A stretch of DNA of 64,000 nucleotides, taken from the NCBI GenBank assembly GCA_963840575.1, contig CAWIZP010000010.1, positions 137,485 to 201,484 of the forward strand, in the 5' to 3' direction. Source of the DNA: an uncultured Acidobacteriota bacterium. GTDB lineage: Bacteria; Acidobacteriota; Terriglobia; Terriglobales; Acidobacteriaceae. Shown piece by piece: positions 1 to 64,000 of this stretch; positions within the stretch are counted from its first letter, which is position 1, and every line of letters starts with the position of its first letter. The notes below the pieces were generated by a model. That model worked only from the letters and a program-made list of their open reading frames with translations. It did not search any database and was not told where the DNA came from. The translations under genes and the position numbers were made by a program.

Positions 1-1002
1 TTATTGGGATGCTGGGGATCGTTCCAAAATCCCAAAGTTTGCGACTACAAGTACGAAACCATGACGGAATGGGGCCGGGCCATGTATGTTACTCCGGGCG
101 TCGTGGTCGATGGCAAGCTCGTCACCACGGATCTCGTCGACATCAATCTCAACATGCGGATTTTGCTCGGTAGTTCCTACTACGATGACTGGAAGAACTC
201 CGAGACCTTTGTGAAGACGGATCCGCTGGGAAATCCAGTCGACAAGAATCACCCATGGAATCAGACCACGATACCTCGTCCGCAAAAGCGCGATTTCGGC
301 GGCAAGTACACTTGGGTCATGTCGCCGCGTTGGCTGGACAAACGGACGGGCGATCATCTCGCCCTCGACACCGGCGGGGGCCCGATTGCCCGGCTCTGGG
401 CAACAGCTCTCGCGGGCATCGTTGACATCGGCTACATCAAGGCCACGGGCCACAGCGTGAAGATGTACCTGCCGAAGACGGCATCCAAGCCCGAGGTTGA
501 ATTCGAATGGAAGATTCCGAAGTGGAGCAACGCCATCGAGCGCGACCGGGCGCGAACCTATTTCCAAGCCTACGCCGCTTCTGCCGCCCTCTACTTCGCC
601 GAGAAAGCACTGGCGGAATTGCACGCCGGGCGGACCAGAACCTGGACGGACTTCAAGGTTCCCGAAGAGGCCATCGGTTGCGGGTTCCACGAAGCAGTTC
701 GGGGTGTGCTCTCCCACCACGTGGTGATTCGCAAGGGCAAAATCGCAAACTACCATCCTTATCCTCCAACGCCTTGGAATGCCAATCCACGGGATATTTA
801 TGGCACTCCGGGACCGTACGAAGACGCAGTGCAGAATACGCCGATCTTTGAAGAGAACGGTCCGGAGAAATTCAAGGGCATCGACATCATGCGAGCCGTG
901 CGCAGCTTCGATCCTTGTTTACCGTGCGGCGTCCACATGTATCTGGGTAACGGCAAGGTGCTGGAGACGCGTCATTCTCCGATGTTTGGCCTTCAGCCCT
1001 GA
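1..1002 (+). CDS. hhyL: [NiFe]-hydrogenase large subunit, C-terminal ~333 codons (5' end upstream of window); probably high-affinity group 1h/5 (Hhy-type)
   Basis: Frame 1 is open from base 1. C-terminal Ni-Fe ligand motif SFDPCLPCGVH is followed by a 21-aa tail (MYLGNGKVLETRHSPMFGLQP) of the kind removed by the maturation protease. A hyp island follows. Confidence 0.9.
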   Translation, partial: LLGCWGSFQNPKVCDYKYETMTEWGRAMYVTPGVVVDGKLVTTDLVDINLNMRILLGSSYYDDWKNSETFVKTDPLGNPVDKNHPWNQTTIPRPQKRDFGGKYTWVMSPRWLDKRTGDHLALDTGGGPIARLWATALAGIVDIGYIKATGHSVKMYLPKTASKPEVEFEWKIPKWSNAIERDRARTYFQAYAASAALYFAEKALAELHAGRTRTWTDFKVPEEAIGCGFHEAVRGVLSHHVVIRKGKIANYHPYPPTPWNANPRDIYGTPGPYEDAVQNTPIFEENGPEKFKGIDIMRAVRSFDPCLPCGVHMYLGNGKVLETRHSPMFGLQP

Positions 1003-1020
1003 ATGCATATTGTGTTCACT

Positions 1021-1079
1021 TAGGAGTGAGGGCGGTGGCTTGCGGCGACTCTCACTCCTACTTTTTCGCTGATTTTTTT
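1021..1079 (+). terminator. stem-loop with T-rich tail just after the large-subunit stop (partial terminator or mRNA stabiliser)
   Basis: Perfect 10-bp inverted repeat TAGGAGTGAG (1021-1030) / CTCACTCCTA (1051-1060) with a 20-nt loop, then CTTTTTCGCTGATTTTTTT. Confidence 0.5.
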
Positions 1080-1128
1080 CATAGCCAAACAAGGTAATCA
1101 GCAAGAATCAATCTGGCGAAGGAGACTT

Positions 1129-1719
1129 GTGGCCGACGGCAAAGATCTTCGAGAAGACATGCAGCGGATCGGAGGATTGGTTCAGGAGATCGAATCCATC
1201 GGCGATCCCGCGGTGCGAGCTGCCGCGAAGAATCTGATGCAATTGCTCATGGATTTGCACGGAGCTGCTCTGGAGAAAACCCTCGACATTGTGGCCGACG
1301 CCGGAGAGCCGGGCATGACCATCATCGACCGACTCGGCCGCGATTCGCTGGTGAGCAGCGTCCTGATTTTGTATGGGCTTCATCCTGAGGATCTCGAAAC
1401 CAGAGTCGTAAAGGCGGTAGATCGCGTGAGGCCGCAACTGCGCAAACAAGGTTGTGAACTGGAGTTGCTCGCCGTGACTGATGGAGCCATTCGACTGCGG
1501 GTTGAAACTGGTTTTCATACCTGCGGTTCAACCGCCAAAACTGTCCAGGCTACGCTGGAAGGCGCGATGTACGACGCGGCGCCCGATCTGACTTCCCTGA
1601 CGATCGAAGGTTTTGAAGATAAGCCTTCATCCGGATTTGTGGCTTTAGACAAATTAATGGGAAACGCCGGACAATTCATCTCCTCGCCAGTTGCGTTAGA
1701 GCCGCAAGGCGGCGACTAG
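1129..1719 (+). CDS. NifU/Nfu C-terminal-domain-like hydrogenase accessory protein
   Basis: GTG start 5 nt after AAGGAG. The segment VRPQLRKQGCELELLAVTDGAIRLRVETGFHTCGSTAKTVQATLE resembles the Nfu domain, but the CxxC reads HTCGST. Located directly after hhyL. Confidence 0.65.
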   Translation: MADGKDLREDMQRIGGLVQEIESIGDPAVRAAAKNLMQLLMDLHGAALEKTLDIVADAGEPGMTIIDRLGRDSLVSSVLILYGLHPEDLETRVVKAVDRVRPQLRKQGCELELLAVTDGAIRLRVETGFHTCGSTAKTVQATLEGAMYDAAPDLTSLTIEGFEDKPSSGFVALDKLMGNAGQFISSPVALEPQGGD

Positions 1720-1749
1720 GAACGATCGAACACTTTGGGATTCTGAATT

Positions 1750-2424
1750 ATGAGTGCCGGGCAATTTACGGGATCTACCGATGGATTCGGAGCGCTTCGC
1801 CAGTTCGCACGGCGCGAGCGGCAGCTCGAACGTTGCGAGTTGTGCAGTCTGGGTCTGCGGTCTGATCACCCGCATTTGCTCGAATTGGCGCAGCGCAAGC
1901 TCATATGCACCTGTGAACCTTGTGCGATTCTATTCAGCGGCCAGGGCGTGAAGTTCAAGCGAGTGCCTCGGCGAGTTTTATCTCTTCCCCGCTTCAACCT
2001 CAGCGATGCAGAGTGGAACGGTCTGATGGTCCCAATCAACATGGCTTTCTTTTTCAGGAACAGCCTCGAGGAACGTACGGTTGCGATGTATCCCAGCCCC
2101 GCTGGCGCGACCGAATCCCTGTTGGATATGGAGTCCTGGAATGATATCGCCCAGCGCAACTTGGTGCTAAGCACAATGGAATCGGATGTAGAAGCGTTGT
2201 TGGTCAACCGTCTCGGATACTCCCGCGGATATTCCGCGCCGGAGTACTATCTGCTGCCGATCGATGAATGTTACAAACTCGTCGGGCTGATTCGGATGCA
2301 TTGGAAAGGCCTCTCCGGAGGAACGGAAGTGTGGCGGGAATTGGGCGAGTTCTTTACCGGCTTGAAAGCGAAATCAGTGGAGATCAAAGAGGAAGCCAGC
2401 GCTCGAGAGAAATCTGATGCCTGA
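1750..2424 (+). CDS. hydrogenase-cluster conserved protein of unknown function (Cys-rich N-terminus; DUF5947-like from memory, unverified)
   Basis: 224-aa ORF with CELCSL...CTCEPC cysteine pairs. Its 3' end overlaps the next gene by 8 nt (ATGCCTGA at 2417-2424). Confidence 0.6.
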   Translation: MSAGQFTGSTDGFGALRQFARRERQLERCELCSLGLRSDHPHLLELAQRKLICTCEPCAILFSGQGVKFKRVPRRVLSLPRFNLSDAEWNGLMVPINMAFFFRNSLEERTVAMYPSPAGATESLLDMESWNDIAQRNLVLSTMESDVEALLVNRLGYSRGYSAPEYYLLPIDECYKLVGLIRMHWKGLSGGTEVWRELGEFFTGLKAKSVEIKEEASAREKSDA

Positions 2425-3079
2425 TTTGAGCTTCCAGGTCGAGGCAGTCGAGGTAGTGGCCAATGCAGCCTCTCCGCTGCTGGCCTTCAAACTGCGCCTG
2501 ACTGACGCCAACACTCAGCAGATCATTCATACTGTGGCACTCCGCTGCCAGCTCCAGTTGGAAGTAACGCGCCGTAAATACACACTCCAAGACCAGGAAC
2601 GGTTGCTCGATCTGTTTGGCGAGCCCAGCCGCTGGGGCCAAACTTTGCGCAGTCTTTTGTGGGCCCATGCCAATCTCGTAGTTCCTTCATTCACCGGGAC
2701 GACTGTAGTCGATCTTCCCGTTCCCTGCACCTTCGACTTCAACGTGGCTGCTACGAAATACTTCGATGGTCTGACTGATGGTGATGTCCCCATCTGCCTG
2801 CAATTCAGCGGAACAGTTTTCTACGCGAACCCGGACACGCACCTGCAGGTTGCTCCGATTTCCTGGGACAAGGAAGCGCGCTTCAAACTTCCGGTAAAAG
2901 TTTGGCGCGACATGATGGAGTCGTACTATCCCAACAGCGCATGGCTCTGCCTGCACAAGGACACTTTTAACCGCTTATATCAGTACAAACTTCGGCACGG
3001 CATTCCCACGTGGGAAGAAGTGATCGAGCGCGTCGTGCCGGTGCAAGTTGATCCAGTCGAGGAGACGGTGACGCAATGA
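2417..3079 (+). CDS. hydrogenase-cluster conserved protein of unknown function (DUF6084-like from memory, unverified)
   Basis: 220-aa ORF, coupled to the upstream gene (ATGCCTGA) and to the downstream gene (ATGA at 3076-3079). Confidence 0.6.
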   Translation: MPDLSFQVEAVEVVANAASPLLAFKLRLTDANTQQIIHTVALRCQLQLEVTRRKYTLQDQERLLDLFGEPSRWGQTLRSLLWAHANLVVPSFTGTTVVDLPVPCTFDFNVAATKYFDGLTDGDVPICLQFSGTVFYANPDTHLQVAPISWDKEARFKLPVKVWRDMMESYYPNSAWLCLHKDTFNRLYQYKLRHGIPTWEEVIERVVPVQVDPVEETVTQ

Positions 3080-4140
3080 ATCTTGCGACCGTGGAGAAGA
3101 TCGCGAAAGCCGTGTTGTACGAGGGATATATGCTTTATCCCTACCGACCTTCGTCGGTGAAGAATCAGCAGCGCTGGAATTTCGGCGTACTCTGCCCGCG
3201 ATCCTACAGCGAGATGCAAAACGGTAGCGAAGCTTGGACGATGCAGACCGAGTGTCTGCTTGAGGCCAACTCGCTGACCGGGATTGAAGTCCGGGTCCGA
3301 TTTCTGCAACTGGTGGCGCGAACTATCGGCGAATTAAAGACGCCAGTAGCCGAACTGTTACAGGGTGAAACACCAGACTTTCAACGAGTAGAGAAGCTCT
3401 CGGTGAATGGTCGCGCCTACGAGCCGTGGCAGGAAGCAGTCGAGCGGGAAGTCGTGCTGCCAGTTTTGAATATTGAAGCGCTGCGCCATACCGGGTTAAA
3501 GCGACCCTTTATTTTTCTTGAGGGAAAAGAGTTTGAGCCCCTGCGCGAGTCCGGCGGAGGGATTGTGGGCGTTCTTGTTCGGGAACGAAACAACCTCCAG
3601 GGTGAAGTGGAGCTTACCGCGACCCGGCTCGACGATGGCATCTTCAAAATAGGCGTGCACATTCGGAACACAACTCCTTTTGAAGTCTCGGATAATACCG
3701 GTCGCGAAAGTGCGTTGTTGAACGCCCTCGTATCGACCCATACTATCCTCGGCGTTCAGGATGGCCGCTTCGTTTCTTCACTGGCTCCCGCTGATGAAAT
3801 GAAAGAATTTGTTGGAAGCTGCAAGAATGTTGGAACGTGGCCGGTTCTCGTTGGCGAAGAAGGCGATCGCGATACGTTGCTCTCTTCGCCGATCATCCTC
3901 TACGACTATCCGCAAATCGCTCCCGAGAGCGCTGGTGACCTCTTCGACGGCACCGAAATTGACGAGATTCTCTCCTTGCGAATCATGACGCTCACGGATG
4001 AAGAAAAACGCGAGATGAGCCAGTCGGACGAGCGCGCCCGTCAGATGTTGGAGCGCACTGAGGCTATGCCGGTCGAACATCTCATGAAGTTGCACGGAGT
4101 CTTGCGAGGGCTGCGTCCCCTGAGGGAGGAGATCCGATGA
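3076..4140 (+). CDS. hydrogenase-cluster conserved hypothetical protein
   Basis: 354-aa ORF with ATGA overlaps at both ends (3076 and 4137). No catalytic motif recognised. Confidence 0.6.
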   Translation: MNLATVEKIAKAVLYEGYMLYPYRPSSVKNQQRWNFGVLCPRSYSEMQNGSEAWTMQTECLLEANSLTGIEVRVRFLQLVARTIGELKTPVAELLQGETPDFQRVEKLSVNGRAYEPWQEAVEREVVLPVLNIEALRHTGLKRPFIFLEGKEFEPLRESGGGIVGVLVRERNNLQGEVELTATRLDDGIFKIGVHIRNTTPFEVSDNTGRESALLNALVSTHTILGVQDGRFVSSLAPADEMKEFVGSCKNVGTWPVLVGEEGDRDTLLSSPIILYDYPQIAPESAGDLFDGTEIDEILSLRIMTLTDEEKREMSQSDERARQMLERTEAMPVEHLMKLHGVLRGLRPLREEIR

Positions 4141-4988
4141 ACGAATGGGAATGGCAACTGGTCGAAGAAAAAACTCCCGTCGATCATCTGGAAATCTGTG
4201 GAGTCGAAGTGAGAACCGGAAGCCGGGTGCGCCTGCGCCCCCGTCCGGGAGGCGATGTGATGGACATCGCGCTGGCGGGACAGACCGCAACTATCGAATG
4301 CATTGAACAGGACTATGAAGGCAAGCAGCACGTTTGCGTGGTCCTGGATAACGATCCCGGAAAAGATCTTGGTCTTCTGCGCCAGCCAGGCCACCGCTTC
4401 TTCTTCGACGCCGAGGAAGTCGAGCCGCTATCTGGCGCCGAGATTGCAGAAATCTCAGCCCTGCCAAAGAAGACCATCCTCGTAGCTGGCATCGGCAACA
4501 TTTTTCTCGGCGATGATGCGTTTGGTGTGGAAGTGGTGCGCCGTTTAGCCGAACGAAAATTGCCGGATGCCGTGCGTGTGGCCGATTTTGGCATCCGCGG
4601 CTTCGATCTAGCTTATGCCCTGCAGGATGGCTACGAAACTACAATCCTGGTGGATGCATGTCCGCATGGCGAAGCACCGGGAACTCTTTATGTGATCGAA
4701 CCCGATTTGAAATCATTGGATAGTCCGGAAGCTCCGCCTGCCGTCATAGAAGCTCATGCGATGAATCCCGAAAGCGTGCTGCGCATGGCGCACGCGATGA
4801 ATATTGAAGTTAAGAATGTACTGCTCGTCGGTTGCGAACCGGAAACGCTTGGCGGTGAAGAGGGTCGGATGGGACTTAGCTCGCCGGTTCAGACGGCGGT
4901 GGCAGAAGCTGTGAAGCTGGTAGAGTCATTGATCCAAAAAGTGATGGGCAAGAGCGCGCCCGATTCAACTCCACATTCAACCCAGTGA
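4137..4988 (+). CDS. hydrogenase maturation endopeptidase (HupD/HyaD family) with ~110-aa N-terminal extension
   Basis: Core motif KKTILVAGIGNIFLGDDAFGVEVVRRL, then FGIRGFDLAYAL and VDAC. Preceded in the same ORF by an unrelated ~110-aa segment. Confidence 0.85.
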   Translation: MNEWEWQLVEEKTPVDHLEICGVEVRTGSRVRLRPRPGGDVMDIALAGQTATIECIEQDYEGKQHVCVVLDNDPGKDLGLLRQPGHRFFFDAEEVEPLSGAEIAEISALPKKTILVAGIGNIFLGDDAFGVEVVRRLAERKLPDAVRVADFGIRGFDLAYALQDGYETTILVDACPHGEAPGTLYVIEPDLKSLDSPEAPPAVIEAHAMNPESVLRMAHAMNIEVKNVLLVGCEPETLGGEEGRMGLSSPVQTAVAEAVKLVESLIQKVMGKSAPDSTPHSTQ

Positions 4989-5024
4989 ATATCTTGCGTT
5001 AGTTGCGTTAATAAGGAGACTGCC

Positions 5025-5228
5025 GTGGCAATCGAAAAGAATGGTAACGGACTTAGTGATAGGGACACGCTATTCATGTTGAGCGGCGTGGCGCTAATAG
5101 TGTTCGGGGCGGGATTAATTCTTTCCAATCCAATCGCGAAACGATATCTCAGCCAGATCGGGATCGGCGATTTGGCTCAGGCTGCATTGCCGGACTTAGA
5201 TCGCTATTTGAAACTGCGGGCGATGTAA
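5025..5228 (+). CDS. small membrane protein (67 aa) ending AALPDLDRYLKLRAM
   Basis: GTG start 7 nt after AAGGAG. One hydrophobic helix (LFMLSGVALIVFGAGLILS). The stop lies 2 nt before the next ATG. Confidence 0.6.
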   Translation: MAIEKNGNGLSDRDTLFMLSGVALIVFGAGLILSNPIAKRYLSQIGIGDLAQAALPDLDRYLKLRAM

Positions 5229-5230
5229 CG

Positions 5231-5851
5231 ATGAGCCCGCCCGTGCACATGGCAGAGAGTCAGGGGGATGGCTTGTCCACAGTAGGAATGCCGCACACGA
5301 CAGTTCGCTACATAATCGATGGCAAGAACAGCAGGTTCACAGTGCAGGCATTCGCTACGGGGCTGCTTTCGACATTCGCTCATAACCCGACCATTGCGAT
5401 TCGTGATTTCGAAGGCGAGATCTGTTTCAGTCCCGAGGCTGTGGAGCACAGTTGGTTGCACTTGATGATCCATTCGGCTTCGCTTACCGTCACCGACGAC
5501 GTTCGCGAGAAGGATCGGGCCGAGATCAATCGCGCGATGCAAGAACAAGTTCTGGAATCAGATTCGTTCCCCGAGATTCTTTACGAATCCTCCGGCCTGT
5601 CTGCGAATAAGATCGGAGAAGGACAATACTGGGGAACGATGAACGGCGAACTCGCGCTGCACGGAGTTACACGGAGTCAGCCAGTCTCCGTGCGCATCGC
5701 AGCCAACGAAGACGTACTCCGCGCAACGGGTGATTTTTCGGTGCGCCAGAGCGACTATGAAATTCGTCCGGTCACCGCGGTTGGCGGAACGATCAAGCTT
5801 AAGGATGAACTCAAGTTTTCGTTCGATATCTCCGCCCGCAGGCAGACGTGA
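5231..5851 (+). CDS. YceI-like polyisoprenoid-binding family protein
   Basis: SRFTVQAFATGLLSTFAHNP...SDSFPEILYES...GELALHGVTRSQPVSVRI...DYEIRP matches the YceI domain pattern. The true start may be an internal Met. Confidence 0.8.
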   Translation: MSPPVHMAESQGDGLSTVGMPHTTVRYIIDGKNSRFTVQAFATGLLSTFAHNPTIAIRDFEGEICFSPEAVEHSWLHLMIHSASLTVTDDVREKDRAEINRAMQEQVLESDSFPEILYESSGLSANKIGEGQYWGTMNGELALHGVTRSQPVSVRIAANEDVLRATGDFSVRQSDYEIRPVTAVGGTIKLKDELKFSFDISARRQT

Positions 5852-5916
5852 ACCGGCCGTACAGTTTTTTGAAGATGGATGACAGAGCAAATCATGACGT
5901 TGCCGAGGGATGCCAC

Positions 5917-6237
5917 ATGTGTCTAGCCATACCAGGGAAGATTGTTGAGATTTCCCATGAGAATAGGGATTCCGCGCTTGTCGAAGTAATCGGCGTGCGC
6001 CGCCGAATTGACCTCGGCCTGCTACACGACGATAAGCCAGTGGAAGGTGATTGGGTGCTGGTTCACGTCGGTTTCGCCATGAGTAAGATCAGCGAACAGG
6101 ATGCCAATGACCAGATGAACACTCTCAGAATGCTGGGAGAGATTGACGGAGCAATGCAGGAAGTCAAAGGATACGGATTGGAAGATGATGTCGAAATTGC
6201 TGGTTCCGATTCTAAGTACAAGGAACCGATCCAATGA
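5917..6237 (+). CDS. hypC: hydrogenase assembly chaperone HypC/HupF
   Basis: Canonical N-terminus MCLAIPGKIVEI at the ATG at 5917 (the track ORF begins upstream at 5848). ATGA overlap with hypD. Confidence 0.9.
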   Translation: MCLAIPGKIVEISHENRDSALVEVIGVRRRIDLGLLHDDKPVEGDWVLVHVGFAMSKISEQDANDQMNTLRMLGEIDGAMQEVKGYGLEDDVEIAGSDSKYKEPIQ

Positions 6238-7361
6238 GATTTGTCGATGAGTTCCGGCAACCCGAGCTGATTTCGAAAACCGCGGAGGAAATTCGTCGCC
6301 TGGCTCGCACTGGACGGCATTACCGCATGATGGAAGTCTGCGGTGGACATACTCACGCTATCTATCGTTTCGGACTGAAAGATATCCTTCCCGAAAATAT
6401 CGAATTGATTCACGGACCCGGTTGCCCTGTATGCGTGCTTCCGATGGGAAGAATCGACGACGGCCTCGCCATCGCCCACGAGCCGGATGTTATCTTCGCC
6501 GCCTTTGGCGATATGATGCGTGTTCCGGGTACTCAAGGCAGTCCGCTCGAGCACAAGGCGCGAGGCATGGACGTTCGCATCGTATATTCACCCTCCGATG
6601 CGTTAAAGTTGGCCCGGCTTAATCCCGAGAAGCACGTGTTGTTTTTCGCCATCGGATTCGAAACCACCGCGCCCTCCACGGCGCTCACGATGATGCGCGC
6701 CAAGGCCGAACACATCCGCAACTTCTCGGTCTTCTGCAACCACGTCACAATCATTCCCGCGATCCGCGCGATTCTGGATTCTCCCGACATGCGACTGGAC
6801 GCCTTTATCGGCCCCGGCCACGTTTCCACCGTCATCGGTTGCCGGCCTTATGAATGGATCGCGCAAAACGAACGCAAACCGATCGTCGTTTCCGGTTTCG
6901 AGCCCCTGGATATGCTGCAATCCATTGTTATGTTGTTGCGCCAGTTGAAAGCCGGTGAGGCCAAGGTTGAAAATCAATACAAGCGCGTTGTTCCCTGGGA
7001 GGGCAACCGGGCTGCGCTTCGCGCCATGGCTGAGGTTTTTGAGTTGCGCCCGTACTTCGAGTGGCGCGGTCTGGGCTTCATCTCCCAATCGGCACTTCGC
7101 ATCAACAACCAGTATGCCGAGTTCGATGCCGAACAGCGCTTCCAAGTGCCTGGCATTCGAGTGACCGATCCTAAAGCCGCGCAATGCGGAGAGGTGTTGA
7201 AGGGCGTGCTGAAACCGCATCAATGTAAACTTTTTGGACGCGAGTGCACGCCCGAGCATCCTATTGGCGCACTCATGGTATCGACGGAAGGATCATGCGC
7301 CGCGTATCACAGCTACGAGCACCGCAAGGCAGCAATGGTAAGTCTGAGCTCGATCGCCTGA
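6234..7361 (+). CDS. hypD: hydrogenase formation protein HypD
   Basis: MRFVDEFR N-terminus, with GPGCPVCV, GFETTAP and GPGHVS motifs. Confidence 0.95.
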   Translation: MRFVDEFRQPELISKTAEEIRRLARTGRHYRMMEVCGGHTHAIYRFGLKDILPENIELIHGPGCPVCVLPMGRIDDGLAIAHEPDVIFAAFGDMMRVPGTQGSPLEHKARGMDVRIVYSPSDALKLARLNPEKHVLFFAIGFETTAPSTALTMMRAKAEHIRNFSVFCNHVTIIPAIRAILDSPDMRLDAFIGPGHVSTVIGCRPYEWIAQNERKPIVVSGFEPLDMLQSIVMLLRQLKAGEAKVENQYKRVVPWEGNRAALRAMAEVFELRPYFEWRGLGFISQSALRINNQYAEFDAEQRFQVPGIRVTDPKAAQCGEVLKGVLKPHQCKLFGRECTPEHPIGALMVSTEGSCAAYHSYEHRKAAMVSLSSIA

Positions 7362-8416
7362 GCGCTCCGGCTGCCACGCTTGCCGCTTCGGCACCCGTCC
7401 GCTTCCGCGATCTGCAAATCGAGATGGCTCACGGAGCCGGAGGCAAAGCCAGCCGCAAGTTAGTCGAAGGCCTCTTTGCTCCTCTTCTTTTTGGTGCCGC
7501 ACCCGGCCCACTGAGCGACGCCGCGCACGTCGATATCAACGGAACCATCGTGGCAATCACTACTGATAGTTTTGTAGTTAAGCCTTTGAGTTTTCCGGGC
7601 GGGTCAATCGGCGAGCTTGCGGTGAACGGGACCGTGAATGACCTGGCGGTCTCGGGAGCAAAAGCGGAAGCTCTGGTAGTCACCTTTGTGCTGGAGGCCG
7701 GCTTACCCACTACAACCCTCGAAGCCGAAGTTCGCGCCATGGCGAAGGCGGCGCGGGACGCGGATGTCCGCATCGCCGCTGGCGATACCAAAGTGGTCGA
7801 ACACGGCAAAGCGGATCAGATGTATGTGACCACCACCGGCATCGGCCGTTTGATTCCTGGCGTGACTATCGATCCGCGCTCGGTGCGTGTTGGCGATAAG
7901 ATTCTGCTCTCGGGTCCCATCGGTGATCATGGCGTCACCATCTTGCTGGCGCGCGGTGAACTCGATCTCGAGGCCGACCTCCGTTCCGATACGCGATCCG
8001 TTTTTCCCTTGGTCGAAGCTCTCGTGAAGGCGGCCGGTCCTGGTATTCGTTGGATGCGCGATCCAACTCGAGGCGGCGCGGCTACGTCTCTCAACGAATT
8101 GGCACGCGACTGCGGGCTCGGAATGGTTCTTTTCGAGGATCAGATTCCGGTGCGAGATACGGTGCGCGGCGCCTGCGAGTTGCTCGGGCTCGATCCACTG
8201 CACATTGCCAATGAGGGACAGTTCCTCGCCATTGTTTCCCCCGAGTACGCCGATGCGGCGATCAATGCATTAAGTTTGGCGCCGGGCGGAAGCGAAGCGC
8301 AGGTGATCGGCGAGGTGCGCGAACAACCGGTCGGCACAGTACTCGTGACAACCCTGTACGGGGGCAGCCGAATCGTAGATATGCTCGTCGGCGACCCCTT
8401 GCCGCGAATTTGTTAG
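7295..8416 (+). CDS. hypE: hydrogenase expression/formation protein HypE (start uncertain: ATG 7295 or 7424)
   Basis: AHGAGGK near the N-terminus, an AIR-synthase-like body, and the C-terminal PRIC motif. Confidence 0.92.
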   Translation: MRRVSQLRAPQGSNGKSELDRLSAPAATLAASAPVRFRDLQIEMAHGAGGKASRKLVEGLFAPLLFGAAPGPLSDAAHVDINGTIVAITTDSFVVKPLSFPGGSIGELAVNGTVNDLAVSGAKAEALVVTFVLEAGLPTTTLEAEVRAMAKAARDADVRIAAGDTKVVEHGKADQMYVTTTGIGRLIPGVTIDPRSVRVGDKILLSGPIGDHGVTILLARGELDLEADLRSDTRSVFPLVEALVKAAGPGIRWMRDPTRGGAATSLNELARDCGLGMVLFEDQIPVRDTVRGACELLGLDPLHIANEGQFLAIVSPEYADAAINALSLAPGGSEAQVIGEVREQPVGTVLVTTLYGGSRIVDMLVGDPLPRIC

Positions 8417-8431
8417 ATCGCGATCTGACGA

Positions 8432-9667
8432 ATGAAGATGAAGATTAACGCCTCATATCCAAGCAGGACCTCCTCAGATCCGACCTCGGCGACTTGCAAT
8501 CTCGCAAGCCGTATCGAAGAGCGGCTGCTCGAGCGGAACCAATTATTCGAGCGCTTTTTCTCTCGCGAGGCGCCGCGACTGGCCGAGGCCTGCCGTGAGA
8601 TGTCTGAGCGTTTCCTGCGCGGCGGCCGCCTGCTCGCCTTCGGTCGCGGTCCTTATGCCACCGATGCGCAACACGTTTCCGTGGAGTTTGTGCATCCGGT
8701 AATCGTGGGCAAACGCGCTCTGCCGGCCCTCGATCTTTCCGTTCTCTTTCGACCGTGGCTCGAAGCGATCCTTCATCCCGAAGACATCGTGGTGGGATTC
8801 AGCCCGCCAGAAGGCGATCCTGAAGTCTGGGCGACTCTCCAGGAAGCGCACCTGAAAGACGCGATGACGTTCGCTTTGCCGGGTCTCGAAGGTTCTTACG
8901 CGGTTGGGGCAGCCACGCAAGATCCGTTCATGCATCAGGAAATGATCGAGATCCTGTATCACACTCTATGGGAAACAGTGCACGTGTTCTTCGAGCACCG
9001 CGAATTAGGCCATAATGTCGGCGCCTCTGGCTTTCTCTATCCATTTCTGGGAACGGAAAAACAGGGTACTGAGGACATTGCAGCCGAGGTTGCCGCTTCC
9101 ATCTTAATGAAGGCGCAAGATGATGCCAGGCTGCGCGCGCAAGTCGCGGGGGAAAAGGCGGAGCAAATCGCTAATAGTGCTCTTGCGATTCATGAACGCC
9201 TGCGCCGCGGCGGCAAACTCATAATCTTCGGCAATGGAGGCTCCGGTACCGATGCGAACGACTTTGCTATTGACTGCGTGCTTCCGCCGCCCGGGTATGA
9301 ATCCGTTCCGGCCGTATCGCTATCGCTCGAACCCGCGAACATTACAGCCGTCGCCAACGATATTGGTACCGACGCCATTTTCCTTCGTCAGTTGATCGCG
9401 CAAGCTCGTCCTGAAGATGTTGCCATTGGCATCTCTACCAGCGGAGGGTCGCGCAACATCATTGCGGCGCTCGAGGAAGCTAGCAAGCGCAGTCTGCTCA
9501 CTGTCGCGCTGCTGGGCTATGATGGTGGCGAGATCAAGCGCAAGCAACTCGCGGATTTTCCCATCGTTGTGAACTGCGACTATATCCCCCGTATTCAGGA
9601 GGTCCAGGCCTCCATCTACCACGTCATGCGCGAAGCGCTGGAGGTGCTGGCGCGTGGGCAAGCTTGA
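8432..9667 (+). CDS. tandem SIS-domain protein (two GmhA/phosphoheptose-isomerase-like halves)
   Basis: First half has LLAFGRGPYATDAQHVSVEF. Second half has LIIFGNGGSGTDANDFAIDC...ANDIG...GISTSGGSRNIIAALEEA. Both fit the SIS/GmhA pattern. Confidence 0.75.
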   Translation: MKMKINASYPSRTSSDPTSATCNLASRIEERLLERNQLFERFFSREAPRLAEACREMSERFLRGGRLLAFGRGPYATDAQHVSVEFVHPVIVGKRALPALDLSVLFRPWLEAILHPEDIVVGFSPPEGDPEVWATLQEAHLKDAMTFALPGLEGSYAVGAATQDPFMHQEMIEILYHTLWETVHVFFEHRELGHNVGASGFLYPFLGTEKQGTEDIAAEVAASILMKAQDDARLRAQVAGEKAEQIANSALAIHERLRRGGKLIIFGNGGSGTDANDFAIDCVLPPPGYESVPAVSLSLEPANITAVANDIGTDAIFLRQLIAQARPEDVAIGISTSGGSRNIIAALEEASKRSLLTVALLGYDGGEIKRKQLADFPIVVNCDYIPRIQEVQASIYHVMREALEVLARGQA

Positions 9668-9887
9668 ACTCTTTGGCACCGCCAGGTGTCCCCACACGGG
9701 CGAAATGCGCGACTGGCTGGAGTGGAAGCGTAGCGAGTTTGTCGAATATGACGTAGAAGCCGATCCCACGGCCCGCAGGCGCATGCGCGAAATCTCTGGC
9801 GGCCAGCGCACCGTGCCCATCCTGGTCGAGGACGGCAAGGTGATCCAAGTCGGTTGGCAGGGTCACGGTTGCCTGGTGGACGAGTAA
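9654..9887 (+). CDS. glutaredoxin/thioredoxin-fold small protein (CPHT active-site position)
   Basis: GTG start overlaps the SIS gene by 14 nt. LELFGTARCPHTGEMRDWL...RTVPILVEDGKV is a Grx-like layout. A second Cys lies near the C-terminus (GHGCLVDE). Confidence 0.7.
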   Translation: MGKLELFGTARCPHTGEMRDWLEWKRSEFVEYDVEADPTARRRMREISGGQRTVPILVEDGKVIQVGWQGHGCLVDE

Positions 9888-9934
9888 GCCACGTGGGCAC
9901 TGCCGTGATCGGCTTTGCCGGTACCCCGATAATC

Positions 9935-12250
9935 ATGGCCAGTGCCTGCTCCATTCGCGTTCGCGGCGTAGTACAAGGAGTGGGATTCCGTCCTTTCGTC
10001 TATCGCCTCGCCGCTGCACACAATCTGTCTGGATGGGTACTGAACGGCGAACAGGGAGTCGATATCCATCTCGAAGGCGCAAAGAGCGGGCTCGAAGCTT
10101 TTGTGCGTGATCTAAAAACGCAGCCTCCGCCTGCGGCTAAGATTGCGGAAATCGAGGTTTACACGGTCGAGCCGATCGGACTAACCGAATTCACAATTCG
10201 CAAAAGCAAGCATGGGAAACACCCCACGGTTCGCATCTCACCCGATTTGCCGGTATGCGATGATTGCCTGAAAGAACTCTTCGATCCAGCCGATGCACGC
10301 TATCAGTATCCCTACATCAACTGCACAAACTGCGGGCCGCGTTACAGCGTGATGCTGGACCTTCCTTACGACAGGCCGAACACCACCATGAAGCGGTGGC
10401 CGCTCGATGCCTTTTGCGAAAATGAATACGGCGACCCCGCCAACCGTCGCTTTCACGCGCAGCCGGTGGCGTGTCCGGTTTGCGGGCCAAATTATTATCT
10501 TCATCCGAAGAATGAAACTTCAGTCGGAACCGACGACAGTATCCGCCGTGCGGCTGAAATTCTTCAATTCGGCGGAATTCTCGCGGTGAAGGGACTCGGT
10601 GGCTATCATTTGGCTTGCGATGCGCGAAATCCCTTGTCGGTTGCGACTTTGCGAGATCGCAAATACCGCAAAGAAAAACCTTTCGCCTTGATGGCAAAAG
10701 ACATCAGTGTTGCACGAACCCTGGTGGATTTGTCATTGGACGCTGAGGCCCTTTTCACTTCTGTCGCTCGGCCCATAGTGCTGGCTCCGGCGAAAGTAGA
10801 ACTTCCGGAGGTCTCCCCGGATAACGGCGAACTCGGTGTGATGTTGCCTTACACGCCGTTGCAGCATCTGCTATTTGCAGCTGGAGCGCCCGATGTTCTC
10901 GTCATGACCAGCGCGAATCGTTCGAGTGAGCCGATCGCCTACGAAGACGACGATGCGTTACGGCGTCTCGCCGGAGTAGCGGACTCATTTCTGATCGGTC
11001 AGCGTTCGATCGCCCGGCGAGTGGACGACTCTGTAGTCCGCGCTGGAAGCTTCGGTCCGGTAATCCTTCGCCGTGCGCGCGGCTACGCGCCGGCAGCGGT
11101 TACGTCACTTCCGGTCAAGCATCCCATTCTCGCGCTGGGCGCGGATTTGAAAAATACGATTACGCTGGTAGTCGACGGCCAGGCCTTTGTCAGCCAGCAC
11201 ATCGGCGACCTGGATCACTACGAATCTCTGCGCGCCTTTCATGAGACCATTGACGATTTGGTTTCAATGTATGAAGTGAATTGGGATGATTTGCTTTTGG
11301 TGCATGATCTTCATCCGGAGTATCGCTCAACTGCCCACTCGGCGACGCGCCGCGCTGCGCAAACCGAAGCGGTGCAGCATCACCGCGCGCACGTGGCATC
11401 TGTGCTCGCTGAGCGCAGAGAGTGGACAAAGAAAGTTATCGGCGTAAGCTTCGACGGCACCGGATATGGAGACGACCGCTCGATCTGGGGCGGCGAAATC
11501 TTTGTTGGCAATCTTGAGGACGGTTTCGCACGCGCCGCACACCTGCGTCCCGCGGCGCTCGCGGGAGGCGACGCAGCGGCGCGCTATCCGGTGCAGGCAG
11601 CCGCTGGCTTTCTCATTCAAGTGGATGGCTTACCAGACGTGCTTGAGGCTCCCTTCAGTTTTCCAGAGCGGTACCGAAACGCGACGGAGCTGGTTCGGAA
11701 AGAGGTGCGCACGTTTGCCACGACCTCGATGGGGCGTCTCTTCGACGCTGCTGCCGCTTTGCTCGGATTCACGCGCGAGGCCACATTTGAGGGGCAGGCG
11801 GCCATGTGGTTGGAGCAACTCGCCCGCTGCGAGCCCGATGCCAAGGCATATTCCTTCCCCTTCATCGACAACCAGCTCGACTTTCGTCCGCTGCTGCAAT
11901 CGGTTGTTCTTGAGCGCGCACGTGGACGGAAAATCAGCGCAATAGCGCGCTCCTTTCAACGGGGGATCGCTGAGGGGTTGCGCGATGCTTTAACCGTTAT
12001 CTGTAGCAGCCAACAATTGGATACGATAGTTCTCTCTGGAGGAGTTTTTCAGAATGAATTACTCCTCGAAGATCTGCAATCTCTGCTGGCTGCGGAATCC
12101 CTGCAGGTCTGGACGAATCATGAAGTTCCCCCGAACGATGGAGGGATCAGCCTGGGACAGGCAGCCCTCGCGGCGTTCGGGCGCTTCGATCGGGATCTTG
12201 AAAATGGGCAGCACTCCCTCGAACCTGCGAGCGAGGTAACTCATGCATGA
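9935..12250 (+). CDS. hypF: carbamoyltransferase HypF
   Basis: Acylphosphatase-like IRVRGVVQGVGFRPFVYRLA, zinc-finger CDDC...CTNCGPRYS and CPVCGP, and the YrdC-like VKGLGGYHLACDA. The track ORF starts at 9854; ATG 9935 fits the domain start. Confidence 0.95.
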   Translation: MASACSIRVRGVVQGVGFRPFVYRLAAAHNLSGWVLNGEQGVDIHLEGAKSGLEAFVRDLKTQPPPAAKIAEIEVYTVEPIGLTEFTIRKSKHGKHPTVRISPDLPVCDDCLKELFDPADARYQYPYINCTNCGPRYSVMLDLPYDRPNTTMKRWPLDAFCENEYGDPANRRFHAQPVACPVCGPNYYLHPKNETSVGTDDSIRRAAEILQFGGILAVKGLGGYHLACDARNPLSVATLRDRKYRKEKPFALMAKDISVARTLVDLSLDAEALFTSVARPIVLAPAKVELPEVSPDNGELGVMLPYTPLQHLLFAAGAPDVLVMTSANRSSEPIAYEDDDALRRLAGVADSFLIGQRSIARRVDDSVVRAGSFGPVILRRARGYAPAAVTSLPVKHPILALGADLKNTITLVVDGQAFVSQHIGDLDHYESLRAFHETIDDLVSMYEVNWDDLLLVHDLHPEYRSTAHSATRRAAQTEAVQHHRAHVASVLAERREWTKKVIGVSFDGTGYGDDRSIWGGEIFVGNLEDGFARAAHLRPAALAGGDAAARYPVQAAAGFLIQVDGLPDVLEAPFSFPERYRNATELVRKEVRTFATTSMGRLFDAAAALLGFTREATFEGQAAMWLEQLARCEPDAKAYSFPFIDNQLDFRPLLQSVVLERARGRKISAIARSFQRGIAEGLRDALTVICSSQQLDTIVLSGGVFQNELLLEDLQSLLAAESLQVWTNHEVPPNDGGISLGQAALAAFGRFDRDLENGQHSLEPASEVTHA

Positions 12251-12605
12251 ACTTTCGATTGCAATGAGCATCGTGGAACTGGCAGAGGAAGAGGCCGCGC
12301 GCCGCGGCGTTCAAGTTGAAGCTGTGCACCTTAGACTCGGAGCCTTATCCGGCGTCGTGAAAGATGCATTGCTTTCCTGTTATGAAATGGTCTGTGAGGG
12401 CACGCCATTGGAGGGTTCGCGGCTGATTGTCGAAGATGTCGCCGTCGTAATTTTTTGCGTGACCTGTAAAGCACAGCGCCGGCTCAACTCATTGCAGTTA
12501 TTTTGCTGCCCGGAGTGTGGAACCCCTTCGGCCGAAGTGGTGCAAGGCAAGGAACTCGAAGTGGTTGCATTGGAGATAAAGGAATGCGCACCGAACCCCG
12601 TTTGA
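12243..12605 (+). CDS. hypA: hydrogenase nickel incorporation protein HypA
   Basis: MHELSIAMSIVE N-terminus and CVTC...CPEC zinc site. ATGCATGA overlap with hypF. Confidence 0.93.
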   Translation: MHELSIAMSIVELAEEEAARRGVQVEAVHLRLGALSGVVKDALLSCYEMVCEGTPLEGSRLIVEDVAVVIFCVTCKAQRRLNSLQLFCCPECGTPSAEVVQGKELEVVALEIKECAPNPV

Positions 12606-13267
12606 TTGAAGTTCGAAAAAACGTTCTGAAGCAGAATGACGCTATCGCCCGCGCACTGCGCGAGCGTTTCCACGCCGCTGGAGTTTTTGTGGTGAGTCTC
12701 GTCTCCAGCCCGGGCTCGGGGAAAACCGCATTTCTTGAGAAGACTCTCACTCTTCTTCGTCCAAACTATCGGGTAGCTGCGCTCGTGGGTGATCTTGCTA
12801 CCGAGAATGATGCGCAGCGTTTAGCGCGCAGCCAGGCTCCGGTCAGGCAAATCACCACCGGCACTCTCTGCCACCTCGAGGCTGCCATGGTCCAAACTGC
12901 GCTCGAAGGCTGGGACTTAAGTCAGTTGGATTTTCTCTTCGTCGAAAATGTGGGGAATCTGGTTTGTCCTTCGTCATATGACTTGGGCGAGGATCTTCGT
13001 CTCGTACTTATTTCGGTTACCGAGGGTGAGGACAAGCCGCTCAAGTATCCAACTATTTTCAATAGCGCCGACGTGGCAATCGTCAGCAAGATGGACTTGG
13101 CCGCCGCAGTTGAATTCAATTGGGAAACCGCATACAACAATATCCAGGCTGTGCGCCCGGGGATGAAGGTCTTTCAGCTTTCAGCAAAGACCGGAGAGGG
13201 AATGCAAACGTATTTGGGGTTTCTTGCAGCGCGACTAGCGGAGTTGCGCCAACCTGTCACCATTTAG
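12584..13267 (+). CDS. hypB: hydrogenase nickel incorporation GTPase HypB
   Basis: ATG 12584 is preceded by GGAGATAAAGGA. Walker A SSPGSGKTAF and the ENVGNLVCP motif are present. Confidence 0.93.
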   Translation: MRTEPRLIEVRKNVLKQNDAIARALRERFHAAGVFVVSLVSSPGSGKTAFLEKTLTLLRPNYRVAALVGDLATENDAQRLARSQAPVRQITTGTLCHLEAAMVQTALEGWDLSQLDFLFVENVGNLVCPSSYDLGEDLRLVLISVTEGEDKPLKYPTIFNSADVAIVSKMDLAAAVEFNWETAYNNIQAVRPGMKVFQLSAKTGEGMQTYLGFLAARLAELRQPVTI

Positions 13268-13292
13268 CTAGTTAATATCGCGCGCCTGGTAA

Positions 13293-14111
13293 ATGATCAG
13301 TTTTGTCTCCATCCTCGCGGTCGGATTTTTCCTTGGGATGCGCCACGCCACCGATCCCGATCATGTCATCGCGGTCACAACTATCGTCAGCAATCAGCGG
13401 AGCACTGTGGGGTCGGCTCTGATCGGCGCTTTCTGGGGATTGGGCCACACGGTCACTATTCTGGTCGTAGGCGCCGGAATTATTCTCTTCAATCTCGTGA
13501 TCCCGGTGAAGCTCGGTTTGAGCATGGAATTGTCCGTCGCCGGGATGCTGATCATCCTCGGGCTCATGAACATTGCCGGATTTCTGCATACCATGGCTGA
13601 ATCAATGCCGACCGAATCACTGGCGAGCGGCGGAGAAAAGTTCATCCACGCCCATCCTCATAGTCACGGCGACTACACGCATAATCATTCGCACGTTCAT
13701 CGGCATGAGGGTCACTCTCACTCAATCGATTCCCCGTCGTTGGGATGGATGGATCGCGCATTTGGTAGAACCGGGATGTATCAATACTTTCGGCCCCTGG
13801 TGGTGGGGATTGTTCATGGCCTCGCCGGCTCGGCGGCTGTGGCTTTGCTGGTCTTGAGCACAATCCGAAACGTTCACTGGGCGGTTGCGTATTTGCTGGT
13901 ATTCGGCGTGGGCACGATAGCGGGGATGATGCTAATCACCATGAGCATCGCTTCCGCATTCACAATGGTAGGCAAAGGTCGGAAGAAATTTTCCCGCCGG
14001 CTGGCATTAGCTTCGGGATTGCTTAGTCTTGGTTTCGGTATTTTCGTCGCTTACCAGATCTGCTTCGTGAACGGACTCTTCACTACGCATGCGCAATGGA
14101 TTCCGCATTAG
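13293..14111 (+). CDS. nickel/cobalt permease (NiCoT/UreH-like) with His-rich loop
   Basis: Signature RHATDPDHVIAV (HxxxxDH) and GLGHT. Multi-TM profile. Loop is HAHPHSHGDYTHNHSHVHRHEGHSHS. Directly follows hypB. Confidence 0.8.
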   Translation: MISFVSILAVGFFLGMRHATDPDHVIAVTTIVSNQRSTVGSALIGAFWGLGHTVTILVVGAGIILFNLVIPVKLGLSMELSVAGMLIILGLMNIAGFLHTMAESMPTESLASGGEKFIHAHPHSHGDYTHNHSHVHRHEGHSHSIDSPSLGWMDRAFGRTGMYQYFRPLVVGIVHGLAGSAAVALLVLSTIRNVHWAVAYLLVFGVGTIAGMMLITMSIASAFTMVGKGRKKFSRRLALASGLLSLGFGIFVAYQICFVNGLFTTHAQWIPH

Positions 14112-14782
14112 ACGGCGATAGGAAGCCGCCGCTTCGTTGTGTTCCGTGCTCGAAGCTTCCCTTGAGGTCGAGCACCCCCGAGTATCAATTCGCACAGATG
14201 GTCGACAAAGTCCGCTGTCAGATTGTCATGCCGAATTAGAAACCGCATGTAAATCGGCCCGTACAATGAATCGAGAATCAAATCCATGTCCACGTCTTCG
14301 GGCAGTTCGCCTCGCCGAATCCCACGTTGAAGCGTGGCGTAAGCCTCTCTGCGTCTTGGCCAAAGGAAACGCTCGCGGAAAGCTGCGATCAGATTTCTAT
14401 CGCTCTGCCCGCCACCCAGCAGCGCAGAAACGATGCGCCCACGGCTGCTCCGAAACACTTTAACGAGTTGACGCATCTGTTGGCTCATGTCCGTGGAGAC
14501 CGAACCCGTGTCGGGGAAGTGCAATTTCCGCGTGGTGCTGCTAGCGAAAGCATCCGCGATGAGGGCGGCCTTGTCGGGCCACCAGCGGTAAACCGTCGCC
14601 TTGCCCACATTGGCCTGGGCTGCGACCTCCTGAATGGTCAGATGGGCAAAACCATTCTTGCCCAGAAGCTTCAATGCGCTGCGCAAGATTGCCTGGCGAG
14701 ACTCTTCACTGCGCGGCCGCCCCGGAGAGCGTGCTCTGGTGACCCCGCCGTGACTACCATTGCCATTGGGCAGGTGGCGCAT
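14108..14782 (-). CDS. TetR/AcrR family transcriptional regulator
   Basis: HTH segment ILRSALKLLGKNGFAHLTIQEVAAQANVGKATVYRWWPDKAALI. Divergent from the RND pump. Confidence 0.9.
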   Translation of the reverse strand: MRHLPNGNGSHGGVTRARSPGRPRSEESRQAILRSALKLLGKNGFAHLTIQEVAAQANVGKATVYRWWPDKAALIADAFASSTTRKLHFPDTGSVSTDMSQQMRQLVKVFRSSRGRIVSALLGGGQSDRNLIAAFRERFLWPRRREAYATLQRGIRRGELPEDVDMDLILDSLYGPIYMRFLIRHDNLTADFVDHLCELILGGARPQGKLRARNTTKRRLPIAV

Positions 14783-14816
14783 AGCGTTACCTTACCATAT
14801 AATCGAAGCACAGATT

Positions 14817-14846
14817 TAGAATCCGATACGGATAGTATCGAATCTA
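14817..14846. promoter_or_regulatory. imperfect palindrome, candidate TetR operator in the divergent tetR/RND intergenic region
   Basis: TAGAATCCGATAC-GGATA-GTATCGAATCTA with core CGATAC-N5-GTATCG. A TATAAT hexamer lies at 14798-14803 on the + strand. Confidence 0.45.
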
Positions 14847-14914
14847 GTTTGTCTTCAGCCAGCCTTGTACCATCTATACACGTTCTTGTCGCTTGCAGGA
14901 GTAGCGCCTAACAA

Positions 14915-17900
14915 ATGTGGATTGTTGCATTAGCGCTAAGACGGCCCTACACATTCGTGGTGATGGCGCTCGTCATCATTATTCTGACCCCGATTACCAT
15001 ACTGCGAACTGCCACGGACATCTTCCCGAGTATCGACATTCCGGTAGTTTCGGTGGTTTGGTTTTATACGGGTATGTCGCCTCTGGATATGGCCGACCGC
15101 ATCGTCGCCAACTCCGAGCGTGGCATTACTACGACGGTCAATGATATCGAGCACATGGAGTCGCAGTCGGTGTATGGCCTGGGCGTCATCAAAATTTTTT
15201 TTCGCCCAGGTACGAATGTTCAGGGAGCCATCGCGCAGATTACGGCGATCGCACAGACCACGGTACGTGGTTTGCCCCCTGGCACCACGCCGCCATTGAT
15301 TATTTCTTACAGCGCTTCTACCACGCCTATTGTTCAGCTTGGCTTGAGCAGCAAAACATTGCCGGAACAGCAACTCTTCGATCTGGGCCAGAACTTTCTC
15401 CGAAACTTCCTGGCTACAGTACCGGGCGCAGCTACTCCATATCCTTACGGGGGAAAGATTCGCCAGATTCAAGTCGATCTCGACTTGCCGAAACTGCAGG
15501 CTTATGGGCTGCAGCCGAACGACATCGTCAATGCTGTTAACGCGCAGAACATTATTCTCCCAAGCGGCACCATCAAGATGGGCTCGCTCGAATACAACGT
15601 GGAGATGAACGGAACGCCGGCGACTATTCCGGAATTGAACGACCTCCCGGTTAAGACGAGCAACGGCTCTACTCTGTACATGCGCGATGTCGCCCACATC
15701 CGCGACGGCTTCGCGCCGCAGACCAACATCGTGCGCCAAGACGGGAATCGTGGCGCGCTGATGTCAATTTACAAGAACGGAAATGCGTCGACGTTGCAGA
15801 TTGTCGCCGGAGTCAAGAACATTGTTCAGCAAGCCGCCCAAGCGCTGCCGCCGGAATTAAAAGTCACTGCGCTGTTTGACCAGTCGCTGTTCGTGCGGGC
15901 TTCGATCTATGGCGTGTTGCGCGAAGGTTTGATCGCGGCGGCTCTAACTGCCGTCATGATCTTAATCTTTCTCGGCGATTGGCGTCCCACGATCGTTATT
16001 TCGATTTCCATCCCGCTTTCCATTTTTGTTTCGATCATTCTGCTGGGCACCATAGGCCAAACCATCAACATCATGACGCTCGGAGGGTTGGCGCTCGCCG
16101 TTGGCATCCTGGTCGACGACGCCACCGTCGAAATTGAAAACATCGAGCGGAACCTTGCCATGGGCAAGGAGATGAAGCAGGCCATTCTCGACGGTGCGCA
16201 ACAGATCGCTGTTCCTGCCTTCGTCTCCACACTCAGCATCTGCATCGTTTTTGTACCCATGTTCTTCCTGACCGGCGTCGCGAAATTCCTGTTCGTGCCG
16301 CTGGCTGAGGCGGTTAGCTTTGCCATGCTGGCAAGCTATTTGCTCTCGCGAACTCTAATCCCGACGCTTGTGATGTACATCATGCGCGGACACGAGCATC
16401 GCTCGGAAACTGGCAAGACATTCCTGGGCCGTTTTCAGCGCGGCTTCGAGCGCAAATTTGAAGAGTTCCGCCGCGGTTACGAGGGCCTGCTCGAAACCAC
16501 TCTCGAGCATCGCGGCATCTTCATGGTTTGCTTTCTGGCCTTTTGCATCCTTTCGCTCGGCCTGTTTTCATTCCTGGGACAAGATTTCTTCCCGCAAGTC
16601 GACGCGGGTCTGCTGCGGCTGCACGTGCGTGCGCGCCCCGGTTTGCGCGTCGAAGAGACAGCGCGGCTCTGCGATGAAGTTGAAGCTTCTCTTCGCCAGG
16701 AAGTCCCAAGTGGCCAGCTGCAGACCATTCTCGACAACATCGGCCTGCCCAACTCAGGGATCAATCAATCCTACAGCTCGAACGGAACTATTGGCAGTAG
16801 CGACGCCGAGATTCTGATCGCTCTCGACCCGGAGCATCATCCTCCTACCGCCGGACTCATGCGGCATCTGCGCGAAGTATTGCCGCAACGATTTCCGGGC
16901 GTGGAGTTTTTCTTCCAGCCGGCCGATATCGTTACGCAAATTTTGAACTTCGGCTTGCCCGCGCCCATCGATGTTCAGGTAGTGGGCACCGACATGAACA
17001 GCAGCTACCAGATCGCGCAGCAAATCGCGAACAAGATGCGGCACATTCCCGGCACCGCCGATGTGCATGTGCAGCAGTTGCTTTCCTTGCCTACCCTCCA
17101 CATGGATATCGAACGCACGCGGGTCACTCAAGTTGGGCTCACAGCGCGGGATGTGGCACAGAGCGCATTGGTTTCGCTGAGCGGAAGCTTTCAGACATCG
17201 CCAAATTTCTGGCTGAATCCGAAGAATGAAGTGACCTACCAGGTGGCGGTGCAGTCGCCGCAATATCGCCTGACCAATCTGCAAGACCTGTTGAATATTC
17301 CGGTGATTTCGCAGCAAGGCCCGCAGTTGATGAGCAATCTGGTGCAGATGTCACCTGTCACGCGGCCCGCTACCGTGAATCACTACAATGTGCAGCCGGT
17401 CATCGATGTGTATGCCAGCACCCAGGATCGCGACCTGGGCGCAGTGGCTGCCGATACCGATAAAGTGATTAAGAGCTTCAATGGCCACTTGCCTCGCGGC
17501 ACCCACATTGTAGTGCGAGGTCAGGTCGCTACCATGCGCTCGTCGTTCATTGGTTTAGGTGCAGGGCTGGCGGGCGCGATTCTGCTGGTTTACTTGCTGA
17601 TCGTCATCAACTTTCAGTCGTGGCTCGATCCTTTTATTATTATCGCTGCGTTGCCCGGCGCTTTGGCGGGAATCTGCTGGTTCCTGCTGCTCACTCATAC
17701 CACGTTAAGTGTTCCATCTCTCACCGGCGCGGTCATGTGCATGGGGGTTGCGACCGCCAATTCCATTTTGATGGTGAGTTTTGCGCGCGAACAAATGGAT
17801 GAAGGAATTCCGGCAGCAAAAGCCGCAGTCGCGGCTGGCTACACGCGCGTGCGTCCCGTGCTAATGACGGCTTTAGCCATGATCATCGGCATGGTCCCGA

Positions 17901-18067
17901 TGGCATTGGGATTTGGCGAAGGCGGCGAACAGAATGCGCCCCTCGGGCGCGCAGTGATCGGCGGCTTGCTGTTTGCCACCGTGGCCACTTTGTTTTTCGT
18001 TCCGAGTGTATTTGCCATCTTTCATAGCCGGCGCGAAGCCAGGCTGGCGCGCGAACAACAAACGTAA
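14915..18067 (+). CDS. RND efflux transporter permease (AcrB/HAE1-like)
   Basis: 1050 aa with 12-TM RND architecture and the typical N-terminus RRPYTFVVMALVIIILT. Confidence 0.93.
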   Translation: MWIVALALRRPYTFVVMALVIIILTPITILRTATDIFPSIDIPVVSVVWFYTGMSPLDMADRIVANSERGITTTVNDIEHMESQSVYGLGVIKIFFRPGTNVQGAIAQITAIAQTTVRGLPPGTTPPLIISYSASTTPIVQLGLSSKTLPEQQLFDLGQNFLRNFLATVPGAATPYPYGGKIRQIQVDLDLPKLQAYGLQPNDIVNAVNAQNIILPSGTIKMGSLEYNVEMNGTPATIPELNDLPVKTSNGSTLYMRDVAHIRDGFAPQTNIVRQDGNRGALMSIYKNGNASTLQIVAGVKNIVQQAAQALPPELKVTALFDQSLFVRASIYGVLREGLIAAALTAVMILIFLGDWRPTIVISISIPLSIFVSIILLGTIGQTINIMTLGGLALAVGILVDDATVEIENIERNLAMGKEMKQAILDGAQQIAVPAFVSTLSICIVFVPMFFLTGVAKFLFVPLAEAVSFAMLASYLLSRTLIPTLVMYIMRGHEHRSETGKTFLGRFQRGFERKFEEFRRGYEGLLETTLEHRGIFMVCFLAFCILSLGLFSFLGQDFFPQVDAGLLRLHVRARPGLRVEETARLCDEVEASLRQEVPSGQLQTILDNIGLPNSGINQSYSSNGTIGSSDAEILIALDPEHHPPTAGLMRHLREVLPQRFPGVEFFFQPADIVTQILNFGLPAPIDVQVVGTDMNSSYQIAQQIANKMRHIPGTADVHVQQLLSLPTLHMDIERTRVTQVGLTARDVAQSALVSLSGSFQTSPNFWLNPKNEVTYQVAVQSPQYRLTNLQDLLNIPVISQQGPQLMSNLVQMSPVTRPATVNHYNVQPVIDVYASTQDRDLGAVAADTDKVIKSFNGHLPRGTHIVVRGQVATMRSSFIGLGAGLAGAILLVYLLIVINFQSWLDPFIIIAALPGALAGICWFLLLTHTTLSVPSLTGAVMCMGVATANSILMVSFAREQMDEGIPAAKAAVAAGYTRVRPVLMTALAMIIGMVPMALGFGEGGEQNAPLGRAVIGGLLFATVATLFFVPSVFAIFHSRREARLAREQQT

Positions 18068-18111
18068 AGATTTTGTGATCATCGTTTTTGTGATAATCGA
18101 GGCAGGTTTTA

Positions 18112-19566
18112 GTGGAGTGGAGCATGGCCGAGGAAAACAATTTTAGACAACCGGAGGGTGCGCAGAGTGCCTCGCACGGTTCTGGTGCTCGTTCGTCGCT
18201 GGAGCCGAACGAAGAGCACCATGGCGTGAGCGTTCAAGCCCAGCGAGACGAGGAGATCGAAGAGATTCAGAAGCGTTCGAAGCATCAGCCGCCATCGATT
18301 CAAAAGCCACCTGAGCTTCCTCCGGCGCCCGGCCGCAAAGCCCTCATCATTGTGGCGGTCCTTTTGCTGGTGTTGTTGTTGGCGGGCGGATTCACCATGC
18401 TGAGCCGCGTGACCCACGAGCGTGCTCTGGCCAAGGAAACGGAACGCGAGACAATTCCCACCGTCGCCGTTGTCTACCCGCAATCCGAAAAGCCTGACGA
18501 AGACTTGGTTTTGCCCGGTTCGCTGCTCGCTTTTGAAGAGTCTCCCATTTACGCGCGCACCAGTGGTTATCTGGTGCGCTGGTACAAAGACATCGGTAGC
18601 CGCGTAACCCAGGGCGAGTTGCTGGCGAAGATCGACACTCCCGAGGTTGATCAGGAGCTCAATCAGAGCCGCGCCGCGCGGCAGCAGACCCTGGCGCAAT
18701 TAGAGTTGGCGAAAATAAGCGCCGACCGCTGGGAAAATCTGCGCAAAACCGATTCCGTCTCTGCTCAGGAAGCCGACCAGCAGACGAGCGGATACAAGCA
18801 GGCACAGGCAAACCTGGCTGCGGCCGACGCCAATGTCCGCCGGCTCGAACAACTGGAAGGGTTCAAGGAAGTTTACGCGCCATTCAGTGGAGTGCTGACC
18901 CGCCGCAACGTCGATCCCGGAGCCCTTATCAATGCCGGGGCCGGCGCAGCCGGACGCGAGCTCTTTGACATCGCGCGCGTCGATCCTCTCCGGGTTTACA
19001 CTAGCGTGCCGCAGGCTTACGCGCCATTCATAAAGGTCGGCGCCAAGACTTTCGTTACTCTGCAAGAGTTCCCCGGCGAAAAATTCGTCGCTAGTATTGC
19101 ACGCACCGCGGAGTCCATCGATCCTGGGACGCGCACTTTATTGACTGAGGTTGATGTTCCCAATAAGGATGGCCGTTTGCTACCCGGGTCGTTCGGCGAG
19201 GTGCACTTCGCTGTCGGTAATAATGTGAATAAGGTCACAGTGCCGGTAAACGCGATGCTGTTCCGGTCGCAAGGCGCGCAGGTTGCCGTGATCGGCCCCG
19301 ATAACAAGATACAGTTACGGAGCATCAACATCGGACGCGACTACGGCACCACGCTGGAAATTCTAGGCGGCGTCGCTCCCACCGATCACGTTGTGATCAA
19401 TCCCGCCGATTCGCTCGAGGATGGGCAACAAGTGAATGTAGCTCAAGGCCCGCCCAACCAGCAGCAAGGCCAGCCTTCGCAGGATCAGAAGCCACAGAGC
19501 CAGAACAACGATCACAATAATAACGACCAGCAGAATAACAATCAGCAAAAAGGCAGAGCGCAGTGA
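18112..19566 (+). CDS. efflux RND periplasmic adaptor (MFP) with Q/N-rich C-terminal tail
   Basis: N-terminal TM, coiled-coil and barrel segments (ARTSGYLVRWYKDIGSRVTQGELLAKIDTPE). Tail is NQQQGQPSQDQKPQSQNNDHNNNDQQNNNQQ. The start may be ATG 18124. Confidence 0.88.
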   Translation: MEWSMAEENNFRQPEGAQSASHGSGARSSLEPNEEHHGVSVQAQRDEEIEEIQKRSKHQPPSIQKPPELPPAPGRKALIIVAVLLLVLLLAGGFTMLSRVTHERALAKETERETIPTVAVVYPQSEKPDEDLVLPGSLLAFEESPIYARTSGYLVRWYKDIGSRVTQGELLAKIDTPEVDQELNQSRAARQQTLAQLELAKISADRWENLRKTDSVSAQEADQQTSGYKQAQANLAAADANVRRLEQLEGFKEVYAPFSGVLTRRNVDPGALINAGAGAAGRELFDIARVDPLRVYTSVPQAYAPFIKVGAKTFVTLQEFPGEKFVASIARTAESIDPGTRTLLTEVDVPNKDGRLLPGSFGEVHFAVGNNVNKVTVPVNAMLFRSQGAQVAVIGPDNKIQLRSINIGRDYGTTLEILGGVAPTDHVVINPADSLEDGQQVNVAQGPPNQQQGQPSQDQKPQSQNNDHNNNDQQNNNQQKGRAQ

Positions 19567-21062
19567 AGCGGGCCGCACTTTCATCGTTGGTCGCGCTGCT
19601 CGCTTTCGCAGCTGGATGCACCGTCTGTCCGCGCTACAGCCGTCCCGAGCCCTCGGCGCCCGCGCCCGACGCCTGGAAGACGCAGCCACCCTGGCAACAA
19701 GCCGCGCCCAAAGACTCAATTCCAAAGGGGGCCTGGTGGCAGGTCTATAACGACGCCACCCTCAACGCCTACGAACAACAATTGCTGCAAGCGAACCAGT
19801 CTCTAATGGCTGCGCGCGATCGACTAAACCAGGCTCGCTCGCTGGCGCGCGTCGCCACGGCCGACTTCTTTCCCCAGCTTTCAGCCGATCCCAGCGCGGT
19901 GCGCGAACGCGGCTCCGGCAACCGGCCACTGAACGGCGCCGTGCCCACCAATTCCAATGGCGCAGCTCAGGCGGTTCCGCCGTATACCCAAAGCGTCTAC
20001 GCAATTCCTTTCAACATCAATTACGAGGCAGACCTTTTCGGGCGCGTGCGACGCAACGTGGAGGCGGCCAATGCCTCACTTCAATCTACCGCTGCCGATC
20101 TGCAGAACGTACAGTTGGTACTGACCGCAGAACTCGCAGCGGATTATTTTTCTCTGCGTGAACTGGATGCCGAATTTCAGGTAGTGCAGGAATCGGTGGG
20201 ATACCAGCGTAAAGGCCTGGACCTGGTAAACGATCGCCACAAGGGCGGCATTGCCAACGGACTCGAAGTCGCGCAACAAGCCACGGTCCTCGACTCCACC
20301 ATCTCGCAGCTCGCCTTGGTGCAGCAGTCCCGCGACCAATTTGAGCATGCGATCGCCGTGCTGGTGGGCCAGGCTGCCGCCAACTTCAACGTGCCGGTTA
20401 TTCCGCTTAACGCCACGCCGCCCCCTGTTCCTCTCGGAGTGCCATCCGACGTATTGGAACGCCGGCCTGACATTTCGACCGCCGAGCGCCAGATGGCATT
20501 CCAGAACGCGCAGGTCGGGATCGCGCGTACAGCTTTCTATCCGCACATCACATTAAGCGGGTCCGGAGGCTGGCAGAGCACAGATATCACGCAACTGCTG
20601 AATGCTCCTAGCCTCTTCTGGTCACTCGGGGCCGATGCTTTGGAACCCATCCTTCAGGGCGGCCGCAACCGCGCCAATCTTGCCGCTGCGCGTGCGGCAT
20701 ACGATCAAGCCGTCGCCAACTATCGCCAGTCTGTGTTGACCGCCTTTCAGGAGGTTGAAGACGGCATCAGCAACCTGAGCACGCTGTCGCAAGCTCTTTC
20801 CACGCAGGGAGCGGCGGTCGAAGATGCCCGCCGCGCGCTCGAGATTGCTAACAATCGTTACGTCGGGGGAGTCACTGCTTACCTCGATGTAATCACGGCG
20901 CAGACTACGCTGTTAGCCAGCCAGCGGTTGGAGACGCAGTTGCTCGGTCAGCAGATGGTCAGCTCCGTCTATCTGGTGAAGGCTCTGGGCGGAGGCTGGG
21001 ACGCCAGCGAGATCGAGAAGCAGCAGGTTCATCCGCAACCGGGCCAGATCCTGCAACCTTAG
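19563..21062 (+). CDS. efflux outer-membrane factor lipoprotein (NodT family)
   Basis: Lipobox LLAFAAGC and a duplicated OMF helical/barrel pattern. GTGA overlap with the adaptor gene. Confidence 0.9.
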   Translation: MKRAALSSLVALLAFAAGCTVCPRYSRPEPSAPAPDAWKTQPPWQQAAPKDSIPKGAWWQVYNDATLNAYEQQLLQANQSLMAARDRLNQARSLARVATADFFPQLSADPSAVRERGSGNRPLNGAVPTNSNGAAQAVPPYTQSVYAIPFNINYEADLFGRVRRNVEAANASLQSTAADLQNVQLVLTAELAADYFSLRELDAEFQVVQESVGYQRKGLDLVNDRHKGGIANGLEVAQQATVLDSTISQLALVQQSRDQFEHAIAVLVGQAAANFNVPVIPLNATPPPVPLGVPSDVLERRPDISTAERQMAFQNAQVGIARTAFYPHITLSGSGGWQSTDITQLLNAPSLFWSLGADALEPILQGGRNRANLAAARAAYDQAVANYRQSVLTAFQEVEDGISNLSTLSQALSTQGAAVEDARRALEIANNRYVGGVTAYLDVITAQTTLLASQRLETQLLGQQMVSSVYLVKALGGGWDASEIEKQQVHPQPGQILQP

Positions 21063-21079
21063 CTTTTGTTTAGAATTTC

Positions 21080-21108
21080 TTGACATCCGTCTCGAACGGG
21101 CCTACTAT
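21080..21108 (+). promoter_or_regulatory. sigma70-like promoter candidate
   Basis: TTGACA (21080-21085), 17-bp spacer, TACTAT (21103-21108). About 110 nt upstream of the 69-codon ORF. Confidence 0.5.
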
Positions 21109-21217
21109 TATAGCTGGCGGAAATATTCCATCTTCCTCTTACAATTTTTCGCAATTGAGCGGCCTGCTCTGTATTTCGTCACTTAGCCGTCTGTCTTTAC
21201 CGTTCTAAGGGAGAAAC

Positions 21218-21427
21218 ATGACAAACACCAAGTTCCTCGTGAAAGTGAACCGCACTGGCACGCGTGCTGCAGAGTACGTGCAGCGCATCGATCGCACCCC
21301 GATCCAAACAACTACCAATCGCAAGCTGGCCCTCGCTATGGGAAGATTCACTGCCGAGGATGCCGTCAAATCCATCCAGAACTCCCGCTGCAACCCCGAA
21401 TTGGTTTCCGTCCAAGTCGGTGCGTAG
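21218..21427 (+). CDS. small hypothetical protein (69 aa)
   Basis: ATG is preceded by AAGGGAGAAAC. No recognisable motif. Confidence 0.5.
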   Translation: MTNTKFLVKVNRTGTRAAEYVQRIDRTPIQTTTNRKLALAMGRFTAEDAVKSIQNSRCNPELVSVQVGA

Positions 21428-21657
21428 CTGTGATTGCGGCCACGGCGTCGCTTACTACCACTTTTCGTTGACCATCCGCAGCCTCCCGGCGCGGATCGGT
21501 CGGCGATAGTTTTCTGTCGCTTCCACCATGCGGTTCCTCGTACACATCTCCAGTCTGCTGACTGATTTGGCACGCTAAACACCTTGCAGCTCCAATGCCG
21601 TAGTATCCTCACGAAGACGAATTCTTAAATCTCTCCATCCTTAAAGGATCCACAAAC

Positions 21658-23439
21658 GTGGCCCACGACCAAAAGGCCGGTTACAACCAATTTCTGCTGC
21701 TGGTCGCAGGATTAGGTGGCTTGCTCTACGGCGTCGATGTCGGAATCATCGCTGGCGCCTTACCCTACCTCGAAGCCACTTCGGGACTAAATGCCGGGCA
21801 GTTATCGATTGTGGTCGCTGCTGTTCTTCTCGGCAGCGTAATCTCAACATTGTTTGCAGGCACCCTGGCGGATTGGATGGGGCGCAAGGTCCTAATGGCG
21901 CTCAGCGGCATCCTGTTTGTAATGAGCATTCCGGTGATTGCGCTTTCGCATGGCTACGAACCGTTGGTCTTTGGGCGATTGCTGCAAGGCATCAGCGCCG
22001 GTTTGATCGGTGTAGTGGTCCCGCTTTATCTGGCGGAGTGTCTCTCGGCATCAAGTCGCGGCAAAGGTACCGGCATCTTCCAGTGGCTGCTCACTCTCGG
22101 AATTGTGGCTGCCGCCGTGGTTGGCATGTTCTTTAGCATTCGCGTCGAGGAAGTAGCAAGACTCGGCGATCCGGCGAAGCTCTTCGCCTTTAAAGATACG
22201 GCTTGGCGCAGCATCTTCTGGGTCTCCTTGCCGCCGGGGATTTTGTTTGTCATTGGCAGCCTGATCGTGGCCGAGTCTCCACGCTGGCTGTTCCGTCACG
22301 GAAGGGGCGCTGCTGCTCTTGCCGCGCTCTTGCGTTCGCGGACCAGCGAACAGGCCAATCTCGAACTTGCGGAAATGGAACAAGCTGCCGCAGCTGAGAA
22401 AGCGCAAACCTCTACCGGAGCGAAGGTTAAGGAATCACTCCTGCGCCGAAAATACGTAATCCCGTTTGTGCTGGCCTGCGTGATTCTGGCGTGCAACCAG
22501 GCCACTGGCGTGAACTCCATCATCGGCTACAACGCTAACATTCTTCTGCAGAGCGGTCTCTCTGACGTGCAGGCGCACTGGGGTTACGTGCTCTTCACCA
22601 TTGTCAACTTTCTGACCACTATCGGGGGCGTTCTGCTGGTGGACCGCAAGGGGCGCAAATTTCTGCTGTCGGTGGGTAGCGCCGGCATTATTGTCTCGCT
22701 TCTTTGTACGGGAAGTCTTTTCCGCAGCACTGAAAGGCTCCGCGTGGATTCCCGACCCGCCGTTCAATCCATGGTGAGTGTAGATCAGACGCTCTCGTTG
22801 CGTTATGACAACAAGATGGCCGATGTGCTGCTCGGGGGCGGTACGCTCGGCAACCGCCCCACATCGCTGGTGATCATTTATTCCTGTGGAGATTTTCGCG
22901 CTGCGACGAAAGCTGCCCGCTCCGACGATACTGCAGCCGCGCCCATTGAGATTTCGCGCGATGGCTGCCTGCCTGCCAATAAAGTCGTGGCTTTTTTCTC
23001 CAATCCATTTAGCGATCTCGAGGCCTCGCGCCGGGCGCCGCTAAGAATTGACAATGCGCTGGTGAGCCCAGTTCCCGACTCGCATCATGGCTGGTTGGTA
23101 GCGATCACCCTCTTCGTATTCATGGCATTTTTTGCGATCGGCCCCGGTGTATGTGTCTGGCTGGCGCTCTCAGAGCTGATGCCAACCCGCATTCGCTCCA
23201 ACGGCATGAGCATTGCTTTGCTCATCAACCAGGCAGTTTCCACCGGCATCGCCGCCACATTCCTGCCTACGGTCGGCAAATATGGTTACTCCACATTGTT
23301 CTTTGGTTTCGCAGCGTGCACCGTTATTTACTTCATCACCGCCGCTTTTTTCCTGCCTGAAACAAAAGGGAAGACGCTCGAAGAGATCGAAGCGCATTTC
23401 GAGGGCACAATAAAAAAGCCGGACTTGGCGACTGCTTAA
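21658..23439 (+). CDS. MFS sugar-porter family transporter with ~120-aa loop insertion
   Basis: GTG start. Sugar-porter motifs GRKVLM, AESPRWL and PETKGKTLEEIE. Extra hydrophilic segment at residues ~355-477. Confidence 0.88.
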   Translation: MAHDQKAGYNQFLLLVAGLGGLLYGVDVGIIAGALPYLEATSGLNAGQLSIVVAAVLLGSVISTLFAGTLADWMGRKVLMALSGILFVMSIPVIALSHGYEPLVFGRLLQGISAGLIGVVVPLYLAECLSASSRGKGTGIFQWLLTLGIVAAAVVGMFFSIRVEEVARLGDPAKLFAFKDTAWRSIFWVSLPPGILFVIGSLIVAESPRWLFRHGRGAAALAALLRSRTSEQANLELAEMEQAAAAEKAQTSTGAKVKESLLRRKYVIPFVLACVILACNQATGVNSIIGYNANILLQSGLSDVQAHWGYVLFTIVNFLTTIGGVLLVDRKGRKFLLSVGSAGIIVSLLCTGSLFRSTERLRVDSRPAVQSMVSVDQTLSLRYDNKMADVLLGGGTLGNRPTSLVIIYSCGDFRAATKAARSDDTAAAPIEISRDGCLPANKVVAFFSNPFSDLEASRRAPLRIDNALVSPVPDSHHGWLVAITLFVFMAFFAIGPGVCVWLALSELMPTRIRSNGMSIALLINQAVSTGIAATFLPTVGKYGYSTLFFGFAACTVIYFITAAFFLPETKGKTLEEIEAHFEGTIKKPDLATA

Positions 23440-23519
23440 CCTTGCCGAACTGGAGCGCTCCATAGCCTGCCCTGAGCTGGTCGAAGGGTCTCGCCGCTTT
23501 GGCGACACAATCTACAACG

Positions 23520-24881
23520 CTACGCCCGCTGCCGGAGACTATTCGGCTTCGAGCCGCTCAACGCGAAGAACAAAATATAGAGGTAACAGATTACGGGAAG
23601 AAAGAATGCGTGGTGAATCCCAATTCTGTCAGCAATTGCGCCCTGCGCGAGCGGAATTAGTGCTCCCCCGACAATTGCCATAATCATGATTCCGGAGCCG
23701 TCCCCGGTTAGCGGCCCAAGCTCGGCTACGCCGAGGGTGAAAATACTCGGGAACATGATGGAATTAAAAAACCCAACCAGAATGATGCTCCACATGGCGA
23801 AGTGACCCGTGCTCAGCATGGAAGTTGCAACCAGGGCTGCAGCACAAACGGCGCAAATGCCAAGCAACGGCCCCGTCTTCATCTTCTGCAGCAGTCCCGA
23901 TCCGATGAAGCGCCCGACCATTGCTCCGCCCCAATAGAACGCGACGAAACTGGTAGCAACCTTCTGAGTCAGGCCGCCGATCTCCGGCTGGCTAAGATAG
24001 TTCACCATGAAACTACCGATGGAAACCTCGGCGCCAACGTAAACGAAAATTCCAATCGCCCCAAAAACCAGATTGGGATGCTTCCAGATCGAGTCGTTTA
24101 CCTTTTCACCAACCTTATGTTGCGCGTGCGGAATTTTCGGCAACTTGAAACTTCCAATAGCAATCGCCAGCAGCACCAGCGCAATCCCCAGACCGATGTA
24201 AGGCAGTTTTACCGTCGACGCTTCGTGCAGGCGGTAGGCCTGCAGGGCAGCCGGCGCCATCGCCCGGATTTCGGGCATACTCTTCGGCTCCGCACTTAGA
24301 ATCAGCAGCCCGCCGAAGAAAGGAGCTAGAAAAGTACCAAGCGAATTGAACGCCTGCGTCAGATTCAATCGGCTCGAGGCCGTCTCGGGTTTACCTAACA
24401 CGGTTACGTAGGGATTGGCCGCCACCTGCAAACAGGTAATCCCTGTGGCGAGTACGATGAGTGCGATCAGGAACAACGGGTACGACGGAACCATGGCCGC
24501 CGGCACAAAAAGAAAGGCGCCCAGACCCATGGTCAGCAAACCTGCCACCATCGATCGCTGGTAACCGATCCAGTCAATCACCTTTGCCGATGGTATGGAG
24601 AACAGAAAATACGCTCCAAAAAAGGCAAACTGGATGAGCATGACCCCGGCGTAGTTCAGATCGAAAATCGGCTTCAAGTGTGGGACAAGAATGTCGTTGA
24701 GACAAGTCAGAAAGCCCCACATGAAAAATAGTGTGGTCACAACTGCCAATGGAACGGTGTAGTTCGTTGATGTTTGTGGAGCCGAAGTAGAGGGGGTGAG
24801 GGAACTGTTAGGAGTAACGATTGCCATAGGCGTGGATGCCACCCTCGAACGGGATTCTAGCCTTGTTCGCAAACCGATCAT
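23520..24881 (-). CDS. MFS glucose/galactose or fucose:H+ symporter family (GluP/FucP-like)
   Basis: FFMWGFLTCLNDILVPHLKPIFDLNYAGVMLIQFAFFGAYF is typical of the FucP/GluP family. 12-TM profile. The start may be the internal Met at 24827. Confidence 0.85.
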   Translation of the reverse strand: MIGLRTRLESRSRVASTPMAIVTPNSSLTPSTSAPQTSTNYTVPLAVVTTLFFMWGFLTCLNDILVPHLKPIFDLNYAGVMLIQFAFFGAYFLFSIPSAKVIDWIGYQRSMVAGLLTMGLGAFLFVPAAMVPSYPLFLIALIVLATGITCLQVAANPYVTVLGKPETASSRLNLTQAFNSLGTFLAPFFGGLLILSAEPKSMPEIRAMAPAALQAYRLHEASTVKLPYIGLGIALVLLAIAIGSFKLPKIPHAQHKVGEKVNDSIWKHPNLVFGAIGIFVYVGAEVSIGSFMVNYLSQPEIGGLTQKVATSFVAFYWGGAMVGRFIGSGLLQKMKTGPLLGICAVCAAALVATSMLSTGHFAMWSIILVGFFNSIMFPSIFTLGVAELGPLTGDGSGIMIMAIVGGALIPLAQGAIADRIGIHHAFFLPVICYLYILFFALSGSKPNSLRQRA

Positions 24882-24930
24882 AGCATCGGCGGCGGCACCT
24901 CCGGTATCCAGCTATTGAATGAAAGGAGTC

Positions 24931-24978
24931 GTCTCCCGCCGGAAATTTCCCGCGGGGCGAGACTAATTCGTCTTTTTT
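24931..24978. terminator. GC-rich imperfect hairpin between the arg operon end and the gluP-like gene
   Basis: GTCTCCCGCCGG-AAATTT-CCCGCGGGGCGAGAC. Flanked by an A-rich tract on one side and TCTTTTTTGT on the + strand side. The T-run is better on + than on the coding (-) strand. Confidence 0.35.
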
Positions 24979-24991
24979 GTGCCGTGTGCGG

Positions 24992-25507
24992 CTATTGCTG
25001 GCTTTGGATTCTAACCAGCCAGTTCGCGGGTTCTGGAAGAATTGCAAATGTTGGCAGCTTGCCGCGCACCATCGCCACTTCATCGCACTGGTGAAATCTA
25101 GGGCAGACGTGGCAATCCTTATAAATCTTATCAGGGAGATCCTCGCGCCTCGCCATCTCGAATCCCTGTCGCGCAAAAAACTCCGGAGCACGAGTAAACA
25201 GGCAGATGCAATCCACCCTGTGCCGTTTTGCCTCGGCCATCAAAGCCTTCATTAGCCGGCTTCCGCCGCCATGTCCCTGCGCCCGCGGACCTACCGTGAT
25301 CGAACGAATTTCAGCCAGGTGCGTGCCGTAAAGATGCAGCGCCCCGCACCCAATGATGCGGCCTTCCTCCTCCAGAACCACAAAGTCCCTCACGTTCTCG
25401 CAAATCTCCGCCAGCGTCCGCGGCAACAGAGTGCCGTCCGCGGAATAGGCTGAGATTAGTTCATGGATGTGCTTGGCGTCCGGCAAAATGGCTTTACGAG
25501 TGCGCAT
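24992..25507 (-). CDS. single-domain GNAT acetyltransferase, candidate short N-acetylglutamate synthase
   Basis: Start MRTRKAILPD at 25507 overlaps argH by 14 nt. GNAT core is RAQGHGGGSRLMKAL. Last gene of the arg operon. Confidence 0.75.
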   Translation of the reverse strand: MRTRKAILPDAKHIHELISAYSADGTLLPRTLAEICENVRDFVVLEEEGRIIGCGALHLYGTHLAEIRSITVGPRAQGHGGGSRLMKALMAEAKRHRVDCICLFTRAPEFFARQGFEMARREDLPDKIYKDCHVCPRFHQCDEVAMVRGKLPTFAILPEPANWLVRIQSQQ

Positions 25508-26927
25508 GAACCTCCTCGTCGGGCGATTTGATCTGGGTTGATGTAGCGCGAAGCGATTCGATTTTCTTCCGCGCCGCAGCAATCCCATCCCGCACTCTCG
25601 CCGGCGCAGTGCCGCCAACTACATCGTGGATCGCCAACACCGAAACCGGTTTCAAACACTCGTAAAGATTTTCATCGAATAACGGATTCAGAACACTCAA
25701 TTCCTCCAGCGTCAGATCCTGAAGCTCGCAATTCTTTTCCACGCACAACTTAACAGCCTTGCCGATCTGCTCGTGCGCCAGTCGCGACGGAACGCCGCGT
25801 TTCACAAGGTAAGTCGTCGCCGCCCACGCATTCATGAATCCGGATCGCGCTGCCTCGTTCATGCGTTCATGATCGAACTCGACTGCCTTCATCCATCCCG
25901 CAACCAGCGGCAACATCCCGAGAACTGCGTCTGTAGCATCGAAAAGTGGCTCTTGCGTTTCCTGCAAATCTTTGTTGTAGGCCAAAGGCAAGCCCTTCAT
26001 CGCAATCATTAGCACGGTTGCATTTCCAATGACGCGCCCGCTCTTGCCCCGCACCAACTCCAGCAGATCTGGATTTTTCTTCTGCGGCATTGCGCTGCTG
26101 CCCGTCGAATACGCCTCAGGCAGGTGCACAAAGCCAAATCCCGGCGTGGAAAAAATAATCATCTCCTCCGCCCACCGGCTCAGATGCAGCCCCAGAAGCG
26201 AAAGCGCATTGACGAACTCTAGAACGAAATCGCGGTCACTGGTTGCGTCGATGCTGTTTTCCGTTGGACCATCAAAGTCGAGCTCCTCCGCCATGAAAAC
26301 CCGGTCCAGCGGCAGAGTCGCCCCCGCGACAGCGCCTGATCCCAACGGACACACATTCAGCCGCTGGCGGCAATCGGTGAGCCGATCAGCATCCCGCAAG
26401 AACATCTCGACATACGTCAGCAGCCAATGCGCAACCAGCACCGGCTCGGCACGCTGCAAGTGTGTATAAGCGGGCATCGCGGCTCCGCCGGCTTGTTCTG
26501 CCCGCTCAGCGAACGCCGAACACACCTCGGCTAGATGACTTCTCAACTGATCGATCGCCGCTCTTACATACAAACGCAAATCTGTCGCGATCTGCTCGTT
26601 GCGGCTGCGCCCGCTGTGCAGCTTGTACCCTACATCGCCGATCCTTGCTACCAGCTGCTTTTCGACGAAATGATGTACGTCCTCAGCTTCATCGTCTTCG
26701 ATAAGGCCCTTTGAGGTTGCGGCCAAGTCGCCAATTTGCTGAAGTCCCTCAAGAATGCGGATAAGCTCGTCCGCCGATAAAACTCCAGCATTCTTCAAAG
26801 CTCGAGCGTGAACCGCGCTCGCCGCCAATTCATACTTCAGCAGCCGCTGGTCGAAATCAAACGAGCGCTGCCAGCGGCCGAATTGCGGATCGAGCGGTTG
26901 CCGGAATCTCCCCGACCACATCTTCAT
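25494..26927 (-). CDS. argH: argininosuccinate lyase
   Basis: MWSGRF N-terminus and the GSSAMPQKKNPD signature. Confidence 0.96.
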   Translation of the reverse strand: MKMWSGRFRQPLDPQFGRWQRSFDFDQRLLKYELAASAVHARALKNAGVLSADELIRILEGLQQIGDLAATSKGLIEDDEAEDVHHFVEKQLVARIGDVGYKLHSGRSRNEQIATDLRLYVRAAIDQLRSHLAEVCSAFAERAEQAGGAAMPAYTHLQRAEPVLVAHWLLTYVEMFLRDADRLTDCRQRLNVCPLGSGAVAGATLPLDRVFMAEELDFDGPTENSIDATSDRDFVLEFVNALSLLGLHLSRWAEEMIIFSTPGFGFVHLPEAYSTGSSAMPQKKNPDLLELVRGKSGRVIGNATVLMIAMKGLPLAYNKDLQETQEPLFDATDAVLGMLPLVAGWMKAVEFDHERMNEAARSGFMNAWAATTYLVKRGVPSRLAHEQIGKAVKLCVEKNCELQDLTLEELSVLNPLFDENLYECLKPVSVLAIHDVVGGTAPARVRDGIAAARKKIESLRATSTQIKSPDEEVHAHS

Positions 26928-28135
26928 CGCGCAACCTCCACGCGAGCTCGCGCGCGTGTACGAGAGGGAAGTCCCAGAATTCGGATGAATCCCGCCGCAT
27001 CTTTCTGATCGTAGCTTTCGCCCATTGTGAAAGACGAAAGATCGGTGCGATAAAGCGAGTGCTCAGACTGCCGGCTCACCACCGAAACGTTTCCCTTATA
27101 CAAAGACAGCGTTACACTGCCCGTCATTTCTTCTTGCGTGGTCGCGACAAAGGCGTCCAGGGCCTCGCGCAACGGCGTGAACCATAATCCGAAGTAAACT
27201 AGCTCCGCATACTTCAACCCTATGTGCTGTTTGAAGTGCGCAACCTCGCGCTCCAGGCAGAGCGACTCTAGCTCGCGATGAGCCGCGATCAGCAACGTTC
27301 CGCCAGGCGTTTCATAACAGCCGCGCGATTTAATCCCGACAAAACGGTTCTCCACGAGATCCACGCGCCCAATCGCGTTGCGCGCCCCAATCTCATTCAG
27401 CAGTTCGACCAGCGATACTGGATCGAGCTTCATCCCACCAACCGCTACCGGAATTCCTTTCTCGAAACCAATGGTGACCTCTTCTTCCTTGTCCGGCGCC
27501 TCTTGCGGCGAGCGAGTCATCTGCCATGTAGTCGCCAGCGGAGCATTCCCTGCATCCTCCAACTCTCCGCCTTCATGACTCAGGTGCCACAGATTGCGAT
27601 CACGGCTGTGAATTTTCTCGCGGCTCGCTGCCACGGCGATCCCATGTTGCTCGGCATAGTCCAGACAATCTTCTCGCGATTTCAACGACCATTCCCGCCA
27701 CGGCGCAATCACCTTCAACTCCGGCGCCAGCGCTTGATAGGTCAATTCAAAGCGAACCTGGTCGTTTCCTTTTCCCGTGCAGCCATGCGCTACGGCAGTT
27801 GCTCCCTCGCGCAGAGCAACCTCCACCTGATGCTTTGCGATCACCGGACGCGCCAGCGATGTTCCCAGCAAATATTTATGCTCGTATACGGCGCCGGCTT
27901 GCAGCGCGGGAAAAACGTATCCCGTCAAAAACTCCTCGCGGAGATCCTCCACGACTACTTTGCTTGCGCCCGTGGCATAAGCCTTTTCGACTACGGCTTC
28001 GACGTCGTCGCCCTGGCCTACGTCGCCGACCATCGCGATGACGCTGTAATCATAATTTTCCTTGAGCCACGGAATAATGATGGAGGTATCAAGTCCTCCC
28101 GAATATGCAAGTACGACTTTTTCAGGCATGAACAC
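26924..28135 (-). CDS. argG: argininosuccinate synthase
   Basis: AYSGGLDTS motif and length. ATGA overlap with argH. Confidence 0.96.
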   Translation of the reverse strand: MFMPEKVVLAYSGGLDTSIIIPWLKENYDYSVIAMVGDVGQGDDVEAVVEKAYATGASKVVVEDLREEFLTGYVFPALQAGAVYEHKYLLGTSLARPVIAKHQVEVALREGATAVAHGCTGKGNDQVRFELTYQALAPELKVIAPWREWSLKSREDCLDYAEQHGIAVAASREKIHSRDRNLWHLSHEGGELEDAGNAPLATTWQMTRSPQEAPDKEEEVTIGFEKGIPVAVGGMKLDPVSLVELLNEIGARNAIGRVDLVENRFVGIKSRGCYETPGGTLLIAAHRELESLCLEREVAHFKQHIGLKYAELVYFGLWFTPLREALDAFVATTQEEMTGSVTLSLYKGNVSVVSRQSEHSLYRTDLSSFTMGESYDQKDAAGFIRILGLPSRTRARARVEVAR

Positions 28136-29168
28136 TCCTTGCGGGCAGAGGATTGCCGCCGCCCAGCAGCAAATAAAGAATCGCTTTTTGTACGTGCAGG
28201 CGATTTTCCGCCTGCTCGAAAATCAAAGACCGTTCCGAGTCCATCACCGCATCCGTCACTTCCTGTCCGCGATGCGCAGGCAGGCAGTGCATGAACACCG
28301 CGTGCGGAGCGGCTTCCGCCATCAGTTCCGAATTCACTTGATACGGAGGAAAAATTCGCGCCCGCTCACTCTCTTGTTTTTCCTGCCCCATGCTGGTCCA
28401 GGCGTCGGTGTAAATCGCGTGAGCTCCAGCCACGGCCTCGTGTGGATCGGACAACAGGCAAATCTCGGCTCCAGTGTTTTCAGCGATCTCGCGCGCATCG
28501 GCAACGATCCGTGGATCAGGCCCATATCCCGCCGGAGTCGCCACCCGAATCGACGAGCCCAGGCACGCGCACGTTAGCAACAATGAATGCGCCACATTGT
28601 TTCCGTCACCGACGTAGGCCAGGCAGCGGTTCTTCAAATCTCCAAAACGCTCCCGCAGCGTCATGTAGTCAGCTAGCGCCTGGCACGGATGCTCCAAATC
28701 GCTGAGCGCGTTAATTACCGGAACCGAGGCGTAGCGTGCCATCTTGTGGATGGTTTCCTGCGAGTATGTACGTAGAACGATAAGATCCACCCAACGCTCC
28801 AGGTTGTGCGCCACATCGCTCAGCTTTTCGCGCGCATCGATTCGTTCGTGAGTCTGGTCTACAAACATCGCAGTGCCACCGAGGCTCACCATCCCGGCCT
28901 CGAACGTCAGGCGAGTCCGCAGCGAAGGCTTTTCGAAGAACATCACAATTTGTCGGCCTGCGAGGGCTCGACGAAAATCAGCAGGACGCGACTTCATGAT
29001 CGTCGCGAGATCCAAAACAGCGCGAACCCCCGCGGATCCTAGGTCGCGAGTTGAGACCAGGTCGGGACACCAGAACCCTTGCGGGGTTCGGTCCGGAGCA
29101 GTCGCCATCCGGCCCCGTATACGACTATTCAATTTCGATTCCTTGCTGGTAACAGCCGGCGAACTCAT
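28122..29168 (-). CDS. argF: ornithine carbamoyltransferase
   Basis: SLRTRLTFE, HPCQALAD and HCLPAHRG motifs. ATG 29168 forms an ATGA overlap with the argB stop. Confidence 0.93.
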   Translation of the reverse strand: MSSPAVTSKESKLNSRIRGRMATAPDRTPQGFWCPDLVSTRDLGSAGVRAVLDLATIMKSRPADFRRALAGRQIVMFFEKPSLRTRLTFEAGMVSLGGTAMFVDQTHERIDAREKLSDVAHNLERWVDLIVLRTYSQETIHKMARYASVPVINALSDLEHPCQALADYMTLRERFGDLKNRCLAYVGDGNNVAHSLLLTCACLGSSIRVATPAGYGPDPRIVADAREIAENTGAEICLLSDPHEAVAGAHAIYTDAWTSMGQEKQESERARIFPPYQVNSELMAEAAPHAVFMHCLPAHRGQEVTDAVMDSERSLIFEQAENRLHVQKAILYLLLGGGNPLPARSVHA

Positions 29169-29950
29169 GAACAGGTAACCTCCGTTCCACACGACAACTT
29201 GGTGAGATAAAACTGCGGCAACATTTCTACTTCGGTTGCGGGCAGAATCCTCACTCGTCCTACGCCTTGCTTCAGCGCCAGCCCGCAGGCCTGTAACTTC
29301 GGCAGCATGCCGCCGCTGATGATCGATCCGGCCGCGAGTTCAGCTGCCTGCTCCGTGCTCAGCCGCGGCATCACGCAGCCCGACGCATCTTTCACTCCGG
29401 GCACGTCAGTAAGAAAAATCAAAGTGTTGGCATGGCAAGCCGCAGCGCACGATGCCGCCATTTCATCGGCGTTGACGTTGTAGTATTCACCATCAGCGCC
29501 CAGCGCGAGTGACGCCAGCACCGGTATTCCTCCCTGTTGCCACAGGGCTTCGATCCAGCATGGTTCTGCGAAACAGATCTCGCCCACAAATCCCAAATCA
29601 CGGCTCTGAACAAATTTCTTTCGTGCACGGAACGTCATCCCGTCCCCGCCGCAGAAACCAATCGCCGGCATCCCCGCGGCCTGAATCGCCGCCACCAGTT
29701 TCTTGTTAATAACCCCAGCCAACACCATCAGCGCCGCGTCTCGAGTTTCCGCGTCGGTCACGCGTAACCCGTCCACAAATTCGCTTTTCTTCCCCAACCT
29801 ATCGAGCATGCGAGTCAACGCACTGCCTCCGCCATGAACCACCGCTACACGATGCCCATCCTGCGCCAGCTCCGCGACGGACTTCGCACACTTGCGCAGC
29901 GTTACCGCATCTTCAATCGCCGCGCCGCCAATCTTCACCACAATCGTCAC
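29165..29950 (-). CDS. argB: acetylglutamate kinase
   Basis: GTG at 29950 overlaps the argC stop (GTGA). VVKIGGAA and VVHGGG motifs. Confidence 0.93.
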   Translation of the reverse strand: MTIVVKIGGAAIEDAVTLRKCAKSVAELAQDGHRVAVVHGGGSALTRMLDRLGKKSEFVDGLRVTDAETRDAALMVLAGVINKKLVAAIQAAGMPAIGFCGGDGMTFRARKKFVQSRDLGFVGEICFAEPCWIEALWQQGGIPVLASLALGADGEYYNVNADEMAASCAAACHANTLIFLTDVPGVKDASGCVMPRLSTEQAAELAAGSIISGGMLPKLQACGLALKQGVGRVRILPATEVEMLPQFYLTKLSCGTEVTCS

Positions 29951-30999
29951 TGCAAACCCTCCTGCTCCTCCCACCCATACATCAGGTTCATGTTCTGCAC
30001 GGCCTGTCCTGCCGCGCCTTTCAGCAAATTGTCCACGCAAGAAATGAGCACCAGCCGCCGACCATCCTCCGCCAGGCAAAATCCGAGGTCGCAATAGTTT
30101 GTGTGCAGCGAAAACTGTAACTGTGGCAAATTTGGAGTCGCAAACACTCGCACCCAATGCTTACCGGAATAAAAATCGCGCAGACAGGATTCAACTTCCG
30201 CAGCCTTCATCGCTCGATTCAAACGCAAGTAGATAGTCGAGAGAATCCCGCGCGGAATCGGCAGCAGATGCGGCGTGAAAATCAGTTCCGTGTCGCCCAA
30301 CCGCAGCTGCTCGACCATCTCTCCCAGATGCCGGTGTTCGAACACCGAGTAAGCGGAGAGATTGTCCGCCACAGAAACGAAATGGGTTCGTGGCGTGGGC
30401 TCCTTACCCGCTCCCGACACTCCCGACTTCGAATCCGAAATAATTCCGTGCTCTCGATCGACCAGGCCGGCCTTTAGCAGCGGCGCCAACGCCAGGATCA
30501 CCGAAGTGGCATAGCAACCGGGATTCGCCACCAACTGAGCCTTCGCGATGGAATCGCTGTTCAACTCGGGCAGTCCATACACGGCTTTTGCCGTTAATTC
30601 CGCGGCAGTGGCGGCATCCGGATCTTGAAACGAATAGATCGCGCGATGCTGCGCTTGCTTGAGCCTCCACGCGCCACTCAAATCAATTACTCGGAAACTC
30701 TGAGCTATCGCCTCAGGTACAACTGACCGCGACGCTTCATGCGGAGTAGCCAGAAAAAGTAGCTGCACGCCTTGCCGTTTCAGTTCCGGCCACGATAGCG
30801 TCCGCAACGGATACCCGCCATTGCCCGACAACCCCGGAAATACTTCGGCCAAGTCTTTCGCTCCGTTGCTTCCGTCCTCGCGCCGCAACAAAACAGGCTT
30901 CTCCAGTCGCGGATGCCGTTCCAGAATGCGCGTCAGCTCCAGCCCGGAATAGCCGCTTGCCCCCAGCACTGCGGTCTTTAACTTTAGCTTCACACCCAT
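29947..30999 (-). CDS. argC: N-acetyl-gamma-glutamyl-phosphate reductase
   Basis: GASGYSGLEL and NPGCYATS motifs. Confidence 0.95.
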   Translation of the reverse strand: MGVKLKLKTAVLGASGYSGLELTRILERHPRLEKPVLLRREDGSNGAKDLAEVFPGLSGNGGYPLRTLSWPELKRQGVQLLFLATPHEASRSVVPEAIAQSFRVIDLSGAWRLKQAQHRAIYSFQDPDAATAAELTAKAVYGLPELNSDSIAKAQLVANPGCYATSVILALAPLLKAGLVDREHGIISDSKSGVSGAGKEPTPRTHFVSVADNLSAYSVFEHRHLGEMVEQLRLGDTELIFTPHLLPIPRGILSTIYLRLNRAMKAAEVESCLRDFYSGKHWVRVFATPNLPQLQFSLHTNYCDLGFCLAEDGRRLVLISCVDNLLKGAAGQAVQNMNLMYGWEEQEGLQ

Positions 31000-31442
31000 C
31001 AGCCGAGCATCTCCTCGATCCGCGCCGCGACCTTCTTGGCGGCATCCCTATCGGGACACACAATCAAAATCGCGTCGTCACCAGCAATCGTCCCCACCAC
31101 TTCCTCCCATTCCTGCTCGTCCAGCGCCGCTGCTACCGGCTGCGCGCTGCCAATAATGGTTTTCACTACCAGCAGGTTCTGCGCCGGGCGCACATCCAGC
31201 ACAAACTCGCGAACCAACCGCTGCACCGGGGGCAAAGCTAAACCCGCTGCGCCTTCCCCTTGCGGCAGCGTGTAGCCAGCCGCCGTCTTGCTCAAATTCA
31301 GATCGCGTATATCCCGCGACAGCGTCGCCTGCCCCACCCTGAATCCCCGCTTGCGCAAAGCTCGCTGCAAGTCTTCCTGATTGCCGATGGGCCCATGCCG
31401 CAACGTATCCAAAACGGCTCTTTGCCGCAGCGCTTTATTCAT
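30999..31442 (-). CDS. argR: arginine repressor
   Basis: Winged-helix segment QEDLQRALRKRGFRVGQATLSRDIRDLNL and a C-terminal oligomerisation domain (GTIAGDDAILIV). The stop overlaps the argC ATG by 1 nt. Confidence 0.93.
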   Translation of the reverse strand: MNKALRQRAVLDTLRHGPIGNQEDLQRALRKRGFRVGQATLSRDIRDLNLSKTAAGYTLPQGEGAAGLALPPVQRLVREFVLDVRPAQNLLVVKTIIGSAQPVAAALDEQEWEEVVGTIAGDDAILIVCPDRDAAKKVAARIEEMLG

Positions 31443-31444
31443 CG

Positions 31445-31478
31445 TGCATATTTATTCACAATGTTGAATAAATATTCT
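31445..31478 (-). promoter_or_regulatory. two adjacent ARG boxes (ArgR operator) abutting the argR start
   Basis: TGCATATTTATTCA (31445-31458) and TGAATAAATATTCT (31465-31478). Each fits TGAAT-W4-ATTCA with one mismatch. Centres are 20 bp apart. Confidence 0.7.
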
Positions 31479-31631
31479 TCATCTTACAGGCCACGCGTCC
31501 GCTGTCAAGAAAAATCTCCCGGAATACCATTACCGTGCTTGGGCATCTTCAAATCGAGGCCCACGGCCAATCCTTGCTAGACTACTTGCGGTTCGAAGCC
31601 GCCGCGCCTCAGCCCAGGAGCACGCCGCCTC

Positions 31632-32474
31632 ATGAACAAGAAGCCCACATTGGCCGCCGAGTTGATTGCCGAATTTCTCGGAACCTTCGTCTTAATCCTC
31701 TTCGGTACAGGCGTGGTTGCCATGGTGGTGTTGTTCCCGGCAGCAACGCCGGCCGCCACCGTTCACGGCGGCTACACCAATATCACTTTGGGTTGGGGAC
31801 TCGCGGTAACCATGGGCATCTACGTCGCGGGCAAAGTTTCCGGCGGCCATCTCAACCCGGCGGTCACGCTTACCTTGGCAGTGTTCCGCGGTTTTCCCTG
31901 GCGCAAAGTGTTACCGTATTCAATCGCGCAGACGGCCGGTGCATTCTTTGCTGCTGCTCTGGTGTATCGGAACTATCTGCCGGCCTTTCGCCAGGTCGAC
32001 CCTCAACTGGAACGAACCGCAGGCGTATTCACAACTTTCCCGGCCTTTCCTGCATGGCCGCAAGCCGGGTTTCTCGATCAAGTCATCGGTACCGCTCTGC
32101 TGCTGCTGCTGATCTTGGCCATCACCGACGAGTTTAACGTCCCGCCCGGAGCCAACCTCGCGCCTCTAATGATTGGATTAGTCGTCGTCGCGATCGGCAT
32201 GAGCTTCGGAGGCATGCACGGATATCCCATCAACCCCGCACGCGATTTTGGCCCGCGCCTTTTCACTGCCATAGCTGGATTCAAAAACAATGGCCTCACC
32301 GACGATGCCAGGGTGTGGTGGATTCCGGTTGTCGCACCGCTCATCGGAGGACTCGTCGGCGCCGCAGTCTACGATTTCGGAATTCGAAGATTTCTCCGCG
32401 CTCAATTCTTGTCGTCGCAATCCTCGTTGTCGCAATCATCGTCCGGCCAATCGTCGTCCAGCAAAGCATCTTAG
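31632..32474 (+). CDS. glpF: aquaglyceroporin (MIP family, GlpF-like)
   Basis: Two NPA boxes (GGHLNPAVTL and INPARDFGPR). Ser/Gln-rich C-terminal tail. Confidence 0.92.
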   Translation: MNKKPTLAAELIAEFLGTFVLILFGTGVVAMVVLFPAATPAATVHGGYTNITLGWGLAVTMGIYVAGKVSGGHLNPAVTLTLAVFRGFPWRKVLPYSIAQTAGAFFAAALVYRNYLPAFRQVDPQLERTAGVFTTFPAFPAWPQAGFLDQVIGTALLLLLILAITDEFNVPPGANLAPLMIGLVVVAIGMSFGGMHGYPINPARDFGPRLFTAIAGFKNNGLTDDARVWWIPVVAPLIGGLVGAAVYDFGIRRFLRAQFLSSQSSLSQSSSGQSSSSKAS

Positions 32475-32504
32475 AGCCATTGCATCAAAAAATCGGAGGC
32501 CACG

Positions 32505-34022
32505 TTGCCCTACATTCTCTCTCTCGACCAAGGCACCACAAGCTCCAGAGCTCTACTGTTCGACGAACGGAGCTCCGTCCGCGGCCTGGCCCAGCGCGAG
32601 TTCACGCAGATTTTTCCCCAGCCGGGATGGGTCGAACACGATCCAGACGAAATCGCGGCGTCGCAGTTCGCCGTCGCTCTCGAAGCTCTAACCCAAGCCC
32701 ACCTCCAGCCCAGCGACGTTTCTGCGATCGGCATCACCAACCAGCGCGAAACCGCCATCGTCTGGGACCGCGCCGCCGGTAAGCCAATCTACAACGCCAT
32801 CGTCTGGCAGGATCGCCGCACCGCCGAATTCTGCCAGCATCTCAAAAACCAAGGCCACGAAGCTTTCATTCAGCAGCGCACCGGCCTATTAATCGACGCC
32901 TACTTCTCCGCCAGCAAAATTTGCTGGATCTTGGATCATGTCCCGCAAGCCCGCCAGCTTGCCCAGGCCGGACGTCTCGCCTTCGGCACCGTCGACACCT
33001 GGCTCCTCTGGAAGTTAACCGCCGGCCGCCTCCACGTCACCGATGGCAGCAATGCCTCCCGCACTATGCTCTTCAATATTCACACCGGCCGCTGGGACAA
33101 CGATCTTCTCGCACTCTTTAATATTCCCGCCTCAATGCTGCCCGACGTCCATGCCTCCAGCGAAGTCTATGGAGAAGTCAGCTCTGTCCCCGGCCTCAAC
33201 GGAATTCCGATCGCGGGCATCGCCGGAGATCAGCAGGCCGCGCTCTTCGGCCAACGATGTACCACTCCCGGCCTCACGAAAAATACTTACGGCACCGGTT
33301 GTTTCATGCTGCAGAGCACCGGCGATCGCGCCGTCGCTTCTACTCATCGCCTCATTACCACCGTGGCTTGGAAGATCGCCAACACAACCGACTATGCTCT
33401 CGAAGGCAGCGTCTTTATCGGTGGAGCTGTGGTTCAATGGCTGCGCGATGCCCTGGGTATCATTCGAACCTCGACCGATGTCGAAGCCCTCGCCAGCTCC
33501 GTCCCGGACAACGGCGGAGTTTACTTTGTCCCCGCCTTCGTGGGACTCGGCGCGCCGCATTGGGATTCCTACGCCCGTGGGGCAATCTTCGGTCTCACCC
33601 GCGGCAGCACCGCGGCGCATGTCGCCCGCGCGGCGCTAGAAAGTATCGCTTACCAGGTCGCCGATCTCATGGACGCTGTTGAAACCGACGTCGGCACACC
33701 GCTTCAGGATCTGCGTGTCGATGGCGGCGCATCCGCGAACAACGCTCTCATGCAATTTCAGGCGGACGTTCTCGGCGTTCCCGTCGTCCGTCCTGCAATG
33801 ACGGAGACCACCGCCCTCGGTGCCGCGTTTCTCGCTGGCCTCGCCACCGGCGTCTGGAAGGAAGTGCAGTCACTCTCAGACCTGTCCCACGACCAACGCC
33901 GCTTCGATCCCCGCATGCCCCGCTCTCAAGCCGAAGCTATGCGCCAGCGCTGGCGTGAAGCGGTATCCCGTTCCCGAGGCTGGGAACCTGTCCCTCATGA
34001 AAATTCCGCAGGCGCGAAATAG
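32505..34022 (+). CDS. glpK: glycerol kinase
   Basis: TTG start after [23 protein letters not shown], and FGGY-family motifs throughout. Confidence 0.95.
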
Positions 34023-34097
34023 CCATCAGACAAATCGAAGGCTTCCTTTTGCATGGCCGCGACATCATAAATCCGACGATCTCCGAAGGAGTCCTCA

Positions 34098-34217
34098 ATG
34101 AAAGCATTGTCTGTGGTTACGAAAGTGGCGGGCGTGGCAGCCTTGGCATTCGCCGGCTTCGTTATTCTCGCTGCGCTGCCCGATCTGCGCCGTTACATCA
34201 GAATCAGTACTATGTAA
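34098..34217 (+). CDS. unannotated 39-codon small membrane protein ending AALPDLRRYIRISTM (paralog-like of 5025-5228)
   Basis: ATG lies 6 nt after AAGGAG. Translation is MKALSVVTKVAGVAALAFAGFVILAALPDLRRYIRISTM. Below the 60-aa cutoff of the ORF track. Confidence 0.55.
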   Translation: MKALSVVTKVAGVAALAFAGFVILAALPDLRRYIRISTM

Positions 34218-34265
34218 GAGCGCAAGCGGACACACGGAAATGTGCTCCGTCGTGTCTGGCAAGCA

Positions 34266-34299
34266 AGAAGGCCCGACCATGGCTGCATGACGGCCTTCT
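34266..34299. terminator. hairpin between the convergent sORF and the HTH gene
   Basis: AGAAGGCC (34266-34273) pairs with GGCCTTCT (34292-34299). 18-nt loop and no clear T-run. Confidence 0.35.
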
Positions 34300-34388
34300 C
34301 TAAGCGGCCGCGAGCTGGCGCCGTGTCCTCTAACTTCCCCGGCCAAATCCTCGAGGGTGCAGCCTTCCTTTGCCGTCGGACGATCGCC

Positions 34389-34640
34389 TTATCCGTTGCT
34401 AACGGCAATGCCAAGGTAGTTGCTCACCACGGTCTGCGACAGGCTCAGGGCGGTCGCGATCTGAGAGACCTGCTGACCCCTATTATAGAGTTGATAAACC
34501 TGCTGGGCCTCGGTCAATTCCACCGTATACGCAGATTTGTTCGTGGTTGGCTGTGGAGTTCGAGCGGCTCCCGAAATCGAAGAAGAGTTCGCGGCGGCAA
34601 CTGATGCGGTCGATAGCGAACTGGAGACGGAAATACTCAT
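34389..34640 (-). CDS. small HTH protein (sigma-70 region-4 / LuxR-like helix-turn-helix only)
   Basis: 83 aa. Ser/Ala-rich N-terminal half, then LTEAQQVYQLYNRGQQVSQIATALSLSQTVVSNYLG. RBS GAGGAAAAGGGG upstream. Confidence 0.55.
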   Translation of the reverse strand: MSISVSSSLSTASVAAANSSSISGAARTPQPTTNKSAYTVELTEAQQVYQLYNRGQQVSQIATALSLSQTVVSNYLGIAVSNG

Positions 34641-35096
34641 AAGACCCCTTTTCCTCTGACCTAAGGAAGGATCGACGGATCACAGGAACCCTTTAGGGAA
34701 TTGGCGCCAATCATTGGACAAACGTAATGAAACACTCCGCAATCGGAACACTCTCCTAAAAGGGAAGAGTCCGTTAGGAAACCGAAGCGCCTAGAGGAAC
34801 GAAAAGGAACATGCCGATAGCACCCCTAAACGTGTCAGCATGCGACCGCTCCCATTTTCGAAACGGAGACTCGAAAAGGTCGCCACCCTATGCTGAACGC
34901 CATCAGCCAGACGTGAGCCGATTTATATCCGTCGTTGCATCGTTTGTAAGTGAATCGCCGGAGCTCTGCCGGACCACGGCCCGCTGGACCCGGCCCAGGA
35001 GTTTGCTCTACATTGATCTGAGTCACAGACTAAAGATGCCTTCGCTCCAAATAGAATGCAGCGACCCATAACCAACCACTGACCACTTGCCAGTGC

Positions 35097-35864
35097 ATGC
35101 GCGGCCTAGCCAACAAGCGAGTCCTTATCACCGGAGGTGCCAGCGGCATCGGCGCAGCCACCGCCGCGCGCTTTCTTGAAGAAGGCTCGCGCGTCTGCAT
35201 CCTCGACCGCGACGCCAAAGCGTGCGAAGCCATTCGTCAGCAAACGCCGGGAATTTTCGAGGCCATCATCGCCGACGTCACCGACCTGATGCAGGTGGAA
35301 GCCGCCCTTGCCGACGCCGTCCGTGTAATGGACGGACTCGATGTGCTCATCAACAACGCCGGCATCAGCATGCGCCACAAGTTTTTCGACATCACTCCCG
35401 AAGAATGGGACAAAGTGATCGCCATAAATCTCACCGGGGTTTTCTACGTGGCGCAGACCGCCGCGCGTTATATGTGGGATCGTTACAAGTCACAATCCGG
35501 CAGCGGAGTGATTCTGCAAACCGCCTCCACCAACGGCGTTGTCGGACAACCGTTCTACGCCGACTACAATGCGACCAAAGCGGGGGTAATCGAATTAACC
35601 AAAACCATGGCGCTCGAACTTGCGCCCAGAATTCGCGTATGTGCTGTTGCTCCGGGCTATGTGCTCACGCCCATGCAGCGCGCCGAGTACACGGATTCGA
35701 TGCTTGAGGAGGTCAACGCGAAGATTCCACTTCGCCGTCACGCGAAGCCAGAAGAGATAGCGGCTCTCTTCGCGTTTCTCGCCTCCGACGACGCAGCTTA
35801 CGCTACTGGCCAAGTCTTTACCTTGGACGGCGGCGAAACCGCTGGAGGTTTGGCTAGCCGGTGA
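35097..35864 (+). CDS. SDR family oxidoreductase
   Basis: TGGASGIGAA, NNAG and YNATKAG motifs. Confidence 0.9.
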   Translation: MRGLANKRVLITGGASGIGAATAARFLEEGSRVCILDRDAKACEAIRQQTPGIFEAIIADVTDLMQVEAALADAVRVMDGLDVLINNAGISMRHKFFDITPEEWDKVIAINLTGVFYVAQTAARYMWDRYKSQSGSGVILQTASTNGVVGQPFYADYNATKAGVIELTKTMALELAPRIRVCAVAPGYVLTPMQRAEYTDSMLEEVNAKIPLRRHAKPEEIAALFAFLASDDAAYATGQVFTLDGGETAGGLASR

Positions 35865-36658
35865 GCGCCATCGTCTTCATAGGCGGAGGACGCATCACCA
35901 GCGCCCTGGTCGCGGGACTGCATCGCGCGGAATATCGGGAGGCGATCGTGGTTCACGATCGTAACCTCAAGAAGCTACGGGCGCTCGAGCGAGATTTCGG
36001 AGTTGCGGTCGAGCCTGACCTGCAAGCTGCAGTCGCAACCGCGGACATGTTGATCATCGCTGTGCGGCCGGTCGCGGTTGCGGAAGTGCTCGACGCCGTC
36101 GCGCGCTGCGCTGGCAACTCTAACCTGCTGGCCATCAGCGTGGCCGCGGGAATTCCGCTGAAGAAATTGCGCCCGCACCTTCACCCGCGCGTCGGCTGGG
36201 CACGCGCGGCACCGAGTCCGATCTGCCGCGTCGGACGCGGTCTGACGGCGGTGACGTTTGCACGCAACCTCCCCAATCCCGCCCGTAACCGAGTGCGCGA
36301 ATTGTTTGGGCGAGTTGGCCTCGTTCTGGAGATCCCGGAGAGTCGCTTCGACGCCTTCAACGCGGCTTACTCCCCGGGCCACGGCTATCACGCGCTGGCA
36401 ACTCTGGCCAAAGTGGCGCAGGCGAGCGGTCTTGATCGCCAGACGTCTCTCACTGCCGCGGCGCATGCGTTAGCAGACGCGATCCTCTACTGGAGGGAGA
36501 GCGGACAGAAGCTCTCCAACCTTCTGCAGGAATCGGCGACCCCAGGTGGCACGACCGCCGCTACGCTGGCAGCCATGGATGCGGCCGGCTACAAAATAGC
36601 GATTGAGCGCGGTCTTAAGGCTGGCATCTGGCAAGCGCGGACGAATGCTCGCCGCTGA
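35861..36658 (+). CDS. pyrroline-5-carboxylate reductase family protein
   Basis: GTGA overlap with the SDR gene. IVFIGGGRITSALVAGL Rossmann segment and the C-terminal ATPGGTTAATL motif. Confidence 0.7.
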   Translation: MSAIVFIGGGRITSALVAGLHRAEYREAIVVHDRNLKKLRALERDFGVAVEPDLQAAVATADMLIIAVRPVAVAEVLDAVARCAGNSNLLAISVAAGIPLKKLRPHLHPRVGWARAAPSPICRVGRGLTAVTFARNLPNPARNRVRELFGRVGLVLEIPESRFDAFNAAYSPGHGYHALATLAKVAQASGLDRQTSLTAAAHALADAILYWRESGQKLSNLLQESATPGGTTAATLAAMDAAGYKIAIERGLKAGIWQARTNARR

Positions 36659-36693
36659 TCATCTAAGCTAATCTACCCACCTGACCTTCGAAG

Positions 36694-37890
36694 CTAATCC
36701 TGCGCCCACCTCGTTGCCAACCTCGCCATTCGCACAACTCGATATAAAGGAAAGAGAGGTTTGGGAAGGTGTATCGTTTCCCACTCCCCGGGCCCCGGCG
36801 TAAAAGTCAGTCTGGTTAGAAAACGCAATCGATCGCTCCTGCGCTCACGCAGCCGCATCATCAGCCGAAAGTAAGATATCTGCTGTTCCGCATAGGAAAC
36901 TCCATCCGCAATAGCCGCGGAGATCTCGTCGGCGAAGACCAGCGCGGCGCGGTCCTCGTGCATGGCACGTTCGATAGCCGGAGGTGACCCGGCTCCTAAC
37001 AGGCGGTTTGCGAGCAGCAGTGTAACGTGGAGAATCCGTTCAATGCCAAACTCTCGCGCCCGCGCTCGCACAAAATCCCAATTCAAGTTTCCGCGCTGCA
37101 GAATCTGTGCGATGTCGCATAGCCAGATCAACCGTCCCCACACATGTTTTGCAGCATGAACGGCTAACACCAGCAACAGATCTTCGGAAGAAAGAGCTTT
37201 TACGCGCCGCCCCGCAACGGTCGCATTGCCCGCCCGCTCGAATAACCCATCCATGTCGAAGTCCACAGCATAGAAGCGCGGCTGCAGCGCCCATTGCAGC
37301 TCCAATAGATTTTTCCCTGCATCGCTGTCGAACGTCCACTCGTATCCCGAGGCGATGTAATCTTCTTCGGCCTCTTCAGAAATGGGCAGGCGCGGCCTAT
37401 ATCCGAGCTCGCAAATGGCCCTCTTGATTTGCACGATGTCCCGCTTGCGGACGAACAAATCAATGTCACACGATTGCCTTAGCGCGATGTTTCCGTAGTA
37501 GGCCTCCGAAAGCGCAACGCCTTTGTAGGGAATAACTTCGACGCCGAGATCATCGGTGCGGTCGAGGATGCGCATCAATTCGCGCGCGAGAAAAAGTGAG
37601 GCGCGCACATTCGTCTCGTAACGCTGCCGAAGCGAAGCCAGAACAGATTGAGGAACCAGCTGGTCTGAAGATGCAAGATTTTGATATAGCAGCGAAGTCG
37701 TGCCATGGTGATCCGCAAGGCCAAGCAACACCTTCCAATCGATTTGTCCAGTTTCTTGTCGCTCGAGCAAATGCGCGCCGATAAGATCGCTTTTTCCAGG
37801 CCCCGCAGCGCTACTTGCCAGCAAGAATTTCCATTCAGCCGAATTCGTTAGTCCTCGATGGTTCAGACGCGAGGGAATTTCTCGATTCAC
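36694..37890 (-). CDS. uncharacterised nucleotidyltransferase family protein (NTP_transf_5-like)
   Basis: CDIDLFV, LELQWAL and AVHAAKHVW segments resemble that family. Assignment from memory. Confidence 0.55.
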   Translation of the reverse strand: MNREIPSRLNHRGLTNSAEWKFLLASSAAGPGKSDLIGAHLLERQETGQIDWKVLLGLADHHGTTSLLYQNLASSDQLVPQSVLASLRQRYETNVRASLFLARELMRILDRTDDLGVEVIPYKGVALSEAYYGNIALRQSCDIDLFVRKRDIVQIKRAICELGYRPRLPISEEAEEDYIASGYEWTFDSDAGKNLLELQWALQPRFYAVDFDMDGLFERAGNATVAGRRVKALSSEDLLLVLAVHAAKHVWGRLIWLCDIAQILQRGNLNWDFVRARAREFGIERILHVTLLLANRLLGAGSPPAIERAMHEDRAALVFADEISAAIADGVSYAEQQISYFRLMMRLRERRSDRLRFLTRLTFTPGPGEWETIHLPKPLFPLYRVVRMARLATRWAQD

Positions 37891-38087
37891 GGTTTATTTC
37901 TCGCCAATGTCGAGCCATCTTAGCAGGGCTCGGCGCACTCCCTCGACTGGGAAACGTTGGTATTTCCCGCGCCCGCGTGACTCAAAGTTACTTCCGTCAT
38001 CCTGTTTTGTTCGTTCTAATAGGCGTAAGCGGCGCTGTTTCTGTCAAACTGGTGTAGTGCAGCAAATCTCCACACTGCACAACCGGC

Positions 38088-38543
38088 ATGGAAGTACTTA
38101 CATCAAAGTCGACGCGGCGCAGCACGCGGTTGCGTGTCGAGATTCCAGTCACCGTGACTAGTATGGATCGTCGACATCCGTTTTCGGAACGGTGCGTTGC
38201 AGTGGTGGTGGGCCCCCAAGGCGGTGGCTTCCAGGCGTCGCAGGCGTTACCGCTTGAAACTCCAGTGCTGTTGAGCGATTTGCCTGGAGGACCCGGCGTC
38301 TCTGGGCGAGTTGCGAGCTGCCTGGCCCTCGGCAACGGCGGGAAATGCTTTCTTATCGGAGTCTCGCTCTACAATCCTGGGAATGTCTGGGGAATCGCCG
38401 ATCCGCCGGAGGATTGGGATTGTGCCTCCTCTTCAGTCACGACCTCAGGGGGTGCCGAGGCCAGGACGCCAGCGAAGAGCAAAGATGCCTGGCCTTACAA
38501 CTTATTCTCCGGCCGCGGCGAAGCCCATCCCGGCCGGAAATGA
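38088..38543 (+). CDS. PilZ-like domain protein
   Basis: RRSTRLRV (RxxxR) near the N-terminus and a later GPQGGGF segment at the position of D/NxSxxG. No clear RBS. Confidence 0.45.
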   Translation: MEVLTSKSTRRSTRLRVEIPVTVTSMDRRHPFSERCVAVVVGPQGGGFQASQALPLETPVLLSDLPGGPGVSGRVASCLALGNGGKCFLIGVSLYNPGNVWGIADPPEDWDCASSSVTTSGGAEARTPAKSKDAWPYNLFSGRGEAHPGRK

Positions 38544-38656
38544 TTGTTTGCGAGCGAAAACTACCAAATATTTCTCACGTGGTTTGCACATCACGCAGAC
38601 TTTGCTGCTTTCGTAACCTCCTACATGATTTGACGAAGTGTCATAATCCAGCCACG

Positions 38657-39052
38657 ATGTCGCAGACTTCAACAGCAACCGGAGCGGCTCCGTCTTCCGA
38701 CAAGTCACACAATCTGCAAGACCGCCCGTTTCGCGTTAAGCTGCGCGGATCGGTTTTAATCCTTATTCGCCTTCCCAATCAGCGCCAGGTACGAGGTAAA
38801 CTGCATCAGCTTTCCGCTACTGGCGGTCTGATGAACGTGGAGAAGCCTCTCGACGAAAAGCTGAAAGTGGAGTTGATCTTCCATCTCGGCGAGACCACAA
38901 TTCGTGAACAGGCCGAGATCATGTTTCCCATGTGGGCAACTCAGGGCTGGCTTCAACCCTTTCGCTTCATTGACGTTCCGGATGACAGAAAGAATATCCT
39001 GGAAACAAGCTTGCTCTCGTTTGTGCAGCCACTCAATAATCCCACCGCGTGA
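38657..39052 (+). CDS. PilZ-like domain protein (second copy)
   Basis: Internal ATG 38657 of the track ORF 38345-39052. QDRPFRVKLRG and QLSATGGLMNV motifs. Confidence 0.45.
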   Translation: MSQTSTATGAAPSSDKSHNLQDRPFRVKLRGSVLILIRLPNQRQVRGKLHQLSATGGLMNVEKPLDEKLKVELIFHLGETTIREQAEIMFPMWATQGWLQPFRFIDVPDDRKNILETSLLSFVQPLNNPTA

Positions 39053-39118
39053 GACACCGCGTGTCGTCGTCCAAAACCATTGGCCGCGCCGCCTCCTTAT
39101 GCCTTGTTGCAACACGAA

Positions 39119-39138
39119 GGCCGCCCTTGCGGGCGGCC
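39119..39138. terminator. GC hairpin between convergent genes
   Basis: GGCCGCCC-TTGC-GGGCGGCC, a perfect 8-bp stem. Confidence 0.5.
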
Positions 39139-39170
39139 CGTGGCCAAAGATCTTGCGCATCCGAAATCAA

Positions 39171-40247
39171 TTAGTCTGGCACAATCACCCCGAATGTCCC
39201 AGCCAGATTGTTGGAAGGACCGGCGGTGAAGAACATTTCGTTCGTGCCACCGTTCTTGGTCCCCTTCAAGCCATCTCCGAAGTCAATTCCCCAAAGCTGG
39301 TCGATCACAATCGCCTTGCCGTTCTTGTCTTTCATGATTCCAACAAACTGACCAGTTGCGGCATCAAAGGCATTGATAGTTCCGCTGTTTGTGTTGTTCG
39401 AGATCAGCAGCGTATTGCTGAACTGCCCGAAGTTCCTCGATGCGGAAGCGATTCCCCAAGGCTGGTTCAGCGGCCCTCCCGAGAGCAAGGGATGTCCCGG
39501 AGTTACAGGCGTGCCGTCCTCTTTGAATTTTTCAACAAAACCGCCGCTCCCACCCGTGCTGCTGGCAAAGGTTACATACACTTCTCCGTTGATATCGCGG
39601 ATGCCAAACGGAGTAAAGCCTGCAGGGATTGCAGAGCCGATCTCCGCCGCGAAGTTCGCGGTAGCCGTAGTCACCAGGTTGAAGTTTCCGTCATAAACAT
39701 CTACTGCGCCGTTAGCCGTGTCAGCAGCATACAGAAAGTTTCCCGATGCTTTATTGGTGATCGCCAGGCCTGTAAACACCGCGCCCTTGGGTGCAGGATT
39801 TAACGGTGCCACGATCGCGTCGTTGAAGCTGGCTGTTGGCGCCCATCCGCTGATGGTTCCATCCAGTGCGGCAAACAGAAACACTGATGGCCATGGTCCA
39901 CCCCCAACCTCAAACTCGTTCGAAGTCGATGCGCTCCAGACGGTGCCCGTCGGCGAACCCGGCCCGTTTTCTCCTCCCGTCGGAATCAACACCTTCAGTG
40001 CCGAAACGATAGTTCCATTGCCTTGGTAAAGGGTCGCCCATCCGGAGTTGTTGTCACTCACCCACCAAGGTGAGCCCGGAGCGTGTACCAATCCCCACGC
40101 ATTTACCAACAGCGGATCCGTGTGTATGGCAGCTCCAACCTGGTTAGAATCTAGATTTGAAAGTCGATACTGCGCCCAAGCCGCGCTGGAAAGAAACATC
40201 AACGCAAAGCCGAGGCAAACGGTGCAAGCAATCCGGCAACGCTGCAT
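39171..40247 (-). CDS. secreted beta-propeller-like protein (TIGR03118-like from memory)
   Basis: Signal peptide MQRCRIACTVCLGFALMFLSSAAWA, then YRLSNLDSNQVGAAIHTDPLLVNAWGLVHAPGSPWWVSDNNSGWATLYQGNG. Confidence 0.55.
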   Translation of the reverse strand: MQRCRIACTVCLGFALMFLSSAAWAQYRLSNLDSNQVGAAIHTDPLLVNAWGLVHAPGSPWWVSDNNSGWATLYQGNGTIVSALKVLIPTGGENGPGSPTGTVWSASTSNEFEVGGGPWPSVFLFAALDGTISGWAPTASFNDAIVAPLNPAPKGAVFTGLAITNKASGNFLYAADTANGAVDVYDGNFNLVTTATANFAAEIGSAIPAGFTPFGIRDINGEVYVTFASSTGGSGGFVEKFKEDGTPVTPGHPLLSGGPLNQPWGIASASRNFGQFSNTLLISNNTNSGTINAFDAATGQFVGIMKDKNGKAIVIDQLWGIDFGDGLKGTKNGGTNEMFFTAGPSNNLAGTFGVIVPD

Positions 40248-40517
40248 AGAAGATCCTCCTGAGAGTGCGAGTCAAAGCGGGGGCACGGCACGTCGATGGC
40301 CGAATATCGATGCTGGCGTGACCGTTGTGGCTCTAACCGCTGATGAGGAATGCTAGGTTCGACCGTGCGTTGAATTGTCAACGATATGTCATCAGTTTGT
40401 TAATTGTTGTCTGTGAGTCTGATAGGAGGCCTGTTACAGCGGAGTTTTGGGGATTTGTTAGCGACTTTGTAAACTTAGTCTTATAGGTAGACTAGACTAG
40501 ATTGGACTTAATCCTTG

Positions 40518-41138
40518 ATGCTATCTCGCGATTTCATTTTCTGGGAGGTCGACACTCAGGTCGACTTCATGCTTCCTGGGGGCAACCTCTACGCGCTGGC
40601 CGCCGAACACTTGCTCCCCAACATTCGCAGGCTAACCGACGCCGCTCGCCAGGGCCGCGTTTTCCTGGTGTCGCATGGTTGCTACCACACCAAGGACGAT
40701 CCCGAGTTCAAGATTTTTCCGCCGCACTGCATCAAAGGCACTCCAGGAGCAGCACCCGTTCCTGAGGCGCTGGCTGAAAAAGTTGTCACCATCCCCAACG
40801 AGCCCACCGCTGCATTACCCAAAGACCTTTCGCAATACCAGCAGATCCATCTCGAAAAGCAAACCCTCGATATCTTTCAAGGCCTGCACGCCGAGGAGCT
40901 GGTTAAACGATTAGGGACGGACGCCGAGTTCGTGGTCTTCGGCGTAATGACGGAATACTGCGTTCGTTACGCCGCGAAAGGGTTACTCGAGCGTGGCCGA
41001 CGTGTTTCCGTCGTTCAGGATGCGATCGAAACTCTAAAGGCTGAAGATGGAGAGCGCGCTATGGCGGAATTGCGCGCGCTCGGAGCAAAATTTATTACCA
41101 CAGACCAGGCGCTGGCTCGGCTCGACGGTTCTAGATAG
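40518..41138 (+). CDS. isochorismatase-family cysteine hydrolase (nicotinamidase-like)
   Basis: EVDTQVDFMLPGG and VVFGVMTEYCVRYAAKG (catalytic Cys context). Confidence 0.8.
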   Translation: MLSRDFIFWEVDTQVDFMLPGGNLYALAAEHLLPNIRRLTDAARQGRVFLVSHGCYHTKDDPEFKIFPPHCIKGTPGAAPVPEALAEKVVTIPNEPTAALPKDLSQYQQIHLEKQTLDIFQGLHAEELVKRLGTDAEFVVFGVMTEYCVRYAAKGLLERGRRVSVVQDAIETLKAEDGERAMAELRALGAKFITTDQALARLDGSR

Positions 41139-41169
41139 TGTGATAAAGACTGGCGCAATCTTTCCTCTA

Positions 41170-43941
41170 CTACGGAAAACTAACATCCAAGCTATAAATC
41201 TCCTGCGTACTTCTATCCCGCATCAGAAGCGGCGAGTCGTCGGGAGTGAGGCCAACCCAGAATTCCCATGGATCGAAGCCCCGTGAGATTTGCTTAAGAC
41301 TGAGCAAGCGCTCTATTTTTCCGGCAGGCACACTAATGCGCACCAGGTCGTCGGTTTTATCGGAATAATCTTCCGCGTACAGATACTTGCCATCGTGTGA
41401 CCAGTTTTCGAAACCGAAGCGTGACCTCGCGAGTTGCGACCAACTTTTCTTTTCGGCGTCGTAGAGCATCAACTTCGTTGAGTCTGCCGAGAGCCCCGCC
41501 ACGTAACGCCCATCCGGCGAACAGCGCGGACTGAAAAGGTTTTCTGAGCCGGGTATATCGGAAACCTGCGAATTCTGCAGGTCCGCCATGTGAATGTTGG
41601 GGCCGGAGGCGGACCCGTACTCCAGCCATGGCATTCCTGCGAACACAATGGAATCTCCCTTCGGCGTCCAGGTCGGATCGCCCTGGTTGTGTTCTCCTGA
41701 AGTCAGTTCGCGCGGCGTGCCCCCCTCGGCAGGTATCACGAAGATCTTCCACGGTTTTCCCGAGGTTGATGCCATGAATGCGATCTGGCTTCCATCGGGC
41801 GACCAGTGCGGCATGTGTACCTGCATCGGTGCATACGTGAGCTGAGTCCTCGAACTTCCATCCGTTTTGCTGCGCCACATTGTAAGTTCGGGATGCGCGA
41901 CGTAGGTGATCCATTCGCCATTGCGCTGGATATCGGCCTCGCCGGCGGATACACCAGGAAAATAGATGGAAAATTCTTGCGACTTGCCGCGCAATCGGAT
42001 CAGATCGAAGCGCCGTTGCTGGCCGATTACGAATAGTTTTTTTCCATCCGGGCTGGGCGTCGGATTGCTGAACATCAACGGTCCAATGGTTAATTGCGTC
42101 GGCTCAGGAGCGGATTTGCGAAACCACCCTCTGGGAAAGTTCGAAGAGCCCTCGCGAAGAGCCCAGATATTTTGACTATGGTCGCGGGTTGACTCAAACA
42201 GGAAATACTTTCCTGTTGACGTCCAGGCTCCGCCGAACTCCTGGGCGGGTTTGTGCCAGCCCGGTAAGACGGGATGCAAATCCTTCCCGTCGGCCGATAC
42301 CTCCCACAAGGAAGATGTGCCCAGTTTCGTGTTGCGGATGGTGAAGCGCAGGCGGCTGCCATCGGGAGAAAATCGAGGAGCAAACGGAACTCCGGCAACG
42401 GTTATCAATTCTCGCGAATCGCTTCCGTCGGCGTCGCACTCGTACAAACTCGACTGCCGCGCGTACACGATGTGCTGCCCATCGGGAGCCCATGCGGCTG
42501 AGTGCGCCAGTATATTTCCCACCTGCCTGAGCGACCCCGCGGGCAACGGCAACACCCAGAGCGGTCCCTCAGTTTCCGTGCTCTCGGCCTCGCCTTTCAC
42601 CAGCAATTCCGAACTGCCGGGATAAAAATCATAGATGTCGGCACTCGCCATCGGTGTTGGTACGGCCCCAGTTTCCCCACCCGATGTTGAGACCTGCCGC
42701 AGCTCCGAATGGCCGCCCACAAATTCAGAAAAGTAAACTCGCGTGCCATCGGTAACGAGAGAGCGCTTCGATGCGCCATCGTTGGTAATCTGCAGCGATG
42801 AAAGCACTGCCGGGGCGGGCTCCGGCGATCTCAAAAACAAGATCGCGGCAATGAAAGCTGCAACCGCAACCGTGCCACCCACGAACCACGGCCATAGCCT
42901 CGCCTTGCGCTGGGACTGAACCGCGTGAGCTGCGGTAAACAAAGCCCGGATTCTCTCCTTTGAATCCGGAACCGTCCTGGCAGCCGACGCCCCGCCCGCA
43001 GATTGACCCGACTCGATTTCCCGGCGAAGACGCTGCAGATCGACCCGCATCTCAGCCGCACTCTGGTAGCGCTGTCCCGGATCTTTTTCCAGTGCCTTCT
43101 GGATGATGCGTTCCAGTTCTGCCGGCGGCGCAGGATTGAACTGCAGAGGCCAATCCGGCACACTGTGAATCAACGAGTCAAAAAATGCCGCGGTTGTCTG
43201 TCCCTTGAAGGGGAGGGTCCCGGTCGTCATTTCGTACAGCACCACGCCGAAGGAAAATAAATCCGTGCGCGAATCCAAAGGCCGGCCCAACGCCTGCTCC
43301 GGCGACATGTAGGGCATGGTTCCCAGAGCTGATCCTGGACGAGTCAACTCCTCCGGCGAATGCGTTACACCCCCGAATGTGTCGCCGCTGACCTCCGCTT
43401 CGCCGGTAGAGACCTTCGCCAGACCAAAGTCGAGAATCTTAGCGATCCCGCGCTTGGTCACAAAAATATTAGTAGGGTTAATGTCGCGGTGAATAATGCC
43501 GTGCGTATGGGCTGCGTCGAGAGCGTCGGCAATCTCAATTCCGAGCGATAGTAGCGTCGCCATTTCTAGCGGACGCCCGGCAATGCGGTGCTTCAGGGGC
43601 ATCCCTTCGAGGTACTCCATTGCGATGAAGGTCTCGCCGCCCTGGCCGCCGATGTCGTAAATGGTGCAGATGTTGGGATGGTTCAGGGCGGATGCAGCCT
43701 GGGCTTCCACCTGAAAACGGGCAAGAGCTTGAGCGTCTCGGGCAACCTCGCGGGGAAGGAACTTGAGGGCGACAAAACGGTGCAGCCGCGTGTCTTCGGC
43801 CTTGTAGACAACGCCCATCCCGCCCCCGCCAAGTTTCTCCACAATGCGATAGTGCGAGATGGTGCGCCCGATCACTGTGCAAATCCTACGTTGGCGAAAC
43901 AGGCAAGTCAACGAAAGCCAACTGAGACCCACGTCTCGCAA
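41170..43941 (-). CDS. membrane Ser/Thr protein kinase with C-terminal TolB-like (PD40) beta-propeller
   Basis: Kinase motifs [30 protein letters not shown] and SPEQ. One TM helix ([22 protein letters not shown]). Repeated SPDG propeller motifs. TTG start is uncertain. Confidence 0.9.
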
Positions 43942-44092
43942 AAGCGGCGAGATTCGGGGCTAACATGGGAAGGGGACACTACGGGATGTTTATTTCTTCA
44001 AAACCCGCCGTAAAGTTCGTCACCACCGTATGTGAGCAAGACATCAGTCGTGGCGCTCTGACCGTTCGCTTCAGTTATAATCCAGCCCACCC

Positions 44093-46678
44093 ATGAACCT
44101 CGCCTCCGGTACCAAACTCGGACCTTACGAAATCGTGAACCTGCTAGGCGCGGGCGGCATGGGAGAGGTCTATCGCGCGCGCGATTCCCGCCTTAAGCGC
44201 GATGTGGCGGTCAAGGTGTTACCTAAGGCGCTTTCTCTCGACGCAGATCGCCTGCGGCGTTTTGAGCAGGAAGCCCTTGCAACCGCAGCCCTGAACCATC
44301 CCAACATTCTCGCGGTCTTCGATATCGGAACCAACGAAGGTTCCCCTTACGTTGTCTCCGAACTGCTCGAAGGCGAAACCATGCGCGAGCGTCTGCGCAG
44401 CGGCGCGATTACGCTGCGGAAAACGTTGGATTATGCGCTGCAGATCGCCCATGGCCTGGCTGCCGCTCACGAAAAAGGAATCATCCATCGCGATCTGAAG
44501 CCAGAGAATCTTTTCCTCACCAAAGATGGCCGGGTAAAAATTCTAGATTTCGGTCTCGCAAAGCTCACGCAGGCCGATCCCAGCTCCCATACTTCGCTGC
44601 CCACCATGACACACGCTACGGAGGCCGGCGTGGTGATGGGAACCGCGGGCTACATGTCGCCCGAGCAGGTGCGTGGAGTTGCCGTAGATGCGCGCTCCGA
44701 CATTTTCAGTTTTGGCGCGATTCTCTACGAGATGATTTCCGGCAAGCGCGCCTTTCACGGAGAGACTGCCGCTGATACGATGAGCGCCATCCTCAAGGAA
44801 GAGCCGGCCGACCTCGCCGAAACTAATCGCAATGTCTCTCCCGCGCTGGAGCGCATCGTCCAGCACTGCCTGGAAAAAAATCCCGAGCAGCGTTTTCATT
44901 CTGCCAGCGATATCGCATTCGATCTCGAACATCTTTCCGGAGCGTCCAGTGCAAGCGCCAGAGTAACAGCCGTCGCGGCGGCGCGGCCGAAAGGTAAATT
45001 GTTGGCTGGCAGGGCGGCCGCTCTAGGGCTGGCGTTGATCGCGCTCGGCCTGGGCTGGTGGCTGGGGCAAAGCGGCACTACCGCTCCTCTGGCCGAATAC
45101 AAGCAAATCACCTTTCGCACCGGCTCCATCGGAAACGCCCGCTTCACGCCGGACGGCAGCGTCGTCTACAGTGCGTCCTGGGACGGCGGCGACAACCAAC
45201 TTTACATGGCGCGAACCGACGATCCCGGCGCCCGGGAACTGAATTTGAAGGACGCAGAACTGCTTTCCATCTCCAAAAACGGCGAACTTGCCATTCGTCT
45301 CAAGACGGCCGTTCTCGGTGGATACGCGCGCACAGGCACGCTGGCTCGGGTTCCCCTCAGTGGCGGAACGCCAAGAGAAGTTCTCGAGAATGTGCAGGAC
45401 GCTGACTGGGCTGCCGACGGCTTGTCCATGGCTGTTGTCCGGTATCTTCCGGAGAATAGCCATTGGCGTTTGGAATATCCCATTGGCAAGGTGCTGTTCG
45501 ACAGCATCAATTGGATCAGCCATCCCAAGATTTCGCCCGATGGCAAGTTGGTGGCATTCGCCGACCATGAGAATCCGGGCGGCGATGATGAAGGCTCGGT
45601 CGCGGTGATTGCTTCCGATGGTAAGGACAACAATCAAGATAAGAAACTTGCTTCCGGTTGGGAATCTGTGGAGGGAATTTTCTGGTCCCCAACCGGCGAC
45701 GAGATTTGGTTTACCTCCAGCAGCAATACCAGTGCGCTGAATCCGCGCGCGGTCAGTCTCTCCGGCAAGGTGCGCACCATCACCAATGTTCCGGGAGGAA
45801 TGTGGCTCGAGGATTTGCGCAATGGAACGGCGCTGATGATCACGCATCGTGAGCGTATTGGAATCCGTGGCCTGGCTCCTGGAGGCAAAGAGGAGCGTGA
45901 ATTGGGATGGTTTGGCTGGTCGATCGTGCGCGACATCAGTCGCGACGGTCACAAGATTGTCTTCGAAGAAGAGGGCAATGGCGGCGGACCGAACTACACG
46001 GTTTTTCTGCGCGACACGGACGGCTCGCCCCCAACCCGTATCGGCGAGGGACTTGGTGAGGCCATTTCCCCAGACAACAAATGGGTAATCACAAAACCGG
46101 CCAAGGGCGGTCCGCTTAGCCTTGTACCCACAGGCGCGGGCGAGGCGAGACAACTCACGCACGACTCCGTAAGTTACGGCTCGGCTCGCTGGCTGCCGGA
46201 TGGCAAGCATCTATTGGCTGGAGGCATCGAAGCCGGACACGGCGCCCGCGACTACCTCATCGATGCGAGCACCGGCGATTCGAAGCCCCTGACTCCCGAG
46301 GGCATCTCCGGTGTGCGTCTCTCGCCTGATGGCAAGAGCACGGCAGTCCGAACCCCCGATGGAAATTGGGGAATCTGGCCACTCGATGGCAACGCAGTTC
46401 GTCCTGTCCCCGGTCTTGACTCCACGTATTACGTGGCCGGTTGGTCTCCGGATGGTTCATCTCTGTATGTTGCGTCCACCCGCGCGCTGCAGAAGACCGC
46501 AAAAGTCTACAGGGTGGATCCGGTAACTGGAAAAATGGACTTATGGAAAACCTTTGGCACCGATTCCGCGGGAATTGATGGGACCGGTGCGCCTCTTTTT
46601 TCCGCCGACGGCACCGCCTACGCGTATGTCTATGTGCAAATCCTCTCGGAAGCCTACGTAGCAAGCGGGTTGAAGTAA
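44093..46678 (+). CDS. membrane Ser/Thr protein kinase with C-terminal TolB-like (PD40) beta-propeller (paralog, divergent)
   Basis: GAGGMGEVYRA, VAVKVL, HRDLKPEN, DFGLA and SPEQ motifs. One TM helix. SPDG repeats. Confidence 0.92.
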   Translation: MNLASGTKLGPYEIVNLLGAGGMGEVYRARDSRLKRDVAVKVLPKALSLDADRLRRFEQEALATAALNHPNILAVFDIGTNEGSPYVVSELLEGETMRERLRSGAITLRKTLDYALQIAHGLAAAHEKGIIHRDLKPENLFLTKDGRVKILDFGLAKLTQADPSSHTSLPTMTHATEAGVVMGTAGYMSPEQVRGVAVDARSDIFSFGAILYEMISGKRAFHGETAADTMSAILKEEPADLAETNRNVSPALERIVQHCLEKNPEQRFHSASDIAFDLEHLSGASSASARVTAVAAARPKGKLLAGRAAALGLALIALGLGWWLGQSGTTAPLAEYKQITFRTGSIGNARFTPDGSVVYSASWDGGDNQLYMARTDDPGARELNLKDAELLSISKNGELAIRLKTAVLGGYARTGTLARVPLSGGTPREVLENVQDADWAADGLSMAVVRYLPENSHWRLEYPIGKVLFDSINWISHPKISPDGKLVAFADHENPGGDDEGSVAVIASDGKDNNQDKKLASGWESVEGIFWSPTGDEIWFTSSSNTSALNPRAVSLSGKVRTITNVPGGMWLEDLRNGTALMITHRERIGIRGLAPGGKEERELGWFGWSIVRDISRDGHKIVFEEEGNGGGPNYTVFLRDTDGSPPTRIGEGLGEAISPDNKWVITKPAKGGPLSLVPTGAGEARQLTHDSVSYGSARWLPDGKHLLAGGIEAGHGARDYLIDASTGDSKPLTPEGISGVRLSPDGKSTAVRTPDGNWGIWPLDGNAVRPVPGLDSTYYVAGWSPDGSSLYVASTRALQKTAKVYRVDPVTGKMDLWKTFGTDSAGIDGTGAPLFSADGTAYAYVYVQILSEAYVASGLK

Positions 46679-46718
46679 GGGCACTCCTGAACGTCGTGCC
46701 TTCCCATTCCGCTCCTCT

Positions 46719-48209
46719 CTACGAGTTCCTCGCCCTGTTCTTAATCCAAATCGGTGTTCCCAAAAACCCGAAAGCCTGCCGAATTTGATTCTCCAGAAAT
46801 CGCTGATAGGAAAAATGCAGCTTCACGGCGCGGTTGGTGAAGAGCACAAACGTGGGCGGAGCAACCGAAGCCTGCGTCATATAAAGAATCTTCACTCGCG
46901 ACCGCATGGGAACTGAGGCTCGTTCGAAATCCACGCGCTCGACGAAGCGATTCATCGCTGACGTAGAAATGCGCTTGCGCCGCTCGGTGGCAACTTGCTC
47001 TAGCAGCGGAAAGATTTTCTCCGTCCCTTTGCCGGAGCGGGCCGAAATGAAAACGATGGGGGCGTAGTTAAGGAATTTGAGATCATAGCGCAGACGTTCC
47101 TCGAAAGCTTCGCGGTCGCCGGGACGTTTGCTCTCGCGGATCCGCATAGCCTTCGACGGCCTGCCGGGCTTCTGCGCGCCGTCCGCAACTAGGTCCCACT
47201 TGTTGACCACGAGAATCATCGAGCGACCGCTTTCGTGAGCATAGCCCGCAATCGCCGCATCAAGTTGGCTCACGCCTTCAGTCGCGTCGATCACAAGCAA
47301 CGCAATGTCGGCGCCCTCAAGATGCTTGCGCGCCATCACGACCGAAAGCTTTTCTGCCATCAGATGCGTCTTGCCTTTGCGGCGAATGCCGGCGGTATCG
47401 ATAAAGCGGAATCGGCGTCCGTCCCGTTCGACAATCTCATCGACGGCATCGCGCGTAGTACCGGGAATAGGCGAGACAATGGCGCGGTCGGACGCCGTCA
47501 GGCAATTCAGCAGCGTTGACTTGCCGACGTTGGGATGGCCGATGATCGCGACTTTGGTTTCGTAACCCTTGTCGGCCAAGTCATTGGAAGACTCCGATGG
47601 CTGAGACTCGCTTTCCTTTGTGTCCGCTGTGTCCTCTGTACCCTTTGCGGTTAGCTCTTCTGCTGGCGGCAAAATTTTCAAAACCGCATCCAGCAGATCA
47701 TCGATTCCGCGCCCGTGCTCGGCGGAGATCGGAAACATCTCTTTGATTCCAAGCCGATGAAATTCATTGACGATCGAGGCCTGCTTTTCACTATCAGCCT
47801 TATTAACCGCGAGGAAAAGCGGTCGACCAGTCTTGCGCAGCAGTCGAACCAATTCGAGATCTGACCCGGCAATCTCGGCGCGGCCGTCAACTACCATAAC
47901 AATTGCCGCTGCTTCGTCGAAAGCAACTCGCGCCTGGCGGAAAATTTCCGACGGAATGAAATCCTTTTCTTCCGGGAGAATGCCGCCGGTGTCGATCACG
48001 CGAATCCGTCGTCCGCGCCACTCCGCATCGCCGTACAGCCGGTCACGCGTGATGCCAGGCTCATCGCCGACAATGGCGCGCCGCGAGCCGACCATGCGGT
48101 TGAACAATGTGGACTTTCCTACATTCGGCCGCCCCACGATGGCAATCGTCGGGATGCCTGCGACGGTGGTGGCGAGCGTGTTCGTCGAGTTGTAAGTGGG
48201 TTGCGTCAA
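46719..48209 (-). CDS. der: ribosome-associated GTPase Der/EngA
   Basis: Two G domains (GRPNVGKSTLFN and GHPNVGKSTLLN) and a C-terminal KH-like domain. An acidic/Ser-rich linker lies between the G domains. Confidence 0.93.
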   Translation of the reverse strand: MTQPTYNSTNTLATTVAGIPTIAIVGRPNVGKSTLFNRMVGSRRAIVGDEPGITRDRLYGDAEWRGRRIRVIDTGGILPEEKDFIPSEIFRQARVAFDEAAAIVMVVDGRAEIAGSDLELVRLLRKTGRPLFLAVNKADSEKQASIVNEFHRLGIKEMFPISAEHGRGIDDLLDAVLKILPPAEELTAKGTEDTADTKESESQPSESSNDLADKGYETKVAIIGHPNVGKSTLLNCLTASDRAIVSPIPGTTRDAVDEIVERDGRRFRFIDTAGIRRKGKTHLMAEKLSVVMARKHLEGADIALLVIDATEGVSQLDAAIAGYAHESGRSMILVVNKWDLVADGAQKPGRPSKAMRIRESKRPGDREAFEERLRYDLKFLNYAPIVFISARSGKGTEKIFPLLEQVATERRKRISTSAMNRFVERVDFERASVPMRSRVKILYMTQASVAPPTFVLFTNRAVKLHFSYQRFLENQIRQAFGFLGTPIWIKNRARNS

Positions 48210-48241
48210 GCCTTAGTGAGCACAACTGCTGATAGCCGGGA

Positions 48242-50350
48242 ATGTTTATTATAGAGACTCTCGTGTCTTTAGGTTCCCAGCCCGTATCTCCACCAACACC
48301 CAGCAAGCCCGCGTCGGGGAGCAAAGACACATCCCTCAATCAATTTTTCGCGCCGGGAGGAGTCTTGGCGCGCACGCATCCGGCATACGAATTTCGGCGC
48401 GGGCAGTTGCAGATGGCGCAGGCCGTCGAGCAGGCACTCGAAGAGAAGCGGCACCTGATCGTCGAGGCCGGCACGGGGACCGGCAAGACGCTGGCATATC
48501 TACTGCCGGTGATCCGTTCAGGAAAGCGCGTGATCATCTCGACCGGCACAAAAAATCTGCAGGAACAACTTTTCTATAAAGACATCCCATTTCTTGAGCA
48601 GGCCCTGTTTGGGGGGGCGGGTTCGAGTTCCCGGCTTTCGGTTTGTTACATGAAAGGCCGTAACAACTATCTCTGCCGCAAGAAACTCTACGATCTCACC
48701 GATCAGCCGGTGCTGAGCGGCTTGCAAGAGATAGATCACTATCGCGCGATCGCCGCTTGGGAAAAGACAACCGCCACTGGCGACCGCGCGGAGCTTGCTG
48801 AACTGCCAGAGACCAGCGCTCTCTGGCACAAACTTGATGCGCGCGCCGACGCATGCCTCGGACAGAAGTGCAGCGAGTGGGAGCGCTGCTTCGTCACAGA
48901 GATGCGCCGGCGAGGGATGGAGAGCGACATCATCATTGTGAATCATCACCTTTTTTTTGCCGACCTCGCCATTAAATTGCAGGCGGAGGGCGCGCCCGAT
49001 GCAGGAATTCTGCCCGACGCTGCTGCAGTGATTTTCGACGAGGCGCACGAATTGGAAGACGTCGCGGGCAACTATTTTGGCATTTCTGTGAGCAACTTGC
49101 GAGTCGAGGATCTGGCCCGGGACGTTGAAACGTCACTGCAGCACAATCACATGATGTCGGCTGCGCTCTCGGGAGCGGTGGGAAGCCTGCGAGAAAAATC
49201 GCAATTTTTCTTCTCGTTGTTGCCGCCGGGAGAAGGCCGCTTCGCCTTCGACGGCCGCCGCGAATTTCTTGAAGAAAACGGAGACGAGTTTCTCGCCTTC
49301 AATCACGCCTTGACGCGACTGGCGGGAGAACTTGAAGCCCTGCCTCAAAAACCGGAAGAAATTTTCAACTTCGTGCGACGCGCGCAGGAGCTTCAGGTAC
49401 AACTCGGCTTCGCCATGGAGTCGGACGACCGCAATACGGTCTTTTGGATCGAGCGCCGCGGCGGGCGATTTTCACCACGCAGACACCTTTCGATTTCGCT
49501 CAGGGCAGACTCGGACACAGAAAAACCTCAGAGCGGAAGACAGAATGTTTTTTTACAGGCGACTCCAATCGACGTCGGCCCAATTCTTCGTGAATGCCTG
49601 TGGTCGAAGCTCGAATGCGCAGTTCTAACTTCTGCAACTCTCGCAGTCGGTGGAGGATTCGAATACATCCGGCAGCGCCTGGGGATTGAGCATGCGCGTG
49701 AGTCTGTGCTGCCTTCGCACTTCGATTATGAAAGCCAGGCTCTGTTTTATGTGCCGCCTGACCTTCCCGATGCCCGCGCTCCGCAATTTACCGCGATGGC
49801 TGCGGAGCGCATCCGCAAGCTTCTGGAAATCACGCGCGGACGCGCGTTCGTGCTTTTCACCAGCTATGCACAGATGAACGATGTCTACCAGCGACTGCTT
49901 GGGGAATTGGAATTTCCCCTGCTTCGCCAGGGGGATGCGCCAAAGAGCGCGCTGCTCGAGGAATTCCGGCTGACGCCCAATGCTGTTCTGTTTGCGACTT
50001 CGTCGTTCTGGCAGGGCGTGGATGTGCAGGGCGAGCAATTGAGCTGCGTAATCATCGATCGCCTGCCGTTTGCCGTGCCGAGCGACCCGGTCGTAGCTGC
50101 CCGGGTAAAGGCCATCGATGCCGACGGCGGCAATGCATTCTTTCAGTATCAGGTCCCGGCGGCGGTGATTACGTTGAAACAAGGCTTTGGACGCCTCATC
50201 CGCTCGCTGCACGACCGCGGCTTGCTGGTGCTGCTCGATAACCGCATTCTGAAGAAGCAGTACGGCCGCGTGTTTATCGAGAGCCTACCGAATTACAGGA
50301 GGACTACGGAGATGCGGGTGGTGGAGGAGTTCTTTCGAGGGATGTCGTAA
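48242..50350 (+). CDS. DinG/Rad3-family ATP-dependent helicase (Fe-S type)
   Basis: EAGTGTGKTLAYLLP (Walker A), the DEAHELED box, and four Cys in the 130-210 region (CYMKGRNNYLC...CLGQKCSEWERC). Confidence 0.88.
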   Translation: MFIIETLVSLGSQPVSPPTPSKPASGSKDTSLNQFFAPGGVLARTHPAYEFRRGQLQMAQAVEQALEEKRHLIVEAGTGTGKTLAYLLPVIRSGKRVIISTGTKNLQEQLFYKDIPFLEQALFGGAGSSSRLSVCYMKGRNNYLCRKKLYDLTDQPVLSGLQEIDHYRAIAAWEKTTATGDRAELAELPETSALWHKLDARADACLGQKCSEWERCFVTEMRRRGMESDIIIVNHHLFFADLAIKLQAEGAPDAGILPDAAAVIFDEAHELEDVAGNYFGISVSNLRVEDLARDVETSLQHNHMMSAALSGAVGSLREKSQFFFSLLPPGEGRFAFDGRREFLEENGDEFLAFNHALTRLAGELEALPQKPEEIFNFVRRAQELQVQLGFAMESDDRNTVFWIERRGGRFSPRRHLSISLRADSDTEKPQSGRQNVFLQATPIDVGPILRECLWSKLECAVLTSATLAVGGGFEYIRQRLGIEHARESVLPSHFDYESQALFYVPPDLPDARAPQFTAMAAERIRKLLEITRGRAFVLFTSYAQMNDVYQRLLGELEFPLLRQGDAPKSALLEEFRLTPNAVLFATSSFWQGVDVQGEQLSCVIIDRLPFAVPSDPVVAARVKAIDADGGNAFFQYQVPAAVITLKQGFGRLIRSLHDRGLLVLLDNRILKKQYGRVFIESLPNYRRTTEMRVVEEFFRGMS

Positions 50351-50359
50351 AAACGGTTT

Positions 50360-50755
50360 TCAATGCAGGAGTCGCATTCCCGCCACCGCTGCCGCTTTGT
50401 GATCGAATGTGACCGTGAATCGGCATTCGGCGGCACGAGCGCAGCGTTCGATCAAGTAATCGGCGAAGTCGGCGCGCCCGGCCCTGAACGCCCGAGACGC
50501 CTGCGAGACGATGTCTGAACGTTCGATAACCAGTTCCTTGCTCCGCAACAAATTCTCCAGGACCTGCTCGATTTCCGTTTTCCGATAATGGTAGGAGATG
50601 GCCAATACCCAAACTAACTCTGCGACGACGATTATGGAAAGAAATCCGGGTGAATCGAGGGATAAGGAGTTCATCACCCTCACCGCCGCAGCGGTTTGGC
50701 TAGGTTCGTCGTGAGTAAGGTAACGGATCAGAACGTTGGTGTCGAGGCCGATCAT
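50360..50755 (-). CDS. vapC: PIN-domain toxin VapC
   Basis: MIGLDTNVLIRY with conserved acidic residues. Paired with an upstream antitoxin. Confidence 0.88.
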   Translation of the reverse strand: MIGLDTNVLIRYLTHDEPSQTAAAVRVMNSLSLDSPGFLSIIVVAELVWVLAISYHYRKTEIEQVLENLLRSKELVIERSDIVSQASRAFRAGRADFADYLIERCARAAECRFTVTFDHKAAAVAGMRLLH

Positions 50756-50767
50756 TATCTCCGCCCG

Positions 50768-51013
50768 CTATCGCGATCGGGCCGCGCCTTTCGCGATGGC
50801 GGCATTCATCTCTTCAATCGATACCGGCTTCTTTCCCTTGCGATATAACATTCCGTTCAGTTCTCGCACAGAGCGGCTGGCGGCAACGATGTTGAATTCC
50901 CCTTTTTCCACTTCCACGAATTCAATGCGGTCGCCAGCGTCAAGCCCAAGAGCGGCACGGACCTTCACCGGAATTGTGACCTGCCCCTTTGAAGTCAAAG
51001 TCGCGGCAGCCAT
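50768..51013 (-). CDS. vapB: AbrB/MazE/SpoVT-fold antitoxin VapB
   Basis: TLTSKGQVTIPVKVRAALGLDAGDRIEF looped-hinge-helix motif. 12 nt upstream of vapC. Confidence 0.85.
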   Translation of the reverse strand: MAAATLTSKGQVTIPVKVRAALGLDAGDRIEFVEVEKGEFNIVAASRSVRELNGMLYRKGKKPVSIEEMNAAIAKGAARSR

Positions 51014-51035
51014 CCGTTCCTTTCCATAATCCTTG

Positions 51036-51073
51036 TTCCTTACATTATAGTAAGGAATTCAATGAATTGTCAA
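51036..51073 (-). promoter_or_regulatory. vapBC promoter with overlapping palindromic operator
   Basis: The minus strand reads TTGACA-17/18 nt-TATAAT. The -10 hexamer is the loop of the perfect palindrome TTCCTTAC-TATAAT-GTAAGGAA (51036-51057). Confidence 0.7.
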
Positions 51074-51090
51074 CATCGCCCCGGCGGCCT

Positions 51091-52578
51091 TTACACGTAC
51101 TCCCGTTCCGCCCTTCGAATCGCCCGATATCGCTCAAACACTTTTTTCTCGCTCTCCAGTCCTAGCGCTGAGCGGATCGAACTTCCCCGGAACGTATGCA
51201 TAAACATTTTCCAGCCTCGCAATAAGACGAACGCCGGATCATGACGCAGCGCCGCCGGTATGTGCTGAACTTTCATCCAGCGCTCGGCTTTCCAGCGCAT
51301 GAACTCCACTTCTTCTGCCGGCAAGTGCTCAGTGCGCACCACTGCTGTGGTCCCATCGTATTCCTCAAGCCGCTCATTCATGATCAGCCCCTGATCGCGA
51401 AAGTCTTTCGTCATGGGCGTGCGTGGATACGGCGTTGGGTGCTGAATGTAGGGCCAATCCACGTAGCGGCGCGCGAATTCAAGGTTCGCTTCAATTGACT
51501 CCCGCGTATCACCCGGGCTGCCCACAATCAATCCTCCCACCACATACATCTGGTTGCGATGAAGATAATCGATGGCTCTGAGCGTGGCATTTCCAACCTC
51601 GTGACCATTGTTACGCTCTGTATTTTTAGCGGAGGCATTTAAGAACTCGAGGTCATTTTCCAGAATGTTTTCAATCCCCAGAAACACGTAGCGGAAGCCC
51701 GCCCGCCGCATCAGCGGAGCGAGGGTTTCGCCGTGGTTCGCAATCGCCGAAGTCATGGCCTGCACGAAGTAGTCGATCGTGTTCAATCCCGCAGCAATGA
51801 TGGCCTCGCAGAGCGCCTCGAAACGCCGAACATTCAGGGTAATGTTGTCATCGACTAGAAAAATAGTTCGCGCGCCATGTTCGCGGGAATCGCGAATGTC
51901 GGCCAAGACGCGATCGAACGAATAGGTATGAAAATTGCGGCCGCGCATCTCAATGATCGAACAAAAGCTGCAATCAAAAGTGCAGCCGCGAGAGGTCTCG
52001 ATTACATCCACTTGCCGGCCCAGCAAGGTATATCCCTTGAGCACGCGCGCATTGCGATTGGGCAGGCGGATCTCGCTGTCCTCGAGTCGATGCGGTGCTC
52101 GCGCCGGGTTGTGCACCCAGCCGTCCCCGTTCTTATACGAGAGCCCCCCGATCTGTTCGAAGCCAGAACCCTGCTCAAGCGCTCGCAGCAATTCGCGGAA
52201 TGTGACTTCGCCCTCGCTGCGCACCAGATAATCCACACCCATATCTTCGTAAGCTTCAGGGGCTAGACTGGGATCATATCCGCCCACAACAATCTTCGCG
52301 CCCGGTCGAAGCTTGCGCACCAGATCGATAATTCGTCCGGCAGTGCGCCGCTGAAATGTCATGATGGAGAGCCCGACGACTTCTGGATCCAGTTCGCAAA
52401 CCAGATTGATAACAGTTTTGCGAACCTTACGGTGAACCAGAATCAAATCGGCCACCGCGACGCGATGGTGCGGATCGACGTTTCCGGCGAGCGAGGTGAG
52501 CGCCCCATTCGGCATGCGAATCGCCACCGGCGGCATGTGTTCGAATGAGTCCGGCATCGAAAGCAAAAGGACGTTCAT
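51091..52578 (-). CDS. B12-binding-domain radical SAM protein
   Basis: ATG 52578 follows AAGGA. N-terminal Rossmann-like B12 domain (MNVLLLSMPD...VGLSIMT) and the CxxxCxxC cluster SRGCTFDCSFCS. Confidence 0.85.
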   Translation of the reverse strand: MNVLLLSMPDSFEHMPPVAIRMPNGALTSLAGNVDPHHRVAVADLILVHRKVRKTVINLVCELDPEVVGLSIMTFQRRTAGRIIDLVRKLRPGAKIVVGGYDPSLAPEAYEDMGVDYLVRSEGEVTFRELLRALEQGSGFEQIGGLSYKNGDGWVHNPARAPHRLEDSEIRLPNRNARVLKGYTLLGRQVDVIETSRGCTFDCSFCSIIEMRGRNFHTYSFDRVLADIRDSREHGARTIFLVDDNITLNVRRFEALCEAIIAAGLNTIDYFVQAMTSAIANHGETLAPLMRRAGFRYVFLGIENILENDLEFLNASAKNTERNNGHEVGNATLRAIDYLHRNQMYVVGGLIVGSPGDTRESIEANLEFARRYVDWPYIQHPTPYPRTPMTKDFRDQGLIMNERLEEYDGTTAVVRTEHLPAEEVEFMRWKAERWMKVQHIPAALRHDPAFVLLRGWKMFMHTFRGSSIRSALGLESEKKVFERYRAIRRAEREYV

Positions 52579-52837
52579 GAACCAATCCTTACTGCCTCGC
52601 TGTGATCCCCAAGGCGTACTTCGCACACAGCAGGCGATGAATATGTCCGCCATTGTACAGTAGCCTGGGTAGAATGGCGCTCGGTCAATAGCGCGCCACG
52701 TCGGCAAATCTCAATCGCCCAATTAGAGGGACTTAAACGGGCCATTCGTGTGAGCGCTGCGCGTTACAATAGGTGTTTCGCGAGAAATTTTGCGATCATG
52801 CGGTCGGGCTAGTATTCAGCGGGGCGCCGAGGGATGA

Positions 52838-53215
52838 ATGTTCGAAGTGACGGTTGACGACAGCTTTGCCGCAGGCCACTACCTGCGCAACTATAAGGGC
52901 AAGTGCGAAAATCCGCACGGCCATAACTACAAGATTCGGGTGACCTTGGCTGGCACCGAACTCGACAAGGCCGGTCTTCTGCTCGATTTCAAGGATCTGC
53001 GCGAGGTGATGCGGCATGTCATTGACCGCCTCGATCACCAGATGATCAATGATATTGAGCCCTTTACCGTGATCAATCCGTCGGCGGAGAACCTGGCTAA
53101 GTATTTTTACGATGAATCGAACAGCCGGCTAAAGAGCGTCACCAACGGGCGTGTGCGAGTTAAAGATGTGACGGTATTTGAAACTGACACCACCACGGCG
53201 AAATATAGCGAATAA
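52838..53215 (+). CDS. queD: 6-carboxytetrahydropterin synthase
   Basis: FAAGHYLRNYKGKCENPHGHNYKI motif, 125 aa. Confidence 0.92.
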   Translation: MFEVTVDDSFAAGHYLRNYKGKCENPHGHNYKIRVTLAGTELDKAGLLLDFKDLREVMRHVIDRLDHQMINDIEPFTVINPSAENLAKYFYDESNSRLKSVTNGRVRVKDVTVFETDTTTAKYSE

Positions 53216-53258
53216 ACAGTTACTGGCCGCCGGTTGCTAGAGCCTGCGATTGCTGCTC

Positions 53259-53942
53259 ATGCAAATAACGGAGATTTATAAGTCGTTACAGGGCGAATCG
53301 ACCTACGCGGGTCTGGCCTGCATATTTGTGCGCCTGACTGGATGTAACCTTCGCTGCTCGTGGTGCGACAGTGAGTATACGTTCCAAGGGGGTCGAAAAA
53401 TGACTCAGGAAGAGGTCTGGGTTGAGATAAAACAACTCAGCCCTAAGGGCGGGTTGGTCGAGATCACTGGCGGCGAGCCGATGCTGCAGGAGCGCGAGGT
53501 GGTGCCCCTGATGCAGCGATTACTGGAATCCGGTTATCGAGTCCTCCTCGAGACCAGCGGAGAGCGCCCACTGGAGCGGGTTCCATTGGGGGTCATCAAG
53601 ATTGTGGACGTCAAGTGTCCAGAGTCCGGTGAAGGAGGCACGTTTCACACCGAAAATCTGAAGTCTCTGACACCGGAGGATGAGGTCAAGTTCGTGCTCA
53701 GCAGCCTCACCGATTACGAATTCGCGCGGGACTTTATCCGGCGACACAATCTCGCCGAGCGCGTGAACGCGGTGCTATTCTCCCCCGCTTTTCGCAAGGA
53801 TGCAACCGGAGCACGCGACAGTTCGCACTGTCTGCTCGATCCACAGGATCTTGCAAAATGGATGCTTGCCGATGAAGTTCCCGCGCGGTTGGGATTGCAA
53901 TTGCATAAGTTCATCTGGGACCCGGCTGTAAAGGGCGTTTAG
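53259..53942 (+). CDS. queE: 7-carboxy-7-deazaguanine synthase
   Basis: EIYKSLQGES and LTGCNLRCSWCDSEY radical-SAM motifs. Confidence 0.92.
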   Translation: MQITEIYKSLQGESTYAGLACIFVRLTGCNLRCSWCDSEYTFQGGRKMTQEEVWVEIKQLSPKGGLVEITGGEPMLQEREVVPLMQRLLESGYRVLLETSGERPLERVPLGVIKIVDVKCPESGEGGTFHTENLKSLTPEDEVKFVLSSLTDYEFARDFIRRHNLAERVNAVLFSPAFRKDATGARDSSHCLLDPQDLAKWMLADEVPARLGLQLHKFIWDPAVKGV

Positions 53943-54058
53943 GAGGATTGCGGATTGTTGATTTATTGATTGTCGATTGTTGAGTGAAGACACTGTATCT
54001 GCGGGTTTTTCAATTATCAGCAATCAGAAATCAACAGCCAGCAATTCCGAGGCGAGGA

Positions 54059-54766
54059 ATGGTTCATTCGGCGAAACCCCGCGCAATTGTTCTGCTCAGC
54101 GGTGGAATGGATTCCTGCGTCTGCGCCGCTCTTGCGGTCGGCGATTATTCTGCCGCGGCCCTGCATATTAGTTATGGACAGCGCACCGAACTACGCGAGC
54201 GGCAATCTTTCGTGGCAATTTGCGATCGCCTGAATCTCAACGACAAACTCATCGTACGCAATGAGGCTCTGCGAGTCGTCGGCGGTTCGGCGCTCACCGA
54301 TGAGAACATCGCCGTACCCACGGGTAATCCCGGCAGCCATGCGGCTGGCGACGGAATTCCAGTAACCTACGTTCCCTTTCGCAACGCTCATTTCTTATCT
54401 GTCGCGGTAAGCTGGGCGGAGGTGCTGGGTGCCACGAAAATCTACATCGGGGCCGTGGAGCAAGACAGCTCTGGCTATCCCGATTGCCGGCCGGCTTACT
54501 ATCAGGCGTTCAACCGCGTTATTCGAGAGGGTACGAAAGAAGGCGCCATAGAAATCGTCACGCCTCTCATCGGTCTGCGCAAATCGGAAATTGTGCGCCT
54601 TGGCCTTGAACTCAACGCTCCATTCGATTTAACTTGGTCATGCTACAGTCGCCAGGATCAAGCCTGTGGCGTTTGCGATAGCTGCGTGTTACGCTTGCGG
54701 GCATTTGCGGCGGCGGGAGCCACAGATCCGATTCCTTATGCAACAGCGATTGCCGATCGATTTTAA
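54059..54766 (+). CDS. queC: 7-cyano-7-deazaguanine synthase
   Basis: AIVLLSGGMDSCV PP-loop and the C-terminal zinc site CGVCDSC. ATG 54059 follows GAGGCGAGGA. Confidence 0.92.
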   Translation: MVHSAKPRAIVLLSGGMDSCVCAALAVGDYSAAALHISYGQRTELRERQSFVAICDRLNLNDKLIVRNEALRVVGGSALTDENIAVPTGNPGSHAAGDGIPVTYVPFRNAHFLSVAVSWAEVLGATKIYIGAVEQDSSGYPDCRPAYYQAFNRVIREGTKEGAIEIVTPLIGLRKSEIVRLGLELNAPFDLTWSCYSRQDQACGVCDSCVLRLRAFAAAGATDPIPYATAIADRF

Positions 54767-54871
54767 ATTCTTACGTTTGATAGTCGTCAAATGAGGCTCC
54801 GCCATACGCAGTGCGCATTTCGTCAACCGTGAGGACTCAGCCTTAATTCAGTTTTACGCCGGGAGGCCACG

Positions 54872-56038
54872 ATGAAGAAGCATTTTGCTGTGTTCATTCT
54901 TATTGCCTTAATGCTGGGACTCTCTGCCCCTGCGCTATTCTCGCAGGCCTCCGGAACGGTCAAGGGCGTCTGCAAAGATGCCAACGGCAACCCCGTCGCC
55001 GATGGTGTAGTGGTGTGGGCGAACCAGGACAATGGCCAGAAATATACCCTTAAGACCAACAAGAAGGGCGAATATTTTTCGCTCGGTCTCGCCCCGGGCA
55101 ACTACACAGTCACGCTGTACAAGAATGCCGACGACGCTAAAGCCAATAAGGAACTGTTTCACTTCAACAAATTTCAGGTCGCGCTGGAAGAGAATACGCT
55201 CGACTTCGACCTTAAGAAGCAAGCCGAAGAGACAGCAAAGGGACAAGGGCTGACTCCGGAGCAGATTAAGCAGATGCAGGAGGCGCAGGCAAAGCAGGAG
55301 AAAGAAAAGTCCACCGTCAAAACCTTAAACGAGAAAATTGTGGCCGCAAATACCGCGTCGAAAGCAGGAGACTTCGACACTGCGATTAACACCTTAACCG
55401 AAGCCACAACCATCGATGCCAATCGCGATGTACTGTGGGCGCAGCTTGCCGACGCATACCGAAATTCGGCGACAAAGCAGACGGATCCGGCCGAGAAGAC
55501 GAAGCGGCTGCAGGAAGCGGGGACCGACTATCAGAAGGCCATCGACCTGAAGCAGAAGGCTATGGACGCTGCTACCAAAAAAGATCCCGAAGACAGCAAG
55601 CGGCTGGCGGCGTACTACAACAATCTTGGAGAAGCCTCCGCAAAATCAGGCAAGATCGATGATGCCGTAAAAGCCTACACGCAAGCGGCGCAAATCAATC
55701 CGGAGGGCGCTGCCGGTTACTACTACAATATCGGCGCGGTATTAACCAATGCCGGCAAAGTCGATGATGCCATCGCCGCTTTCGACAAATGCATCGCCGC
55801 CGACCCCAATAAAGCAGATGCCTATTACCAGAAGGGTGTGAACATGATCGGCAAGGCCACGCTGCAGGGCGACAAAATGGTTGCGCCTCCGGGCACGGCG
55901 GAAGCGTTTCAGAAGTATCTGGAACTGCAGCCGAACGGCCCCTATGCAGACGTCGCTAAACAGATGCTCACCAGTATTGGCGCCGCGGTCGAAACAGGGT
56001 ACGGCAAAAAGAAGGCGCCACCGAAGAAGTCCAACTGA
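54872..56038 (+). CDS. secreted protein with carboxypeptidase-regulatory-like N-domain and TPR repeats
   Basis: Signal peptide MKKHFAVFILIALMLGLSAPALFSQA. GTVKGVCKDANGNPVADGVV...GNYTVTLY beta-sandwich-like segment. Repeated A..YYN.G TPR-like units. Confidence 0.75.
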   Translation: MKKHFAVFILIALMLGLSAPALFSQASGTVKGVCKDANGNPVADGVVVWANQDNGQKYTLKTNKKGEYFSLGLAPGNYTVTLYKNADDAKANKELFHFNKFQVALEENTLDFDLKKQAEETAKGQGLTPEQIKQMQEAQAKQEKEKSTVKTLNEKIVAANTASKAGDFDTAINTLTEATTIDANRDVLWAQLADAYRNSATKQTDPAEKTKRLQEAGTDYQKAIDLKQKAMDAATKKDPEDSKRLAAYYNNLGEASAKSGKIDDAVKAYTQAAQINPEGAAGYYYNIGAVLTNAGKVDDAIAAFDKCIAADPNKADAYYQKGVNMIGKATLQGDKMVAPPGTAEAFQKYLELQPNGPYADVAKQMLTSIGAAVETGYGKKKAPPKKSN

Positions 56039-56364
56039 TCGAGCGTCACTTCTCAGTTCCACTTGACTCAGCGATTAAAAAAATGCGGCTTCCGACTCTC
56101 GGCTTCCGAAACCCGGTAGCCGGAACCCGCTCTTTGCTTCGCGCGCGCAGACGAGTCCTTCAGGTCGCACTCGTAACTTAAAGACCTCTCGAACATTACT
56201 AAGGGCTATGTCCTAACTCGTCCTTACATTTCGACTACCAGCGAGATACAGTAGTTCATCCAGTTCGCCGGCATCAATTTGCCGACCTTTCTTCTGTGGT
56301 GCGTTCAATTCCCTAGCGGTGTCGCCGGCAGCCTGCCCTTAGCGAAGTCGAGGGGCTGCCCCGG

Positions 56365-57540
56365 GTGTCCCGCAAGAATTCTTACGAGGATCGAATGGCA
56401 GCACCTGGCACCGCACCAATTTTAGTTTCCCCGGAAGGCTATTCCGGCAGCGGTAAAGTGGCCACGCCCGCATTGCTGAGCGCGATGCTGCGCGCGACCG
56501 AAAAAATCAGCGACCTGATCTTTTCTCCCGGCAGGCCTCCTCAGGTACAAGTCTACGGCCAGCTTATTCCGGTTCAAGTGCCCGGCATGGAGGCGCTCAA
56601 CCCTGATGACACGCGCCATCTTTCCGCCGACCTGATCGGCGACAACAAGCAGGCCGTCACAACCCTGCGCGAACACGGATCCTGCGACCTCTCTTACAGC
56701 CTGGCCGGCGTGGCCCGCTTTCGGGTCAATATTTTTATCCAGCGCGGCAGTTGTGCCGTTGTGATGCGAGTCATTCCGACCGCTATTCCGGATTTCGCTT
56801 CTCTCCGTTTGCCAGCGAGTCTTGCCGACGTCGCTAAGCTGAGGGATGGAATAGTGCTCGTAACCGGGCCCGCGGGATCGGGCAAGTCCTCGACTTTGGC
56901 CGTACTGCTCGACTGTATTAATCGCGAGAAAAATTATCACATCATCACGATCGAAGATCCCATCGAATTCCTACACAACCACAAATGCTCCACGGTTCAT
57001 CAGCGCGAACTGCACAGCGACACTCCCAGCTTTGCACACGCCCTGCGCTCCGCCTTGCGCCAGGCGCCAAAAGTCATTCTGGTCGGCGAGATGCGCGACC
57101 GCGAAACCATAGAGATTGTTCTCGAAGCCGCCGAAACCGGCCACCTTGTGCTCTCCAGCTTGAATACTATGGATGCGTCCAAGACTGTGGACCGGATCGT
57201 CTGTTCCTTTTCTCCGGATGAACAGCCAAATGCGCGGGAGCGCTTCGCCAAATCGTTTCGTTATATCGTGTGCCAGCGGCTTCTGCCCAAGACTGATCGC
57301 ACCGGACGCGTTCCCGTCGCCGAAATTCTGAAAGCCAATGCGCGCACGCGCGAGTGTATCGAGAAAGGTGGCCGCGAGAGTAAACCATTGCTCGACGCGA
57401 TTAAGGCTGGCGCTACAGAAGGGATGCAACACTTCGACGGCGAAATCGCCCAGTTAGTGCGCGACCGAGTGGTCGATCTTGAGACTGGCATTTCTTTCGC
57501 CAGCAACCCCACCGTCCTGGGTCAGGAACTGGCTAGATAG
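56365..57540 (+). CDS. pilT: type IV pilus retraction ATPase PilT family
   Basis: Walker A GPAGSGKSST, HIITIEDPIEF, ILVGEMRD and HLVLSSLNT motifs. GTG start; the alternative is ATG 56395. Confidence 0.88.
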   Translation: MSRKNSYEDRMAAPGTAPILVSPEGYSGSGKVATPALLSAMLRATEKISDLIFSPGRPPQVQVYGQLIPVQVPGMEALNPDDTRHLSADLIGDNKQAVTTLREHGSCDLSYSLAGVARFRVNIFIQRGSCAVVMRVIPTAIPDFASLRLPASLADVAKLRDGIVLVTGPAGSGKSSTLAVLLDCINREKNYHIITIEDPIEFLHNHKCSTVHQRELHSDTPSFAHALRSALRQAPKVILVGEMRDRETIEIVLEAAETGHLVLSSLNTMDASKTVDRIVCSFSPDEQPNARERFAKSFRYIVCQRLLPKTDRTGRVPVAEILKANARTRECIEKGGRESKPLLDAIKAGATEGMQHFDGEIAQLVRDRVVDLETGISFASNPTVLGQELAR

Positions 57541-57588
57541 GAATTCTTCAAGGTGCGCGTCAGACACGCTTACAAGTTTTGCCTGTAG

Positions 57589-58596
57589 TCAAAACCAATC
57601 CGGAAAAATTAGTTCCGCCAGCCCAGGAACCCAGTAGGAATAAAATCTTTCATCGCAGATCTTGTATTTTCCATATTTCTTCCTTGCATATCTCCCCCAA
57701 TCCGGGCGAGTGCCATCGAGGTCGGTAAATCCGTATTCGCGTGCCAGACCCCAGGTACTGAAAACGCGTCCGCTTTTCTGTTTCACCTTGGGATCGGTCG
57801 CCAGTGCTACAATCGCACGCCCGATATACCGCGGCGATTCCGAGACCATAAAGTCGCTCGGCGCATCGTTTTGGTTTGGACTATTTTGATTTTTCTTCTT
57901 TTTCTTTCCCACGTCCTTCCAGTTCGCCTCTGCAACCCGAAAATGATCAAGCACTCTTTCCGACCGCAAGAAACCAGGAGTCAGGGCCACCGAGACTATG
58001 TCCTGTTTGCGCAACTCGCGCGACATGGCGAAGGCTAACCGTATTATGGAAATCTTCACCAGGTCATAAAATAAGTTCCCACGATAGTAGAATGCGTCTC
58101 CGTCGGTAATTTCAAAAATAATTGCCCCCCTTCGGCCCAACATCAGTGGAACGGCATAGTGGGACGTAATAATGTGCGAGTGAATTGCTTGCTTCAGCAT
58201 CTTCAGGCCGTTCTCAAGGTTGACAGTCCAGAATGTCCTGCCCCATTCCGTGAGCGGATCCCCGCCCCACACGTCGTTGACGAGAATGTCTAATGCCTTG
58301 TGCCGCCGCTTGATTTTCGCGACCAGCATTCTTACTTCGGCGGGCTCGGTGTGATCCACTCTTACGGCAATTCCCAGCCCGCCAGCTGCCGTCACCAGTT
58401 CTGCGGTCTCTTCAATCGTTTCAGGTTGGGGACTGGCTTCTGAACGTGCTCGCGGATGTTTCCTCGAACTGCGTCCTGTGCAGTAAACCGTCGCGCCCGC
58501 CTCCCCCAGTGCGACGGCAATCCCGCGCCCGGCCCCACGCGTCGCACCCGCAACCAGCGCGATCTTGCCCTTCAGGAATTTAGTCGAAGCCGCCAT
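57589..58596 (-). CDS. SDR family oxidoreductase (long form)
   Basis: GKIALVAGATRGAGRGIAVALGEAGATVYCTGRS Rossmann segment. Contains a Lys/Asn-rich insertion KKKKKNQNSPNQN. Confidence 0.75.
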   Translation of the reverse strand: MAASTKFLKGKIALVAGATRGAGRGIAVALGEAGATVYCTGRSSRKHPRARSEASPQPETIEETAELVTAAGGLGIAVRVDHTEPAEVRMLVAKIKRRHKALDILVNDVWGGDPLTEWGRTFWTVNLENGLKMLKQAIHSHIITSHYAVPLMLGRRGAIIFEITDGDAFYYRGNLFYDLVKISIIRLAFAMSRELRKQDIVSVALTPGFLRSERVLDHFRVAEANWKDVGKKKKKNQNSPNQNDAPSDFMVSESPRYIGRAIVALATDPKVKQKSGRVFSTWGLAREYGFTDLDGTRPDWGRYARKKYGKYKICDERFYSYWVPGLAELIFPDWF

Positions 58597-58638
58597 GAAT
58601 TATTCTTCTGCCACAGATTATGGCGATGCCCCGTTCTT

Positions 58639-58932
58639 TCAGGAGCGAGTTAGTAACTCCTCAACCAGAGCAGCCCACTCGGCCTCGAATGCCGGCCGGT
58701 AGAAACTGCGTCCCGCCCGCTGGTACCAGTAATCGGCGTTCGAAGTCGCGCCCTCCTTGCGATGGAGGTAGGCATGAACCGCCATACTGTCCGCGGTTTC
58801 CAATTCGTCCACCAGGGAGTGGGCGCGAGTCCAATCGCCCTTTGCGTCCCACCACAACGCCGCCACCGGGGCAGATAGGCCGGCTGGTAGCGGGTCCTGC
58901 GCCAGCGATCGACGGAATTCATCAAGGTTCAT
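58639..58932 (-). CDS. conserved hypothetical protein (97 aa)
   Basis: ORF co-directional with the SDR gene. WWDAKGDW...HAYLHRKEG...YWYQRAG pattern. No function known to me. Confidence 0.5.
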   Translation of the reverse strand: MNLDEFRRSLAQDPLPAGLSAPVAALWWDAKGDWTRAHSLVDELETADSMAVHAYLHRKEGATSNADYWYQRAGRSFYRPAFEAEWAALVEELLTRS

Positions 58933-59066
58933 CCGTCTACTCTTCAGAAGACGATGCCTACAGATGCGACAGGCGATTCAATAATAAACACTCATTCAGT
59001 AATGTCAAGTAGAAACTAAACGGCTGTTCAGTTATTCTTATTCTGCCTGAGAACGTACCCTAAAGC

Positions 59067-59660
59067 ATGACGGCTCGCCCCCGCGAAACCTCCAACGCAG
59101 AAATCCTCGCCGCTGCCGCTCGCGTCATGCGGCGGATCAGTCCGGTTGACCTCACCCTCGCCGACGTTGCCCAAGAGGCTGGAATCGTTCCTGCAACCAT
59201 CATCCAGCGTTTCGGTACGAAACGCGAATTGCTTCTCGCTAACTGCAAAGCGTGGACCGCCGGCGTGGCCGGACAATTCGCCGCCGCTCGCGCGAAGTAC
59301 GGCTCGCCGCTGAAAACGCTGATTGAGATGTTTGCCGAGAGCAGTAGCTTCGCCGCAACTCCCGAGTCCATGGCGAACTTTCTCGCGTATCTTCAGATCG
59401 ACCTCACCGATCGGGAGTTTCACGCCGTGCTATTGACGCAACACACCACTACCCGCAACGAAACCCGAAAGCTTCTGGATGATGCCATCGCCGCGCGCGA
59501 ACTGAAGCCCTGCGATACCGCTGAACTCGCCCGCCTCGTCCAGCAAGTCAATGGAGGCGCCATGCTCGATTGGGCGATCTATCGGAAAGGCACGCTTCCT
59601 TCGTGGATTCGCAGCAGCGTGGAAGCACTCATTCTTCCTTATCGCCGCTCGGCTAGTTAA
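59067..59660 (+). CDS. TetR family transcriptional regulator
   Basis: HTH segment LTLADVAQEAGIVPATIIQRFGTKRELL. Confidence 0.85.
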   Translation: MTARPRETSNAEILAAAARVMRRISPVDLTLADVAQEAGIVPATIIQRFGTKRELLLANCKAWTAGVAGQFAAARAKYGSPLKTLIEMFAESSSFAATPESMANFLAYLQIDLTDREFHAVLLTQHTTTRNETRKLLDDAIAARELKPCDTAELARLVQQVNGGAMLDWAIYRKGTLPSWIRSSVEALILPYRRSAS

Positions 59661-59803
59661 TCGAAAAGTACAAGCTTTCAGTTGGTAAAGGAATATAGAG
59701 AGACGTATTCATGTATACGCACCGATCTCAGACTTGAAGGCCCCCAGGAGCCCACGCCCCATCCCCAATAGCTTTGCGAGCTTGACCTATACGCACGGGC
59801 GCT

Positions 59804-61117
59804 TTGATCTATGATTTCCCCATGCCCGTCACGCCAACGCCATCCCCATCCCTGGTGCTGACCTTTGAGGATGCGCGTCGTGTAGTCGAAGACCATGCCT
59901 CTCATGTGTCCCCGATGGGCACGGAAACAGTGGGCCTGCTGCGCGCTGCGAGCCGCGTGCTGGCCGAGTCGGTAACTGCCGATCGTGATATCCCGCCATT
60001 TGCGCGATCCACGCGCGATGGCTACGCGATTCGAGCGGCCGATGTCGCACATCTTCCCGCTAGACTGAAAGTGATCGGAGAGATCAAAGCGGGTCTGGGT
60101 CGAATTCCCTGTCCACTAAATCCGGGCGAAGCGTTTTCCATCATGACCGGCGCCCCGGTTCCTCCCGGTGCAGATGCCGTGCTGATGGTCGAATATACAT
60201 CGCAGCACGGCGACTCCGTCGAGGTCATGAAAGGCGTCTCTGCTCAAGAAAACATTGTCCTTCAAGGTGCAGAAGGAAAAAGCGGCAGCCTCCTGCTGGG
60301 CCCTGGCACGCGCATGAACGAAGTGGCCATCGCCCTTGCAGCCTCGGTCGGGAAATCTTGCTTGCAGGTCTTCGTTCGCCCGCGCGTTGCGATTCTCACC
60401 ACCGGCGATGAGATCGTCGAAATCGATGCCGATCCCGACCAGGATCTTGGTCCCACAAAGATTCGCAACTCCAATCTTTATTCGCTGGCGGTGCAAGTTG
60501 AGCAGGCGGGAGGCGAACCCGCTCTTCTTCCTATCGCTCGCGACGAACTGGGGCCCCTTCGCCGGCTGATCGAAGAGGGGGTGCAATGCGATCTGTTGAT
60601 CATGACTGGTGGCGTTTCGATGGGCCGCTATGATCTGGTCGAACAAGTCCTCGCCGATTTGCGAGCCGAATTTTTCTTCACCGGAGCGAACATCCAGCCG
60701 GGACGGCCAGTAGTTTTCGGCCGTGTGCAGTATGCCGCGGGTGCCCTTGCCCGCGAAGGCGCTTCAGCGCATTCCGCGCACAAATATTTCTTCGGCCTTC
60801 CCGGCAATCCAGTCTCCACCATGGTTACCTTCGAACTTTTTGCCCGCCCCATGCTCGAAGCGCTAACGGGAGCAGCCCCGCGCCAGCTTACCTTCGTGCA
60901 CGCACGACTAAAATCCGACATCCGCATCAAGCCCGGACTCAGGCGCTTCCTCCCAGCGTTCCTGTCCGGCGAATACGAAAAATCTCAAGCCGAACTCGTT
61001 CCCTGGCAAGGTTCAGGAGATATCGCCGCCCGCGCCCGCGCAAATTGCTACATCGTCATCCCCCCCGATCGAGAGCACATCCCAGCAGGCGAATGGGTCG
61101 CCATAATGTTGCGATAA
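59804..61117 (+). CDS. moeA: molybdopterin molybdotransferase MoeA (start TTG 59804 or ATG 59822)
   Basis: FARSTRDGYAIRA, IMTGAPVP and MTGGVSMGRYD motifs. Confidence 0.92.
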   Translation: MIYDFPMPVTPTPSPSLVLTFEDARRVVEDHASHVSPMGTETVGLLRAASRVLAESVTADRDIPPFARSTRDGYAIRAADVAHLPARLKVIGEIKAGLGRIPCPLNPGEAFSIMTGAPVPPGADAVLMVEYTSQHGDSVEVMKGVSAQENIVLQGAEGKSGSLLLGPGTRMNEVAIALAASVGKSCLQVFVRPRVAILTTGDEIVEIDADPDQDLGPTKIRNSNLYSLAVQVEQAGGEPALLPIARDELGPLRRLIEEGVQCDLLIMTGGVSMGRYDLVEQVLADLRAEFFFTGANIQPGRPVVFGRVQYAAGALAREGASAHSAHKYFFGLPGNPVSTMVTFELFARPMLEALTGAAPRQLTFVHARLKSDIRIKPGLRRFLPAFLSGEYEKSQAELVPWQGSGDIAARARANCYIVIPPDREHIPAGEWVAIMLR

Positions 61118-61173
61118 ATGATCTGCAGATAAATGACCTGCAGATAAATGACCTGCAGATAAAATGATCCGCA
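61113..61173. repeat. 4-unit tandem direct repeat of 15 bp (GATAAATGAYCTGCA) starting inside the moeA stop region
   Basis: Units at 61113-61127, 61128-61142 and 61143-61157 (the last two identical), plus a 16-bp variant at 61158-61173. Confidence 0.9.
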
Positions 61174-61268
61174 ATGACGATGGGCTGGCGATGCGATGTA
61201 GGAACGTTCTGGGGCTTGCCCGTGGTCACCACTGACGTGAGCGCATCCATGTAAGATAGAGCTTCCTC

Positions 61269-61751
61269 ATGGCAAAGCTCTCTCATTACGACGCCGATGG
61301 TCGCGCGCGCATGGTCGACGTCTCCGGCAAAGGCGCAACTCGCCGCGAAGCTGAGGCCAGTGCGTTCGTCAGTATGCAGCCCGCAGTCCTGAAGGCCTTG
61401 CCAAGAAATCCCAAAGGCGACCCGCTGGAAGTCGCGCGCATCGCTGGAATCATGGCCGCCAAGCGCACATCTGACCTGATTCCCATGTGCCACACGCTGC
61501 CGCTGTCGCACGTTGATGTCGAAATGCGCGTGTGCGAGAATGGCGTCGCAATCACAACTAGAGTTGCGACCACAGCCCAAACCGGAGTCGAGATGGAGGC
61601 TTTGGTAGCCGCCACCATCTCGGCCCTCACAATCTATGACATGGTGAAGGCGCTCGATAAGGGAATTGAGATTCGCGAGATTGTGCTGCAGCGGAAGACC
61701 GGTGGCAAGAGCGGCGACTTTCGCCGCGCCAAGAGTGACGGCAAAAGTTAA
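61269..61751 (+). CDS. moaC: cyclic pyranopterin monophosphate synthase
   Basis: RMVDVSGK and LIPMCHTLPLSHV motifs, 160 aa. Confidence 0.94.
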   Translation: MAKLSHYDADGRARMVDVSGKGATRREAEASAFVSMQPAVLKALPRNPKGDPLEVARIAGIMAAKRTSDLIPMCHTLPLSHVDVEMRVCENGVAITTRVATTAQTGVEMEALVAATISALTIYDMVKALDKGIEIREIVLQRKTGGKSGDFRRAKSDGKS

Positions 61752-61765
61752 GCATAAAATGATCC

Positions 61766-62620
61766 ATGGCGAATGACGTCAAACTCCTCTTAGTCGACGA
61801 CAATCCGATGGTGTTGAACATGCTGGAGCATGCGCTCACTCCGTTCGCGCGCGTCGTCTCTGCCGGCGATGCCGCCGATGCGCTGCTGAAAGCGGTCGAC
61901 GATCCTCCAGAGTTGGTGGTTTGCGACTACCGCATGCCCGGCATGGACGGCCGCCAGCTCGTCGAGCGCCTGAAGAGCCGTCCGGCAACGGCAAATTTCT
62001 CCGCCATTTTGATGGCGAGCCGGGCAGACATTGATGAACGCCTTTCCCCGCAGGATGCCGCCGACGACTATCTCGCCAAGCCTTTCTTCCTGAAAGAAGC
62101 CACCCGCCGGATCAAGCGCACGGTTGATCGCATCGCGCTCGAGAAGATGGCCAAGACCGCGCCCTCGGATGGCGTGGTCCGGGGCAATCTGGCGCAGATG
62201 AATGTCATCGACCTGATGCAGTCCCTCGAAATGGGACGCAAGAGCTGCCAGCTCAAACTCAACAACGCGGGCGATAAGTGTGAAGTCTTTTTCGTTGAGG
62301 GCCAGGTCAAGCACGCGACTTACGGAGCATTGACCGGCGATGAGGCCGTCTTTAAAGTTTTGCGCTGGACCGGCGGCAACTTCGAACTCAATTTCGAGGG
62401 CAAGACCGATCAAGAAACCACCAAGCTCAACACTCAAGGTCTGCTGATGGAGGGACTGCGTCTGCTCGACGAATCCCAACGTGAAGGCGGCGCGGAAGGC
62501 GCAGAAGATAACATTGAGGGCGCGAGCGCTCCAGCTTCGAGCACTGCTATGGCGAGTTCTTCCGCTTCAAGCGGCGCCGGTCACGGGGAAGAGGAAGAGG
62601 ATGTCCTCCTCGATAGTTGA
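61766..62620 (+). CDS. response regulator receiver domain fused to a DUF4388-like domain
   Basis: REC domain with LLLVDDNP and CDYRMPGMDG. Then GNLAQMNVIDLMQSLEMGRKSCQLKL...VFFVEGQVKHATYGALTGDEAVFKVLRWTGGNFEL. Acidic/Ser tail. Confidence 0.8.
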   Translation: MANDVKLLLVDDNPMVLNMLEHALTPFARVVSAGDAADALLKAVDDPPELVVCDYRMPGMDGRQLVERLKSRPATANFSAILMASRADIDERLSPQDAADDYLAKPFFLKEATRRIKRTVDRIALEKMAKTAPSDGVVRGNLAQMNVIDLMQSLEMGRKSCQLKLNNAGDKCEVFFVEGQVKHATYGALTGDEAVFKVLRWTGGNFELNFEGKTDQETTKLNTQGLLMEGLRLLDESQREGGAEGAEDNIEGASAPASSTAMASSSASSGAGHGEEEEDVLLDS

Positions 62621-63119
62621 GGGAATGAGCGAAGCCGCTGCAACGTTTACCGCTGCCGTGGTCACGGTGAGCGATTCCTGCGCCCGCGGCGAACGCGTGG
62701 ATCTTTCCGGGCCTGCCGTTTCCGCAACTCTGGCAAAATTTGGCTTTCGCGTGGTTGCTACGAAAATTGTGCAGGATGATTCTATGCAGATTCAGAATGC
62801 CCTCGTCCACCTTGCCCTCGAAGCTCGCTTGATTGCGACCACGGGTGGAACCGGAATCGCGCCGCGTGACGTTACACCGGAGGCGACCGAAGCAATCTGC
62901 GACCGGCTGATCGACGGCGTGGGTGAGCGCATGCGCCTCGAAGGCGCGAAGAAAACTCCGTTTGCCGCTCTAAGCCGCGGGGTCTGCGGAGTCCGCGAAA
63001 AAACACTAATTCTGAATCTGCCCGGGAGTCCCGACGGCGCAGTGGAATCCTTGGAAGCGGTTGCGGATCTGATTCCGCACGCGCTGAATCTCTTAGATGG
63101 TAAAACGGAGCATTTCTAG
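62601..63119 (+). CDS. moaB: MoaB/MogA family molybdenum cofactor biosynthesis protein (alternative start 62625)
   Basis: AAVVTVSDS and TTGGTGIAPRDVTPEAT motifs. Overlaps the response regulator gene by 20 nt if it starts at 62601. Confidence 0.88.
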   Translation: MSSSIVEGMSEAAATFTAAVVTVSDSCARGERVDLSGPAVSATLAKFGFRVVATKIVQDDSMQIQNALVHLALEARLIATTGGTGIAPRDVTPEATEAICDRLIDGVGERMRLEGAKKTPFAALSRGVCGVREKTLILNLPGSPDGAVESLEAVADLIPHALNLLDGKTEHF

Positions 63120-63302
63120 CGGGCGGCTTTCCTCAATATTAGCGGATAGACCCTCCATGTGGTTGATGGGAAGACTTTGTGCATTAAATTGCAATCGCCT
63201 GCAACCTGGTTGCAGAAATTATCAGTCTTGACACTTCTGAACTTCGAGCTAGAGTGTCAATAGCAGTTCCTTCCCCATGACACCGGATCGCGAGGAGCAG
63301 TA

Positions 63303-63662
63303 ATGAAATCAATCGTCAAATTATCAACGGTCGCTTTCGCAGCCGTTTTGTGTTTCGCGTCTTGCGCTCTTGCTCAAGACAAGGTGAACTCCAAGACGAG
63401 CGCCGGGGCACCTGCAGTATTCACCCTTACGCTGGGTTTTGATGGAAAGGGCGGAGATAAGGGATGCGGCAACCAGGGTGGTGGAGGTGGTGGATGGTGG
63501 GAAGATTGGGGAGGTTGGGGTGGCAGCAATAACGGCGGATGTAAGAGCGTTCCGGAAGGCGGGACCACGCTGACTTATTTGTCGCTGGCCGGCCTTTGTT
63601 GCTTGGGAGCGGTGGTTTTCCGCTCGCGCCGGGCAGCTTATCTTCCCGAGACAAACAGTTAA
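63303..63662 (+). CDS. small secreted Gly/Trp-rich protein with PEP-CTERM-like C-terminal sorting signal
   Basis: Signal peptide MKSIVKLSTVAFAAVLCFASCALA. GNQGGGGGGWWEDWGGWGGSNNGG core. C-terminus has VPEGG, a TM helix (LTYLSLAGLCCLGAVVF) and RSRR. Confidence 0.7.
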   Translation: MKSIVKLSTVAFAAVLCFASCALAQDKVNSKTSAGAPAVFTLTLGFDGKGGDKGCGNQGGGGGGWWEDWGGWGGSNNGGCKSVPEGGTTLTYLSLAGLCCLGAVVFRSRRAAYLPETNS

Positions 63663-63711
63663 TCACTCAAAGTGGGCTAGTATGTGAGAGCCTAGAACGA
63701 ATCGTTTCCCG

Positions 63712-63745
63712 ATGGCGCGCCTGTCGCAGACGCGCCATTTTCGTT
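63712..63745 (+). terminator. rho-independent terminator after the PEP-CTERM gene
   Basis: ATGGCGCGCCTG-TCG-CAGACGCGCCAT stem (one mismatch) followed by TTTTCGTT. Confidence 0.65.
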
Positions 63746-64000
63746 GGTATCTCTTCGACATCGCTCCCAGCTCCGCATTCACCCTTTCGAGCGGTACTTC
63801 GCTAGGAAACCTTTAGCCTGTTCCATCTGCTGACCTGACCTGTAAGTTCCCGTAACGGATAGTTTCAATGCGATGATGCAATGGATTGCAATCATCAGCG
63901 GTTTTCTCCAGTTGCAATATGACAACTTCTAGATATAAAGTGAAAATCTTTGCACAACGGGACGCTCCAGACTGGAAAAAGTGCCCTTTCTGTCAACCCC

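Follow-up and report, generated by a model that had tools for sequence, protein, structure and literature searches.

What do the four tightly packed genes contribute that lie between the large-subunit gene of a predicted group 1h [NiFe]-hydrogenase and the gene of a maturation protease in the window analysed here, a 64,000-nucleotide stretch of DNA from an uncultured Acidobacteriota bacterium? As one of the main biological sinks for atmospheric H2, group 1h hydrogenases aid the survival of dormant soil bacteria, and in every group 1h locus the four accessory genes stand out as the part most plainly lacking an explanation; they are probably also needed for the heterologous production of group 1h oxygen-insensitive catalysts. 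A preliminary description of this DNA had placed four co-directional open reading frames (ORFs) between a hydrogenase structural gene and a maturation protease, with coordinates that proved correct; all four lie on the + strand, and the features of the region are the following:

1-1002, + strand: 3' part of hhyL, predicted group 1h [NiFe]-hydrogenase large subunit (PF00374; match to HofG, PDB 5AA5)
1021-1080, + strand: hairpin, terminator-like or attenuator-like (1021-1060), then a U-rich tract (RNA folding)
1129-1719, + strand: ORF1, short protein of the HhyE/PHG066 type with a NifU-like domain (PF01106; alignment to 1XHJ; motif census of 81 loci)
1750-2424, + strand: ORF2, DUF5947/PHG067 type (PF19372, E 6.5e-68; residues invariant in 83/83 loci)
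2417-3079, + strand: ORF3, DUF6084/PHG068 type (PF19562, E 1.3e-87; AlphaFold2; Foldseek)
3076-4140, + strand: ORF4, PHG069 type, corresponding to the N-terminal 350 residues of PHG069 (pHG1 homology; AlphaFold2)
4137-4439, + strand: domain X, about 100 residues at the N-terminus of the protease ORF (blastp to ORF4 C-termini; layout census of 86 loci)
4476-4988, + strand: core of a HupD-type maturation endopeptidase (PF01750; TIGR00072, E 5e-34, residues 115-265)

The protease ORF, domain X included, spans 4137-4988 and directly follows ORF4, and the hhyL reading frame upstream occupies 4-1002. ORF1 starts with a GTG codon, with GGAG 7 nt upstream, and the overlaps reported earlier were all present in the junction sequences (ATGCCTGA at 2417, 8 nt; ATGA at 3076; ATGA at 4137). 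Among relative loci, the ORF2/ORF3 junction measured -8 nt in 70 of 82 and the ORF3/ORF4 junction -4 or -1 nt in 63 of 84. Since yceI/hypC (GTGA) and hypC/hypD (ATGA) overlap likewise in the same window, overlapping junctions are no special mark of ORF1-4. Judged from their sequences, the four ORFs are genuine genes and no chance ORFs, given the matches to PF01106, DUF5947 and DUF6084 and the 3663 cluster representatives found as relatives of ORF4 (E<=1e-3). Furthermore, median identity among loci was 46-62% for ORF1-4, similar to HupD, HypC and HypF, and 88% for HhyL. No transmembrane segment was detected in any of the four proteins, all of them predicted to be soluble, and profile-profile comparison revealed no homology among ORF2, ORF3 and ORF4, which are thus not treated as paralogues.

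The C-terminal half of HhyL matched HofG from the actinobacterial-type hydrogenase of Ralstonia/Cupriavidus (PDB 5AA5), with an E value of 8.8e-201, and the large subunit of the window is on sequence grounds a group 1h protein. Its C-terminus carries the DPCLPCGVH motif followed by a 21-residue extension (MYLG...GLQP), the crystal chain of 5AA5 stopping at ...CGVH, and this extension is expected to be removed by the protease of the locus. The spacer between hhyL and ORF1, of 126 nt, contains a hairpin of -33.3 kcal/mol (z -3.78), a stability reached by none of 200 shuffled sequences in RNA folding; its stem arms and T-run are kept in three other loci (L001, L008 and L009) with a variable loop, and a structured spacer occurs at this position in most Acidobacteriota loci. 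A pattern scan for terminators gave no hairpin after hhyL because the loop is long, whereas RNA folding did; an Rfam scan of the whole window returned no matches. In this context, the earlier suggestion that translational coupling might denote a stoichiometric complex is unsupported as far as the structural subunits are concerned, because the hairpin separates hhyL from ORF1 and no solved structure includes relatives of ORF2-4.

The linkage of the set to the hydrogenase was strict. The context census comprised the best-scoring loci, with ORF4 relatives at E 1e-10 to 1e-3 left out, and among them the ORF1-4 set adjoined a group 1h large-subunit gene in all 80 loci with enough flank, in six phyla (Acidobacteriota, Planctomycetota, Chloroflexota, Verrucomicrobiota, Pseudomonadota and Actinomycetota). 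The order hhyL-ORF1-ORF2-ORF3-ORF4-X-hupD was found in 75/75 of these genome loci with enough upstream flank, save L074, where every gene of the set is present in a rearranged order, and it recurred in 5/5 plasmid loci. Moreover, the ORF4 and ORF2 matches among 72,556 plasmids fell in the same 13 records, one each. The association with a hydrogenase, as first described, is thus borne out by the adjacent HofG-like group 1h large subunit and by synteny with PHG066-069; no homologs as frequent away from hydrogenase loci as beside them came to light, none being found off group 1h loci among the best-scoring loci and the 72,556 plasmids.

ORF1 scored 29.8 bits against the NifU domain PF01106 (cut-off 27), and its residues 92-155 align to the Nfu domain of PDB 1XHJ (E 5.5e-6). 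The Nfu CxxC is a variant, as previously noticed: the site reads F-H-T-C at 129-132, with an extra Cys109 in KQGC, and the first Cys of a ligating CxxC is replaced by Phe (F129-H-T-C132). Canonical CxxC motifs were present in 24 of 81 loci, the first Cys being missing in the other 57, and in Burkholderiales, including PHG066 of Cupriavidus, both are missing. Ahead of the NifU-like domain lies a helical N-terminal domain of about 90 residues with an invariant LYGLHP motif, common to HhyE-type proteins, in which D72, L84, H85, P86 and R92 show little or no variation across the 81 loci. ORF1 stops at residue 196 and lacks the C-terminal domain bearing two CxxC; long HhyE proteins of 290-309 aa, carrying CPGC...CxxC in this Rieske-fold-like domain, were found in 10/81 loci, Mycobacterium included, and truncated HhyE forms have been described (PMC6883350). 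ORF1 and ORF2 form one single ORF in two loci (L003 and L062). Within the set, genetics exist for the HhyE homologue of M. smegmatis only, which is required for activity: once hhyE is deleted, Hhy activity is lost and is not regained with the artificial acceptor NBT (PMC6883350).

ORF2 matched DUF5947 with 228 bits (cut-off 25), and the two Cys pairs reported in it, CELC and CTCEPC, were confirmed. These belong to a set of six Cys and two His (C29, C32, H40, H42, C53, C55, C58 and C174) invariant in 83/83 loci, with the motif CxxC-x7-HxH-x10-CxCxxC plus C174. At E<=10, the N-terminal 77 residues hit DUF5947 alone in Pfam and no recognised Fe-S domain of the ferredoxin or Rieske type. The best PDB profile match of this Cys-rich region, TA0938 (2FQH, E 0.22), was treated as noise, and DUF5947 is not a detached C-terminal domain of long HhyE, because loci with long HhyE retain their own DUF5947 gene.

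Such a conserved Cys/His set would suit an electron relay, in which ORF1 (HhyE) and/or ORF2 (PHG067) would be Fe-S proteins carrying electrons from the distal cluster of HhyS to the quinone pool, with ORF3 and ORF4 as docking subunits. No cytochrome b subunit is encoded in group 1h loci, long HhyE has its Rieske-fold-like domain, HhyE is essential for activity and reportedly co-localises with HhySL on native gels (PMC6883350), and PHG067 was proposed as an electron acceptor by Schafer 2013, in the account given in PMC6883350. We nevertheless hold this relay to be unlikely, since ORF1 is devoid of both the CxxC and the C-terminal Cys domain, Cys is absent from those positions of PHG066, membrane segments are missing from all four proteins, and ORF2 hits no family other than DUF5947. 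NBT did not rescue the hhyE deletion (PMC6883350); HucE, a homologue of HhyE in group 2a, is missing from purified Huc, which reduces menaquinone alone (PMC10017518); and it is the maturation protease, and not the small subunit, that takes part in fusions.

The protease core scored 117 bits against TIGR00072 (cut-off 47), a HupD/HycI endopeptidase. Domain X, which precedes it, was found by blastp at the C-termini of 44 of 150 ORF4 representatives, and among 86 loci it is fused to HupD in 45, stands alone in 28 and is fused to ORF4 in 11, while ORF4, X and HupD form one ORF in L074 and P0198. Domain X has no Pfam match, and a HypC-like nature was rejected, as an 85-sequence alignment of X, compared by hhalign with a 70-sequence alignment of HypC, gave a probability of 1.9%. 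These fusions also bear on the idea that the set protects or repairs the finished enzyme in air, for example by repair or re-insertion of the HhyS Fe-S clusters or reactivation of the Ni-Fe site. Among the best-scoring loci the set accompanies only a hydrogenase that is insensitive to O2 and made aerobically, it comprises an Nfu-like domain and a Cys/His-rich protein, and additional factors are employed by other aerobic hydrogenases, a rubredoxin for aerobic maturation being one example cited in PMC6883350. Post-assembly repair is nonetheless improbable in our view: endopeptidase fusion points to a step before cleavage, and hhyE deletion leaves zero rather than unstable activity (PMC6883350).

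ORF3 matched DUF6084 with 293 bits (cut-off 25), contains a single invariant Cys (C104), and was modelled as a beta-sandwich with helical inserts (AlphaFold2 pLDDT 80, pTM 0.73). The ORF4 family is absent from Pfam and NCBIfam; in tblastn against pHG1, ORF4 matched, with 46% identity across 97% of its sequence (E 3e-92), the product annotated as hypothetical whose gene lies between those of DUF6084 and the protease, and by this similarity ORF4 is homologous to PHG069. Its model (pLDDT 78.5) has a beta-rich core of long beta-sheets, a C-terminal helical region and two invariant motifs, at residues 14-37 and 272-297, that lie in low-confidence segments. No cofactor motif was found in ORF3 or ORF4, and when ORF2, ORF3 and ORF4 were compared with all PDB chains, by sequence and by profile, no match was significant. 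The alignments behind both models span limited diversity (53-98% identity) and their Foldseek matches are generic: for ORF3, Ig-like/LEA-2/ApaG/ASF1-type sandwiches at TM about 0.3, and for ORF4, DrmA (7S9V) at the top, with E 3e-5 but TM 0.27/0.09 and an rmsd of 20 A, followed by aerolysin and herpesvirus gB, which share generic long beta-sheets; none of these folds was accepted. The classification as a variant NifU-like protein plus three unknowns is therefore upheld, the set consisting of a NifU-like protein, DUF5947, DUF6084 and one protein without a family.

The predicted long beta-sheets and C-terminal helical region of ORF4, together with the tight translational coupling, could also denote a structural scaffold or a membrane/quinone tether of the holoenzyme, by analogy with HucM of group 2a, since M. 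smegmatis Hhy is membrane-associated without obvious anchors (bioRxiv 10.1101/769216). We regard this role as very improbable: the ORF1-4 proteins have no amphipathic or hydrophobic anchor, relatives of ORF2-4 are absent from solved structures, Hhy migrates at low molecular weight in native electrophoresis (bioRxiv 10.1101/769216), and a small DUF6893 membrane protein and the downstream YceI-like lipid-binding protein are better tether candidates in the clade.

We therefore favour, over electron relay and with a probability of about 0.55, the reading that ORF1-4 and domain X form a soluble assembly or maturation module that acts with the protease and serves specifically the group 1h hydrogenase, a cytosolic enzyme exposed to oxygen. 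This reading is based on the strict linkage to group 1h loci and the fusions that tie the set to the protease; on the invariant Cys/His of ORF2 beside a CxxC of ORF1 that is canonical in a minority of loci; on the lack of transmembrane segments, and of cofactor motifs in ORF3 and ORF4 with their predicted beta-rich, binding-type folds; on a divergence of ORF1-4 that resembles HupD, HypC and HypF and not HhyL; and on the hairpin and U-tract after hhyL. It agrees, moreover, with the absence of PDB chains related to ORF2-4, with the failure of NBT to restore activity after hhyE deletion, and with HucE being essential (PMC6883350) yet absent from purified Huc (PMC10017518).

Under the maturation reading, the module would work before or at HupD cleavage of the C-terminal extension of HhyL and would not be part of the finished enzyme. 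ORF2, as scaffold or donor, may use its Cys6His2 set to bind a metal or Fe-S centre, or two of them, and ORF1 may be its partner chiefly through the invariant N-terminal domain, the cluster-carrying CxxC being dispensable in many lineages. ORF3, a predicted beta-sandwich protein, and ORF4, which is rich in beta structure and has conserved motifs that are flexible, could serve as holdases or adaptors that bind the immature subunit, domain X being the putative route by which they recruit or license the endopeptidase. Translational coupling would hold the partners in mutual proportion, and the hairpin after hhyL probably sets the accessory genes below the level of the structural subunits.

Several observations count against the maturation reading. 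Neighbouring overlapping genes fuse easily, and fusions show a shared pathway and no specific step; likewise, the invariant Cys/His of ORF2 would fit a protein with a redox Fe-S cluster just as well. Co-localisation of HhyE with HhyS and HhyL has been reported from native gels, and M. smegmatis hhyE is transcribed with the structural genes (PMC6883350), while the expression of PHG066 and PHG067 ranks with the highest of all C. necator genes under inducing conditions (PMC4377017), a poor fit with a purely catalytic, low-abundance factor. A more specific version is put forward tentatively, as a possibility: DUF5947, DUF6084, the ORF4 family, X and the Nfu-like protein would be a maturation machine specific to group 1h, in which the Cys6His2 scaffold pre-assembles or hands over a metal centre and two holdases rich in beta structure deliver the immature subunit to the protease, itself equipped with X or drawn in by it, so that metal insertion is coupled to proteolytic licensing in oxygen. 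The X-protease and ORF1-ORF2 fusions, the Cys6His2 of DUF5947 and the dispensable Nfu CxxC sharpen the question to HhyL processing and the identity of the putative DUF5947 metal.

Enzyme-specific chaperones and scaffolds are established for O2-tolerant membrane-bound hydrogenases, namely HoxL/O/Q/R/T/V of C. necator, HyaE/HyaF of E. coli and HupF/HupK of Rhizobium, whose genes sit between the structural and hyp genes and are needed for [NiFe]-hydrogenase assembly in oxygen. Their likeness to ORF1-4 is by analogy only, and neither ORF1-4 nor X gave Pfam/NCBIfam matches to HyaE, HupH, rubredoxin or HypC-type families. Since group 1h enzymes stay in the cytosol and are not exported by Tat, the Tat-proofreading role is inapplicable. 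With the Nfu-type Fe-S carriers (PF01106; 1XHJ, 2Z51) ORF1 shares the Nfu domain, but it has F-H-T-C for CxxC and the additional N-terminal domain of about 90 residues with LYGLHP. Closer is HucE of group 2a (Huc-type) hydrogenases, essential for activity (PMC6883350), whose N-terminal and NifU-like domains are homologous to those of ORF1/HhyE; unlike ORF1, it has a Rieske-type C-terminal domain, and its gene follows the protease, beside an NHL-repeat gene. Group 2a loci have no DUF5947, DUF6084 or ORF4 homologues, and purified active Huc consists of HucS, HucL and HucM only, reducing menaquinone directly (PMC10017518).

The same gene order, from the large-subunit gene to hupD, is seen in PHG066-PHG069 of Cupriavidus necator H16 pHG1 and in MSMEG_2718-2715 of M. 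smegmatis, with the same families (NifU, DUF5947, DUF6084 and a hypothetical protein) and alike overlapping junctions; ORF1-4 are 31, 44, 53 and 46% identical to the pHG1 proteins. Differences concern domain X, carried by ORF4 in Cupriavidus, Mycobacterium and Streptomyces and by HupD in the window; ORF1, with one CxxC-site Cys, a His and the new Cys, whereas PHG066 has none and mycobacterial HhyE has a CxxC plus the C-terminal 2xCxxC domain; and the junction of hhyL and ORF1, which abut or overlap in pHG1 and M. smegmatis and are parted by the hairpin spacer in the window. Published work already treats the PHG066-069-type set as conserved and its genes as being "of unknown function" (PMC4377017, PMC5900883), in line with the initial view that its mechanism is not established. 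The set is thus already in the literature and the window adds no new kind of system; what is new here are the X fusions, the ORF1-ORF2 fusions, the invariant Cys6His2 of ORF2 and the CxxC erosion in ORF1, along with the predicted properties of the proteins, i.e., four soluble proteins, a beta-sandwich model for ORF3, and a beta-rich ORF4 without solved relative.

Positions 1-14,111 of the window form a single co-directional hydrogenase locus on the + strand, with the following features.

4-1002, + strand: [NiFe]-hydrogenase large-subunit gene (hhyL), 3' part, first in order
1129-1719, + strand: ORF1, short NifU-like protein of the HhyE/PHG066 type, GTG start with GGAG upstream
1750-2424, + strand: ORF2, DUF5947
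2417-3079, + strand: ORF3, DUF6084
3076-4140, + strand: ORF4, no Pfam/NCBIfam family
4137-4988, + strand: maturation endopeptidase gene (hupD), with an N-terminal extension of ~110 residues that holds domain X (about 100 residues)
5025-5228, + strand: DUF6893 protein, 67 residues, one predicted transmembrane helix, 3' of hupD
5231-5851, + strand: YceI-like protein (polyisoprenoid/quinone-binding family), 3' of hupD, after the DUF6893 gene
following yceI, + strand: hypC, hypD, hypE, SIS-domain gene, hypF, hypA, hypB, NicO-like transporter gene, in this order
8432-9667, + strand: SIS-domain protein, 411 residues, between hypE and hypF, SIS (GmhA-like) at 233-372
12243-12563, + strand: hypA (tblastn with Streptomyces HypA, E 2e-12)
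13293-14111, + strand: NicO-like nickel transporter candidate, weak and under the Pfam threshold, last gene of the hydrogenase cluster

The C-terminal 311 residues of the large subunit matched HofG of the Ralstonia/Cupriavidus actinobacterial-type hydrogenase (PDB 5AA5; E 9e-201), and by its sequence the protein is assigned to group 1h. The 5AA5 crystal chain ends ...DPCLPCGVH and the window protein runs 21 residues further, an extension expected to be the protease substrate. Since hypA overlaps the TTG start mechanically called for hypB at 12503, the true hypB start probably lies further downstream. The SIS protein carries its domain in the C-terminal half and is ~2x as long as single-domain SIS proteins; in the Cupriavidus group 1h locus and one Bradyrhizobium group 2a locus, hypC and hypD are separated by a single-domain SIS gene. 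Beyond the NicO-like gene lie a convergent TetR-family regulator gene (14108-14782, - strand) and an AcrB-type efflux pump gene.

On re-checking, the coordinates, strand, junction sequences and motifs of the preliminary description were all correct, and its reading of ORF1-4 as a hydrogenase-linked set of unassigned mechanism is supported by strict group 1h linkage and by the literature found, which assigns none. A profile search for ORF4 relatives, with one genome per species, yielded at least 582 loci, the best 80 being retained, and relatives of at least ~37% identity were sampled for genomic context. Among these best 80, a group 1h-type large-subunit gene was present in 75/75 loci with enough upstream contig, its product being 51-98% identical (median 88%) to the window protein, and the order hhyL-ORF1-ORF2-ORF3-ORF4-X-hupD was kept in all but one of the 75. 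In this sole exception, from a verrucomicrobial genome, the set is complete but rearranged, with the large-subunit and NifU-like genes downstream of the set instead of upstream. The loci came from Acidobacteriota, Planctomycetota, Chloroflexota, Verrucomicrobiota, and Pseudomonadota, and the nearest species-level relatives among the best 80 of at least 582 were uncultured Terriglobia (Acidobacteriota; ORF4 identity 78%). The identical order was found on plasmids of Cupriavidus, Methylocystis, Mycobacterium, Streptomyces, and Kitasatospora; in 72,556 plasmids searched, ORF4 and ORF2 matched the same 13 records, once each, and ORF3 matched 11 of them. Thus, from these 75 loci and the plasmids, homologues at this level of identity are not equally common away from hydrogenase loci. 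The window is a typical instance of the accessory set. In the Streptantibioticus cattleyicolor plasmid NC_016113.1 (562690-568624), DUF5947 and ORF4 matches lie 4.4 kb apart and the plasmid search gave no DUF6084 match, and this set may be rearranged or degenerate.

DUF6893 and YceI-like genes occurred in 51/80 and 57/80 of the related loci (best 80 of at least 582), respectively, and their products are candidates that might link the hydrogenase to the membrane or to quinones. That ORF1-4 would themselves act as a HucM-like scaffold or tether is highly improbable, considering that in the window's clade the downstream DUF6893 membrane protein and YceI-like protein look better suited to such a role.

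ORF2 and ORF3 overlap by 8 nt (ATGCCTGA), while the ORF3/ORF4 and ORF4/hupD overlaps are of 4 nt each (ATGA). Among related loci, the ORF2/ORF3 junction was -8 nt in 70/82, due to the conserved Met-Pro-Asp start of ORF3, and the ORF3/ORF4 junction was -4 or -1 nt in 63/84. Since yceI/hypC and hypC/hypD overlap in the window too, coupling extends over the operon as a whole and is not confined to ORF1-4. Between hhyL and ORF1, a hairpin (1021-1060; z -3.8) followed by a U-rich tract (to 1080) resembles an intrinsic terminator or attenuator; in close relatives its stem arms are conserved and its loop is variable. A structured spacer was present at this place in most Acidobacteriota loci, whereas proteobacterial and actinobacterial loci are without it.

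The NifU-like domain of ORF1 scored narrowly over the Pfam threshold, and ORF2 (DUF5947) and ORF3 (DUF6084) matched their families with very strong scores. When aligned to the Nfu structure 1XHJ, ORF1 shows F-H-T-C at the CxxC site and QGC in place of the GGD loop. In 81 loci, the CxxC was canonical in 24, including all CxxC-bearing long forms, and became x-H-x-C in the window's clade; 19 loci, the window included, have a Cys aligned with window Cys109, where the GGD loop used to be, and the homologues of Cupriavidus, Paraburkholderia, and Caballeronia have no Cys at any of these positions. The Nfu CxxC is therefore not conserved in the family, and the variant motif is a clade-level trait and no singular oddity. 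The invariant part is the N-terminal domain (D72, L84-H85-P86, R92), and the window protein is a short form without the 2xCxxC domain with which mycobacterial HhyE ends. In ORF2, C29, C32, H40, H42, C53, C55, C58, and C174 were invariant in 83/83 loci, comprising all six cysteines of the protein, in a pattern (CxxC-x7-HxH-x10-CxCxxC plus one remote Cys) that suggests a fixed, putative metal-ligand set. ORF1 and ORF2 form a single ORF in two loci: L062 (1073-2293; 406 residues), with a clean linker rich in Ser/Gly/Asn, and L003 (8027-9322; 431 residues), where the reading frame crosses the former intergenic spacer and the fusion could be a sequencing artefact.

ORF3 was modelled (pLDDT 80, pTM 0.73) as a beta-sandwich interrupted by helical inserts, for which Foldseek returned only generic Ig-like/LEA-2/ApaG/ASF1/arrestin-type sandwiches (TM ~0.3), and the predicted fold fits a binding module more than an enzyme or redox protein. 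ORF4 had no match in Pfam or NCBIfam; its model (pLDDT 78.5, pTM 0.77) combines C-terminal helices with a confident beta-rich core (40-270). Conservation peaks in two stretches of ORF4, residues 14-37 and 272-297, most of which lie within segments of pLDDT <50 (19-34 and 275-293), and these segments are likely partner-binding. Foldseek gave no acceptable match for ORF4 in the PDB: the top one, DrmA, had TM 0.27 and rmsd 20 Å, and generic long-sheet proteins followed. Profile comparison detected no kinship of ORF2, ORF3, and ORF4 with one another. The Pfam search found no family for domain X, and profile comparison no likeness to HypC. In 86 loci, X was fused to HupD (45), free-standing (28), fused to the ORF4 C-terminus (11), or part of an ORF4-X-HupD protein (one: the single 628-residue ORF in the rearranged verrucomicrobial locus L074, 10001-11884). 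Furthermore, of 150 ORF4 cluster representatives, 44 end in X, and one actinobacterial-looking protein of 655 residues is another triple fusion.

We favor, with a probability of roughly 0.55, that ORF1-4 and X constitute a dedicated assembly or maturation module, since group 1h linkage is strict, ORF4/X-endopeptidase and ORF1-ORF2 fusions exist, and the ORF2 ligand set is invariant while the Nfu ligands are lost in many lineages, including Cupriavidus. Moreover, each of the four proteins is acidic and soluble and lacks transmembrane segments, and their divergence rates resemble those of HupD, HypC, and HypF, not that of HhyL; and no PDB chain searched, 5AA5 included, was related to ORF2-4. Published genetics argue likewise: hhyE deletion in M. 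smegmatis abolished Hhy activity, without compensation by the artificial acceptor NBT (PMC6883350), and the ORF1 homologue HucE, though essential (PMC6883350), is not a component of purified Huc, an enzyme made up of HucS, HucL, and HucM that is able to reduce menaquinone directly (PMC10017518). The hhyE authors preferred an electron-relay role, leaving an assembly role open, and pointed out a likeness between MSMEG_2717 and PHG067, "the proposed electron acceptor" (PMC6883350). An electron relay seems unlikely to us; what speaks for it is mainly the Cys/His set of ORF2, together with a report that HhyE co-migrates with HhySL and the high expression of PHG066/067. Post-assembly protection or repair in air is even more doubtful. 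In an assembly or maturation module, ORF2 would carry a metal or Fe-S center as scaffold or donor, ORF1 would work with it via its N-terminal domain, ORF3 and ORF4 would hold the immature subunit, and X may couple this holding to HupD cleavage. The function of the set bears on atmospheric H2 oxidation and on heterologous production of these enzymes.

A survey of acidobacterial genomes had described hhyE and three highly conserved hypothetical proteins as group 1h-specific, "yet their function remains unknown" (PMC5900883); our literature search found no paper later than this survey and the hhyE study that assigns a mechanism to the four-gene set, and the window block is a further instance of it. 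As in the window, C. necator pHG1 has NifU family, DUF5947, DUF6084, and hypothetical proteins annotated between large subunit and protease. In contrast, group 2a loci on Thermus (L086, 8983-10928) and Bradyrhizobium (L087, 7713-9784) plasmids have a HucE-type NifU-like gene after the protease, beside an NHL-repeat gene, and TPR protein or other hypothetical genes in place of DUF5947, DUF6084, and ORF4 relatives, which they lack; therefore, only the ORF1 family is common to both kinds of high-affinity hydrogenase.

Follow-up and report, generated by a model that had tools for sequence, protein, structure and literature searches.

Positions 5025–5851 of the window, the whole 64,000-nucleotide stretch of DNA analysed here, lie within a group 1h (Hhy-type, atmospheric-H2-scavenging) [NiFe]-hydrogenase locus, between the maturation endopeptidase gene and hypC, and carry two genes: one for a 67-aa single-pass membrane microprotein that, judged by its sequence, belongs to the DUF6893 family as a long variant and is not an orphan, and one for a YceI-like lipocalin predicted to stay in the cytoplasm. 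Both open reading frames are confirmed as real, well outside what chance would give, and under purifying selection, with pN/pS computed for the small one. Our tentative reading, possible yet short of probable, is that the pair would form a two-gene accessory module in which the microprotein provides membrane docking and the YceI barrel handles menaquinone. Group 1h hydrogenases are regarded as the chief biological sink for atmospheric H2. The mycobacterial Hhy requires menaquinone for its activity and associates with the membrane, although no transmembrane regions are predicted in it (10.1101/769216). Neither a transmembrane segment nor a cytochrome b or a quinone site has been recognised (10.1101/769216, PMC6883350), and hhy operons encode no cytochrome b (PMC6883350). 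The remark in the preliminary description that the path of electrons from high-affinity hydrogenases to the quinone pool is poorly understood touches a real open question about how Hhy associates with the membrane and couples to quinone (10.1101/769216, PMC6883350), for which both genes offer concrete targets. The surrounding locus is organized as follows.

4–1002, + strand: 3′ part of the gene for HhyL, the group 1h [NiFe]-hydrogenase large subunit (C-terminal DPCLPCGVH motif; NCBIfam Ni-dependent large-subunit matches)
1129–1719, + strand: NifU-like/HhyE-type protein (Pfam)
1750–2424, + strand: DUF5947 protein (Pfam)
2417–3079, + strand: DUF6084 protein (Pfam)
3076–4140, + strand: unnamed 354-aa protein, a conserved group 1h accessory gene
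4137–4988, + strand: hydrogenase maturation endopeptidase, HycI/HupD type (PF01750 and TIGR00072, residues 111–269)
5917–6237, + strand: hypC (PF01455/TIGR00074 match from residue 24 of the ORF opening at 5848)
after hypC, to 14111: hypD, hypE, SIS, glutaredoxin, hypF, hypA, hypB and a NicO-like gene

HhyL is 86% identical over 330 aa to the large subunit encoded on C. necator H16 pHG1, and identity, Pfam matches and synteny agree in placing the locus in group 1h: a large subunit of the 1h clade is accompanied by the NifU-like, DUF5947 and DUF6084 genes, and the order of the accessory genes at 1129–4140 is common to the C. necator, Kitasatospora, Mycobacterium, Streptomyces, Paraburkholderia and Blastocatellia loci. 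The hydrogenase small subunit gene lies outside the window. The endopeptidase possesses an extra N-terminal domain of about 110 aa (4137–4466), whose counterpart forms the C-terminal part of the upstream protein in C. necator and a stand-alone ORF in Blastocatellia. The true start of HypC is ATG 5917 (MCLAIPG...) and not GTG 5848. No cytochrome b gene was found in the first 14.8 kb of the window, where all genes were assigned with Pfam, and no cytochrome b561 gene was found in the related loci L001–L003. A scan of positions 4000–7000 identified no promoter- or terminator-like site on the + strand of the endopeptidase-to-hypC interval, a result that weakly favours co-transcription across it.

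The small ORF begins 37 nt past the endopeptidase stop codon, and the single-helix 67-aa protein with a GTG start and a good AAGGAG that had been described earlier was recovered with the following elements.

5013–5018, + strand: Shine-Dalgarno-like AAGGAG, 6 nt 5′ of GTG 5025, read from the sequence
5025–5228, + strand: 67-aa single-pass membrane microprotein, DUF6893 long form (start GTG 5025, stop TAA 5226–5228)
5070–5126, + strand: predicted transmembrane helix, about residues 16–34, LFMLSGVALIVFGAGLILS (hydropathy, AF2, alignment)
5130–5150, + strand: internal P-I-A-K-R-Y-L segment resembling the terminal P-D-L-D-R-Y-L (alignments; long Terriglobia form only)
5190–5225, + strand: extreme C-terminal motif PDLDRYLKLRAM, DUF6893 family-defining, with the stop codon at 5226–5228 directly after it

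Our searches found 1472 homologues of this protein; identity across the aligned relatives is 79–93%, and the crude pN/pS against 14 loci is 0.07–0.5. Its single hydrophobic stretch (residues 19–33, mean Kyte-Doolittle value 2.47 in the best 15-aa window) coincides with a helix that is nearly invariant among homologues, and the AF2 model, of low confidence (pLDDT 64.5), places a helix at residues 9–34 followed by short helices. The excess of lysine and arginine C-terminal of the helix predicts an N-out/C-in orientation, in which the conserved cationic C-terminal tail would face the cytoplasm, the same side as Hhy.

The protein displays the DUF6893 architecture of one transmembrane helix and a terminal PD(I/L)xRY(L/I)(K/R)(I/L)RxM motif. 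Against the Pfam profile (PF21833) its C-terminus scores 24.4 bits, just under the cutoff of 24.6, with only profile positions 19–32 aligned; all 18 of its aligned homologues match the profile at E <= 1.6e-5, and many homologues carry a precomputed PF21833 match. The motif PDLDRYLKLRAM is invariant in the 18 aligned homologues and recurs at the very end of short DUF6893 proteins from seven other taxa; proteins from Cupriavidus, Kitasatospora, Mycobacterium, Streptomyces, Spectribacter and Blastocatellia share it. NCBI names members of the family 'DUF6893 family small protein'. One example of the short forms is the 33-aa ORF that follows the C. necator H16 pHG1 endopeptidase gene, which resembles the window protein in its helix, terminal motif and locus position. 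The window protein, in contrast, is twice as long (67 aa, outside the 30–46 aa of the short forms) and carries an acidic/polar N-terminal extension together with a 20-aa cytoplasmic insert repeating P-x-x-x-R-Y-L; the P-I-A-K-R-Y-L segment is missing from the short forms. Because conservation within Terriglobia extends to the added N-terminal and linker parts, the protein is best read as a long DUF6893 variant. No article naming the family was found in the paper collection searched.

Of the 11 short-form contexts examined, 10 place the DUF6893 gene at the endopeptidase gene of a group 1h locus, in Pseudomonadota, Actinomycetota and Acidobacteriota; the hosts are Cupriavidus, Paraburkholderia, Spectribacter, Kitasatospora, Streptomyces, two Mycobacterium and Blastocatellia, and this cross-phylum sampling drew on a plasmid collection and single contigs. 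The gene follows the endopeptidase gene in most loci and precedes it in Mycobacterium. In one locus (L081), a short form is flanked by a NicO nickel transporter gene and hhyS; another (L172) carries a DUF6893 gene that is not part of any hydrogenase locus. The position beside the endopeptidase gene of a group 1h locus, which the window's gene shares, is an empirical feature found here and not part of a curated family definition. The presence of short forms beside endopeptidase genes in three phyla makes DUF6893 a general component of hydrogenase loci and not a YceI-specific partner. The preliminary description had hypothesised a membrane tether together with an isoprenoid-binding shuttle; a tether dedicated to YceI is contradicted by the occurrence of DUF6893 without YceI in the group 1h loci of Proteobacteria and Actinobacteria. 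A conserved single-pass microprotein is thereby available for study in three phyla, including the genetically tractable C. necator H16 pHG1 and mycobacteria.

The second gene of the pair and its alternative start are located as follows.

5231–5851, + strand: YceI-like lipocalin gene of the signal-less 'H-x-P' clade (ATG 5231, 206 aa; Pfam domain at nt 5315–5833)
5273–5275, + strand: TTG, the likely true YceI start, giving a 192-aa product (AGGGGGA upstream at 5262–5268)

The earlier assignment of this product to the YceI-like proteins holds at both the profile and the fold level. Residues 29–201 match PF04264 at 51.2 bits, above the family cutoff of 23.7; 2667 homologues were found, and a profile built from 24 of them retrieved the YceI-like BcnA structure (PDB 5IXH) at E 3.8e-5. 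The AF2 model (pLDDT 74, pTM 0.68) predicts an 8-stranded antiparallel lipocalin-like barrel, for which the top 13 Foldseek matches in the PDB all belong to the YceI family (E 4e-9 to 2e-5, target-normalised TM 0.66–0.78), so the prediction confirms the YceI fold and matches quinone- and polyprenyl-binding YceI structures. Weak cytochrome b6 matches from a single-sequence PDB search (E 0.1–0.8) were set aside as chance, given the YceI results of the profile and fold searches. Most homologues are 192 aa long and begin at the position of TTG 5273, the first 14 residues of the 206-aa ORF are not conserved, and in most relatives 37–50 nt (approximately) separate the small ORF's stop from the YceI start. 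The 2-nt gap reported earlier therefore stands for ATG 5231 and gives way to a spacer of about 44 nt if TTG 5273 is the true start, as the homologues suggest.

No hydrophobic N-terminal stretch was found in the YceI protein (the top 12-aa hydropathy within its first 40 residues is 0.58), and with no export signal it is predicted to be cytoplasmic. The same holds throughout its clade: the hydrogenase-linked copies recovered from metagenomes (80 and 4 partial) are all of the H-x-P type and all lack a hydrophobic N-terminus. In the H-x-H sister clade, 7 of 8 copies have a signal-like N-terminus and the remaining one is cut by the contig end; none of the 8 has a hydrogenase neighbour in its metagenomic locus. 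Among the 80 metagenomic loci with this YceI subfamily, hydrogenase or hyp neighbours accompany 72, the other 8 being the exported clade. In the data examined here, the H-x-P clade occurs only in Acidobacteriota and only beside hydrogenase or hyp genes. The contrast between the two clades points to a specific relocation of YceI to the cytoplasm that accompanies the hydrogenase link, providing this dominant soil phylum with a cytoplasm-relocated member of a quinone-binding lipocalin family.

The preliminary description had proposed a survey of the pair beside hhy/hyp genes in other genomes, and within Acidobacteriota its outcome is strongly in favour of linkage. From a genome scan with the HhyL fragment, only the 80 closest loci were kept (HhyL identity at least 89%, nearly all labelled Terriglobia or Acidobacteriota); of the 76 Terriglobia loci that could be evaluated for the endopeptidase-hypC interval, 68 have the complete pair and 8 lack it entirely, with no locus having just one of the two genes. 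The 8 pair-less loci occupy at least 5 separate positions on a tree of locus proteins, which indicates that the two genes were lost jointly and repeatedly, and the remainder of each of these loci is intact, so that these genomes either do without the module or draw on a replacement encoded at another site. The pairing is looser in metagenomes, where YceI occurs without DUF6893 in some loci (L099, L161, L145, L149, L092 and L156). No YceI was found in the group 1h loci of Proteobacteria and Actinobacteria examined, so the general route to quinone cannot run through YceI. A requirement of the long Terriglobia insert for pairing with YceI was considered and rejected, as Blastocatellia pair a short 46-aa DUF6893 with YceI.

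The absence of the pair from 8 of the 76 Terriglobia loci, the lack of YceI in other phyla and the 86% identity of this acidobacterial HhyL to that of C. necator, a sign that the locus may have spread horizontally, would fit a pair that has no hydrogenase-specific function and is simply carried by linkage in a horizontally spreading operon. We hold this to be quite improbable: the small ORF is under purifying selection and closely conserved among relatives, DUF6893 keeps its place at the endopeptidase in three phyla despite rearranged hyp gene orders, the H-x-P YceI is found only beside hydrogenase or hyp genes and its exported sister clade never, and 22 loci have kept YceI as a tandem duplicate.

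The placement of the genes bears on a further explanation, an unlikely one in our estimate, namely that DUF6893 and YceI serve hydrogenase biogenesis and not catalysis, for example by bringing the nascent enzyme, or the endopeptidase and Hyp machinery, to the membrane, or by chaperoning a hydrophobic surface. YceI always lies directly upstream of the first hyp gene, which is hypC in Terriglobia and hypF in Blastocatellia-type loci, and where the structural and hyp genes are split (L145, L149, L092 and L156) it stays with hypCDE or hypF; DUF6893 in turn always adjoins the endopeptidase gene, and the short form between NicO and hhyS in L081 would also fit such a role. However, a place at an operon junction says little about function, and in group 1h loci the structural genes usually adjoin the hyp genes and are in any case probably co-expressed with them. 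Moreover, to our knowledge the established Hyp pathway contains no [NiFe] cofactor assembly step that needs an isoprenoid-binding barrel or a membrane.

The docking and menaquinone-handling reading gains its plausibility from the combination of quinone binding by YceI lipocalins and membrane association of Hhy without known transmembrane segments. That the family binds isoprenoid or quinone tails, as the preliminary description stated, is documented: members have ubiquinone-8 or octaprenyl lipids bound and occur in linkage with, or fused to, a membrane redox protein (PMC9113575), and BcnA binds menaquinone tightly (PMC5350466). In the proposed mechanism, the DUF6893 microprotein would serve as a docking site on the cytoplasmic face of the membrane for a hydrogenase machinery that otherwise has no transmembrane segment. 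The cytoplasmic YceI barrel would bind a polyprenyl lipid, most plausibly menaquinone, and hold it at the membrane surface, where the quinone might be reduced by the hydrogenase or by its HhyE-type FeS partner; the reduced quinone would then return to the pool, the barrel acting through contact with the hydrogenase as part of electron transfer. DUF6893 itself, with one helix and no haem ligands, cannot carry electrons. Against this reading stand the lack of YceI in other phyla, the eight losses, the unpaired YceI copies and the travelling of YceI with hyp genes. The DUF6893 gene of L172, the modest pLDDT values of the two models (only 74 and 64.5), and the C. necator enzyme, which Schafer et al. 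reportedly purified as a soluble protein in 2013, also speak against it. A stronger version, which we consider rather unlikely, would make DUF6893 a membrane subunit that has been overlooked in the group 1h hydrogenases of every carrier phylum and the Acidobacteriota YceI a menaquinone-presenting adaptor from the enzyme or HhyE to the membrane. If true, this subunit would explain how Hhy associates with the membrane without predicted transmembrane segments, and the adaptor would amount to a second solution, reached independently, to a problem for which Huc relies on HucM. Should the hydrogenase link fail, the analysis would still provide a genomic context for a DUF family and a new hydrogenase-specific YceI clade.

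The same lipid-binding chemistry could instead serve protection. By analogy with the periplasmic BcnA (YceI)-LcoA system, the cytoplasmic YceI might hold a quinol or another lipophilic antioxidant and quench lipid peroxyl or oxygen radicals around the O2-exposed hydrogenase and the membrane in starvation, with no electrons fed into respiration; we give this a low probability. BcnA, LcoA and PsrA protect against membrane lipid peroxidation, the quencher in the published model being YceI-bound ubiquinol (PMC9113575), and YceI genes respond to oxidative and other stresses (PMC5350466, PMC8472277). That the module is dispensable in 8 of 76 Terriglobia loci and absent from other phyla would suit a protective add-on, and a glutaredoxin gene lies within the locus. 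On the other hand, neither a cytochrome b561 nor an aldehyde reductase is encoded in the locus as a partner, the system studied so far works in the periplasm whereas the H-x-P clade has specifically lost its export signal, and the strict restriction of this clade to hydrogenase or hyp genes is tighter than expected of a general stress protein.

Comparison with characterised systems places the putative docking and menaquinone-handling module among several partial likenesses. With the solved YceI/BcnA lipocalins (PDB 5IXH, 1WUB, 1Y0G, 3Q34 and 2X34) the window protein shares the Pfam family and the predicted 8-stranded barrel, at only 11–18% sequence identity. BcnA-LcoA provides a family precedent for a lipid- or quinone-binding barrel encoded beside, or fused to, an electron-transfer membrane protein (PMC9113575); however, its lipocalin is periplasmic or secreted and its partner is a cytochrome b561, whereas the window YceI, lacking an export signal, neighbours a single-helix microprotein and a hydrogenase. 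An OmpW-like gene that follows DUF6893 in Spectribacter was considered as an analogue of the YceI barrel and rejected, as its product has a signal peptide and is outer-membrane-like.

In function, a counterpart may be HucM of the group 2a hydrogenase Huc of M. smegmatis, a small accessory protein of an atmospheric-H2 hydrogenase without cytochrome b, which we propose as a work-alike with no claim of homology. Huc meets the quinone-access problem through this quinone-extracting scaffold, and HucM lets the enzyme reach menaquinone in the membrane (PMC10017518). As a scaffold, HucM forms a coiled-coil tube and is neither a beta-barrel nor a transmembrane microprotein, and its function was demonstrated by structure and mass spectrometry, whereas that of the window module is proposed. 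For membrane attachment, the cytochrome b anchors (HyaC/HoxZ) and the C-terminal transmembrane helix of the small subunit in membrane-bound group 1 enzymes are possible analogues, the role being described for the cytochrome b subunit (PMC6883350); DUF6893 differs in being a separate polypeptide that would act on the cytoplasmic side with a non-exported enzyme. A further likeness is YjlC, which is described as a small accessory that gives the peripheral respiratory enzyme NDH-II of Bacillus access to quinone in quinone-transporting filaments (PMC13433803, PMC13524794). YjlC is a helical membrane plugin of an architecture unrelated to the window module.

The window carries a group 1h (Hhy-type) [NiFe]-hydrogenase cluster, with a HhyL fragment that shares 86% identity with the C. 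necator H16 pHG1 enzyme. The two genes of interest are preceded, in this order, by the 3′ end of HhyL, a NifU-like protein, DUF5947, DUF6084, a 354-aa protein, and the endopeptidase, and are followed by hypC, hypD, hypE, a double-SIS protein, glutaredoxin, hypF, hypA, hypB, and a NicO-like transporter. The central features are:

4137–4988, HycI/HupD-type hydrogenase endopeptidase, upstream neighbor of the small ORF
5025–5228, + strand, small ORF (microprotein), 67 aa, GTG start with AAGGAG six nt upstream, TAA stop
5231–5851, + strand, YceI ORF as first called, 206 aa, with its ATG 2 nt past the small-ORF TAA
5917, conserved MCLAIPG start of HypC, downstream neighbor of the YceI ORF

As the preliminary description had it, the GTG-started frame with its AAGGAG lies inside the hydrogenase/hyp operon, and its coordinates and the endopeptidase and hypC flanks agree. 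Both ORFs are genuine genes, with 1472 (small ORF) and 2667 (YceI ORF) database relatives, of which those with a named source are mostly Candidatus Sulfotelmatobacter. Aligned microprotein relatives share 79–93% identity, and the crude pN/pS of the small ORF is 0.07–0.5. The described stop of the microprotein 2 nt before the YceI ATG holds for the ORFs as read, but in most YceI homologs the first residue falls where TTG 5273 lies, a codon preceded by a good AGGGGGA; the YceI product is therefore probably 192 aa long, and the 2-nt junction may differ from the true spacing.

The YceI-like identity of the second ORF was borne out by its match to PF04264 (51 bits) and by its AF2 model (pLDDT 74), whose 13 best PDB matches are all YceI-family proteins (BcnA/BcnB, TT1927b, E. 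coli YceI, P. syringae 3Q34, and S. degradans 2X34). Examination of the protein for a hydrophobic N-terminus revealed none. A metagenome scan, queried with an alignment of both YceI paralogs and the Blastocatellia ortholog, returned 80 loci. Every H-x-P copy devoid of a hydrophobic N-terminus (80, plus 4 partial) adjoined hydrogenase or hyp genes, whereas none of the eight H-x-H copies did; in seven of these eight, the N-terminus is extended by a signal-like hydrophobic stretch, and the remaining one is truncated by the contig end. The hydrogenase-linked proteins thus appear, from their sequences, to form a clade of their own that has moved to the cytoplasm, within a family that is otherwise exported. 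The exported sister clade (L107, L115, L138, L139, L141, L154, L162, and L163; 45–49% identity to the window protein) has no hydrogenase link; its members combine an AH(D/N)H motif with an N-terminus of signal-like or lipoprotein-like character. In L115, L154, and L162, the YceI gene of this clade adjoins a convergent SIS-domain gene.

The C-terminus of the microprotein scored 0.2 bits below the cutoff of Pfam DUF6893, a match also found in all 18 aligned homologs. Motif, architecture, and context of the window protein agree with this family, while its profile score is borderline and its length deviates. In group 1h loci carried on plasmids, stretches left unannotated proved on reading to contain short forms of 33–39 aa. 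These have the same architecture, in which a brief N-terminal stretch precedes a single hydrophobic helix and the protein ends in PD(I/A)(K/R)RY(L/I)(R/K)IRxM-stop; the ORF is located directly 3′ of the endopeptidase gene in C. necator pHG1 and Kitasatospora and directly 5′ of it on a plasmid of Mycobacterium intracellulare. A search with a profile built from these ORFs brought up proteins named "DUF6893 family small protein" by NCBI. Context look-ups showed DUF6893 3′ of the endopeptidase gene in Streptomyces, Spectribacter hydrogenooxidans, and Paraburkholderia, as well as in a Blastocatellia MAG and on a Burkholderiales-like metagenome contig, and 5′ of it in a chromosomal Mycobacterium locus; in the Terriglobia locus L081, a short form lies between a NicO gene and hhyS. 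Among 11 contexts examined, only one lies outside any hydrogenase locus (L172 3112–3204, 30 aa); it sits between an uncharacterized 70-aa ORF and a gene of the FAD_binding_3 type (521 aa; aromatic-ring-hydroxylase-like, FAD-dependent). These contexts argue that the microprotein belongs to group 1h loci in general, across phyla, and that the window protein is a long form specific to Terriglobia. From the K/R distribution, its tail is predicted to be cytoplasmic. Two alike segments of the long form, P-I-A-K-R-Y-L (5130–5150) and P-D-L-D-R-Y-L (5190–5210), of which short forms have one, suggest an internal duplication of the tail motif. In the metagenomic L135 ORF (1951–2286), seven codons follow the normally terminal Met (…RYFKLRAMSEPKRR), the sole case seen with the motif short of the very end of the protein. 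Within the Spectribacter hydrogenooxidans cluster, an OmpW-family gene with a signal peptide follows DUF6893 (L088 8174–8824). A 215-aa DUF1440 family membrane protein gene lies between DUF6893 and YceI in a Blastocatellia-like metagenomic locus (L098 7329–7976), and L097, L116, and L129 have similar spacing.

Conservation of the pair was scored in 83 loci, 80 of them from species-level genomes whose HhyL identity is 89% or higher. Among the 76 scorable loci, 68 have the pair between endopeptidase gene and hypC, eight carry neither gene, and none carries one alone. The loci that lack the pair occupy five or more separate positions on a neighbor-joining tree of four locus proteins, which points to repeated joint loss. 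That both are passenger genes we consider quite improbable. A second full-length tandem YceI paralog (~186–213 aa) lies between the microprotein gene and the window-YceI ortholog in 22 of the 68 Terriglobia loci (L010 ~15110–15690, L013, L019, L021, L027, and 17 others), and degraded remnants persist in three (L003 9808–10062, L020 15352–15489, and L026 15525–15725); one-copy and two-copy loci intermingle on the tree. The proposed retention of the pair at hydrogenase loci thus stands for the genome set, but outside it the pairing is not absolute: in the metagenomic L099 and L161, YceI directly follows the endopeptidase gene and the microprotein gene is absent, in L145 and L149, an unrelated gene precedes YceI-hypCDE, and L092 and L156 have YceI-hypF. 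In every case, YceI lies directly 5′ of the first hyp gene. A YceI gene is present in the Blastocatellia group 1h locus, and none was found in the group 1h loci examined from Proteobacteria and Actinobacteria, where DUF6893 does occur.

Hhy depends on menaquinone and associates with the membrane, yet it has neither predicted TM regions nor a cytochrome b (10.1101/769216, PMC6883350). YceI-family proteins bind ubiquinone-8, octaprenyl, or menaquinone and are habitually partnered or fused with a membrane redox protein (PMC9113575, PMC5350466), and the accessory protein HucM is able to fetch menaquinone for a hydrogenase, Huc (PMC10017518). The microprotein might accordingly dock Hhy at the membrane while the YceI barrel handles menaquinone, a reading that we hold to be possible but short of probable. 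It draws on genetic linkage, these family precedents, the published gap for Hhy, the HucM precedent, and the predicted placement of tail and barrel on the cytoplasmic side, the same as Hhy; against it stand the restriction of YceI to Acidobacteriota among the loci examined, the eight intact loci without both genes, and the company YceI keeps with hyp genes. A role of the pair in biogenesis is compatible with the data and rather unlikely. An antioxidant role resembling that of BcnA, likewise compatible, is just as unlikely; the BcnA-LcoA system has an export signal and a cytochrome b561 neighbor, and the window YceI has neither. Both families are known, and what is new is their consistent group 1h context; our literature search found no article naming DUF6893 or tying either family to group 1h hydrogenases. 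The chief gain is that the Hhy-membrane question becomes testable, especially via the microprotein in tractable hosts.

Elsewhere in the locus, the endopeptidase N-terminal domain (~110 aa, 4137–4466) is a mobile module that shares 60% identity with the C-terminal end of an upstream 476-aa hypothetical protein in C. necator (L084 9645–11072) and 62% with a 107-aa ORF that stands alone in Blastocatellia (L089 7137–7457), indicating the same domain fused to different neighbors across phyla. At 411 aa, the product of the SIS-domain gene (8432–9667) is roughly double the usual size and contains two matched stretches; its counterparts from Proteobacterial and Blastocatellia loci have 216–235 aa. 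Two loci with 92% HhyL identity (L017 and L018) come from MAGs labeled Chitinophagaceae and Candidatus Binatus, and the window and C. necator share 86% in HhyL; misbinning could account for this, or else the locus was recently transferred horizontally. Directly 3′ of the hydrogenase locus (14108–18067) lie a TetR-family regulator gene in divergent orientation and a gene for an RND (AcrB-type) efflux pump of 1050 aa, and these neighbors recur in the compared loci L001 and L002.

Follow-up and report, generated by a model that had tools for sequence, protein, structure and literature searches.

The 64-kb stretch of DNA analysed here (the window) carries a 39-codon short open reading frame (sORF) whose start codon lies 75 nt after the stop codon of glpK, the gene for a 505-aa FGGY kinase. 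The kinase gene is preceded by a gene for a MIP-family channel and by a divergent argR, the arrangement of a glpF-glpK pair adjoining an arg operon. A preliminary description of the locus had placed the ATG of a 39-codon frame downstream of glpK, 6 nt after an AAGGAG, and the sequence agrees exactly. The frame ends with TAA at 34215-34217. Its 39-aa product is MKALSVVTKVAGVAALAFAGFVILAALPDLRRYIRISTM, with LPDLRRYIRISTM at its C-terminal end. The gene 3' of the sORF in the window encodes 83 aa on the opposite strand and is convergent with it. We assigned the following features to the locus:

34040-34046, forward strand: -35-like box GGCTTCC of a conserved bipartite motif, starting 18 nt after the glpK stop
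34063-34069, forward strand: -10-like box CATCATA (family form CATCC[A/T]A) of the same conserved bipartite motif, 16 nt after the -35-like box and ending 28 nt before the ATG
34086-34091, forward strand: Shine-Dalgarno sequence AAGGAG, 6 nt ahead of the ATG at 34098-34100
34098-34217, forward strand: 39-codon DUF6893 micro-protein gene, stop included (Pfam PF21833, dN/dS, homologues)
34125-34178, forward strand: predicted hydrophobic transmembrane (TM) helix, residues V10-L27 (AlphaFold2; mean Eisenberg hydrophobicity 0.86)
34179-34214, forward strand: C-terminal tail PDLRRYIRISTM, predicted to form a Pro-capped, short basic amphipathic helix with an invariant terminal Met and its free carboxylate (AlphaFold2; hydrophobic moment 0.52)
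34266-34299, forward strand: possible, weak terminator-like hairpin AGAAGGCC...GGCCUUCU, without a U-tract (fold z-score -1.75, not significant)

An intrinsic-terminator scan listed nothing at this hairpin; a comparable GGCCG...CGGCC hairpin lies 3' of the sORF at two related loci (L008 and L010). A scan for sigma-70 promoters around the sORF gave nothing useful, and Rfam gave no match there.

A group 1h (Hhy) [NiFe]-hydrogenase cluster occupies positions 1-14000 of the window, ~29 kb upstream of the sORF. The C-terminal part of its large subunit matches 5AA5 HofG, from the 'actinobacterial-type' enzyme of C. necator, at 672 bits. The gene order is large subunit, NifU-like, DUF5947, DUF6084, a 354-aa unknown, HycI-type protease, a 67-aa protein, YceI-like, HypC, HypD, HypE, a SIS-domain gene, HypF, HypA, HypB and NicO-like. 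The 67-aa protein is the second DUF6893 gene of the window:

5025-5228, forward strand: 67-aa paralogue with a GTG start, between the HycI-type protease gene and the YceI-like gene of the group 1h [NiFe]-hydrogenase cluster

We refer to the 39-aa type as the short form and to the 67-aa type as the long form. The 67-aa protein ends LPDLDRYLKLRAM; its fuller C-terminal stretch reads ...AALPDLDRYLKLRAM-stop. It contains two P-x3-R-Y-L motifs (residues 36-42 and 56-62), one as NPIA(K/R)RYL directly after the TM helix and one as LPDLDRYL at the end. Both RYL triplets are invariant among 20 long-form homologues. AlphaFold2 predicted helices at residues 12-34, 36-45 and 48-66 (pLDDT 69). The N-terminus is acidic (-1) and the C-terminal part carries +2, charges that favour a cytoplasmic tail. 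At 90% identity, homologues of the long form make up 1472 clusters, and the long form was found in the same cluster position in another genome. The preliminary description had portrayed both proteins as one helix followed directly by the C-terminal motif. This is accurate for the 39-aa product. In the 67-aa protein, ~20 residues intervene, starting with the second, internal P-x3-R-Y-L. The long form thus has the appearance of a short form whose tail was duplicated, which suggests P-x3-R-Y-(L/I) as the working unit.

The 39-aa product matches Pfam PF21833 (DUF6893) at 38.3 bits (E 1.4e-9; gathering cut-off, 24.6 bits). The alignment pairs residues 9-39 with model positions 2-32 of 32 and thus runs to the end of the protein. 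The product also has the size of the family (about 30-60 aa) and its single hydrophobic helix, and its sequence does not depart from that of the family. Because the sORF scores above the cut-off, it belongs to a family that is already catalogued. Its novelty as an annotation is therefore low: it is a member of a known, uncharacterised family. The exact 39-aa protein is present in a public gene-call collection with a DUF6893 tag. A close homologue in NCBI is a hypothetical protein of a Candidatus Sulfotelmatobacter MAG, and some homologues carry the JGI label 'uncharacterized protein DUF6893'. By the names of its closest matches, the window belongs to Terriglobia (Acidobacteriota), near Ca. Sulfotelmatobacter.

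The tail of the 67-aa protein aligned to the last 14 positions of PF21833 at 24.4 bits (cut-off 24.6; E 2.9e-5). Of its homologues with 80-99% identity, many but not all have the precomputed PF21833 tag. A six-frame scan of the window with P-[DE]-h-x-[KR]-[YFW]-x(5-7)-stop returned exactly two frames, the sORF and the 67-aa ORF. The common C-terminal motif proposed for the two proteins was borne out by Pfam, both tails matching the DUF6893 model, and their resemblance is not due to chance.

We also assessed the breadth of the family. An exhaustive HMM search (1.84 billion representatives, E up to 1e-3) returned 227 clusters at 50% identity. Nearly all of the best 150 of the 227 matches span the model and stop at the protein's last residue. 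Distant members from this unbiased search keep LPD[ILV][KR]RY[IL][KR]IS[ST]M at the extreme end, and some distant DUF6893 members have long, charged N-termini. A word-indexed profile search returned 1902 clusters (90% identity); almost all are 33-60 aa long, and the PF21833 tag is on almost all matches listed. The earlier view of the two tails as the mark of a genuine small-protein family is upheld by these two sets of clusters. The PD(I/L)xRYLR(I/M)R(S/A)M tails that it mentioned for small actinobacterial proteins are most simply explained by DUF6893 itself; no actinobacterial member was seen here. NCBIfam has no model for the 39-aa or the 67-aa protein, the PDB holds no solved structure with a relative of either form, and tblastn against PLSDB plasmids (E up to 1) gave nothing for either. 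A literature search found no paper naming DUF6893 or PHG071.

We scanned species-representative genomes with the pattern [RK]RYI[RK][IM]S[TM]M, which gave 203 matches, and kept 80 loci, nearly all from Terriglobia MAGs. Every parsable locus holds an ORF of 33-43 aa that ends at the common motif. An AGGAG/GGAGG-type site lies 5-9 nt ahead of the start in nearly every orthologue. For the 13 glpK-linked orthologues, dN/dS was 0.10 over the last 28 codons, 0.02 in the tail and 0.19 in the TM part, a region outside the retrieval pattern. Differences among glpK-linked orthologues were dominated by third codon positions (297/276/943 for first, second and third). Because the loci were retrieved by this pattern, conservation of the last nine residues is partly circular in the 80-locus set. 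Free of that bias are the dN/dS of the TM part, the exhaustive profile search and four conserved positions: G20 and D29, which are invariant, and L16 and Y/F21, which are near-invariant; none of the four is imposed by the pattern.

Transcripts were observed for orthologues. In several metatranscriptome runs from peat and permafrost, contigs lie over the sORF orthologues of L015 and L037 (99-100% identical); no RNA run examined contains the sORF locus of the window itself. The frame is conserved under purifying selection, and RNA covers orthologous loci; on both counts the results side with the earlier proposal of a genuine coding frame. We conclude that the sORF is almost certainly a real DUF6893 gene.

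AlphaFold2, run on a 26-sequence alignment, predicted two helices, 2-25 and 27-38, separated by a break at residue 26 (pLDDT 95). The short form is modelled with a short basic N-terminus and an 18-residue TM helix, interrupted before Pro28; the 12 residues that follow form a basic amphipathic helix, placed at the membrane surface, whose last residue is the invariant Met. The first helix has a conserved face, G12-L16-G20-L24, with an aromatic residue at position 21 next to G20. The positive-inside rule was uninformative for short-form topology, as the net charge is about +2 at both ends. We also considered the -S-T-M end as a PDZ ligand; this was rejected, as position -2 of the long form is R. 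The long form differs from the short form in its second internal motif, its acidic N-terminus and a Pfam match that only its tail reaches.

Upstream of nearly all short forms, whatever their genomic setting and including those in hydrogenase clusters, we observed the bipartite motif G(G/A)C(T/A)(A/T)C(C/T), 16 non-conserved bases, CATCC(A/T)A. Its main form is GGCT(T/A)CC-N16-CATCC(A/T)A. The -10-like box lies 11-58 nt before the start codon in 68 of 80 distinct upstream regions. When the columns of these 68 regions were anchored on the -10-like box only, the -35 box still showed G at 82%, C at 88% and C at 96%. The strict pattern had 55 matches in 1.27 Mb of loci, compared with 1-4 in shuffled sequence. 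Directly upstream of a recorded sORF start were 51 of the 55, and a 52nd lies just upstream of the L079 pattern match, where the ORF finder had called none. Within the 64-kb window, G[GA]C[TA][TA]C[CT]-N15-17-CATC[CAT][TA]A has one match, at 34040-34069. The scanned loci and window gave no instance of the motif upstream of a hydrogenase gene. A relaxed position-weight scan gave a few conserved extra matches.

The fixed spacing, the unconserved spacer and the position before the start codon fit a promoter or a regulator site. The most plausible interpretation is a promoter used by an alternative sigma factor, or else the site of a dedicated regulator. Since the motif is common to all settings, the short form would be controlled alike after glpK, among envelope genes and in the hydrogenase cluster. 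Three RNA contigs of L037 start at 7949, 7964 and 7971, which is 3-25 nt after the box at 7940-7946; these data are sparse and unstranded. Other RNA fragments span the motif (X25 on L015, 7900-8212; X27 on L037, 7754-8024), so read-through or DNA carry-over occurs. We also considered an RNA switch in which the -35-like box pairs with the Shine-Dalgarno sequence. Only about 4 bp can pair and the box differs between neighbourhood classes, and this candidate was rejected on inspection.

We clustered the flanking ORFs of the 80 loci and named the clusters by Pfam. Short copies occupy at least five conserved neighbourhoods (> and < give the direction of each gene):

Class A, 13 loci plus the window: glpF>, glpK>, sORF>
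Class B, about 17 loci: sORF>, WXXGXW-repeat gene>, often just after a gene for a glycine-zipper membrane protein
Class C, 12 loci: AI-2E transporter<, glycine-zipper<, (BON<), sORF>, with the BON-domain gene between in half of them
Class D, 18 loci: kynureninase-like<, sORF>, amino-acid permease<, TPR-GAF-GGDEF>
Class E, 6 loci: in or beside a group 1h hydrogenase cluster
Other arrangements, 14 loci: various

Class D tails are KDVRRYIRISTM. The sORF of classes C and D points away from the gene upstream of it, which makes a shared transcript with that gene impossible; in class D, it is also convergent with its downstream neighbour, and transcript sharing is impossible there too. The 3' gene of class A is variable or convergent, with an integrase or transposase in relatives. 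MscS and ferritin/Dps-like genes also lie near some short-form loci.

The glpK neighbourhood was examined further with loci retrieved via GlpK, independently of the sORF. Five syntenic relatives (L088-L092; GlpK 72-82% identical) have no DUF6893 frame after glpK; argR and/or glpF was seen in four of the five. Compared with L032, L024 and L025, L090 has an indel of about 190 nt that removes the -10-like box through the sORF. L090 retains a remnant of the -35-like box, which indicates that the sORF was deleted there. Given this patchy linkage and the five syntenic relatives lacking the sORF, we rejected a functional link between the sORF and glpK. The position beside glpK is incidental, a historical accident. 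The glycerol-sensing regulator GylR affects huc expression in mycobacteria (PMC13098282), which is only a coincidence here. Nor does the 29-kb distance between the sORF and the hydrogenase cluster of the window carry weight: on a related 4.6-Mb contig, 500 kb separate the hydrogenase cluster from the short form linked to glpK.

DUF6893 genes were observed at the group 1h clusters of the window, L009, L011, L018, L026, L065, L069, L170 and L171. In L009 and L011, the short form directly follows the HycI-type protease gene and the long form is absent. These two in-cluster short forms are 84% (L009) and 71% (L011) identical to that of the window. In L018 and L026, the order is protease, long form, YceI and then short form, and in L065 and L069, short and long forms lie tail-to-tail. 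In all four of these loci, the short form is within about 1 kb of the long form. The in-cluster DUF6893 proteins and the stand-alone copy have LPDLxRY(I/L)(K/R)..M-COOH in common, and the short forms of L009, L011, L018 and L026 also resemble the copy of the window in their TM helix and promoter-like motif. The copy of the window differs in its setting, as it stands after glpK, 29 kb from the cluster, and not beside the maturation protease.

Hydrogenase-cluster loci made up 6 of the 80, about 12-fold above the roughly 0.5 expected at random, an expectation that is itself a rough estimate (30 kb of a 5-Mb genome). The preliminary description had proposed a test for enrichment of copies near hydrogenase genes; the enrichment is real and partial, as 74 of the 80 loci lie elsewhere. 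On a maximum-likelihood tree, neighbourhood classes track sequence subfamilies (13 label changes versus about 50 when shuffled). The nearest proteins to that of the window are L008 (class A) and then the in-cluster L009 and L011, and the protein of the window is not part of the main glpK-linked clade, which is well supported. The tree is based on 40 columns, and its deep nodes are poorly resolved.

Hhy has been reported to be membrane-associated despite having no predicted transmembrane regions (bioRxiv 10.1101/769216). DUF6893 is an obvious candidate tether, because it is the only predicted membrane element that travels with group 1h clusters. A literature search found no paper joining group 1h hydrogenase and YceI. 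In the group 2a hydrogenase Huc, the protein HucM is a large scaffold (PMC10017518). The comparison with DUF6893 is one of functional analogy only, in that both cases concern the way in which a cytosolic, O2-tolerant, high-affinity hydrogenase is kept at the membrane and gains access to quinone (PMC10017518). HucM is large, whereas the short form has 39 residues, and the two are compared for a candidate tethering function.

These data suggest that, on balance, the DUF6893 short form probably acts as a docking or accessory subunit. Its helix would anchor it in the membrane, and the invariant tail with the free Met carboxylate would dock a partner protein or complex at the membrane surface. In this it would be comparable to the small accessory subunits found in respiratory and transport complexes. 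CydX, KdpF and AcrZ are 30-50 residues long, have one TM helix and bind a larger membrane complex. They are encoded in or beside the operon of the partner and are not known to have an invariant extreme C-terminus. The short form is like them in size and in its single TM helix; it differs in being stand-alone with its own motif, and it has no known homology to them. Expression would occur as a separate unit from GGCTTCC-N16-CATCATA, between glpK and the ribosome-binding site.

The most likely client would be the group 1h (Hhy) system 29 kb upstream. Four lines of evidence point to it: the paralogue in the cluster, the in-cluster short forms found instead of or alongside the long form, the nearest relatives of the copy of the window and the membrane puzzle of Hhy. 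We regard Hhy as a possible client, somewhat short of a probable one. The full reading, in which the sORF product is a separately controlled membrane docking micro-protein with the Hhy hydrogenase as its plausible client, is in our judgement evenly balanced between right and wrong. Three observations weigh against Hhy as the client. The large majority of short-form loci lie away from hydrogenase genes, and adjacency in the six may mark a site of tandem duplication. The hydrogenase cluster of the window already has a long form of its own. The motif was absent from the hydrogenase genes scanned.

A role independent of hydrogenase is a close option. Short forms could be general membrane micro-proteins of stress or stationary phase that act on another partner or on the bilayer, with the hydrogenase-cluster copies as a specialised offshoot. 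This is favoured by where most copies are found, beside WXXGXW (about 17), AI-2E/glycine-zipper (about 12) and kynureninase/permease (about 18) genes, and it is in keeping with a motif that is common to all classes and unseen at hydrogenase genes, and with neighbourhood classes that follow sequence subfamilies. However, the closest grouping of the copy of the window is with short forms from inside clusters and not with the other classes, L009 and L011 have a short form where the long form would stand, and short forms are enriched at hydrogenase clusters against the rough expectation given above. The 'stress' reading of the neighbours, moreover, derives from domain names alone. We consider this role tenable and somewhat improbable.

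Small hydrophobic peptides of other kinds were also weighed. A type I toxin-like, membrane-damaging peptide (Hok/TisB/Fst style) would fit the size, the single hydrophobic helix and the charged tail, and an integrase or transposase lies just downstream in some relatives. Against this, purifying selection on the sORF is strong across deep divergences and its 12-residue tail is invariant, its synteny is stable within lineages, and its strong Shine-Dalgarno sequence has no predicted sequestering structure. No antisense element was found either (no Rfam match and no promoter-like site on the opposite strand). Its deep conservation under purifying selection and its paralogue embedded in a hydrogenase operon make a toxin very unlikely.

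Conservation concentrated in the last 12 or so residues up to the stop, after a hydrophobic N-terminal segment resembling that of force-sensing arrest peptides, could instead indicate a regulatory leader or ribosome-arrest peptide (SecM/MifM/TnaC style) whose C-terminus acts in the ribosome tunnel. This reading fails because no downstream gene is common to the classes, and the next gene is convergent in class D and in the window. The motif also occurs twice in the long form, once internally, and the TM face is conserved too. We consider an arrest peptide highly improbable. Toxins and arrest or leader peptides are therefore like the sORF in being small, with a hydrophobic N-terminal part and a charged or conserved C-terminal part, and unlike it in depth of conservation, neighbourhoods and the lack of a common downstream gene. 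The reading of the sORF as a chance open frame in the glpK 3' region, suggested by its very short length and by a window copy that has no direct expression evidence, is effectively refuted by the family match, by hundreds of homologues with conserved start, stop and Shine-Dalgarno sequence and by the dN/dS of 0.1.

An extended version of the docking reading, which we consider unlikely, would make the short DUF6893 genes of Terriglobia the core of a small dedicated regulon, with an undescribed sigma factor or regulator acting at GGCT(T/A)CC-N16-CATCC(A/T)A. Their product would be the missing tether of cytosolic Hhy, and possibly of other starvation-phase enzymes, through the ...RY..M-COOH end. 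The stand-alone copy would then be the working anchor and the 67-aa form a tail-duplicated specialist.

Overall, three aspects of the family are new. DUF6893 is not confined to hydrogenase clusters, as most short copies in Terriglobia stand alone. One control motif, present at stand-alone and in-cluster short copies, offers a handle on the timing of expression and on the regulator. The functional unit appears to be a short P-x3-R-Y-(L/I) tail that ends in Met and that the long form has in duplicate. Group 1h hydrogenases contribute a large part of the soil sink for atmospheric H2. The stand-alone subfamily, its dedicated motif and the tail duplication sharpen the question of how atmospheric-H2 hydrogenases meet the membrane.

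We observed that the tail motif of the DUF6893 micro-proteins was present twice in the 67-aa long form of the hydrogenase cluster (window 5025-5228):

residues 35-42, NPIA(K/R)RYL, first copy, immediately C-terminal to the TM helix
residues 55-62, LPDLDRYL, second copy, at the protein end

Both RYL triplets were invariant across 20 homologues. From its sequence, the long form looks like a short form with the tail duplicated internally. The long form was followed by a YceI-like gene in the hydrogenase clusters of the window and of the related loci L018, L170 and L171. The L009 hydrogenase cluster had neither YceI nor the long form. The YceI-like genes lay as follows:

window 5231-5851, 3' of the long form in the hydrogenase cluster
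L018:7312-7890, 3' of the long form in the hydrogenase cluster, with a short form directly after it

L090 is a syntenic argR-glpF-glpK relative. Alignment of L090:3988-4070 against L032, L024 and L025 showed an indel of ~190 nt, with the -10-like box, the sORF and all sequence between them missing from L090. A remnant of the -35-like box was still in place (GGGCTTCGG). Judged from this alignment, the micro-gene is cleanly lost from L090.

The stretch immediately 3' of the glpK-linked sORF (window 34218-35096) was variable. The genes lying there in three close relatives (L001:6804-8015, L003:6552-7961, L169:5982-7423) coded for a tyrosine integrase, a transposase of the DDE type, or an integrase together with an HTH_17 excisionase-like protein. 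These genes suggest an insertion hot spot directly 3' of the sORF. In the window, this stretch includes the following gene:

window 34389-34640, - strand, 83-aa gene convergent with the sORF; sole match a weak, sub-cut-off HTH_40 hit (E 6.5e-4)

A related genome (L168, L169) had an 83-aa gene at the equivalent position, the correspondence being one of length and position.

On contig CAWFUK010000096.1, L014 and L016 carried identical copies of a module (glycine-zipper gene, sORF, WXXGXW gene), inverted relative to each other and ~10.6 kb apart. Three class B loci shared a conserved second site that resembles the promoter-like motif, ~3.8 kb 3' of the sORF and with no convincing ORF start just beyond it:

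L013:8866-8898, GAGCCTTCC...GCATCCAAA
L017:11919-11951, GAGCCTTCC...GCATCCAAA
L019:11884-11916, GAGCCTTCC...GCATCCAAA

Strong matches to this motif at places other than upstream of a DUF6893 gene were few; three of them were:

L080:13667-13699, ACGACAACCGTCG...ACATCCAAG
L082:13658-13690, ACGACAACCGTCG...ACATCCAAG
L064:15301-15333, ACGACAACCGTCG...ACATCCAAG

In all three, the match stopped 5 nt short of the ATG that opens a conserved ~270-300-aa ORF, and a metallophosphoesterase-like gene came after this ORF. These sites may mark an additional regulon member or a leaderless transcript.
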